A stretch of 32,000 nt of DNA from positions 67,601 through 99,600 of the forward strand of contig NZ_JAQQEG010000025.1 of the NCBI RefSeq assembly GCF_046027395.1, read 5' to 3'. Below the pieces are notes generated by a model. The model did no database searches, had not been told where the DNA came from, and saw only the letters and a list, made by a program, of their open reading frames with translations. The position numbers and the translations under genes are program-made. Origin of the DNA: Paraburkholderia dipogonis (GTDB taxonomy: Bacteria > Pseudomonadota > Gammaproteobacteria > Burkholderiales > Burkholderiaceae). Shown here one piece after another: positions 1-32,000 of this stretch (positions are counted from its first letter, which is position 1; the number at the start of each line of letters is the position of its first letter).

Positions 1-147
1 GCCGCGGGCGCGGGCGTGCAAGTGCAGGAAGTCAACCGCATGCTGAATCAGTACGACCAGATGCGCACCATGATGAAAAAGCTCAAGGGCGGCAATCTGC
101 AAAAGATGATGCGCGGCATGAAGGGCATGTTGCCCGGCATGCGCTAA
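1..147 (+). CDS. ffh: signal recognition particle protein Ffh, C-terminal end (5' part outside the window)
   Basis: Frame 1 is open from the window edge to TAA at 145-147. The translation AAGAGVQVQEVNRMLNQYDQMRTMMKKLKGGNLQKMMRGMKGMLPGMR is the Met-rich M-domain tail and is nearly collinear with the E. coli Ffh C-terminus as I remember it. Confidence 0.85.
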   Translation, partial: AAGAGVQVQEVNRMLNQYDQMRTMMKKLKGGNLQKMMRGMKGMLPGMR

Positions 148-288
148 GCTTTAGCAAGACGGCGGCGCGCGCGTTCCGCGCATGGACCACGGAACGCGAC
201 CTGACTCCGGATTCGTGCGGGTTTATTCTGTACCGCGCGCCGCCGTCCTCACCCACACTATGTATACAGTCACCGCCCGTCAGACGTC

Positions 289-840
289 ATGAACCGCGAA
301 GAAGCTCTCCACATTTTTAGCCACTCCGAAGAAATCGTTTCGGCCGACGACGTCAACGCGTCGATCAGCGGCATGGCGGCCGCCATCCGCGACGAGATGA
401 GCGAGGACTTCCCGCTCGTGTTGTCGGTCATGGGCGGCGCGGCGGTGTTCACCGGCATGCTGTTGCCGCACCTCGATTTCCCGCTCGAGTTCGACTACAT
501 CCACCTGACCCGCTACCGCAACACCACCAAGGGCGGCAACGAGATGCAGTGGCGCGTGGCGCCGGCGGAGTCGGTGAAGGATCGCGTCGTGCTGGTGCTC
601 GACGATATCCTCGACGAAGGCGAGACGATGGCCGCGATCCGCGACCGTATTCTCGCGATGGGCGCGAAGCGCTTCCTGAGCGCGGTGCTGTGCGAGAAGA
701 TCATTCCGAAGGCCAAGCCGCTGCGTCCGGATTATTGCGGCTTCGAAGTGCCGGACCGCTATGTGTTCGGCTGCGGAATGGATGCGAAGGGTTACTGGCG
801 TAACCTGCCCACGATTCGCGCGCTGACTGAAGGCGCTTGA
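289..840 (+). CDS. hpt: hypoxanthine-guanine phosphoribosyltransferase-like type I PRTase
   Basis: 183-aa ORF with the PRPP-binding motif VVLVLDDILDEGETM. Size and layout are typical of purine PRTases. Confidence 0.75.
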   Translation: MNREEALHIFSHSEEIVSADDVNASISGMAAAIRDEMSEDFPLVLSVMGGAAVFTGMLLPHLDFPLEFDYIHLTRYRNTTKGGNEMQWRVAPAESVKDRVVLVLDDILDEGETMAAIRDRILAMGAKRFLSAVLCEKIIPKAKPLRPDYCGFEVPDRYVFGCGMDAKGYWRNLPTIRALTEGA

Positions 841-885
841 TGCCCGTTTAAGGCCGCCGCTTTCGAGGCGGTGAATCGGTATAAG

Positions 886-912
886 AAAAGCGGCTCACGG
901 GCCGCTTTTTTT
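886..912. terminator. bidirectional intrinsic terminator between convergent hpt and marC-family genes
   Basis: AGCGGC (889-894) pairs with GCCGCT (901-906) around a 6-nt loop. An A-run lies upstream and a T-run (906-912) downstream, so it can terminate on either strand. Confidence 0.65.
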
Positions 913-959
913 GCGCTGCGTTGCACTGCACGGGCCTGGATGCCCCGCCGGCTCCGGCA

Positions 960-1559
960 TCACAGTTGATGCACGAACGACCGGATACCGCCGAGCATCA
1001 TCTCCACCGAAATTGCCACCAGCACGAGACCCATCAGCCGCTCGAAGGCCATCATCGCGCGCTCGCCGAGCCACGCCTGAATGCGCTCCGCCAACATCAG
1101 CACGATCGCGCAGACGATCATCGTGACAGTCAGCGCACCGATCCACTCCAGCATCTTGCCGGGCGCCTGCGACGTCAGCAGCATCACCGTGGCCAGCGCC
1201 GACGGGCCCGCCAGCGCCGGAATGGCGAGCGGCACGATCAGCGGTTCGCCGCCGCGCGTGTCGCCGCCGAGCGGACCGTCCGGATGCGGAAACACCATTC
1301 TGAGCGCGATGAGGAACAGCACGATCCCGCCGCCGATGCGCAACGACTGGTCGGTCAGGCTCATCATGCGCAGAAAGCCGTCACCGACCACCATGAAGAT
1401 CAGCAGGATCGCGAAGGCGATCGCCACCTCACGGAGAATGACGATCGTGCGCCGCTTCGGCGACACGCCGCGCAGACAACTGATGAAGAGCGGAATGTTG
1501 CCAAGCGGATCGGTGATCAGAATCAGCAGGACAGTCGCGGACACGAAGGTGTATTCCAC
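960..1559 (-). CDS. MarC family (UPF0056) integral membrane protein
   Basis: 199-aa hydrophobic ORF. The N-terminus ...LLILITDPLGNIPLFISCL is the MarC-family signature as I recall it, and there are several predicted TM spans. Confidence 0.8.
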   Translation of the reverse strand: MEYTFVSATVLLILITDPLGNIPLFISCLRGVSPKRRTIVILREVAIAFAILLIFMVVGDGFLRMMSLTDQSLRIGGGIVLFLIALRMVFPHPDGPLGGDTRGGEPLIVPLAIPALAGPSALATVMLLTSQAPGKMLEWIGALTVTMIVCAIVLMLAERIQAWLGERAMMAFERLMGLVLVAISVEMMLGGIRSFVHQL

Positions 1560-1571
1560 CGTCCGCTCCGT

Positions 1572-3308
<1,737 letters not shown>

Positions 3309-3611
3309 TCAGATTATCCAAAAGCGGCGGCTCCGGAGGGACCGCCCGAAAGGTGAAAACGGTGGGGAAATCGACACAGATCCGGCTCTGAGCCGGCACG
3401 GTTTGCCTGACACCGGCACAACGCAGCCCGACCGCGGCGCCGAAGCCGCCGCGCAAAGCCTTTGCACAAGGGATAAGGCACGGAAAGACTGACAGGCTAC
3501 CGCAAACGCGAGCCTTTGGCGGCGAATCGTTCCAATCTGGTGCGAATCGGTGCGTCAGGCCCGTTATCTGTTTATAATCAAAGCAATTTTAAAGGATTCG
3601 AAGGTGGTTGT

Positions 3612-4361
3612 ATGCTGGATCGTGAAGGCTTTCGCCCGAACGTCGGCATCATCCTCTTGAACGCGCACAACGAGGTGTTTTGGGGCAAACGGCTCCGTGA
3701 ACATTCCTGGCAGTTTCCGCAAGGGGGCATCAAGTACGGAGAGACCCCCGTGCAAGCGATGTATCGGGAGTTACACGAAGAAACCGGGCTGCTTCCTGAG
3801 CACGTCAAGGTGATTGGTCGCACGCGCGACTGGTTGCGTTACGAGGTGCCTGACAAGTTCATCAAGCGCGAAGTACGCGGTCATTACCGCGGCCAGAAAC
3901 AAATCTGGTTTTTGCTCCGGATGGTTGGACGCGACTGCGACATCTGCTTGCGCGCCACCGACCACCCTGAGTTCGATGCGTGGCGCTGGAACGAGTACTG
4001 GGTGCCGCTCGACTGTGTGATCGAGTTCAAGCGGGATGTATATCAGTTGGCGCTGACGGAGCTATCCCGTTTCATGCGCCGGGCTGCGCCGCGTGCGGAA
4101 AAACCTGGCGGGCACCATGGGCCGCGCTATCCCCGGATAGCGTCGTCAATGGAAAGTCCACCGGATTCCACGGTAATGACGGTGACCACCGTGACCTCGG
4201 TGACATCTGTCAGCATCGAAACATCGGTTCACGCAACGATCGCGTCCGATTGCGGTCCGGGCTCCGGTTCAACGGCCGAGGTAGGCGCCGTGCCGGAGCA
4301 CGAAGACGAATCGGCAGGCGAAACGGCCGGCTCGCTGTTCCGCCCGGGCGTGCGCAATTAA
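3612..4361 (+). CDS. rppH: RNA pyrophosphohydrolase RppH (Nudix) with a long C-terminal extension
   Basis: ATG at 3612 gives [17 protein letters not shown].... Nudix box [23 protein letters not shown]. The track ORF start at 3516 is an upstream in-frame extension. Confidence 0.9.
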
Positions 4362-4438
4362 CAACTCTGTGCGGCTGTCCACGCCGCCTCTCTCTGACGC
4401 GGCTCGACGAGCCGCGTCAGTGTTTCGAGGAAATCATA

Positions 4439-4996
4439 TTGAAAGCACTTGCTCTCGTCGTGGCGTGCGTCGCCACCGGCGCCCTGCTGGCTGGCTGTTC
4501 GAGCGCCGGCAAACCTACCAATAAAGACGACAGCGCGTTTACCTATTTGCTGGACCGGCAGAGCAACTGGGTTGAGAACAAGGTGGACACCCTGCCGCCG
4601 CTGCCGCAAGACTCGAATCTGCTGCCTTTCGAAGTATCCGGCAATACACCGCTGCAGTTCGCGGTCGACCGGAACTCGCTCACCGTCGGTACGGACGGAG
4701 TGGTTCGCTTTACCGTCGTCGTCGCAAGCCCGAGCGGCGCTCGTAACGTAATCTACGAAGGGATTCGCTGCGACACCTATGAATGGCGCCAGTATGCGGG
4801 CCTGAATTCTGATCACGACGGCTGGGACACGACGGTTGCGAACAGCTTCACGCGCATCGAGAATGGCGCGCTGAACGCCTATCAGGCGGCGCTGTATCAG
4901 GATTATCTGTGCGCGAACAAGATGCCCATGGGGAACGCAAGCTCGATTCTGGAGAACATCCGCTATAAGCGCACAGCGAGTTCGTCGATCCACTGA
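4439..4996 (+). CDS. secreted lipoprotein, CNP1-like family (from memory)
   Basis: TTG at 4439 gives (M)KALALVVACVATGALLAGCSS, a signal peptide plus lipobox with the Cys. The rest (..VRFTVVVASPSGARNVIYEGIRCDTYEWRQYA..) resembles CNP1-like proteins. The track ORF 3980..4996 overlaps the rppH 3' end and is an extension artefact. Confidence 0.7.
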   Translation: MKALALVVACVATGALLAGCSSAGKPTNKDDSAFTYLLDRQSNWVENKVDTLPPLPQDSNLLPFEVSGNTPLQFAVDRNSLTVGTDGVVRFTVVVASPSGARNVIYEGIRCDTYEWRQYAGLNSDHDGWDTTVANSFTRIENGALNAYQAALYQDYLCANKMPMGNASSILENIRYKRTASSSIH

Positions 4997-5024
4997 ACTT
5001 TGGATCCTGGCGGGTTGCGGGCGT

Positions 5025-5064
5025 AAAAAAAAAGCCGTTCCAGCTTTCGCTGGAACGGCTTTTT
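5025..5064. terminator. bidirectional intrinsic terminator between the lipoprotein gene and proB
   Basis: Perfect 11-bp stem GCCGTTCCAGC (5034-5044), loop TTTC, then GCTGGAACGGC (5049-5059). It is flanked by A9 upstream and T5 downstream. Confidence 0.85.
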
Positions 5065-5106
5065 GTTTGCCGTGTCCCTGTTCCCGCGCCTGCGACTATT
5101 AGTGAC

Positions 5107-6225
5107 TTAGACTAGCACCAGGTTGTCACGGTGAATCAGCTCCGGCTCCAGCATATAGCCAAGCACCGATTCAATCTCGCCGCTCGGGCGCCGCTGGATC
5201 AGCTTGGTTTCGGCGCTGCTGTAGTTCGTCAGGCCGCGTGCCACTTCACGCCCCGCAGCGCTCAGACAAGCAATCACTTCACCGCGAGCAAATGCGCCCT
5301 GCACGCCGACGATGCCGATAGGCAACAGGCTCTTGCCGCCTTCGGTCAGTTTTTCGACAGCGCCGTCGTCGATCACCACGTGGCCGCGCACTTGCAAGTG
5401 ATCCGCCATCCATTGCTTGCGCGCCGCCATGCGCGCCGTGCGCGCTATCAACTGCGTGCCGATCGCCTCGCCCGAGGCCAGCCGTGACAACACATCCGCT
5501 TCGCGCCCGCTTGCGATCACCGTATTGGCGCCGCTGTGAGCCGCGCGCTTCGCGGCGAGAATCTTGGTGAGCATGCCACCGCGCCCCAGACTCGAACCGG
5601 CGCCGCCCGCCATGGCTTCGAGCTCCGGCGCGCCGGCATCGGCCTGCTGGACCAGAGTCGCAGCCGGATTCTTGCGTGGGTCGGCGGTGAAAAGCCCTTG
5701 CTGATCGGTCAGGATAACAAGTGCATCGCCCTCGATCAGGTTCGCGACGAGCGCGCCGAGCGTGTCGTTGTCGCCGAATTTGATTTCGTCGGTGACGACC
5801 GTGTCGTTCTCATTGATGATCGGCACCACGCCCAAGCGCAGAAGCGTGAGCAGCGTGGAGCGTGCGTTCAGATAGCGTTCGCGGTCGGCCAGATCGGCGT
5901 GAGTCAGTAGAATCTGCGCGGTCTGGATGGAATGCTCGGCAAAGCGGCTTTCGTAGACCTGCGCGAGACCCATCTGGCCGACGGCCGCGGCCGCTTGCAG
6001 TTCGTCGATCTCACGCGGCCGCTTGGTCCAGCCGAGCCGCTGCATTCCCTCGGCAATGGCGCCCGAACTGACGAGCACCACTTCCTTGCCTTGCGCGCGC
6101 AGGGCGGCAATCTGCGCGGCCCAGCGACCGATAGCAGCATGATCGAGGCCGCGCCCGTCATTCGTGACGAGGCTCGAACCGACTTTCACTACCAATCGCC
6201 GTGAATCTGCGATGACGGAACGCAT
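5107..6225 (-). CDS. proB: glutamate 5-kinase
   Basis: Starting at the internal Met gives [28 protein letters not shown] (372 aa). It has an amino-acid kinase fold plus a C-terminal PUA-like region. The track start at 6258 adds 11 aa that are unlikely to be real. Confidence 0.9.
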
Positions 6226-6294
6226 TGTGCGCAGTCTCCAAGATGACGCGTGATGCATACCGGCAGCCCGTTCGGGCGCCGGCGCTCGAGCTTT

Positions 6295-7455
<1,161 letters not shown>

Positions 7456-7586
7456 CTAGATTTGATGCTACTGGATGATGCTATTTTGCCGCGCCCGCCG
7501 CGCGCTGATCAATCGACCAAACGGCATAGGCGTGCTGGCGTGAGCGAAACATTCACGCCCATTCACCCGACGAAAACCGCCGGAAT

Positions 7587-7620
7587 AAAAAAAGCCCCGC
7601 TAACTTCGCGGGGCCTTTTT
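7587..7620 (-). terminator. hairpin between rpmA and obg (terminator/attenuator)
   Basis: GCCCCGC (7594-7600) pairs with GCGGGGC (7608-7614) around a 7-nt loop. A7 lies on one side and T5 on the other, so it reads as stem plus U-run on the minus strand downstream of rpmA. Confidence 0.6.
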
Positions 7621-7649
7621 CCGGTCCTGAAGCCCGTGCCTGAGTAAGC

Positions 7650-7913
7650 TCAGACTGCTGCCGGGACGACGTTGACCATGTGCTTCTTCGCTGCGCCCTT
7701 CGTCGAGAAATTGACGTGGCCGTCCGTCAGCGCGAACAAGGTGTGATCCTTGCCGATACCGACGTTTTCGCCCGGGTGCATACGCGTGCCACGTTGACGA
7801 ACGATGATGCCGCCAGCGTTGATGGCTTGACCGCCGTAAACCTTGACGCCGAGACGCTTCGATTCAGAGTCGCGGCCGTTGCGGGATGATCCGCCTGCCT
7901 TTTTGTGTGCCAT
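7650..7913 (-). CDS. rpmA: 50S ribosomal protein L27
   Basis: [29 protein letters not shown]... is a canonical L27 (87 aa). Confidence 0.95.
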
Positions 7914-7938
7914 TTGATTTGCTCCTTAACCGTTGCGC

Positions 7939-8250
7939 TTACGCGTTGATCGCGTCGATGCGCAGTTCGGTATAGTTCTGGCGGTGGCCGCCATGCTTCT
8001 GGTAGTGCTTCCGGCGACGCATCTTGAAGATGGTCACTTTTGCGTGACGACCTTGCGACACGACGGTAGCCTTGACGGAAGCCCCACTGACCAGCGGCGT
8101 ACCGAACTTAATCGATTCGCCTTCGCCCACTGCGAGAACCTGGTCGAGCGTGATTTCAGCGTCAATGTCTGCCGGTATCTGTTCTACTTTAAGTTTTTCG
8201 CCGACGGCAACTTTATACTGCTTGCCACCGGTTTTTATGACCGCGTACAT
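7939..8250 (-). CDS. rplU: 50S ribosomal protein L21
   Basis: ATG at 8250 gives [23 protein letters not shown]... (103 aa). The track ORF running to 8472 is an upstream extension. Confidence 0.95.
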
Positions 8251-8304
8251 TGAGAACCTCACTCTGTGTTCATTTTTCCCACGCACCGCGCGCGGAAACC
8301 CGTG

Positions 8305-8333
8305 ATTATACATAGAGTTAGCTGCTCGGTCAA
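8305..8333 (-). promoter_or_regulatory. sigma70-type promoter for rplU-rpmA(-obg)
   Basis: The minus strand reads TTGACC (8333-8328), a 17-nt spacer, then TATAAT (8310-8305). It lies about 55 nt upstream of the rplU ATG. Confidence 0.55.
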
Positions 8334-8489
8334 AACTCATTGAGAGGCGCCGCGCGCAGCGTCCGGCGCCTTGCCTCACGGCCTTGGTGCCCGGCTCTGC
8401 CGCCGCCCGGAACGCGCCGCGCCGCAGCCTGCGACCCGGAACTGTCGCGATTCGCCTTATAATTCGCGGCACTACCCAATTCAGCCATC

Positions 8490-9482
8490 ATGTCGTCGAC
8501 TGCCACCCCCTCCTCCAACGCCGCCAGCCTGCTCGCTCCGATCGCCGAAGACATGCAGCAGGTCAATCGCGTCATACGGCACCGTCTTGCGTCCGACGTG
8601 ATGCTGATCAACCAGATTTCCGAGTACATCATCAGCGCCGGCGGCAAACGGCTGCGGCCCGCGCTGCTGCTGCTGGTGGCCGGCGCGCTGGGCGAAACCA
8701 CGGGGCACCGGCATGAACTGGCCGCGGTCGTCGAATTCATTCATACGGCCACGCTGCTCCACGACGACGTGGTCGATGAATCCGACCTGCGGCGCGGCCG
8801 GCAGACCGCCAACGCGTTGTTCGGCAACGCCGCGAGCGTGCTGGTGGGCGATTTCCTGTACTCGCGCTCGTTCCAGATGATGGTCGGCGTGGGCAAAATG
8901 CGCGTGATGGAGATTCTGTCGGAGGCGACCAACGTCATCTCCGAAGGCGAAGTGCTGCAACTGCTCAACATGCACGACGCCGACGTGGACGAAGCCCGCT
9001 ACATGCAAGTGATCCGCTACAAGACCGCCAAGCTGTTCGAGGCCGCGGCCCAGCTGGGCGCGGTGCTGGCCGGCTCGGACGCGAAAACGGAAGCCGCCGC
9101 GGCGGAATTCGGCCGGCGCATCGGCACTGCATTCCAGATCATGGACGACTGGCTCGACTACACGGGCACGGCCGAATCGATGGGCAAGAACGCCGGCGAC
9201 GATCTTCGTGAAGGCAAACCCACACTCCCGCTGATCTATCTGATCGAACGCGGCACGCCGGATCAATCGGCGCTCGCGCGGGAAGCGATCGAACAAGGCG
9301 GCACGGCCCGCTTCGACACCATTTTCGAGGCGATCACGCGTTCCGGCGCGCTGGATCACACGCTCGAATGCGCGAAGCAGGAAGCGCAGGCCGCCGCAGC
9401 AGCAATTTCTTCATTTCCCGATTCCATTTTTAAAGAGAGCCTGCTAGAATTATGTTCTTACTCGACGGCAAGACAGTCTTGA
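8490..9482 (+). CDS. ispB: octaprenyl-diphosphate synthase (trans-polyprenyl diphosphate synthase)
   Basis: 330 aa with both Asp-rich motifs (LLHDDVVDESDLRRG and FQIMDDWLDY). Confidence 0.9.
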   Translation: MSSTATPSSNAASLLAPIAEDMQQVNRVIRHRLASDVMLINQISEYIISAGGKRLRPALLLLVAGALGETTGHRHELAAVVEFIHTATLLHDDVVDESDLRRGRQTANALFGNAASVLVGDFLYSRSFQMMVGVGKMRVMEILSEATNVISEGEVLQLLNMHDADVDEARYMQVIRYKTAKLFEAAAQLGAVLAGSDAKTEAAAAEFGRRIGTAFQIMDDWLDYTGTAESMGKNAGDDLREGKPTLPLIYLIERGTPDQSALAREAIEQGGTARFDTIFEAITRSGALDHTLECAKQEAQAAAAAISSFPDSIFKESLLELCSYSTARQS

Positions 9483-9530
9483 ACGAGACTGAAACACCGA
9501 CTTAGTCTGAATCGAGTCTGCAGTACAAAT

Positions 9531-9607
9531 CGGGGTGTAGCTTAGCCTGGTAGAGCGCTACGTTCGGGACGTAGAGGCCGGAGGTTCGAATCCTCTCACC
9601 CCGACCA
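9531..9607 (+). tRNA. tRNA-Pro (anticodon CGG)
   Basis: Manual cloverleaf. Acceptor CGGGGTG/CACCCCG, D arm GCTT..GAGC, anticodon stem CTACG/CGTAG with loop TTCGGGA (CGG), T arm GGAGG-TTCGAAT-CCTCT, discriminator A, encoded CCA. Confidence 0.9.
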
Positions 9608-9612
9608 GATTT
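9563..9612 (+). repeat. attL: 50-bp direct repeat (3' half of tRNA-Pro from the anticodon loop, plus 5 nt)
   Basis: TTCGGGACGTAGAGGCCGGAGGTTCGAATCCTCTCACCCCGACCAGATTT is identical to 25406-25455. The flanking bases differ on both sides. Confidence 0.9.
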
Positions 9613-9751
9613 TGTTTAAAAATCAACGGCTTAGCGAATTTTGCCGTTGCAGATGTACTACAGTAAGCTGTGTAGTACACACCCTTGATAAAGCCTTGCG
9701 AAACTCTTTTGTTCGCAGGGCTTTTTTCATTGCAACTACAACAACGCAATC

Positions 9752-11200
9752 ATGTCCATAACTACAACAACAAACACGACATCATCCACTCAGGCAACGT
9801 CCAAAACCAACCGGACAGTGCCCATCCCAGCGACGCTCGAAAGTATCAAGGGCTATCCAGACAAGCTCAAGATCTACTTGATGCCTGCCAGTTCGCACTG
9901 GCAGGTCAGATACTACGACGGCCTCAAGACCATCAAGCGCAGCGCCAAGACTTCAGACAAGCGCGAAGCCATCACGTTTGCCAAGACATTGTGCCAACAG
10001 GTCATGGCAGGACAATTCACGAGCGCATCGCCAGCACATCAGACCGGTTTCGAGTATTGGACGCAAAAGATGCTCGAATCGCAGCAAGGGCGCGTCGATC
10101 GCAGGGAGTTCTCGGACGATGCGCATCGCAACGACAAGTACATGCTCGAAGCGAAAATCTTTCCGGAGTTCCGCAGCCGCCCCATCAAAGACGTGACGTT
10201 CGAACTACTAGACCAGTTCGTAATCAAGCTGAGCGCTGAAAAGCTCGATCCCTCGACGATCCAACGTTACGTGGGCATCATCAATAAGGTGCTTCAGTAC
10301 GCAGCAAATCGAGGAGCAATCGACACGCTGCCCCGCTTTCCGAAAATCAGCAAGCAAGACAAACCACGCGCTTGGTTTAACCAATCGCAATACGAAAAGC
10401 TGTACCGACGAGCGAAGGCCCTTATCGGCACAGAACACGAGATTTCGTCACCAAGCGGCAACGGCAGACAGGACGAAACCCGCAAGCTCAAAATCACGGC
10501 CGACCTGTACAACATGATCGTTTTCATGGTCAACAGCTTCATTCGGCCGACTGACCTGAAGAACATGCAGCACAAGCATGTCGAAATCATCCGTGACGAG
10601 CACACGTACCTGCGGCTATCACTGCCTGAGAGCAAGAAGCACAGCAAGCCTATCGCAACGATGGAACGTGCCGTTGACGTGTACGAGCGCCAACGCAAAC
10701 TGTACGCGGCGGACGATCTGGCAAAGCCGGATGACTACGTGTTCATGCCCCAGTACTCGAATCGAGACACCGCGTTAAAGCGCCTGCAGCAGCAATTCAA
10801 CTTCCTGCTGGACGACCTCGGCATGAAAACCGATGCTCGCGGCAACGAGCGTACGATCTACAGTTTGCGTCATACCTCCATCATGTATCGCTTGCTCAAT
10901 GGGGAAGGCATCGACATGCTGACGCTGGCCCGTAATGCCCGTACATCCGTCGAAATGATCGAACGCTTCTATGCCAGCGAGCTTACCGGCGAAATGAATA
11001 TCGACGTGATCCAGTCGCAGCGCAAACGCAAGAACAAGCGAGAGGCCGAAGCAGAAGCACCGGATGGGAAAGCAGCCGACACGTCGAAAGTGAAAAGCAA
11101 GGCGGGCACGACTCCGGTAAGTCCGTCTGCCATGCCTGGGACCGGTAGTGGAGTACTGAACCTTCCGGCCAGTTCTATTCCACCGCTGTCGCTGTCGTAA
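9752..11200 (+). CDS. tyrosine-type site-specific integrase
   Basis: 482 aa. The C-terminal catalytic region has ...IRPTDL.., YSLRHTSIMYRLL, ARNARTSVEMIERFYAS (R..HxxR..Y layout). It is followed by a low-complexity basic/Ala-rich tail. The gene is immediately adjacent to the tRNA/attL. Confidence 0.9.
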   Translation: MSITTTTNTTSSTQATSKTNRTVPIPATLESIKGYPDKLKIYLMPASSHWQVRYYDGLKTIKRSAKTSDKREAITFAKTLCQQVMAGQFTSASPAHQTGFEYWTQKMLESQQGRVDRREFSDDAHRNDKYMLEAKIFPEFRSRPIKDVTFELLDQFVIKLSAEKLDPSTIQRYVGIINKVLQYAANRGAIDTLPRFPKISKQDKPRAWFNQSQYEKLYRRAKALIGTEHEISSPSGNGRQDETRKLKITADLYNMIVFMVNSFIRPTDLKNMQHKHVEIIRDEHTYLRLSLPESKKHSKPIATMERAVDVYERQRKLYAADDLAKPDDYVFMPQYSNRDTALKRLQQQFNFLLDDLGMKTDARGNERTIYSLRHTSIMYRLLNGEGIDMLTLARNARTSVEMIERFYASELTGEMNIDVIQSQRKRKNKREAEAEAPDGKAADTSKVKSKAGTTPVSPSAMPGTGSGVLNLPASSIPPLSLS

Positions 11201-11649
11201 CTGCTCTTCGCGTGGCCGGACTTTTCGTCAAATCCGGCCTTTCCTTGATGCCGCTGGATTTCCGGAAAATTGGGTATTCGGATTCCGTGCTTGAGCACTT
11301 CTTGTGCGATGCAGGAGTCGCCACGTAAAGCGATCGTTGATTCGAAGGCACAGAACGGCCACTTTGAGACGTTCGACTGCTTCGCGCAAACGGCTGCTCC
11401 CGGATTAAACTTGCCCCCTAACGTCGCGTTCGTGTATCCCGATTGCGCGCATACCATCGTGCCATCGGCCCGCGCCTTTTTCGCAACACGAACGCTATCT
11501 CACATCAACAAGTTTCGCGGCCAGGCAGCCACGCAGGCCACGATAGCGTTCGGCCACCAACGAGCTTTTCTTCCGGTCGAATCGTCCCTAATTTGCGCGT
11601 AACATAGGGACGCCGACCGGACCTCGACACCCGTTTTGGAGACGCCTAC

Positions 11650-12792
11650 ATGCGACTTGCTGACTTCATCTCGCGAGACATGGAGCCGATTCTGGCGCAA
11701 TGGGAGGCGTTCGCCGCCACCCTTCTGCCGGCGGCGGCAAACATGGAATCGTTGGCGCTGCGCGACCACGCGCAGCAGATTCTTCTCGCCGTGGCAAAGG
11801 ACTTGCAGACTTCGCAAACCAGGGAAGCACAACGCGAAAAATCAATGGGGCGAGGGCCCACTCTGATCGACGCCACCGAAACAGCCGCGCAAGCCCACGC
11901 CCTTCTGAGAGCGAGGGCCGGCTTCAACATCAACCAGCTTGCCGCCGAATATCGCGCACTGCGCGCAAGCGTGCTTCGCTTATGGATCGACCATTGCGAG
12001 CCGGAAGCGGCTGATCTGGACGACATCATTCGATTCAACGAAGCAATTGATCAGGTACTTGCCGAATCGGTCACATTTTTCAGTGCACAGATCGAGCAGA
12101 ACCGTAACCTTCTGCTTGGCATGCTGGGGCACGACATGCGCAGCCCTCTGCAGGCGATTCAGGTGACCGCGTCGTGTCTGGCAGCACTGAACGCCGGGGA
12201 GCAAATATCGGAAGCCGCCGGCCGCCTGATACGTAGCGGGGCCCGAATGCAGGCGTTGCTTGACGATTTGAGCGATTTCAATCGGACCAGACTGGGCTTG
12301 GGCATCAACGTCATACCCACCAGTGTCAATCTCGCGGACGTGCTTGCCGACGAGCTGGACGAGTTGCGCGCGGTTCATCCTGACAGGCAGATTGAGCTGC
12401 ACGTGAGTGGCAATTCACAGGGGGTCTGGGACGGCCACCGCCTGCAACAATTGATCGGAAATCTTGTACTCAATGCCATTAAGTACGGGGCACAAGACAC
12501 TCCAGTGCACGTGACAGTGACTGGCGACGTAGCACTTGTTCGTATCGACGTCAGCAACCGCGGACCTGCGATCGATCGCGCCACGCTGGCGCGCATTTTT
12601 GATCCCTTGATGCGGGGTCCGGACCATCAGAGCAAAGACGACAGGGCGGATGGCCTCGGACTGGGACTCTATATTGCAAGCGAAATCGCCAAGGCCCACC
12701 ACGGTGCGATCGAAGCGCGGTCCGGCGAGACAGAGACCTCCTTTTCAGTGTCACTCCCACGTGCGGACGACGCGGGACGAGGGGCTGGATAA
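11650..12792 (+). CDS. cytoplasmic sensor histidine kinase (no adjacent response regulator)
   Basis: GGAG RBS before the ATG. H-box LGMLGHDMRSPLQAI, N-box LIGNLVLNAIKYG, G-boxes DVSNRGPAI and GLGLGLYIASEIAKAHHG. No obvious TM segment. Confidence 0.85.
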   Translation: MRLADFISRDMEPILAQWEAFAATLLPAAANMESLALRDHAQQILLAVAKDLQTSQTREAQREKSMGRGPTLIDATETAAQAHALLRARAGFNINQLAAEYRALRASVLRLWIDHCEPEAADLDDIIRFNEAIDQVLAESVTFFSAQIEQNRNLLLGMLGHDMRSPLQAIQVTASCLAALNAGEQISEAAGRLIRSGARMQALLDDLSDFNRTRLGLGINVIPTSVNLADVLADELDELRAVHPDRQIELHVSGNSQGVWDGHRLQQLIGNLVLNAIKYGAQDTPVHVTVTGDVALVRIDVSNRGPAIDRATLARIFDPLMRGPDHQSKDDRADGLGLGLYIASEIAKAHHGAIEARSGETETSFSVSLPRADDAGRGAG

Positions 12793-13045
12793 TTGACCCG
12801 ATGAAAAGGCAATATCGACCTGAATCACTTGGCGGAGAGTCTTGAACGCTACCGTACAGACGTTCCCTCTGTGCCGTGAGACGCTGTCGCTTCCTACGTG
12901 CATCCGGCAATCGCGAGTCGCCCGAGCGGGTTTGCGGACCCGTTGCAGTTGGCAGAGCCCCCCCCGGTCCTTGTTAGGAGCGGGCGCCAAACACCACTGG
13001 ATTTCTCGGGCTGACCGCGATCCGGAAGTCAAAAGAGGAAGCATC

Positions 13046-13438
13046 ATGTCGGCGCAGAGAATCTCCTACCGGCGGTATCTGGATATTTCCTGTAAGCGTC
13101 GCTCAGCCGTGAGCGATCGAGATATGAACCGCCCTCGCCGGCGAGCCGCCATCGCTTTTTCAGACAACGTTCCGCTGACCCACGGCCATTTCGACCTGTC
13201 GCAGAGCAGGGTCGAAATTTTGTTGACGATTGCGCACGAGCTGTTCAATCGTTTGACCCCACTGCGACTCGCGGTTCAAACCCTCCGCACGGCATCTCCG
13301 GATCAGCCAGAGATACTCGGGGCGATTGACACGATTGACCGGGAGATTACCAGGATCGCGAGCCTAGCAGAGGATTTGATGGGCCACGTCTTTTCAGGCG
13401 AAAGGTTTGCCGACGTAAACGCACCACGCCAGGGCTGA
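13046..13438 (+). CDS. small DHp(HisKA)-like protein lacking an ATPase domain
   Basis: Strong RBS AAGAGGAA 5 nt before the ATG at 13046. The 130-aa product has an H-box-like helix LLTIAHELFNRLTPLRLAVQTL and a second helix LGAIDTIDREITRIASLAEDLM. No N/G boxes follow. Confidence 0.5.
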   Translation: MSAQRISYRRYLDISCKRRSAVSDRDMNRPRRRAAIAFSDNVPLTHGHFDLSQSRVEILLTIAHELFNRLTPLRLAVQTLRTASPDQPEILGAIDTIDREITRIASLAEDLMGHVFSGERFADVNAPRQG

Positions 13439-13569
13439 CGGTCGGGGCAATGCGCAGCGACATTCTTGCCGTTTGTTCGACGCGCTCACACGGCTTCGTT
13501 ACGTGATCCTGTCAAGACGACGCCTACGCATGCCGTGCGGTGCGGATCAGATGCCTGGGAGCGAAACAC

Positions 13570-14289
13570 ATGACGAACGAACATCGTGCCAAAGAGAATC
13601 ACTTGCTCAGTGTTCTTCCGGACGCAGAATGGGCGCGTCTGGCAGCGCACCTGGTCCCTGTCAATATGCCCCTGGGGCAGGTTGTGTATGAGTCTGACGC
13701 AAACGTGGAGAACGTCTATTTTCCGAGGACGGCAGTTGTATCGATGCTGCACCTGATGCATGACGGAACGCCCGCAGAAATTGCGATCGTGGGTAACGAA
13801 GGACTCGTTGGGATCGCGCTTTTTATGGGTGGAGAGACGATGCCAAACAGGGCCATCGTGCAAAGCGCCGGGCAGGCATATCGCCTGGATGCCCGAATCC
13901 TGAAGGAGGAATTCGACAGAGCTGGTCCGGTGCAGCGGCTATTGCTACGCTATACCCAGGCATTGATCACGCAGATGGCCCAGACGGTCGTTTGCAACCA
14001 GCATCACTCGATGGACCAGCAAATGTGCAGATGGCTGCTGCTCAGTGTCGACCGCCTACCGCTGGACGAACAGAAAATGACGGTTGAACTGATTGCGAAC
14101 ATGCTTGGGATCCCAAGGGCCGGCATGACCGAAGTGGCAATGAAGCTGCAGGATGCCGGGTTGGTACGATGCAGCGGTAATCATGTTGAGGTGCTGGATC
14201 GGCCGGGACTCGAAAAGCGCGCGTGCGAATGCTATGGCGTGGTGAAACGGGAGTTCGACCGACTGTTGCCCGATATACAGGCGATATAA
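13570..14289 (+). CDS. Crp/Fnr family transcriptional regulator
   Basis: MTNEHRAKENHLLSVLPDAEWARLAAHLVPVNMPLGQVVYE...VYFPRTAVVS is a cNMP-binding-like barrel. The C-terminal HTH is ELIANMLGIPRAGMTEVAMKLQDAGLV. A GGGAG motif lies upstream of the ATG at 13570. Confidence 0.85.
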   Translation: MTNEHRAKENHLLSVLPDAEWARLAAHLVPVNMPLGQVVYESDANVENVYFPRTAVVSMLHLMHDGTPAEIAIVGNEGLVGIALFMGGETMPNRAIVQSAGQAYRLDARILKEEFDRAGPVQRLLLRYTQALITQMAQTVVCNQHHSMDQQMCRWLLLSVDRLPLDEQKMTVELIANMLGIPRAGMTEVAMKLQDAGLVRCSGNHVEVLDRPGLEKRACECYGVVKREFDRLLPDIQAI

Positions 14290-14772
14290 AGGTTCTGGCC
14301 TGGTTCGCCTGATGTTGGCGTTACTCGCTGCGGTCTGTCGCTGGGCGCGGATCGTTCGAGCGAGTATCCAGAGTGGCCGAGCCGCAGAGCGTCGCATTTT
14401 GATCTGCGAGCGTCTCATACTAGCGTGAGATCGGACGACCGTGACGGTAGGCTGGCTGAAGTGGGTCGATAGTTGCCCGATACTCCACACATGCCCATGA
14501 TGTTCGCTTCTCGCAACGCAACATGCTTGTGAACATCAACCGCTGAATCCGGATACCCGGAAAATAGCAGCGTAGCTAACATTTCCCCTACGGCAAACCA
14601 GACGTGCAGCCATGCGCTTGGCCGGTCTGTTCGATACCTGCGCAACTCTGCATTCAAGCAACCCGCCAGAACGCCGTTAATCACATGCAGTCGGTTCGAC
14701 CGACGACCATCTGAATGCGCATACATCACTTCTGGCGTTCTTCCTTGCCCCAACATCCACCCAACACATTAA

Positions 14773-15405
14773 ATGGCATCCAACACGTCAACAGATAATC
14801 GCGAATCACACAACGAATCGGCATGCGAGGCAATGGCCTTCCAAGTGCTCAATCAACTGTCGGAGATGTACGAAAGCCTCGGCATCGATAAGACTGCTGC
14901 GGATTTCAAGCCGGACATCATCGATCAGCTCGTGGCAGCGGAAGCCGACCCGAACGACATTGAAGACGGCTTTGCCGACCGCGATGTCAGCAACCTAGAC
15001 ATGATGCACCTCTCGTGTGCGTATGCTCTTGGCGCGCTCGCGTCATTGGCCGAGGCAAACCGCGAAAATTCCTGGCTTGGGATCGCTCACGCACAGTATT
15101 GGATGGGCGTTGCATTTGGCATCGGATTCATGAAAGCCTTTCGCAAGCAAGCACTGTCTGAACGAGGCTCGGCAGGTGGACTTGCTCGTAGCGCCAAGTT
15201 CGAGCCGTTAAGGCAGCATGCCCGAAAACTTGCTTCGGAGGGCAACTACAACTCCAGGCTCCATGCTGCCATGAAGTTGGAAAAGGAAGTTATCGCCGAA
15301 GCGAAGCGCTTGGAGATTGAGGTAAAGAGCGAGACGCTCTACCGCAGAATCTATGACTGGCTGAAGGGCATGACCTTCAAACGCCATCAAGGCAAGAAAA
15401 ATTAG
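14773..15405 (+). CDS. hypothetical protein
   Basis: 210-aa ORF with protein-like composition (acidic N-terminal half, basic helical C-terminal half). No clear SD, so the start is uncertain. I recognised no family. Confidence 0.5.
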   Translation: MASNTSTDNRESHNESACEAMAFQVLNQLSEMYESLGIDKTAADFKPDIIDQLVAAEADPNDIEDGFADRDVSNLDMMHLSCAYALGALASLAEANRENSWLGIAHAQYWMGVAFGIGFMKAFRKQALSERGSAGGLARSAKFEPLRQHARKLASEGNYNSRLHAAMKLEKEVIAEAKRLEIEVKSETLYRRIYDWLKGMTFKRHQGKKN

Positions 15406-15539
15406 CCACTTGCTTGCCAAACGGAAGCGAACTTTTACCGTTTGGCAAGTACGCGGATATCATCGAAAACCGCTCCGCAATAAAGTAGAACCGTCGATTC
15501 ACTGATCGGCAAATTCCTCAACTTTACAGGAGCATTTTC

Positions 15540-16364
15540 ATGAGCGACACGACGCAACAGACCGAAATCATCCGCCTCGCGGAGTATCAATCGCCGGTAC
15601 CTCTGGCGCAAACGATCACGGCACTCGAGACCCGATTCACGGGCGCGCACAACGCATTGCACGAAACCCTCCGCGACATCTACGGCACCCACCTTGCCTA
15701 CATCGTGAACGCGGCGCCAGAAGAACGCGAAAAGAATCGCGCAATTCTGGACGAGGCGTGCAAAGCTAAGCAAATCGGTACGAACGACCAGACTACCGAC
15801 CTGCACAAACTCGTCAAGCTGGTTGTCACCGTGAGCCCGCAACTCACGTCCGGATACGTGCATGTCTTCTCTGTCGCGCAAGCACTGAAAAAGACCCCGG
15901 GTGAATTCCTCAAGTGGCTCAAGGAAGCAGGTGGCATCGAAGCCGTGCGCAAGAAGTTTCTCGCGGACGGGGAGATTAACCTCAAGTACGTCTCCGGCTC
16001 GAAGCGCGAAAAGAACCGCTCGGACAAGGTTGCCAGCGCCCGTGATGCCCTGCAAGCGACACGTTGCATTATCGACGCGCCTGCACTCGCGGACGCGGAT
16101 CTTGATCCAGTGGAGAAGCCGACTGAGTACGTCGCCATCGTTGTGCGTAACCCGGACGGCAGCATCGATATCAAGGGGTTCGTCTCCAGCAAGAGCCTGA
16201 TCGATTCCGCATACTTGGAGCATGCCGCCGAACAGACTCAAAAGACTACGTCCGATACCAGCGGAACACCCGCTGCAACGGTAGCACAGGCTGTCACCCA
16301 ACCTCCGGCCAAGGTGCCCGCCGAAGACCTCACAACCATCGCGGACGCACTGATCGCTGTTTAA
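15540..16364 (+). CDS. hypothetical protein
   Basis: 274-aa ORF preceded by an AGGAG RBS. The overlapping antisense ORF (15435..16301) is Arg/Cys/Leu-rich and looks spurious. Confidence 0.6.
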   Translation: MSDTTQQTEIIRLAEYQSPVPLAQTITALETRFTGAHNALHETLRDIYGTHLAYIVNAAPEEREKNRAILDEACKAKQIGTNDQTTDLHKLVKLVVTVSPQLTSGYVHVFSVAQALKKTPGEFLKWLKEAGGIEAVRKKFLADGEINLKYVSGSKREKNRSDKVASARDALQATRCIIDAPALADADLDPVEKPTEYVAIVVRNPDGSIDIKGFVSSKSLIDSAYLEHAAEQTQKTTSDTSGTPAATVAQAVTQPPAKVPAEDLTTIADALIAV

Positions 16365-16417
16365 TCCATCCGGTGGTCAGGATGACCTTGACCACCATTT
16401 ACATAGGAATACGAAAT

Positions 16418-17119
16418 ATGAATCTCAACACCATGATCTATCCGTCTGCTTCCGCAGAATCCACAATCCGTATGCTCATCACACCCGGGCACTCATTTCC
16501 GGGCACGAAGCGGAACGGCATCATCCTCCACGGCCCGTTCGGTACAGGGAAGTCGAGCTGCGCAAAGCTCCTGCCTGCTGACATCGAAGCCAAATACTCG
16601 ACGCAGAAGCCGAACGTGCGTCACGAAAACTGTATGGCCGGAAACAACGGCGTCGGCCTGATCGAGTCCATCGATAAACAGAGCAAAGGCTACCCTCTAA
16701 GCGGGAGCTTTCACTACGTCATTCTTGACGAGGCCGACAATCTGACAGCGGACGCGATGAAACAGCTTAAATGCGTCATGAATTCGGTTGACGCAAACGG
16801 CCTGTTTACTACGGCCTTCATCATGACGACAAATCACCTCAACCGTATTGACGCGGGCGTAAGATCGAGAAGCCACTGCATTCCGTTCGCGCCGGAAAGC
16901 ACGGACGTCTGGATTCCACTTGTCCGAAATCTGCTCGACGAACACGGCGTACCGAATGTCAGCAGAATCACCGACAGCTACATTCGAACCAATGTCATCG
17001 CCAAGGGCAACGATCCCCGCTCCATTCTCGCAAACAGCGAGATCGTAGCGATACAGCTAAAAGCCGCGATTGTCCAACGTCAAGCGCAAGTGCAGGCTCC
17101 CGCGCCCAGGACGCCGTAA
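16418..17119 (+). CDS. clamp-loader (RFC/DnaX)-like AAA+ ATPase
   Basis: Walker A LHGPFGTGKSS. Walker B VILDEADNLT followed by AMKQLKCVMN. Sensor-1 FIMTTNHLNRI. SRC-like box GVRSRSHCIPF. I chose the ATG at 16418 (AGGAA upstream) over the track start at 16373. Confidence 0.75.
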   Translation: MNLNTMIYPSASAESTIRMLITPGHSFPGTKRNGIILHGPFGTGKSSCAKLLPADIEAKYSTQKPNVRHENCMAGNNGVGLIESIDKQSKGYPLSGSFHYVILDEADNLTADAMKQLKCVMNSVDANGLFTTAFIMTTNHLNRIDAGVRSRSHCIPFAPESTDVWIPLVRNLLDEHGVPNVSRITDSYIRTNVIAKGNDPRSILANSEIVAIQLKAAIVQRQAQVQAPAPRTP

Positions 17120-17348
17120 GCCAGTACCAGGCCTGTCCCGGCATTACTTTGATTGGACAGGCCTGTACGCCCAGCGATAGGTTTGACCTAGCACATGGAT
17201 CAAGCGACGATCCGCCTGAGTCCACCGCATCAACCTTTTCTTGATGATCCAGTAACCCCTCGCTACCCTCCTTATATCGATGCGTCATGCATCTGGCATC
17301 GTTGAAGTCAACGCAGATATAAGATCAACATCCACAGCTTGGAGTTAC

Positions 17349-17783
17349 ATGTTCGCGATCACACGCTTTCACAATTTCATGTCGCTGTACCAAGGCCGGT
17401 ATGCAACCGCCCTCGCGAAAACGCTCAATACTTCCGTATTCGCGGCGAAGGCGCTGGACATCGGGCTTTCCACTGGCGAAATCTCGCTCGACAAGTTGCA
17501 CCCGCTGCTCGGGTGCAGTCGCGGTCAGGCAGTCGGCGCTGCGTTCGACCTACACGAGCAAGGTCTAGCCGAGGACATCGAGTCCACGAAAAATCGGAAC
17601 GGCGAGTATTTCCTCGTTCCCATCGATCAGCGATGCCAAGCCGCTCGGCTATATCGTGCCAAACTGGAGAAACTCAGCCGAGATATGGGCCTGTACGATG
17701 TCCTTGAGAAAGCGTTGCCATCCTTGCAGGTGATTTTCATGGAAGCGCTAACTGCAATGGAGGCCAAACGTATCGGGCATTGA
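17349..17783 (+). CDS. hypothetical protein, possible winged-helix
   Basis: GGAG lies just upstream of the ATG at 17349. The segment LDKLHPLLGCSRGQAVGAAFDLHEQGLAEDIESTKNRNGEYFLVP resembles an HTH plus wing. This is a weak assignment. Confidence 0.45.
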   Translation: MFAITRFHNFMSLYQGRYATALAKTLNTSVFAAKALDIGLSTGEISLDKLHPLLGCSRGQAVGAAFDLHEQGLAEDIESTKNRNGEYFLVPIDQRCQAARLYRAKLEKLSRDMGLYDVLEKALPSLQVIFMEALTAMEAKRIGH

Positions 17784-17970
17784 CACCCGGCTCACCAACG
17801 CGAGCGCTCAACGTTCAAGGCGGAAGCTATTCCGAGCCGTCGCTCGTAGGTCACACGCCGCCGATCGTATAGGGCAGTAGTCGGCCAGGGCGCGACCTTC
17901 CTCGGATGCGGCGTCCGGACGTTCACATGACCGCTCCAGAACAGCAAGCGGTCATACATCCCGGACGATA

Positions 17971-18357
17971 TCACTCACCAGAGCCTCCGCCGTTCTTCCC
18001 CTCCGGACCCATTCCGTCGCCCACTCTCGGACGGCCCCCATCCCGCTCATCGTTCGGGTCGATGCCCTTCGCCAGCAGCGCGTCCATATTTTCAATCTGG
18101 CGATGCGCACCTTCGATCGAGTCAGTCGGAAACGTCCCACAGCTATAGCGACGCTCCTTACCAGCCCACCTCCCCTCTGTGTGTGGAGAGACGTAAGAAA
18201 TAGACATCCGCGCAGTTGCTCGGTCGCCCAGCAGGACTCGCCGCTCAAACTCAAGACCGAACTTGTCGAGAAGGTGATTGGCCCCTTTCTGATCGGCCAA
18301 CCAGTCGTAAATGTCCGAGTCGGAATAGAGAATCGTTCCGCGTTTTCGCTCTGCCAT
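17971..18357 (-). pseudogene. truncated integrase: Arm DNA-binding (DUF4102-like) N-terminal fragment only
   Basis: AAGGAG RBS and ATG at 18357. ...RMSISYVSPHTEGRWAGKERRYSCGTFPTDSIEGAHRQIENMDALLAKGIDPNDER matches the W..RYR..GK....LG.YP..S...AR.....LL..GIDP pattern of P4-type integrase arm domains. It then runs into a Gly-rich tail and a stop, and no catalytic domain follows in any frame. Confidence 0.55.
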
Positions 18358-18878
18358 AAACCAAAATCTCCTTATTACAAAGAAACTCCAGATTGATCGC
18401 AAGTCGTCAGGATTCCCCCACACCAACTGCGAGCAGGGTGGAGGGGAATTATCCTATCGATTTACAGATTTGTAACTTAAGTGCAACTCTATCGCGCGCA
18501 CATCTTCCAGCGCTACCGCGTCCACCGCGCCTCCGCCAGTTCCGCGCCGAAGATGCGATTGAAGTTCGCAGACACGACCACGCGCGCTCGATCACCAAGC
18601 CGGCACACGCGCATGTCGCCGTTCACGGGGTTTTGCTGGCGTCTCCGAAAACGACTTCGAACACCGGCTCCAGATCGTCTCCGTGCACCAGTACACAAAC
18701 TCGCGACTGTCATCACTGGTCGGCGTCTTGCCTTCACAACTCCCGATGCGTCGCGGAAAGTGCTGACGCCGGATTTCAAGCGCTCGCGTTTCGGACCCTA
18801 ATAGACCTTTCGGTTATCATTTGTGGCTGCCCGGGCCGTGGCGGCGTTGATCCAAAAATCAAAAAAAAGGGTGAGATT

Positions 18879-19763
18879 GTGAGAGCAGTCGTTATTAGCG
18901 CGTTAAACATTGTGATGCCGGTGCCGCATAGTCCTGAACGCTACGTTGAAATGTTCAGGAAGGCATACCGAACCAAGCGGGTGGTCAAAATCCGCGGCCA
19001 GTTTGCTGGAATATTGGGGGCCTTCGACGGTCGAGAGGAAGACGGCTTCTACTACGGGGAAGTTTACAAATTTTACGATTTGAAGCTTACGGGCAAGTGG
19101 CTGAACATGCTCCAGCAAGCGCCAGCGGAAGAGCAGGATCTGGCGGACCTCAAGGTCCCGGAACATTTGAAGCCCGGATTGGAGGCATTCCCGTTCCTTT
19201 TTCATGCGCCAACGCACAGGCTGTTTTTCATTAGTCGCGAGACCAATGAACACCTTGGGCCGGTCGACGCGGGAAGATATTTTCGGGAGCTGTTGAATCA
19301 GCCTCGACTCGTCGACCAGTACGGGCAAGTAAACGTTACGGTCATACCCGATGCCGATTCACTTGAACGGATCCTTGGTCTGCCGGATCTCAGAAAGTTG
19401 CACATCGTCATCACCCCGCCGAACCCTGATGACTGGCACGATCTTGAGCAGGAAATCAGAGACCGTTTGGCGGAGCAAAATGCGGCCACAATGGTAACGG
19501 TCCTCGTTGCAGAAAAAGGTGAATCTCTTGTTCCGAATGGTCCGACGCGCATGCTCTCCGAAGTAGCGCAAAGCAATGGCTACGTCGAGGCCAGGGGAGC
19601 CGTCGAAGGCGGGAAGGTTTCGACATTTTCGACAAAGCAACATCCCATGCTCGCCCCGTCGCAGTACGATCCGGACGTAGAAACAGTTCGGACGGCTCTG
19701 CTAAACGTTGCGGAGACACATCTCGCCCGAATTAGACGACCACGGCCGGCCAACAGAGACTAA
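18879..19763 (+). CDS. hypothetical soluble protein (possibly DUF4747-like; unverified)
   Basis: GTG at 18879 follows AAAAGGGTGAG (alternative ATG at 18915). The 294-aa product has no TM segments. The first 160 codons of the track ORF (from 18393) are an open-frame extension through GC-rich DNA. Confidence 0.7.
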   Translation: MRAVVISALNIVMPVPHSPERYVEMFRKAYRTKRVVKIRGQFAGILGAFDGREEDGFYYGEVYKFYDLKLTGKWLNMLQQAPAEEQDLADLKVPEHLKPGLEAFPFLFHAPTHRLFFISRETNEHLGPVDAGRYFRELLNQPRLVDQYGQVNVTVIPDADSLERILGLPDLRKLHIVITPPNPDDWHDLEQEIRDRLAEQNAATMVTVLVAEKGESLVPNGPTRMLSEVAQSNGYVEARGAVEGGKVSTFSTKQHPMLAPSQYDPDVETVRTALLNVAETHLARIRRPRPANRD

Positions 19764-19766
19764 CTG

Positions 19767-20411
19767 ATGCTACGTGATCTCAAGAGATCGTATAGCGGCG
19801 TCGCAGAGATATTCGCGCGGTATTGGACCGCATACGGAGGGGCAAAGGCTGTATTTTTGTCCCCGTATCTGCACGCGTCGATGGTTCTGACCGCCCTGCT
19901 CGGCCATCTATGGGTGGATGCTGCCTGGTGGGGAGACGCAATTGCCTCTTTGCCAACCATGATCGGGTTTGCGATCGGGGCGTATGCGATCGTGCTCGGA
20001 TTTGGCGACGAGAAGTTCCGCTCGTTGCTTACGCAACGGAGGGATGGGAAAACAAGTCCGTATGTGACGATCAGCGCTTCCCTAGCCCATTTTATAGTCG
20101 TACAGTTGGTCGCGTTAATCGCAGCCTTGATCGGAAAGGGACTGGATTTTGGCCTGCGCGAGGACCAAGGAGTCGGAGCACTAGTATTTCGTGCGGTAGG
20201 TAGCGTCGACTTCGTTCATGAATGGATCGCGCCGATCGGAAATTTCTTGGGGTTTGCGCTATTCATCTATGCCATCCTTACTGCGCTCGCGACCGCGATG
20301 GCAATATTCAGACTGACGACGCTGCTTGAGAGAGAAGCGCCTGCCAGGGGTAGCGCGCGTGAGCGTCCAGCGAATGCGGCGAACGAACCTACAAAGAATG
20401 ACCAGAAGTGA
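19767..20411 (+). CDS. 4-TM integral membrane protein, unknown family
   Basis: The ATG lies 3 nt after the upstream stop (TAACTGATG). There are four hydrophobic spans (AVFLSPYLHASMVLTALLG, LPTMIGFAIGAYAIVLGF, ISASLAHFIVVQLVALIAALIG, IGNFLGFALFIYAILTALATAMAIF) and a charged C-terminal tail. Confidence 0.7.
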   Translation: MLRDLKRSYSGVAEIFARYWTAYGGAKAVFLSPYLHASMVLTALLGHLWVDAAWWGDAIASLPTMIGFAIGAYAIVLGFGDEKFRSLLTQRRDGKTSPYVTISASLAHFIVVQLVALIAALIGKGLDFGLREDQGVGALVFRAVGSVDFVHEWIAPIGNFLGFALFIYAILTALATAMAIFRLTTLLEREAPARGSARERPANAANEPTKNDQK

Positions 20412-20569
20412 TCAATGCAAGACCAGCACGGTTTGATGCGAGCTTGCACACCCCCAACTTCGTTGCAATCGCGCCGCCGCAAGCTGACGTCGAAATACAG
20501 AGCTGGTCGGGAACGTGCTGTTCGGGATCGAGGTTTCAGACGGATCGAATCAGCCAGTCCGACCAGCAA

Positions 20570-21136
20570 TCACACGAGGTCCACGGCTTTGCGCTGCATC
20601 TCGTCATTGACGTCGATATATGCTTGCGTAGTCGAGATGTTGCGGTGCCCGGCGAGCGACATGAGCACGCGAACACCTACGCCTTTGTTCGCCAGATTCG
20701 TGATGAACGAGCGCCGACCTGAATGGCTGCTCGCGCCTTCGATACCTGCTTCCTTGTAGAGCCAGTAGAAGTACTGGCACAGCGTGTTGGCCGTGAAACC
20801 GGCCCGCTTCTGTGTATAGAACAACGGCCTGTCTGGCTGTTTCTTCTTCAAGCTCGCAACATACGCGGCAAGTTCGCGCCGCAGCTTTTGCCCGAGAAAT
20901 ACCGTGCGTGCATGACGGCCCTTGGTCTGCTCAGGAGCAAGTCGAATTTCCGACTTGATCGAGCCATCCGCGTTGACCACGTCCCCAACAAGCAATGCAG
21001 CTACTTCTCCGACCCGCATACCGGCCCAATGCGTCAGTAGCAACATAGCCCGGTTACGTAGCGCATGCCTACGTAGCGAGATATAGGTCAGTACCTGCTT
21101 GAGTTCCTTTTCAGTGAATGTCTTGGCCTGCTTCAT
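20570..21136 (-). CDS. catalytic-domain-only tyrosine recombinase (188 aa)
   Basis: GAGGAA RBS. The full catalytic set appears present: R in WAGMRVGEV, K in TKGRHART, HxxR in HSGRRSF, H in AGHRNISTT, Y in QAYIDV. There is no N-terminal SAM-like/arm domain. Confidence 0.85.
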   Translation of the reverse strand: MKQAKTFTEKELKQVLTYISLRRHALRNRAMLLLTHWAGMRVGEVAALLVGDVVNADGSIKSEIRLAPEQTKGRHARTVFLGQKLRRELAAYVASLKKKQPDRPLFYTQKRAGFTANTLCQYFYWLYKEAGIEGASSHSGRRSFITNLANKGVGVRVLMSLAGHRNISTTQAYIDVNDEMQRKAVDLV

Positions 21137-21151
21137 GTGTTTCCTCTAAAC

Positions 21152-21162
21152 AAATGAATTCC
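21152..21162. repeat. left copy of an 11-bp inverted repeat (AATGAATTCCT)
   Basis: Its exact reverse complement lies at 21507-21517. It sits 16 nt upstream of the recombinase start codon. Confidence 0.5.
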
Positions 21163-21303
21163 TTGTTCCAGAGGATGTATTATTTAGTTATACGAATCAA
21201 TAGAAGAATGACGCGTTGTAGGTATCAGAAGAAACGAACACCTGCGTGAAGAACAAAGGTTTTTGCTATTTGCTTTGGTTTCGTGTTGCGGTCGCGCCGA
21301 ACG

Positions 21304-21318
21304 CATTGGTTAAACCAA
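21304..21318. promoter_or_regulatory. perfect 15-bp palindrome ATTGGTTAAACCAAT in the AT-rich spacer
   Basis: Read directly: ATTGGTT-A-AACCAAT. It lies among five same-orientation GTTCC pentamers (21164, 21356, 21368, 21419, 21449). Confidence 0.4.
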
Positions 21319-21506
21319 TCGACGAGGTATCAGTGATGGCGTATTAGTGACTTTCCGTTCCGCCATGTGTTCCGCGTTCGTATGCAGATCACCTGTCTTC
21401 TATATCTGGACCGTCATCCGTTCCTTGTCTAACTTCCCGTCAGTCGTTGGTTCCTCGTCAGCTACCGTAACTTCTTCGAGGTATTTCTTCACGAAATCTA
21501 TAGCCA

Positions 21507-21517
21507 TAGGAATTCAT
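21507..21517. repeat. right copy of the 11-bp inverted repeat (AGGAATTCATT)
   Basis: Reverse complement of 21152-21162. It lies just inside a 6-bp-stem hairpin (AGAGCA..TGCTCT, 21520-21539) that could terminate the HUH gene. Confidence 0.5.
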
Positions 21518-21613
21518 TAAAGAGCATTGCGTGGTGCTCTTCGAAGTGAAAGCTGCGAGGACGATTACGTCAGCAACGCAGCATGGACTACTTGGTGGGG
21601 TCTTGCTTTATTG

Positions 21614-22126
21614 TTATCGGCTATCAGGAACGTACACATTCCCGTAGTCAACGCTGTCGGCGTTGCCCATGCCGACTTCCTTCGTGATGTAGTTGAGCCA
21701 GTCATCGCCGTACATTATCTGCACGTCGATCTGCTCGTTACCGAAGCTGGTTTTCCGCCATGCGTTACGTATTGCCTCGACTATCTCCTCATGGCTCTTT
21801 TCCTCACGGAAGTTTCCCATGACGCAGTGGTAATGCAGGTTCTTTCCGGTCGCCACACCTTCCAGCACAGGAATCACGTAGTGGCACTTCGGCCCATTCC
21901 CGTACATGCTTCGATTCAGGCGACTCATGAAGTGTCGGAAGTTTTTTCGCGCTTCCTCAGCAGTCAACGTTTGGACTGTCTGCCCTTTGTCCGTTCCGAC
22001 GATTCGATACTGTTTCATCGTGAGCGTAACGGCATGCGTCATCCACGATCGGTAGCCAAGCATCCAGTCGCGTGTCGCTGTCTTTATATCTGTATTTTTC
22101 GTCATAGCCGTATTTATGCCGGCCAC
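21614..22126 (-). CDS. compact HUH-superfamily endonuclease (Rep/relaxase-like)
   Basis: 170 aa carrying the three Rep motifs in order and with plausible spacing: motif I HAVTLTM, motif II (HUH) NLHYHCVMG, motif III (YxxK) LNYITKEV. Start is uncertain (GTG at 22126 or ATG at 22105; no clear SD). The antisense ORF 21527..22138 was rejected. Confidence 0.6.
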   Translation of the reverse strand: MAGINTAMTKNTDIKTATRDWMLGYRSWMTHAVTLTMKQYRIVGTDKGQTVQTLTAEEARKNFRHFMSRLNRSMYGNGPKCHYVIPVLEGVATGKNLHYHCVMGNFREEKSHEEIVEAIRNAWRKTSFGNEQIDVQIMYGDDWLNYITKEVGMGNADSVDYGNVYVPDSR

Positions 22127-22217
22127 GGCGTAACCTGACGGTTAGTGTCACAATCCTATTGATTTCATTGGCAAGCGGCTACATCCTGGATTGCACCAAA
22201 TAACTCAGGAGTCCAAT

Positions 22218-22661
22218 ATGAGCACGCTTACTAGCCTGAAACTCGTCGCCGCAAAGCGTCCCGGCTCGCTGCCGCAGATCGTGCAGCGTCGTAACCGTCT
22301 GATCTCGAAAATCTGGGAACAGACAGAACTCGCCAAGGCTCAGCAAGCTGGCACGGCGTTTCGGCCGACTCTGTTCCGTTCGGTGAAGGACGCAGAAACC
22401 GGCGGGCGCCGTAACGTGGAAGTGCAGAAGCGTGTGCGTGCTTGGTGGTGGACTGCCGAAAACGGCAAAGTCTGCATGCACGTCCGCTACGGAACGAAAA
22501 CTCTCGAACTGGCAAAGGGCAAGACGGCCATCGAGATCGGTACGCTCGATGACCTGATCCCGACACTTGAAATGCTCAAGGTCGCAGTCGCAGCCGGCGA
22601 ACTCGACGCTCAAATCGAAGCCGTCAGCGGTCAGATGCGTACGGGCTTCGTTGGCAAATGA
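22218..22661 (+). CDS. conserved hypothetical protein (island-associated family, name not recalled with confidence)
   Basis: GGAG RBS and ATG at 22218. MSTLTSLKLVAAKRPGSLPQIVQRRNRLISKIWEQTELAKAQ...RVRAWWWTAENGKVCMHVRYG...AVAAGELDAQIE resembles proteins I recall from Pseudomonas/Burkholderia islands. It is divergent from the HUH gene. Confidence 0.65.
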   Translation: MSTLTSLKLVAAKRPGSLPQIVQRRNRLISKIWEQTELAKAQQAGTAFRPTLFRSVKDAETGGRRNVEVQKRVRAWWWTAENGKVCMHVRYGTKTLELAKGKTAIEIGTLDDLIPTLEMLKVAVAAGELDAQIEAVSGQMRTGFVGK

Positions 22662-22856
22662 ATGCGCTGGGGACTGCTTGACCCGGCAGTCCTTGTTCGC
22701 AAATCGGCGCGAATACTTCGTTCCCAAACCGGTTCCAGTTGTATTGCTTATCAGTGCACATCTGTGCTTGCATTACATACTGGGCGGGCGCAACGCTATA
22801 GGAGCCGAATGTGGTTGGAGGCTTCTTGAAAAAAATGGCGGCCTCCATGGCCATCC

Positions 22857-23417
22857 TCACTTGCCGAAAAATTCAGAAAATTGTTTGAAAGACGGGCATT
22901 TCCTCCGAACAGAACCGACGTCGAGCCTTTCGGCAATCAATTTGTTATGTACGCTGTTGACATATGCCGTGGTCTTGTTCGATAGGAGCCACACCTTGTC
23001 ACGGATATATTCTTTCGGCGAGGGAATCGTCTCGGGATGGTGGACCGCTTTCAGTTCCTTTTGCAGATTCAGCGCTGACGTGATCGCGGAAACATCGCTC
23101 AGTAACCACGCCTCCAGTTCTTCCGCGGGTATTACAACAGCTTGCGTAGAAGCTGTGCTCTTTTCCAGGATTGCCTCTAGGGTCGTTCTAAGCGCTTTCG
23201 CATCGTTACGATCCAAATCATGAACGAGCAAAATTTTTGTGCATCCCTTATGCGCCAGATCTTTGCACCACCCTGGGGTCTTCTTCTTGAGTGGTCCGCA
23301 ACCTTTGCCTGTGAAGTGCGCAGTCGAAACGGGCTTGCCCGTGATTTTTCTGGCTAACAATTTCAGCACTTCGACGTCGCTCGGATCCTCGGCGATAATG
23401 CCAATCTTCGCCGGCAT
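22857..23417 (-). CDS. TOPRIM-like protein (DUF4276-like, from memory)
   Basis: MPAKIGIIAEDPSDVEVL supplies the acidic E/D after strand 1. ILLVHDLDRND is a DxD motif. VVIPAEELEAWLL supplies a late conserved E. The C-terminal ...RKCPSFKQF matches my memory of DUF4276. Its ATG overlaps the ATPase stop (TAATG). Confidence 0.75.
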   Translation of the reverse strand: MPAKIGIIAEDPSDVEVLKLLARKITGKPVSTAHFTGKGCGPLKKKTPGWCKDLAHKGCTKILLVHDLDRNDAKALRTTLEAILEKSTASTQAVVIPAEELEAWLLSDVSAITSALNLQKELKAVHHPETIPSPKEYIRDKVWLLSNKTTAYVNSVHNKLIAERLDVGSVRRKCPSFKQFSEFFGK

Positions 23418-24700
23418 TATGATAGCCCTCCGCTGCGCCAATATTCCCCGAGCGAACCCGTTTCCGCGAGATAGGTATGAAGGGCACGCTTGGCATCCTT
23501 CGTCAGCCAATTGTCAAGTTGCTTTACTTGGGTGCCGTTGCGCGCCATTTCGACTACGAAAATATTCTCTGTTTCGAGTTGATCGACGAGCAGATCGGAG
23601 TGCGTCGAAATGAAGGTTTGCTTGGTTTTTGAGTAGGCTTTTAGAGTGTCGACAACGCGTGAGAGGAGGCCGTGATGCACGCAGACCTCTGGCTCTTCGA
23701 CCATGAGCAACCGGCTTGAATCAGTAATTATATAAAAAGCAAGCGCCAGCGTTTTAAACGTTCCCTCAGAGAGCTGGTTGAACGTGATGTAAGAAGATCC
23801 AATCTGTACTTTTGGAATTACAAGTGTCTTCCGCTTCCTGACCTTCTTTACCCCGCCTCCACTGCGAACTTCCGCCGTAGAAGAACTGAGCTCGATCTCT
23901 TTCCACGTGATGCGGCTAAGGAGTCCAAGTTGTTGGCGCGAGACAAACCTACAATAAGCATCATACAGTGCTTCGTTTAGCACCTTTAGCCGGTACAGAT
24001 CGTAGATGAAACGCAAATGAGGTGCCGACGAACCGTACGAGTCTGCTAGACGGCCGTCCTCATCAACTTCGAAGCTGCTCGGACATCGAACAGGATCAGT
24101 GAAGCGCGAGGCACTATAGTAGGTGATCCCTGCGCGAAAATCGGCGATCGACGAAACTGCGTCGACGATTGTTGGGTCCCGCATCAAATCGATTCCCGAC
24201 CGATCGATATCCATTTTGCTGACCTGGCCAAACCGAGCTTCGCCGTTGAACAAGAAAAAATCTTCTTGATAATATTGCGCCTTTGCGCTATCGCGGAAAA
24301 ATTCGATCGGTGGTAAGTTTCGCCACGATTTTGAACCAGTGATACTCTGAAGATTCCAAGCTTCCGAAACCGCAACGAGTTCGTCCCGACGTGTGGATTC
24401 CATAATGCTGAAGCGCATCCTTAATCCAATTCGCTTATCGTTTCCGCCAAGCCTGAACCAAGCAGTAACTTCCGAGTCCGCCCCCTTTCCAAGCTGTTCA
24501 AGTGCTCTCTTATTGAATCGCCCCTGCTTGCTGTTCAACAAGCGAACGGCTTGCAAAATGTTAGTTTTCCCTGCTCCATTGACCCCGATAAGGGCCGATA
24601 GGTCCTTATCGGGCGCAAAGCTGGTCGATAGGCAAGATCTGTAACCCTTGATTTCAAGTTGCTCAAGGCGGACATCTTCCGCTGTTCCGTTTGGCGCCAT
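23417..24700 (-). CDS. ABC/SMC-type (AAA_15/AAA_21-like) ATPase
   Basis: The ATG at 24700 gives MAPNGTAEDVRLEQLEIKGYRS.. Walker A GVNGAGKTN. Signature-like LSEGTFKTLAL. Walker B/D-loop LLMVEEPEVCVH. H-loop FISTHSDLL. The large insertion between Walker A and the signature is typical of OLD/PARIS-type ATPases. Confidence 0.85.
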   Translation of the reverse strand: MAPNGTAEDVRLEQLEIKGYRSCLSTSFAPDKDLSALIGVNGAGKTNILQAVRLLNSKQGRFNKRALEQLGKGADSEVTAWFRLGGNDKRIGLRMRFSIMESTRRDELVAVSEAWNLQSITGSKSWRNLPPIEFFRDSAKAQYYQEDFFLFNGEARFGQVSKMDIDRSGIDLMRDPTIVDAVSSIADFRAGITYYSASRFTDPVRCPSSFEVDEDGRLADSYGSSAPHLRFIYDLYRLKVLNEALYDAYCRFVSRQQLGLLSRITWKEIELSSSTAEVRSGGGVKKVRKRKTLVIPKVQIGSSYITFNQLSEGTFKTLALAFYIITDSSRLLMVEEPEVCVHHGLLSRVVDTLKAYSKTKQTFISTHSDLLVDQLETENIFVVEMARNGTQVKQLDNWLTKDAKRALHTYLAETGSLGEYWRSGGLS

Positions 24701-25011
24701 TCTTATCGCTCGTTTTGATACTAGGAGGAGTAAAGCACCCGACCGTAGCAAAGGTTGGCAGCATTATGCCGCATGGTCAGGACTGTTCTTCTTCGATAGG
24801 TCTCTGCGTATGTCGGTGCCCGCGCGACTACTACCTCTCTGGTTGACGGCAAATGCAGCGAGCTTCTTTAGCACGATGTGAAGCGACGAGGCCTCGGCAA
24901 CGCATCGGGTCGACTACACAATAAGCCGTGGGGAGACAATTGCCCTCGGCTCTACCTCGATCGCGTATTCCAGCCGCATAAATACTTGCACAACCGAGGA
25001 GACTTATTACC

Positions 25012-25197
25012 GTGAGATACGAAGAAATCCTGACCCGCTCCGATCTGCGTGAAGTCAAAGACCTTGAGACGCAGCGTATCGACGCGCAAAAGCTAGCGGC
25101 CAAGCGCCAGACGGTCGCCGCCAAGCGCGCCGACATCCAACATAAGATGCAGAAGCTGCAAAAGCAGCTTGCTGATCTCAACGCAAAACCGATCTAG
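25012..25197 (+). CDS. possible small coiled-coil protein (61 aa)
   Basis: GTG start about 10 nt after GAGGAG. The product is heptad-like and charged (..KLAAKRQTVAAKRADIQHKMQKLQKQLADLNAKP). It is short with no recognised family, so this is weak. Confidence 0.3.
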   Translation: MRYEEILTRSDLREVKDLETQRIDAQKLAAKRQTVAAKRADIQHKMQKLQKQLADLNAKPI

Positions 25198-25405
25198 GGG
25201 CAGCGAGCGGACGGCAGCAAAAGAAGGGCCTGATCACTCGTCATTCGTGTGTACTGTGTAAACACCGGGCGCTCACCAGCTTGAAGTGACTGCTGCTGCT
25301 TGACTTGATAATGTTTAGTTATGTAGATTGCTGACTTTAGTACTTTGTGTAGTACTTGATGGAAAAATCTTTTAAAAACAATGCCAATCCTGATGTTCCG
25401 CATTC

Positions 25406-25455
25406 TTCGGGACGTAGAGGCCGGAGGTTCGAATCCTCTCACCCCGACCAGATTT
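25406..25455 (+). repeat. attR: second copy of the 50-bp tRNA-Pro 3'-half repeat
   Basis: Identical to 9563-9612. The tRNA 5' half is absent here, so this is not a functional tRNA. Confidence 0.9.
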
Positions 25456-25480
25456 GCCTTGTTAGTTCAAGGCTCGAAAA

Positions 25481-25508
25481 ACCGCCCAGCTTGCTCGGCG
25501 GTTTTTTT
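25481..25508 (+). terminator. intrinsic terminator, presumably the original tRNA-Pro terminator displaced by the island
   Basis: ACCGCC (25481-25486) pairs with GGCGGT (25497-25502), followed by T7. It starts 26 nt after the attR tRNA remnant. Confidence 0.7.
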
Positions 25509-25667
25509 GTTTTTGGGTCACGTACGGCGTGTTCGCCGAGTGTCGTTCGCCACACGCGCCTTGCGCCGCGGCTGCCGTCCGCCCCTGTCTTTTGCCGCCG
25601 TGCCAAACGGCGCGCGCAAGCCCCTCTGCTATATTCTCTTCATCCTTTCCCCTATCCTTCACGACGC

Positions 25668-26966
25668 GTGGAACAACTTCCCTTATGGGCGCAGATCGGC
25701 GCCGTCTTTCTGCTGCTTGTCTGCTCGAGCTTTTTTTCCATTTCCGAAACGGCGATGATGGCGATCAACCGCCATCGCCTGAAACATCTTGCCAACCAGA
25801 ACGCGCTCGGCGCGAAGACCACGCAGGGTCTACTGGCGCACACCGATCAACTGCTGAGCGTCGTGCTGATCGGCAACAATCTGTTCAACACGATCATTCC
25901 GGTGCTCACCACCTCGATCGCGCTGCACACGTTCGGCCGTAACAATCTGGTGCTGTCGATCGCGACCGGTATCGTCGCGTTTCTGATCATCGTGTTCGCG
26001 GAGATTACGCCGAAGATCGTCGGCGCGACGTTCCCGGAAAAGATCGCGCTGCCCGCAAGCCTGCTGATCGCGCCGATGATGCGCGTCGCCAAACCGCTCG
26101 TCTGGTTTGTCAATCTGTTCGCGAACGCCATCTTGCGCGTGCTGCACATCAATACGAAAGGCGCGCACGACCAGCGCCTGTCGACCGAAGAGCTGCGCAC
26201 CATCGTGCTCGAGTCCGGCAGCTTCATGCCGACCAAACACCGCAGCATTCTGCTGAACCTGTTCGACCTCGAAAACATTTCCGTCGACGACGTGATGATC
26301 CCGCGCCGCCGCATCGAGGCGCTCGATTTCGACGCGCCGTTCGAACAGATCCTGCATCAACTCGAAACCTGCTATCACAACAAGCTGATCGTCTATCAAG
26401 GCGACATCGACCGGGTGCTCGGCGTGCTGCACGTACGCAAAACGCTGGCCGCGCTACACAACCAGGAACTCGAACGCGAGACGCTGCGTGAGTTGCTCGC
26501 CGAGCCGTACTTCGTCCCGAGCGGCACACCGGTGTTCCAGCAGTTGCAATTCTTCCAGGAGAGCCGTCACCGCACGGCGCTGGTCGTCAACGAATACGGC
26601 GAGTTGCAGGGGCTCGTCACGCCGGAAGACATCATCGAGGAACTGATCGGCGAATTCACCACGTCGATTCCGCGCGGCGCCAATTCGCGCGGCGGCTGGA
26701 ACGAGAACGGCGAATGCATCGTGGCCGGCAGCATGCCGCTGCGCGAACTGAACCGCTGGCTGCATCTCACGCTACCCACCGATGGGCCGAAAACGCTCAA
26801 CGGCCTGATCCTCGAAATTCTCGAAGACATTCCCGACGGCGACGTGTGCGTGCAGATCGGCGAAGTCAAACTCGAGGTGATGCGCAGCGATGATCAGGCG
26901 ATTCGTACGGTCAAGCTGTTCAGACCGCCGACGCGCGCGAAGGCCAGCAAGGTATTGCGCGGCTAG
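25668..26966 (+). CDS. HlyC/CorC family transporter (CNNM/DUF21 TM domain + CBS pair + CorC_HlyC)
   Basis: The GTG at 25668 gives (M)EQLPLWAQIGAVFLLLVCSSFFSISETAMMAINRHRL... The track start at 25356 would read through attR and the terminator, so I rejected it. Confidence 0.85.
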   Translation: MEQLPLWAQIGAVFLLLVCSSFFSISETAMMAINRHRLKHLANQNALGAKTTQGLLAHTDQLLSVVLIGNNLFNTIIPVLTTSIALHTFGRNNLVLSIATGIVAFLIIVFAEITPKIVGATFPEKIALPASLLIAPMMRVAKPLVWFVNLFANAILRVLHINTKGAHDQRLSTEELRTIVLESGSFMPTKHRSILLNLFDLENISVDDVMIPRRRIEALDFDAPFEQILHQLETCYHNKLIVYQGDIDRVLGVLHVRKTLAALHNQELERETLRELLAEPYFVPSGTPVFQQLQFFQESRHRTALVVNEYGELQGLVTPEDIIEELIGEFTTSIPRGANSRGGWNENGECIVAGSMPLRELNRWLHLTLPTDGPKTLNGLILEILEDIPDGDVCVQIGEVKLEVMRSDDQAIRTVKLFRPPTRAKASKVLRG

Positions 26967-27140
26967 GCCAGTAGACGTAACCGCGCGACGCGGCCGAACA
27001 CCACAGTCAGGCACGACACGCAGCAGCATCCCACACAGGCGCCGCGCGCGCCATTAGCCGAACGGCTGAGTAGCGGCGCCCGCCGCCTTACCGGAAGATG
27101 AAGCCGTCGTGTTCTACAGGCGGCTCATCACCGGTCTCTC

Positions 27141-28436
27141 ATGCAAGCTTCTTTTCAACCCGCGGCGGCATCGCCGCGTCCCATCGCAAACGCCCACGAA
27201 AGCGCAGTCAAGGCGAAACCGAAGGCATTCTCACCCGACCTCAGCGCATCAAGCCTCACCGATCCAGACAACGCTCCCGCCGTACGTCTGTTGACCGACA
27301 CATTGCAGGAAGCAACCCGCCGCAACGCGTCAGACCTTCACATCGAGCCGGCGGAACACGGCTGGCGCGTGCGCTTACGAATCGACCGCGTACTGCACGA
27401 AATCCTGCCGCCGCCCGCGCATCTGCGTGATGCATTCATCACTCGTGTGAAGGTGCTCGCTCGCATGGATATCGCGGAGCGTCGCGTGCCGCAAGACGGC
27501 CGGCTTCGTATTTCGACTTCGCCCGGACGCGTCGAAGACTATCGCGTCAACTCGCTGCCGACGCTATTCGGCGAGAAACTCGTGCTGCGCAGACTCGACG
27601 CGCTGCCCGCCGATCTCTCACTCGACTTGCTCGGCCTCGATCTGCGCCAACGCGAGACAATGGACGCAGCGATTCGCGCGCCGCACGGCCTCGTGCTCGT
27701 CACCGGTCCCACTGGAAGCGGCAAGACGTTGTCGCTGTATTGTTTCCTGAACCTGCTCAACGGCGAAACGCGCAATCTCTGTTCAGTGGAAGATCCCGCG
27801 GAGATCCAGTTGGCCGGCATCAATCAGGTCAGCGTGCGCGAGAAAGCCGGGCTCACTTTCGCGGTCGCGTTGCGCGCATTTCTCCGTCAGGACCCCGATG
27901 TGATCATGGTCGGTGAAATCCGTGACGAAGAGACCGCCGACGTCGCCGTAAAAGCCGCCCAAACTGGCCACCTCGTCCTGTCGACCCTGCATACGAACGA
28001 CGCGCCGGCAGCCGTCGCGCGCCTGATCGACATCGGCGTCGAGCCGTATAACCTCGCGGCCGCGTTGCGGATGGTGACCGCACAACGGCTGGTGCGACGG
28101 CTGTGCGTCGCGTGCCGCGTGCCGGCGCCGCAGTCGGTCGCGGCGCTGCGAGCGGCGGGTTTCAGCGAGCATCAACTCGACGGCTGGCAACCTTACGCCG
28201 CGGCCGGATGCACTGCGTGTCACGGCATCGGTTATCGGGGCCGCGTCGGAGTTCATCAGGTGATGCCCGTGTCTGATGCGATGCGAGAGTTGATCGTCGC
28301 AAGCGCCGGCACGCATGAACTCGCGCGGCTCGCGCAAACCGAACAGGTGGGCACCTTGCGCGACGCGGCATTGGCTCGTGTGCGCGATGGCACCACCAGT
28401 CTCGCTGAAGCGCTCGCCGCCACTGAGGTCGCATGA
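27141..28436 (+). CDS. pilB: GspE/PilB family type IV pilus (type II secretion-like) assembly ATPase
   Basis: Walker A VTGPTGSGKT, Asp box, Walker B DPDVIMVGEIRD, His box, tetracysteine CVACR...CTACHGIGYRGR. It is short (431 aa) and the start is not verified. Confidence 0.85.
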   Translation: MQASFQPAAASPRPIANAHESAVKAKPKAFSPDLSASSLTDPDNAPAVRLLTDTLQEATRRNASDLHIEPAEHGWRVRLRIDRVLHEILPPPAHLRDAFITRVKVLARMDIAERRVPQDGRLRISTSPGRVEDYRVNSLPTLFGEKLVLRRLDALPADLSLDLLGLDLRQRETMDAAIRAPHGLVLVTGPTGSGKTLSLYCFLNLLNGETRNLCSVEDPAEIQLAGINQVSVREKAGLTFAVALRAFLRQDPDVIMVGEIRDEETADVAVKAAQTGHLVLSTLHTNDAPAAVARLIDIGVEPYNLAAALRMVTAQRLVRRLCVACRVPAPQSVAALRAAGFSEHQLDGWQPYAAAGCTACHGIGYRGRVGVHQVMPVSDAMRELIVASAGTHELARLAQTEQVGTLRDAALARVRDGTTSLAEALAATEVA

Positions 28437-29662
28437 ACACGGCCACGACCCAACGGGCTCTGGCCTCCGACATGCGTTTCAAATGGCGCGGTGTCGATGC
28501 CGACGGCGTGCGGAAAAACGGCGCGCTCATCGCACCGGATGCGGCCGTCGCGCGCTCAGTGCTCAAGCGCGACAATCTGTTCATCGTCGAACTCACGGCG
28601 CACGGACCGGCACCGCGTCCGACCGCACGCGCCGCGGACATCACGCTATTCACCCGGCAGCTCGCCAGCCTGCTGCGCGCCGGCCTGCCGCTCGCGCCCG
28701 CGCTGGACCTGCTCGCGCAAGCGCAGGCTTCACGCCGCCAGGGCATGCCGCGGATCGTCGGCGCCCTCGCGCGCGACATCACTGGCGGACTGCGATTCTC
28801 GGCAGCATTGCAGCGACATCCCGGCCAATTCAACGCGCTCTACTGCCAGCTCGTCGAAGTCGGCGAAGCAGCCGGCGCGCTCGCGGCCGTCCTCGCCCGC
28901 ATCGCCGATGATCGCGAACGCGCCGCCGCGCAGCGCGCCAAGGTGCGCGCGGCGCTGACCTATCCCGTCGCGATTCTCGTGCTGGCAATGTCGATCACCG
29001 CGGCATTGCTCGTGTGGGTCGTGCCGACTTTCAAACAGATCTTCGACGGCTTCGGCGCCAGACTGCCCGCACCGACGCAGTTCGTGCTGGCGTTGTCGTC
29101 CGGCGTGGCGCGATGGAGCGTACCGGCATTCGCAATGATCTTCGCAACTGGTTCGGCAGCGACGTTTCTACTGCGACGTTCCGAAGCCGCGCGCATCCGT
29201 TTTGCGCGCATATCGCTGACAATACCGGTCGCCGGTCCGCTGCTGCGCACGTTGTGCGCGGCGCGCTGGAGCCGTGCGCTCGGCACTTTGTTATCAGCCG
29301 GCACACCGCTGGCCGACGCGTTCGATTCGCTGACTCACGCCACCGGCAACGCCTTCTTCGACCGCGCCACCGTGGATATCGCCGCGCGGCTGCGGCGTGG
29401 CGAGCGACTCGCCGCCGCGATGCGCGCGGCACACTGCTTTCCGCCCGAGGTCGTGCAGCCGATCGCGGTTGCCGAGGAGTCCGGAGCACTCGACACCATG
29501 CTGATCGACGTGGCGTCGCTCGCTGATCGTCAGGTAGACGAAAAGATCGGCATGCTGTCGAGCCTGTGCGAGCCGCTCGTCATCATTGTGCTCGGTGCGC
29601 TGGTCGGCGGCCTCGTGATCGCGATGTATCTTCCCATTATTCAACTCGGCAACGTGGTGTAG
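28433..29662 (+). CDS. pilC: type IV pilus / T2SS platform protein (GspF/PilC family)
   Basis: 409 aa with two GspF repeats and TM segments. Its ATG overlaps the pilB stop (ATGA). Confidence 0.9.
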   Translation: MNTATTQRALASDMRFKWRGVDADGVRKNGALIAPDAAVARSVLKRDNLFIVELTAHGPAPRPTARAADITLFTRQLASLLRAGLPLAPALDLLAQAQASRRQGMPRIVGALARDITGGLRFSAALQRHPGQFNALYCQLVEVGEAAGALAAVLARIADDRERAAAQRAKVRAALTYPVAILVLAMSITAALLVWVVPTFKQIFDGFGARLPAPTQFVLALSSGVARWSVPAFAMIFATGSAATFLLRRSEAARIRFARISLTIPVAGPLLRTLCAARWSRALGTLLSAGTPLADAFDSLTHATGNAFFDRATVDIAARLRRGERLAAAMRAAHCFPPEVVQPIAVAEESGALDTMLIDVASLADRQVDEKIGMLSSLCEPLVIIVLGALVGGLVIAMYLPIIQLGNVV

Positions 29663-29689
29663 GATCGCAGCCGAATCCATCCTTAATCT

Positions 29690-30631
29690 ATGCGGGCCAC
29701 TCTTCCACTCGTGCCAGACACTTCTTCCAGCCTGCTGTCGGGCTTGCTGCCCGGCCATTTCGCGACCGGTCTCGGCGAGGCGTTCGGCAGCTTGCCCGCC
29801 GCCCTGCAGATGACGTTTGCCATTGTGTTCGGCCTCGTGATCGGCAGCTTCCTGAACGTGGTCGTGCATCGGCTGCCGATCATGCTCGAGCGCGCATGGC
29901 GCGCGGAAGTCAGCGAGACCGCCGACGAACCGCTGGAAGAAGACGGCCTGCCGGCACGCTACAACCTGTGGGTGCCGCGCAGCGCGTGTCCTCACTGCGG
30001 CCATCCGTTGAGCGCGTGGGAGAATCTCCCAGTGCTGAGCTATGTGCTACTGCGCGGGCGCTGCTCCGCATGCAAGGCGCATGTGAGCCTGCGCTATCCG
30101 CTGCTCGAAATCGCCAGTGCCGCATTCGCGGCAGGCTCTCTCGCGCTGTTCGGCCCGACCTTCACGGCGCTCGCCGCCTTCGGACTGTGCGCCGCGCTGC
30201 TCGCGATGAGCGCGATCGACATCGATACGCATCTGCTGCCCGACTCGATGACGCTGCCGTTGCTGTGGGCGGGCATCATCGTCAACTTCAACGGCATGTT
30301 CACGAATCTGCACGACGCGGTGCTCGGCGCGATCTTCGGCTATCTGGTGCTGTGGGTCGTGCACTGGTTATTTCTCCTCGTACGCGGCGTCGAAGGCATG
30401 GGTTATGGCGATTTCAAACTGCTGGCGGCGCTCGGCGCGTGGCTCGGCTGGGCGGCGCTGCCGCAGATCGTGCTGATCGCAGCGGTCGCCGGCGCGGTCG
30501 TCGGTCTACTGGCAACATGGCGCGGCCGCATCCGCTTTGAAGAGCCGCTGCCGTTCGGGCCGTTTCTCGCGGCAGGCGGCGCATTGACGCTGTTTCTCGG
30601 CACACCGCTTTATCTGGCACTGGGAGGTTGA
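29690..30631 (+). CDS. pilD: prepilin peptidase/N-methyltransferase (A24 family)
   Basis: GSFLNVVVHRLP, Cys pairs CPHCGHPL..CSACKA, catalytic region GMGYGDFKLLAALGAW. The start codon could be an internal Met. Confidence 0.85.
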   Translation: MRATLPLVPDTSSSLLSGLLPGHFATGLGEAFGSLPAALQMTFAIVFGLVIGSFLNVVVHRLPIMLERAWRAEVSETADEPLEEDGLPARYNLWVPRSACPHCGHPLSAWENLPVLSYVLLRGRCSACKAHVSLRYPLLEIASAAFAAGSLALFGPTFTALAAFGLCAALLAMSAIDIDTHLLPDSMTLPLLWAGIIVNFNGMFTNLHDAVLGAIFGYLVLWVVHWLFLLVRGVEGMGYGDFKLLAALGAWLGWAALPQIVLIAAVAGAVVGLLATWRGRIRFEEPLPFGPFLAAGGALTLFLGTPLYLALGG

Positions 30632-30634
30632 AGC

Positions 30635-31237
30635 ATGTTTGCTGTGGGATTGACCGGCGGCATCGGCAGCGGCAAATCGACTGTCGCCGACCTGTTTGCC
30701 GCGCACGGCGTGCCGCTCGTCGACACCGACCTGATCGCGCATCGCATCACCGCGCCACACGGCATCGCCATGCCGCAGATCGCCGTCGAGTTCGGCGCAG
30801 CGTTCGTCGCCCCTGACGGCTCACTCGACCGCGCCCGCATGCGTTCGCTCGTATTCAGCGACGACGGCGCGCGCAAACGCCTCGAGGGCATCACGCATCC
30901 ATTGATCCGCGCGGAAACCGAACGCGAGCAGCGCGAGGCTCAAGGGCCGTACGTGATCGTGGTGGTGCCGCTGCTGGTCGAATCGGGCAAGTGGAAGACG
31001 CGCGTGAATCGCGTGCTGACGGTGGACTGCAGCGTCGAAACGCAGATCTCGCGCGTGATGAGCCGCAACAATTTCAGTCGCGAACAGGTGCTGGCGATCA
31101 TCGCCCGTCAGGCCACGCGCGAAGCGCGCCTGGCCGCGGCCGACGACGTGATCGACAACGGCAACGCGCCACTCGACGCGCTAAAAGCGCAAGTCGACGC
31201 GCAGCATCGTGTGTATCTGTCGCTTGCCGGCGCATGA
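30635..31237 (+). CDS. coaE: dephospho-CoA kinase
   Basis: [21 protein letters not shown] is the P-loop. 200 aa. The conserved pilD-coaE-zapD neighbourhood supports the call. Confidence 0.9.
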
Positions 31238-31360
31238 CGGCGACGTGACACTTCGGGAAATCCCGGTTGAACTTCGCAGCGATGCGCATGCCAAAAGCGC
31301 GTTGGAAACCGCCCGAAACACGTGAAAAAAGTTGCGAATGCGCGCTGAAAAAGTGCGTGA

Positions 31361-32000
<640 letters not shown>

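Follow-up and report, generated by a model that had tools for sequence, protein, structure and literature searches.

Of the known abortive-infection systems, Rex is the oldest. Five Rex-like systems have been described, and in four of them, and in these only (lambda, Sbash, CarolAnn and P. putida), both genes are needed for exclusion and the effector is the membrane protein, which depolarises or permeabilises the membrane when triggered by the RexA-like partner (PMC12894663). When RexA of the P. putida pair RexABpp is overexpressed, growth stops and the membrane becomes permeable in a RexB-dependent manner (PMC12894663). In mycobacteriophage Butters, antagonism comes mainly from the RexA-like gp30, which the four-transmembrane (4-TM) protein gp31 binds and modulates (PMC7542560; summarised in PMC12894663). 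RexA, gp30, gp44, Toast gp42 and RexApp have all been shown to be dimers that bind dsDNA non-specifically (PMC11077077, PMC12894663). RexA also biases the lambda bistable switch independently of RexB, and the authors of that work caution that exclusion is perhaps a by-product (PMC11077077).

Published work has tied the protein family DUF4747 both to RexA of lambda and to three validated pairs, namely Sbash gp30/31, CarolAnn gp44/43 and Butters gp30/31. [quoted passage not shown] Moreover, a 2026 paper places 'DUF4747/CarolAnn prophage system' operons among predicted immune operons, with CapK/CapS control (PMC13373217). Our search of the literature found no experimentally tested bona fide DUF4747 member. 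In this study, we describe a two-gene cassette carried inside a 15.8-kb tRNA-Pro island of Paraburkholderia dipogonis, the first product of which belongs to DUF4747, and compare it with the Rex-like systems as a candidate member of that group.

Methods

The window is the whole stretch of 32,000 nucleotides that was analysed, and all positions refer to it. Related loci were searched for using a 19-sequence subset of a 43-sequence alignment as query, and the 25 loci compared carried DUF4747 homologues (30-85% identity). The P. putida pair RexABpp was compared with the cassette by its published description.

Structure of the gene pair

The features of the cassette and of the island are listed in Table 1. 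A preliminary description of this DNA, made from the letters alone, had read two same-strand ORFs 3 nt apart, and direct reading of the junction (TAA-CTG-ATG) agreed with it. The spacing points to an operon comprising ORF1 and ORF2, and the two genes are probably coupled in translation. The mechanical ORF list had placed the start of ORF1 further upstream, at TTG 18393; the start in Table 1 is backed by the N-termini (MR..V.ALNIVMP.PHSPERY) of 42 homologues, and an A-rich tract and a Shine-Dalgarno-like motif, GGGTGAG, lie just 5' of the GTG. A consensus scan of the + strand gave no convincing sigma-70-like promoter upstream of ORF1.

Table 1. Features of the cassette and its island, by position in the window
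Feature	Position	Strand	Remarks
tRNA-Pro(CGG) gene	9531-9607	+	ARAGORN
Attachment repeat, left copy (50 nt)	9563-9612	+	Perfect direct repeat
Island integrase adjoining the tRNA	9752..11200	+	Weak Pfam matches: Phage_int_M, SAM-like domains, Phage_integrase
Integrase fragment	17971-18426	-	Arm-DNA-bind_3 fragment
Upstream non-coding region, presumed promoter bearer	18427..18878	+	Sequence reading
ORF1, rexA-like gene	18879..19763	+	294 aa; GTG start at 18879, TAA stop ending 19763
ORF1-ORF2 spacer	19764..19766	+	CTG, 3 nt, TAA-CTG-ATG; direct sequence reading
ORF2, rexB-like partner gene	19767..20411	+	214 aa; ATG start at 19767
Recombinase	20570-21136	-	188 aa; Phage_integrase catalytic domain only
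ATPase and partner pair	22857-24751	-	PADLOC HEC-01A/HEC-01B match; 2.4 kb downstream of ORF2
Attachment repeat, right copy (50 nt); island right end	25406-25455	+	100% identical to 9563-9612

ORF1 and ORF2 are each under strong purifying selection, pN being 0.09-0.19 across the two, while pS is saturated at 0.68-0.88 (about 0.1/0.8 for ORF1). Because ORF1 matched PHROG 10040 (E 4e-99) and ORF2 matched PHROG 20580 (E 3e-63), and because pN was far below pS, both are real genes, far beyond chance.

The island carrying the pair

The preliminary description had placed the cassette on a tRNA-borne island, which was confirmed by the tRNA-Pro(CGG) gene and the perfect 50-nt repeat; GC content is about 0.52-0.55 before the right copy of the repeat and above 0.61 beyond it. 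The bracketing of the cassette by an integrase fragment (the Arm-DNA-bind_3 piece) and a recombinase (with the catalytic domain only) was found as described, and so was the nearby pair of an ATPase and its partner, for which HEC-01A/HEC-01B, a candidate defence pair, were matched. The claim that the cassette lies in the lowest-GC part of the island proved wrong, the GC of the cassette being 0.553-0.558 versus 0.49-0.52 at 21-25 kb. The island integrase adjoining the tRNA is context and lies outside the cassette. The idea that the flanking integrase pieces are one gene split by the cassette was rejected, because on the minus strand the order does not fit a single gene: the arm-binding piece is downstream of the catalytic one.

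ORF1 is a DUF4747 protein with a predicted RexA-type fold

ORF1 matched the Pfam family DUF4747 (PF15931) with an E value of 2.2e-63 and 214.6 bits (gathering cutoff 27), residues 10-259 being aligned with positions 1-253 of the 257 in the model. The resemblance suggested in the preliminary description was thereby strongly confirmed over the full length. The same domain was present in 49/49 ORF1 homologues. No TM segment was found in ORF1 by hydropathy scan, and no RdgC family of Pfam matched it at E<=1.

The AlphaFold model of ORF1 had a pLDDT of 93.1 and a pTM of 0.88. When this model was compared with the PDB using Foldseek, lambda RexA (8TWQ) took ranks 1-2 (8twq_B first; E 3e-6 and 7e-5, probability 1.00) and RdgC ranks 3-5 (2owl, E 4e-4), followed by CENP-L, which we take to be the human counterpart of IML3. 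The structural relatives reported for RexA itself are RdgC, which has the same fold, and two subunits of the yeast kinetochore, IML3 and CHL4 (PMC11077077). The global TM-score of the ORF1 model against RexA was 0.32, with an rmsd of about 15 A, and in the models this low score may be attributed to a differing hinge angle between the two domains. ORF1 is predicted to be a cytoplasmic protein with the two-domain fold of RexA and RdgC. Foldseek offered no catalytic-fold alternative for ORF1 in the PDB, and searches of Pfam, PADLOC and NCBIfam gave neither ORF1 nor ORF2 a catalytic motif or enzyme family match; the preliminary description had likewise recognised no catalytic motif in the first product.

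ORF2 is a predicted four-helix membrane protein of a large family

Four hydrophobic helices were located in ORF2 (~28-50, 54-79, 98-127 and 148-190) using a Kyte-Doolittle scan together with the AlphaFold helices, and the C-terminal tail was charged, so that both features claimed earlier for the second product held. TM1 was the weakest of the four. The AlphaFold model (pLDDT 83.4) contained the long helices 54-79, 98-127 and 148-190, and the topology was predicted to be N-in/C-in. With this predicted topology, a conserved GFGDExFR motif falls at the central cytoplasmic loop, and a second conserved segment, YxGVxxIFxRYWxAYGG, forms part of the cytoplasmic N-terminus. Within TM3, His108 and Gln113 are invariant.

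ORF2 had no Pfam, PADLOC or NCBIfam match. Its family comprises at least about 1,160 (1164) representative clusters at 50% identity (E<=1e-3). Rank 1 for the ORF2 model in BFVD was a protein of Siphoviridae sp. ctylc9, a virus that also gave a top match for ORF1. Rank 5 was a 165-aa protein of mycobacteriophage Sbash taken as gp31, a validated RexB-like effector (E 0.43, probability 0.87), which is a weak match of a kind in which chance likeness arises easily among small helical bundles. A housekeeping, metabolic or transporter family, raised in the preliminary description as a competing identity for either protein, was looked for in Pfam and NCBIfam; no such match was obtained and the identity was rejected.

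The pair is conserved and travels on mobile elements

An ORF2 homologue was found by tblastn directly 3' of the DUF4747 gene in 24/25 related loci, which answers the question, put in the preliminary description, whether homologues of the first gene are followed by a 4-TM gene. Wherever a full ORF was called, the gap between the DUF4747 stop and the partner start measured -4 to +12 nt. The co-oriented 4-TM partner is thus kept as a pair with the first gene, in the layout of the Rex-like systems. The loci belonged to Cupriavidus, Ralstonia, Burkholderia, Polynucleobacter, Azonexus, Pseudomonas, Vibrio, Saccharophagus, Rhodanobacter and Polyangiaceae, and outside the pair no island protein, of 16, was shared. 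At two degraded loci (L006 and L010) both genes of the pair had decayed together.

The pair was present on seven IMG/VR prophage contigs, in a lambda-like prophage of B. gladioli (between VapE and terminase) and at the end of a filamentous prophage of Vibrio. The neighbours of homologous pairs, counted as a descriptive tally and not as a statistical enrichment, included prophage, integrase, GmrSD, AbiEi/AbiEii, ParDE, Type III R-M, HipA, PIN and HNH genes. A tblastn search with ORF1 gave no match in 50,697 GenBank phage genomes; the family was seen in prophages and in metagenomic viral contigs, and in none of the isolated phages of this set.

Comparison with described systems

No match of ORF1 or ORF2 to lambda RexA or RexB was obtained by BLASTP. 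The Pfam (PF15969) and PADLOC models of RexA did not match ORF1 at E<=1, although both do match lambda RexA; ORF2 was matched neither by Pfam RexB (PF15968) nor by PADLOC RexB, although the PADLOC model does match lambda RexB. When profiles were aligned using hhalign, the probability was 0.1% for the ORF1 family against RexA (including a 3-sequence RexA profile). It was <1% for the ORF2 family against lambda RexB and, with 27 and with 47 family members, against a RexB profile of 13 sequences. For the ORF1 family against CarolAnn/Sbash gp44/gp30 (including the gp30 and gp44 pair) and the ORF2 family against CarolAnn gp43 it was 0.1-0.2%. Searches of the PDB with phmmer and hmmsearch gave no link to a known Rex protein, and a profile search there did not recover 8TWQ. 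In IMG/VR, RexA homologues were almost only identical lambda copies, and the published PP_5643 primer sequence had no match; on the contigs of distant RexB homologues, rexA was broken or missing. As sequence searches tie neither protein to RexA/RexB or gp44/gp43, it is the fold, the layout of the genes and their context that support the link to Rex.

In lambda as in the cassette, a sensor gene is followed by a membrane gene on the same strand, tightly linked and on a mobile element. RexA, the top structural match of ORF1, is like it a cytoplasmic protein (about 280-294 aa), and RexB shares with ORF2 its four TM helices. The cassette differs from lambda Rex in the lack of detectable sequence similarity, in the low global TM-score and in not adjoining a cI repressor. 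ORF2 is also 70 aa longer than the 144-aa RexB, with a charged tail and a conserved cytoplasmic N-terminal segment, which has no counterpart in RexB.

The pairs of Sbash, CarolAnn and Butters, which are expressed from prophages, resemble the cassette in combining a cytoplasmic protein linked to DUF4747 by HHpred with a 4-TM partner, and the most conserved motif of ORF2 lies at the loop that is critical in Sbash gp31. Sbash gp30 and CarolAnn gp44 are about 370 aa long and, unlike ORF1, have no Pfam DUF4747 match by HMMER; CarolAnn gp44 had no Pfam match at all by this method. These pairs are from Actinobacteria hosts and their genes overlap by 26-41 nt, in contrast to the 3-nt spacer of the cassette. 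Like the cassette, RexABpp of P. putida prophage P1 (PP_5643/PP_5644) is a proteobacterial pair of a RexA-fold DNA-binder and a 4-TM protein, and on its published description it is the best experimental model of how the cassette would probably act. The preliminary description had matched neither protein to a named system, which was mistaken, as DUF4747 is tied in the papers cited above to RexA and to the actinobacteriophage pairs.

RdgC, a recombination-associated DNA-binding ring dimer (PDB 2OWL/2OWY) and the second-best structural match of ORF1, is a stand-alone housekeeping gene product with no membrane partner, whereas the ORF1 family is paired and lies on mobile DNA. Kiwa (KwaA and the DUF4868 protein KwaB), named earlier as an example, also has a two-gene layout in which a cytoplasmic partner accompanies a multi-pass membrane protein, with a gene order opposite to that of the cassette, the TM gene being first. 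Neither ORF1 nor ORF2 was matched by the KwaA/KwaB models or by any other PADLOC family, and no DUF4868 was found in Pfam; Kiwa identity was therefore rejected, and the comparison holds as a loose analogy only.

Discussion

Taken by analogy with the described pairs, the cassette is rather likely to be a RexAB-type two-gene module for abortive infection or phage exclusion, carried as island cargo. [quoted passage not shown] From the same analogy we infer the DNA binding, dimerisation, ORF1-ORF2 interaction, pore formation and phage phenotype of the cassette. An ORF1 dimer would bind DNA non-specifically, as do RexA, Sbash gp30, CarolAnn gp44 and P. putida RexApp, and would be switched on by infection, through a phage protein or an intermediate of replication or recombination. 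Active ORF1 may then engage the cytoplasmic face of ORF2, at its conserved N-terminal segment and at the central loop with the GFGDExFR motif, and ORF2 may oligomerise into a channel or pore in the inner membrane. Its opening would depolarise or permeabilise the membrane and lower ATP, halting growth and phage replication.

The division of labour between the two proteins could also be the reverse of this. In Butters it is gp30 that is the main antagonist and gp31 that binds and modulates it (PMC7542560, PMC12894663), and by the same token ORF1 might itself exert the antiviral or toxic effect, for instance if it clamped or occluded DNA like RdgC, while ORF2 would only tether and silence it until infection sets it free. 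The predicted RdgC/RexA DNA-binding fold of ORF1 and the action of RexA without RexB on the lambda switch (PMC11077077) would suit such an arrangement. We nevertheless regard it as unlikely, since the membrane protein is the effector and both genes are required in four of the five Rex-like systems (PMC12894663), since the conservation of ORF2 in the His and Gln of TM3 and in the cytoplasmic loop exceeds what a passive anchor needs, and since both genes decayed jointly at L006 and L010. The role of RexA in the bistable switch, with exclusion perhaps a by-product (PMC11077077), bears equally on whether the pair defends the cell at all or serves the mobile element, be it in lysogeny and induction, in recombination, or as an addiction module stabilising the island. 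The pair is always on mobile elements, and the fold of ORF1 is like that of RdgC, which regulates RecA. A non-defence role of this kind is quite unlikely in our judgement: here and at several other loci the pair sits on decayed or non-phage islands with no adjoining cI/cro-type switch, it moves among unrelated elements as an isolated two-gene unit, as is typical of defence cargo, and direct defence phenotypes are on record for three related pairs.

A convergent new system, resembling Rex by convergence alone, in which a DUF4747 enzyme or sensor works with some unrelated transporter or signalling protein of the membrane by a mechanism other than depolarisation, appears highly improbable. It would agree with the lack of detectable sequence homology between ORF2 and RexB/gp43 and between ORF1 and RexA, and with an N-terminal segment of ORF2 that the 144-aa RexB does not have. 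However, the fold search pointed specifically to RexA and RdgC and gave no catalytic-fold alternative, catalytic motifs and enzyme families went unmatched, and layout, sizes, topology and contexts all fit the Rex pattern. With the RexAB-type module as the preferred reading, the earlier guess of an abortive-infection-style sensor and membrane effector on a mobile island fits all the evidence; its claim that the system is undescribed is not supported, given the Rex-like and DUF4747 literature and RexA as top fold match. The cassette is most likely a fresh example of the described Rex-like type.

Conclusions

DUF4747 together with the unnamed 4-TM family forms a broad, mostly proteobacterial group that far exceeds the narrow lambda RexAB family in size and diversity. 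We suggest tentatively, as a possibility that we hold to be somewhat doubtful, that these pairs are a large Rex-like clade of their own with an effector evolutionarily unrelated to RexB; RexA/RdgC-fold sensors would then have been coupled repeatedly to different 4-TM pores, and ORF2 would be a new type of infection-gated pore. The cassette opens no new category of biology. Its gain is in annotation: the pair of DUF4747 and the ORF2 family is missed by PADLOC v2, where this 4-TM gene comes directly after a DUF4747 gene, the two can be annotated as a Rex-like candidate defence pair, and the partner family merits a profile of its own. As a tractable, well-conserved member with high-confidence models, the cassette could help to work out the way in which a membrane pore is opened by a DNA binder of the RexA fold.

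Organisation and conservation of the two-gene cassette

The cassette was found, as the preliminary description had it, to comprise two tightly coupled genes, ORF1 (the DUF4747 gene) and ORF2 (the four-helix membrane protein gene), and the sequence shows only the triplet CTG between the stop codon of the former and the start codon of the latter. A mechanical ORF list places the ORF1 start further upstream, at a TTG codon (18393); the GTG start used here matches the N-termini of 42 homologues (MR..V.ALNIVMP.PHSPERY). The window is assigned to Paraburkholderia dipogonis, the name borne by a protein of 100% identity.

Features of the genomic island and its cargo (positions in the window)
Feature	Position	Strand	Remarks
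tRNA-Pro(CGG)	9531-9607		left island border
50-nt repeat, first copy	9563-9612		3' end of tRNA-Pro(CGG); attL
Island integrase	9752-11200		adjoins tRNA
Regulatory genes	11650-14289		histidine kinase (HisKA + HATPase_c), second HisKA fragment, Crp/Fnr-type regulator
Four-ORF run	14773-17783	same strand	14773-15405, 15540-16364, 16373-17119, 17280-17783
Integrase arm-binding domain fragment	17971-18426	minus	
ORF1	18879-19763	plus	GTG start, TAA stop, 294 aa
ORF2	19767-20411	plus	ATG start, 214 aa
Tyrosine recombinase	20570-21136	minus	catalytic domain only, 188 aa
REP_ORF2-G2P replication-associated protein	21614-22126	minus	
DUF6641 protein	22191-22661	plus	
ATPase and overlapping partner	22857-24751	minus	443 aa (AAA_21/AAA_15; AriA/GajA/Old-like) and 216 aa
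50-nt repeat, second copy	25406-25455		attR

Conservation of the pair was analysed at 25 loci with a DUF4747 homologue (30-85% identity), of which 10 came from species-representative genomes, 7 from IMG/VR viral contigs and 8 from look-ups of distant members (Vibrio alginolyticus, Saccharophagus degradans, Rhodanobacter, Polyangiaceae). The preliminary description had asked whether homologues of the first gene are consistently followed by a four-helix gene, and an ORF2 homologue (30-77% identity, tblastn) was indeed located directly 3' of the DUF4747 gene in 24 of the 25 loci, starting -4 to +12 nt from its stop codon where a full ORF was called. The exception, Cupriavidus sp. amp6, is a decayed copy with an N-terminally truncated DUF4747 gene, and no partner was detectable in the 579 nt remaining on the contig. 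In another decayed copy, from a Zoogloea MAG, the partner matches in pieces only and seems to have been broken by a frameshift. Of all 18 island proteins, searched by tblastn, only ORF1 and ORF2 were matched at these loci; therefore, the two-gene module moves alone between otherwise unrelated elements. Comparison with the four closest homologues gave 0.09-0.19 non-synonymous changes per site, with synonymous changes saturated at 0.68-0.88. Purifying selection maintains both genes, and ORF1 and ORF2 form one unit.

The host island and the context of related loci

The 3' 50 nt of tRNA-Pro(CGG) are repeated perfectly 15.8 kb downstream, and the two copies mark out an integrated genomic island (9563-25455) as its attL and attR. 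GC content is 0.49-0.59 between the repeats and 0.60-0.70 outside, so that the island coincides with a GC trough. The tRNA, the repeat and the GC drop uphold the earlier proposal of a tRNA-borne island; the cassette had also been placed in its lowest-GC part, but its value (0.553-0.558) is island-typical and the minimum lies at 21-25 kb. The integrase fragment and recombinase said to bracket the cassette were both located, the R, H-x-x-R, H and Y residues being legible in the recombinase. The two pieces were also considered as one gene split by the cassette, which was ruled out because their minus-strand order is wrong for halves of one gene.

The ATPase and its 216-aa partner, 2.4 kb from the cassette, match PADLOC HEC-01A and HEC-01B (E 4e-25 and 9e-14) and form, besides the cassette, another candidate defence system of the island. 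The divergent pair of replication-associated and DUF6641 genes could be what is left of a small replicon or satellite. In the run of four ORFs, the third encodes an AAA+ ATPase weakly matching PADLOC TRIP13 (E 7e-4) and the other three match no Pfam or PADLOC family; the run may be another cargo module. The histidine kinase and regulator genes are regulatory cargo, unusual beside defence genes.

Elsewhere, the module lies between the VapE replication gene and terminase of a lambda-like prophage in Burkholderia gladioli, and directly after Rep_trans...Zot genes at the end of a filamentous (inovirus-type) prophage in Vibrio alginolyticus (ACAQZK010000008, 436-7552). Filamentous phages of Vibrio seem to carry it commonly, since the protein cluster of the latter locus has 110 member sequences. 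Some islands with the module carry AbiEi/AbiEii, ParDE and resolvases, and it adjoins GmrSD at one locus, SNF2/NOV_C/methylase genes at another, and also PIN, HNH and a giant helicase of the YjiV type. When 98 ORFs neighbouring the module at 12 loci were tallied, as a description and not a statistical enrichment, phage integrases, portal, terminase, methylases and Type III R-M headed the list, which also included HipA and PDC-S55. The tally fits mobile or defence cargo and speaks against a housekeeping role.

Predicted structures of ORF1 and ORF2

Over its full length ORF1 belongs to Pfam DUF4747 (E 2.2e-63), a family that the preliminary description had tentatively likened to its N-terminus, and it also belongs to PHROG 10040; searches of PADLOC and NCBIfam gave no match. 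Its AlphaFold model was confident (pLDDT 93.1, pTM 0.88, 43-sequence alignment), and Foldseek against the PDB returned only three matches at E<=1e-3, namely two lambda RexA chains (8TWQ; E 3e-6 and 7e-5, probability 1.00) and E. coli RdgC (2OWL). These were followed by more RdgC chains and by the kinetochore protein CENP-L, the human counterpart of yeast IML3. As the structural relatives of RexA include RdgC and the yeast kinetochore subunits IML3 and CHL4 (PMC11077077), the list is coherent. The global TM-score against RexA was low (0.32), probably owing to the mobile hinge of the two-domain RexA.

ORF2 matches PHROG 20580 (E 3e-63) but nothing in Pfam, NCBIfam or PADLOC. Four membrane helices, the number first described, were predicted both by hydropathy scans and by its AlphaFold model (pLDDT 83.4), at approximately 28-50, 54-79, 98-127 and 148-190. 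From the placement of its basic residues, the topology would be N-in/C-in. Best conserved are an N-terminal segment predicted to be cytoplasmic (YxGVxxIFxRYWxAYGG), a GFGDExFR motif at the junction of TM2 and the central cytoplasmic loop, and two residues within TM3, His108 and Gln113. The family is large and without a name: when 1.84 billion representatives were searched with its profile, 1164 clusters were matched at E<=1e-3, of which 455 reached E<=1e-30.

The top BFVD match of the ORF2 model was a protein of 'Siphoviridae sp. ctylc9' (probability 1.00, E 0.017), a virus from which the viral match ranked second for ORF1 also comes. A 165-aa Sbash protein stood at rank 5 (probability 0.87, E 0.43); it is almost certainly the RexB-like effector gp31, since no other of genes 1-77 in the Sbash record has a 165-aa product. 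These matches may be taken as a weak structural pointer. ORF2 (residues 102-113; 20070-20105) and lambda RexB (residues 122-135) both contain S-A-S-[LF]-x-H, with Gln 5-7 residues on, inside a membrane helix. The His and Gln are invariant in both families; hhalign pairs the motifs without significance (E about 0.1), and they lie in TM3 of one protein and TM4 of the other. The resemblance is probably a coincidence.

Relationship to Rex-like systems

Both members of the pairs Sbash gp30/gp31 and CarolAnn gp44/gp43 are needed for defence (PMC6426596, PMC6426606). HHpred ties the cytoplasmic partners of Sbash, CarolAnn and Butters to DUF4747, a motif that lambda RexA is said to carry, and their membrane partners have four helices, like RexB (PMC6426596, PMC6426606, PMC7542560). 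RexA, gp30, gp44 and Toast gp42 are dimers with non-specific DNA binding (PMC11077077). For RexABpp of a P. putida prophage, RexA overproduction led to RexB-dependent growth arrest and membrane permeabilisation, in a paper that puts the number of known Rex-like systems at no more than five (2026; PMC12894663). In a separate study, 17 operons of a 'DUF4747/CarolAnn prophage system', lying downstream of the CapK/CapS regulators, are given as predicted immune operons (2026; PMC13373217). The kind of system and the DUF4747 assignment are therefore already in print; the preliminary description, essentially right about the cassette and well guided in its functional intuition, went too far in proposing an undescribed system.

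At the sequence level, ORF1 and ORF2 lie outside every tested Rex family. RexA and RexB of lambda belong to Pfam PF15969 and PF15968 and match the PADLOC RexA/RexB models, none of which matched ORF1 or ORF2. All BLASTP, PDB-profile and hhalign comparisons built with the tested Rex proteins were negative; what ties the cassette to Rex is therefore the resemblance in fold of ORF1 to RexA, together with layout, topology and context. CarolAnn gp44 and gp43 gave no Pfam match by HMMER. In two lambda-type Rex loci (Sodalis sp. TME1 and Logan contig SRR13380320), rexB is intact and rexA missing or fragmented; RexB may persist without RexA in some such loci.

Proposed mechanism

We consider it fairly likely that the cassette is an abortive-infection system in which a cytoplasmic ORF1 dimer with the RexA/RdgC DNA clamp fold would sense an infection cue and activate an oligomeric ORF2 pore through the conserved cytoplasmic surfaces of ORF2. 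Membrane potential and ATP would then collapse, and the infection would be aborted or the cell arrested in growth. The cassette itself provides the predicted fold and topology, the pairing, the selection and the context; by homology or analogy with the published systems, ORF1 would dimerise and bind DNA, interact with a pore-forming ORF2 and produce such a phenotype.

Butters, whose membrane partner likewise has four helices, offers a reversed polarity, in which ORF1 would be the effector and ORF2 would tether it, and which we regard as unlikely here. That the pair works for the mobile element itself, in its biology or its maintenance, is distinctly unlikely. A convergent system with a different mechanism, considered beside the negative sequence comparisons, appears very improbable.

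Three aspects of the cassette are new: it represents the DUF4747 clade proper, of which we found no experimentally tested member in the literature; its membrane partner family has no name and no detectable RexB homology; and PADLOC v2 misses the pair of DUF4747 and four-helix proteins. The cassette belongs to the Rex-like (DUF4747 + 4-TM) kind of abortive-infection system.

Follow-up and report, generated by a model that had tools for sequence, protein, structure and literature searches.

The window, by which we mean the whole 32,000-nt stretch of Paraburkholderia dipogonis DNA analysed here, was read for open reading frames, and on this reading the genes for an ABC-type ATPase and for a DUF4276 protein both lie on the minus strand and overlap (Table 1). 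The original prediction, made from the sequence alone, had placed such a pair at positions 22857-24700, with a second product of 186 aa and a TAATG overlap at the junction; range, length and overlap were all verified, and to these we add the strand, which had been left unsaid. All the motifs that it had listed for the two proteins were likewise found, at the residues reported in the table, and its count of 25 G+C in the 60 nt of positions 23701-23760 was exact. Over the pair as a whole the G+C content is 50.3%, compared to 62-64% in the chromosomal flanks. The Shine-Dalgarno-like hexamer located upstream of the DUF4276 start codon might couple translation of the two genes. Two plus-strand ORFs that run antisense to the pair (22567-23223 and 23239-23613) are without support and were considered spurious. 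Based on the Pfam scores, the E-values of the homologues and the invariance of the motif residues detailed below, the two-gene observation is confirmed as real and well beyond chance.

Table 1. Position of the ATPase/DUF4276 pair, of its sequence motifs and of the surrounding island features in the window.
Feature	Coordinates	Strand	Details
attL, island left end	9563..9612	+	3' part of tRNA-Pro(CGG) (tRNA 9531-9607); exact 50-nt direct repeat with 25406-25455
Island integrase, 482 aa	9752..11200	+	phrog_1 integrase 6.7e-25; Pfam Phage_int_M
DUF6641 backbone gene, upstream edge of the cargo slot of the pair	22218..22661	+	Pfam DUF6641
Terminator-like hairpin and T-run	22829..22853	-	Directly 3' of DUF4276 stop; pattern scan, consensus match only
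DUF4276/Toprim-like putative nuclease gene, HEC-01B-like	22857..23417	-	186 aa; ATG 23417-23415, TGA 22859-22857
Third acidic cluster IPAEELEAW, residues 96-104	23106..23132	-	E100, E102, A103, W104 invariant; after strand 4 (91-95)
Putative Toprim motif 2 VHDLDRND, residues 65-72	23202..23225	-	D67, D69 invariant in 48 homologues; after strand 3 (59-65)
Putative Toprim motif 1 IIAEDPSD, residues 7-14	23376..23399	-	E10, D14 invariant in 48 homologues; Glu10 ends strand 1 (4-9)
TAATG stop/start overlap	23415..23419	-	Junction CTATCATAATGCCG; one base common to ATPase stop and DUF4276 start
ABC-type ATPase gene, HEC-01A-like, AAA_15/AAA_21	23417..24700	-	427 aa; ATG 24700, TAA 23419-23417
GGAGGG Shine-Dalgarno-like hexamer	23426..23431	-	Within ATPase 3' end; 8-nt spacer to DUF4276 ATG; sequence reading
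H-loop STHSD, residues 365-369	23594..23608	-	H367, S368 invariant in 47 homologues
Walker B LLMVEEPE, residues 331-338	23687..23710	-	E335, E336, P337, E338 invariant in 47 homologues
ABC signature LSEGTFKTL, residues 310-318	23747..23773	-	Q309, S311, E312, G313, T314 invariant in 47 homologues
Walker A GVNGAGKTN, residues 39-47	24560..24586	-	G39, N41, G44, K45 invariant in 47 homologues
61-aa backbone ORF, other edge of the cargo slot	25012..25197	+	Sister-island conservation
attR, island right end	25406..25455	+	Second 50-nt repeat copy; 706 nt from ATPase start codon

In the case of the ATPase, Pfam searches returned AAA_21 (5e-19) and AAA_15 (3e-15), and homologue matches of the two window proteins were found down to E-values of 1e-117 and 1e-282. 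The motif residues cited in the original prediction are invariant in 47-48 homologues, which share 39-86% identity with the window proteins. At the presumed Q-loop position (residue 199, after the strand at residues 192-196) the consensus residue is Q and the window ATPase has R, and a conserved C-terminal tail was seen in the ATPases of the window clade. An AF2 model of the protein (pLDDT 82.7) resembles the PtuA, Rad50 and SMC heads with Foldseek E-values of 2e-13 to 5e-11, and the C-terminal half aligned to the P2 Old ATPase with an hhalign probability of 96.4%. Judging from its modelled fold and from the intact Walker A, signature, Walker B and H-loop motifs, the protein is an ABC ATPase, as had been proposed, of the SMC/Rad50/OLD-like kind. 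It is 100% identical to an entry annotated as 'AAA family ATPase [Paraburkholderia dipogonis]', and the identical protein sequence is present on 16 contigs from different samples.

The small protein is a member of the Pfam family DUF4276 (PF14103; 1.3e-16, 61.8 bits with a gathering cut-off of 30.2), with residues 10-181 aligned to positions 2-188 of the 192 in the model. The profile comparison that had been suggested for it thus returned DUF4276, and no DUF4435, RloB or Toprim_OLD match in Pfam; for Toprim_OLD (PF20469), neither ORF gave a match at E <= 0.1. Two publications bear on the claim that such a protein belongs to the Toprim group, as DUF4276 and RloB were described together as new members of the Toprim superfamily carrying the E and DxD residues (PMC12065111), and HEC-01B was reported to have a metal site of the BpOLD type (bioRxiv 10.1101/2024.01.29.577857). 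Consistent with these reports, the AF2 model of the window protein (pLDDT 93.4) has the element order b1-a1-b2-a2-b3-a3-b4, with a Glu after strand 1 and a DxD after strand 3, both also seen across the 48 homologues, and places the E, DxD and ExE residues at the positions that they have in Toprim domains. Other residues conserved in the putative nucleases of the window clade include a GxGCG..K loop, PKE and HN motifs, and Cys/His residues. Structural comparison identified the Toprim region of BpOLD (6nk8_B; probability 0.97, TM 0.45) as the top PDB neighbour of the model and an RloB-like protein (TM 0.52) as its top neighbour among the viral structures of BFVD, with weak Foldseek E-values of about 0.02, none at E <= 1e-3, and with unrelated three-layer alpha/beta folds of Rossmann-like and flavodoxin-like type close behind. 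A search of PDB sequences with the DUF4276 profile returned solely a de novo designed protein (E 0.08), and hence no solved relative, and when the 48-sequence profile was compared to P2 Old with hhalign, no Toprim region was aligned (probability 0.2), a weak test given its single-sequence target. By structure, assignment of the window protein to the Toprim fold is weak; the TOPRIM label originally given to it is supported by the family membership, the two publications and the modelled position of the acidic residues and, more weakly, by the top structural neighbours.

The two genes are obligately paired. The ATPase gene lies directly upstream of the DUF4276 gene, and co-oriented with it, in 82 of the 87 DUF4276 loci; of the remaining five, four are truncated contigs, and the one orphan DUF4276 locus, which adjoins unrelated sequence of high G+C content, is an exception and not a pattern. 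Among the related loci, 63 of the 80 junctions that could be scored show an overlap of 8, 4 or 1 nt. The pair recurs in Betaproteobacteria, Gammaproteobacteria, Desulfuromonadota and Bacteroidota, with many copies present as chromosomal two-gene inserts devoid of a mobile backbone, and at E <= 1e-30 the window clade of ATPase/DUF4276 pairs amounts to about 148 representative clusters; the small protein alone accounts for about 2,500 at E <= 1e-3. A mainly phage-borne origin is unsupported, as the small protein had no counterpart in PHROGs or in cultured phage genomes and the pair was seen on only three IMG/VR contigs; a search of plasmids returned only six cyanobacterial ones, at 25-30% identity. 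We also considered a NERD-UvrD helicase gene as a regular third component and rejected it, as it accompanies the pair in only three lineages (Pseudomonas, Ralstonia and a metagenome contig). In relatives of the pair from Ralstonia solanacearum, the locus is disrupted by IS elements.

When the window proteins were compared to the PADLOC models, the best of the 135 matches of the ATPase was HEC-01A (PDLC04175; 3.8e-25, 86.7 bits), taken by HMM score without the coverage thresholds of PADLOC and aligned in two stretches that correspond only to the N- and C-terminal lobes of the ATPase. The best match of the small protein was HEC-01B (PDLC04196; 5.8e-14, about 50 bits), and 21 of its 23 matches carry the name HEC-01 (20 as HEC-01B and one labelled HEC-01A), the remaining two being PDC-M31B. 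HEC-01, or 'Hma-embedded candidate 01', likewise consists of two genes, for an ABC ATPase and a small TOPRIM protein of the DUF4276 type, that are adjacent and co-oriented, as are those in the window, which share a strand and the TAATG junction. The pairing was named by Payne et al., who saw no protection by HEC-01 against any phage tried (bioRxiv 10.1101/2024.01.29.577857). One HEC-01 representative from a cold seep was instead reported, with few details, to protect E. coli B against one or more of the phages T4, T5 and T7 (PMC12881386). The window copy differs in that it stands alone in a tRNA-Pro island and is not embedded in an Hma system, and the modest scores (87 and 50 bits), along with an alignment confined to the ATPase lobes, indicate at the sequence level that its clade is divergent and lies outside those from which the HEC-01 models were built. 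The original prediction had proposed an analogous NTPase-nuclease immunity module that uses a different Toprim clade; this part of it found support, but its novelty did not, because the pairing is already a named PADLOC candidate, a case that the prediction had itself listed as removing the novelty, and the window contains a real and largely ordinary copy of the catalogued HEC-01 pairing.

Other systems that associate an ABC ATPase with a nuclease were considered and set aside. MADS comes close, as MAD3 is an AAA15/21 ABC ATPase and MAD4 a DUF4276 homologue, and the two were listed among the systems made of an ABC ATPase plus a TOPRIM protein in a study of PARIS (PMC11464382). The best NCBIfam matches of the window proteins are indeed MADS3 and MADS4, yet their scores (60.9 bits with a cut-off of 420, and 20 with a cut-off of 160) led us to reject this assignment, and no methyltransferase or other MADS gene adjoins the pair, whose neighbours are the genes for DUF6641, Rep and integrase and the 61-aa ORF. 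PARIS shares with the pair the split architecture, with an AriA ABC ATPase and an AriB DUF4435 Toprim protein, and the location in hotspots of mobile elements. The small protein, however, matched neither DUF4435 nor AriB in Pfam and PADLOC and, at 186 aa, is roughly half as large as AriB (35 kDa). The ATPase did match two AriA models in PADLOC, but because these models have the same lengths as Pfam AAA_21 (304) and AAA_15 (374), such matches probably reflect only generic ATPase domains. AbiL is also a two-gene system, with an AAA15/21 ATPase (AbiLi) and a small Toprim-like protein of the RloB family (AbiLii), and in another genome the island slot equivalent to that of the pair contains a homologue of AbiLi; nevertheless, the small protein had no RloB or AbiLii HMM match and the AbiLi match of the ATPase was weak (2.3e-17). 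[quoted passage not shown] OLD nucleases of classes 1-3, however, are single-chain fusions, as opposed to the two separate ORFs seen here, where Toprim_OLD is not matched; as for Gabija, the window has no GajB UvrD-like helicase, and the GajA matches cover the ATPase lobes only. PtuA of Septu and retrons is the solved structure closest to the ATPase model (E 2e-13) and is also an ABC ATPase with a small nuclease partner, but this partner, PtuB, is an HNH nuclease and not a Toprim protein, and the NCBIfam PtuA model gave 29.9 bits with a cut-off of 500. Finally, Menshen (NsnA, NsnB and NsnC) has an ABC ATPase, and in some NsnC variants DUF4276 is the Toprim effector domain (PMC12065111), but only a weak NsnB match (4.2e-13) and no NsnA or NsnC match was obtained.

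The pair sits in a 15.8-kb island that is inserted in a tRNA-Pro gene, is bordered by exact 50-nt att repeats and has a G+C content below that of its flanks; near the pair are two recombinase genes and one for a rolling-circle Rep. Within the slot between DUF6641 and the 61-aa ORF we found no methyltransferase, NsnA, helicase or DUF4435 gene. The 61-aa ORF is 70-98% identical in eight sister loci whatever their cargo, and because of this conservation next to different cargo it was attributed to the island backbone and ruled out as a part of the system. Related DUF6641 loci, 79 in number, were found in Betaproteobacteria, and the pair is absent from all of these islands. In sister islands the equivalent slot is occupied by Pycsar or by RmrT/RmrA together with PDC-S31, and the cargo slots of related islands include Pycsar, Thoeris, DRT, Rosmer, AbiL and other defence systems.

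This hotspot for defence cargo in a mobile island, along with the one published result of protection by HEC-01, supports a role in immunity, and we consider it fairly probable that the pair is a horizontally acquired two-gene module of the HEC-01 type directed against phages or mobile elements. The defence function of the window copy itself we infer, as we do, by analogy, the complex of the two proteins, its trigger, its substrate and its protective phenotype. In PARIS, the ATPase scaffold releases a Toprim nuclease, which then cleaves tRNA (PMC11464382), and such a mechanism is likely, on grounds of analogy, to be the template for the window pair. By analogy with PARIS AriA/AriB, P2 Old and Gabija GajA, the ATPase and the DUF4276 protein would be made from one translationally coupled transcript, and the ATPase would oligomerise and keep the small putative Toprim nuclease inactive. 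An infection cue, perhaps a protein of the phage or else DNA of aberrant structure, might then be sensed, and ATP binding or hydrolysis would release or open the nuclease, whose predicted metal site (Glu10, Asp67-x-Asp69, Glu100/Glu102) would cut nucleic acid. One candidate target is tRNA, which is cut by AriB and by P2 Old, a tRNase (bioRxiv 10.64898/2026.07.10.737580); another is DNA, the target of GajA and class 1 OLD. The outcome would be an arrest of phage growth, probably through abortive infection.

A different role in the island should also be considered. It is conceivable, if unlikely, that the pair is an addiction module of the toxin-antitoxin type that stabilises the island, with the DUF4276 protein as a toxin restrained by the ATPase, so that cells losing the island would die. 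The position of the pair at the extreme end of the integrative island, adjoining attR, would suit such a role, as would the tight coupling of its genes, the label of AAA_21 in Pfam ('putative AbiEii toxin, Type IV TA system') and the presence of the toxin-antitoxin-type RmrT/RmrA in the equivalent slot of sister islands; the island family, however, is kept without the pair in all 79 related islands, and many copies are chromosomal inserts with no mobile backbone. Furthermore, toxin-antitoxin-like behaviour is compatible with defence by abortive infection, which makes the addiction hypothesis a shade of the immunity model more than a true alternative to it. That the pair serves instead the DNA metabolism of the element (replication, recombination or repair, in the manner of RecF/RecR or SbcCD) we regard as very improbable. 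RecR, primases and topoisomerases are Toprim proteins, the ATPase model resembles the Rad50 and SMC heads, weak RecF matches were obtained, and the Rep and recombinase genes are nearby. Nonetheless, the scores for RecF and Rad50 are far under the family cut-offs, the HMM families nearest to the ATPase are without exception those of defence ATPases (HEC-01A, AriA, MAD3, Old, AbiLi and GajA), and the pair behaves as variable cargo, missing from the related islands, and not as backbone, in a slot that is filled elsewhere by the defence systems named above.

There is very little probability that the pair belongs, as a fragment or variant, to one of the larger named systems (MADS, Menshen, Gabija or PARIS), with the remaining genes of that system absent or at another site, in spite of the secondary PADLOC matches to mad3, AriA, GajA and NsnB and of the NCBIfam matches discussed above, as the MADS3 and MADS4 scores fall far short of their cut-offs, the slot lacks the genes expected of such systems, and the two-gene form is the rule. 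The NERD-UvrD helicase gene that immediately precedes the pair in the three lineages named above does recall GajB. Least probable of all, in our opinion, is that the locus is a horizontally transferred remnant, inert or in decay, that has no function today: here both frames are intact and keep every catalytic residue, the overlap and the Shine-Dalgarno-like site are also intact, and the identical ATPase recurs on the 16 contigs mentioned above, even though the IS-disrupted relatives in R. solanacearum and the first HEC-01 test, in which no defence was seen, would be in line with such a fate.

Pairs of an ABC ATPase and a DUF4276 protein are widespread and, in surveys of metagenomes, rank with the more abundant of the 'candidate' systems, and with a nuclease of 186 aa, among the smallest Toprim effectors, the HEC-01-type module could provide a compact model of how ABC ATPases gate Toprim nucleases. 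To this the window copy adds little beyond a clean and intact example that stands alone, in a genus that can be cultivated, and a line of support for defence that comes independently from its context. A more ambitious proposal, which we put forward as doubtful, is jointly that the clade of the pair is a mechanistically distinct 'minimal split OLD', whose trigger and substrate may differ from those of PARIS, Old and Gabija, and that its carrier represents an undescribed family of tRNA-Pro integrative elements of Betaproteobacteria. The more useful by-product of this analysis is the family of carrier islands, whose cargo slot can be mined for further candidate systems. These elements carry, besides an integrase and DUF6641, a clamp-loader-like AAA protein, a rolling-circle Rep and a second, short recombinase, and appear to act as a multi-slot vehicle for defence islands, comparable to P4-like satellites. 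A census of 150 ORFs downstream of DUF6641 returned matches to Thoeris, DRT UG17, SoFic, AbiLi, Borvo, AbiD, Mza and a type II methyltransferase.

[quoted passage not shown] Our reading of the sequence confirmed what the original prediction had described: the ATPase stop overlaps the start of the 186-aa ORF, with one base common to both (...CATAATGCC...), all seven motifs quoted for the two proteins are found where they had been placed, and the G+C count of 25/60 in 23701-23760 is exact. The G+C content of the pair is 50.3%, versus 62-64% in the flanks; a GGAGGG hexamer lies inside the 3' end of the ATPase gene, 8 nt away from the DUF4276 ATG, and a hairpin and T-run are found 3' of the DUF4276 stop.

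Features of the gene pair and its carrier island (window coordinates, or residues where indicated)
Feature	Position	Strand
tRNA-Pro(CGG)	9531-9607	
Exact 50-nt direct repeats (att)	9563-9612 and 25406-25455	
Integrase	9752-11200	
ABC ATPase ORF, 427 aa	ATG 24700 to TAA 23419-23417	minus
Walker A, GVNGAGKTN	ATPase residue 39	
Signature-like, LSEGTFKTL	ATPase residue 310	
Walker B, LLMVEEPE	ATPase residue 331	
H-loop, STHSD	ATPase residue 365	
DUF4276 ORF, 186 aa	ATG 23417-23415 to 22857	minus
IIAEDPSD	small protein residue 7	
VHDLDRND	small protein residue 65	
IPAEELEAW	small protein residue 96	

The large protein, 100% identical to a Paraburkholderia dipogonis protein, matches AAA_21 (5e-19) and AAA_15 (3e-15) in Pfam. 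The ABC fold predicted by its AlphaFold model (pLDDT 82.7) is secure, because the model matches PtuA, Rad50 and SMC heads with E-values of 2e-13 to 5e-11; the C-terminal lobe resembles P2 Old (hhalign, 96% probability). Residues G39/N41/G44/K45, Q309/S311/E312/G313/T314, E335-E338 and H367 are invariant in 47 homologues of 39-78% identity.

As for the small protein, comparison with the DUF4276, DUF4435, RloB and Toprim_OLD profiles returned DUF4276 alone, which is also its sole Pfam family (1.3e-16, 61.8 bits vs a cut-off of 30.2). Across 48 homologues, E10, D14, G37xGCG41, K46, D67, D69, E100 and E102 are invariant, as are W104, D108, E129, P134-K135-E136 and H157-N158. In the predicted structure (pLDDT 93.4), a b1-a1-b2-a2-b3-a3-b4 succession precedes a helical C-terminal part, with E10 ending strand 1, the DxD following strand 3 and the ExE following strand 4, and this modelled order of elements and acidic residues is the Toprim arrangement. 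The top PDB neighbour in Foldseek is 6nk8_B, a C-terminal portion of Burkholderia pseudomallei OLD that includes Toprim (probability 0.97, TM 0.45); among viral proteins, an RloB-like one ranks first (TM 0.52). The same Foldseek search gave no match at E <= 1e-3, with generic alpha/beta folds ranking close behind, and both the hhalign comparison with P2 Old and a PDB profile search were negative. Due to these weak scores and negative tests, we regard the Toprim assignment as probable but not proven on the evidence of our own analysis. Such a reading agrees with published work, where DUF4276 and RloB were described as new Toprim members having E and DxD residues (PMC12065111), and the BpOLD metal site was reported as common to HEC-01B (bioRxiv 10.1101/2024.01.29.577857).

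Beyond the acidic residues, the DUF4276 clade (22857-23417 (-)) shows invariant C40 and H157, C59, C174 and H66 in at least 90% of sequences, and the loop G37xGCG41...K46. The ATPase has a conserved tail (region 23417-23480 (-)) where G415, L417, G418 and W421 are invariant and E419, Y420, G424 and G425 reach at least 90%. These features might represent a putative metal site and a docking motif.

The proposal of a two-gene NTPase-nuclease immunity module is supported by the protein assignments, the pairing and the defence-hotspot island. The original prediction had left open whether the pairing had a name; it is already catalogued as PADLOC candidate HEC-01. The top PADLOC-DB matches are in fact HEC-01A (3.8e-25) for the ATPase and HEC-01B (5.8e-14) for the small protein, with weaker generic ATPase matches to AriA, mad3, Old, AbiLi and GajA; in NCBIfam, the top matches are MADS3 and MADS4, both far under their own cut-offs. 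The pair falls within HEC-01, and its small protein within Pfam DUF4276; the match scores to HEC-01 are modest and suggest a clade beyond the existing HEC-01 models. The window copy falls outside PARIS, MADS, AbiL, Gabija, Menshen and the fused OLD nucleases. It thus adds a new, divergent member to a candidate system already known, and its novelty is limited; its interest rests mainly on the mechanism of HEC-01-type systems and on the family of defence-hotspot islands that carries it.

[quoted passage not shown] The PARIS paper includes DUF4276 (MADS3-4) among ABC-ATPase-plus-TOPRIM systems, and describes how sensing of a phage protein makes the AriA scaffold free the AriB tRNase (PMC11464382). 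In P2 Old, destabilisation of the tetramer opens the Toprim site and tRNA is cleaved (bioRxiv 10.64898/2026.07.10.737580); in Gabija and class 1 OLD, DNA is cleaved or nicked. By analogy with these systems, the role of sensor and gatekeeper would fall to the ATPase and that of nuclease effector to the DUF4276 protein, whose target could be either tRNA or DNA; the outcome would be abortive.

Pairing of the two genes is obligate. We gathered 87 DUF4276 loci (80 on metagenome contigs, 3 on IMG/VR contigs and 4 in genomes that represent four phyla or classes), and a homologous ATPase lies directly upstream on the same strand in 82; of the other five, four have less than 420 nt of upstream sequence and one is a true orphan. 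This single clear orphan (L109, 1986-2504) adjoins unrelated high-G+C sequence. Of the 82 pairs, 80 had a scorable junction, and the overlaps of 8 nt (36 pairs), 4 nt (19) and 1 nt (8) fit translational coupling. When 1.84 billion representative proteins were searched with a profile, 2,514 relatives passed E <= 1e-3 and 148 passed E <= 1e-30; almost all are stand-alone proteins of ~190 aa. The small protein had no match in cultured phage genomes, and its plasmid homologues (6 records, 25-30% identity) come from cyanobacteria only, including Synechocystis sp. PCC 6803 (27175-27714; H2-H5); five of the six are annotated as DUF4276 proteins beside an AAA ATPase, the Calothrix match being annotated simply as a hypothetical protein.

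The closest genomic relative is Ralstonia solanacearum (DUF4276 86% identical), whose copies look inactivated: IS elements break the ATPase and part it from the nuclease gene, and one strain keeps the DUF4276 gene alone beside an IS66 element (L005/L006, 6385-9617; L007). A NERD-UvrD helicase, absent from the window, is the immediate upstream neighbour of the pair in three cases: a Pseudomonas genome (L092, 4905-8567; 4-nt overlap), a metagenome contig (L116, 1-1092) and R. solanacearum (L005/L006, 4283-10561), the Pseudomonas and Ralstonia helicases being 53% identical. Helicase and pair may represent a three-gene variant reminiscent of Gabija GajA/GajB.

The pair resides in a 15.8-kb integrative island within tRNA-Pro(CGG), flanked by the tRNA gene and a CNNM/CorC transporter gene, with a G+C content of 54.6% versus 62-64% in the flanks; in Paraburkholderia acidipaludis (L008), insertion is at this site as well. 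The island consists of the integrase, two unknown genes, a clamp-loader-like AAA gene, an unknown gene and a cargo slot, followed by a short tyrosine recombinase, a rolling-circle Rep, DUF6641, a cargo slot, a 61-aa ORF and attR. This backbone recurs in JGI contigs L001-L004, which carry an identical pair, and in P. acidipaludis, Burkholderia diffusa, B. seminalis and Burkholderia sp. Ax-1724. Because the pair is absent from all 79 genome loci found with DUF6641, it is cargo and not backbone. The equivalent slot holds Pycsar (PycC and PycTIR, 1.5e-94) in B. diffusa and B. seminalis, and RmrT/RmrA with candidate PDC-S31 in Ax-1724. We also scanned 150 ORFs, picked mechanically 3' of DUF6641 in about 50 loci, against PADLOC (E <= 1e-10), and obtained matches to ThsA and ThsB (Thoeris), RT_UG17 (DRT), SoFic, AbiLi, BovA (Borvo), MzaA, AbiD and a type II methyltransferase. 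Based on these slot contents, the pair lies in a hotspot for defence genes on a mobile element, and this position is our strongest new evidence for its immune role.

The stretch 3' of DUF6641 (window 22662-25011; L008-L086) is a variable defence hotspot across Betaproteobacteria, and DUF6641 had no mention in the literature searched. In the other slot (18897-20411 (+)), a 288-aa DUF4747 protein (Pfam 8e-63, phrog_10040) is followed after 4 nt by the gene of a 214-aa protein with four hydrophobic segments (phrog_20580). Neither matched PADLOC-DB; the combination is of the abortive-infection type of lambda RexA/RexB and mycobacteriophage Sbash gp30/gp31, and probably gives the island a second defence cassette. 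The matching slot of L001 carries a BstXI-type restriction enzyme and an N6/N4 methyltransferase. The compact module at 20570-22661, comprising the recombinase (188 aa, catalytic domain only), Rep (REP_ORF2-G2P) and DUF6641, is found again in many Betaproteobacteria and may be a nested mini-element or the replication/resolution unit of the island. The first cargo slot (11650-14289 (+)) encodes a histidine kinase (RsbRD_N-HisKA-HATPase), a possible truncated HisKA ORF and a Crp/cNMP-binding regulator, which the JGI relatives lack. In the JGI metagenome contig L001 (1-18128), two related islands stand in tandem, the pair-bearing end of one adjoining the integrase end of the next.
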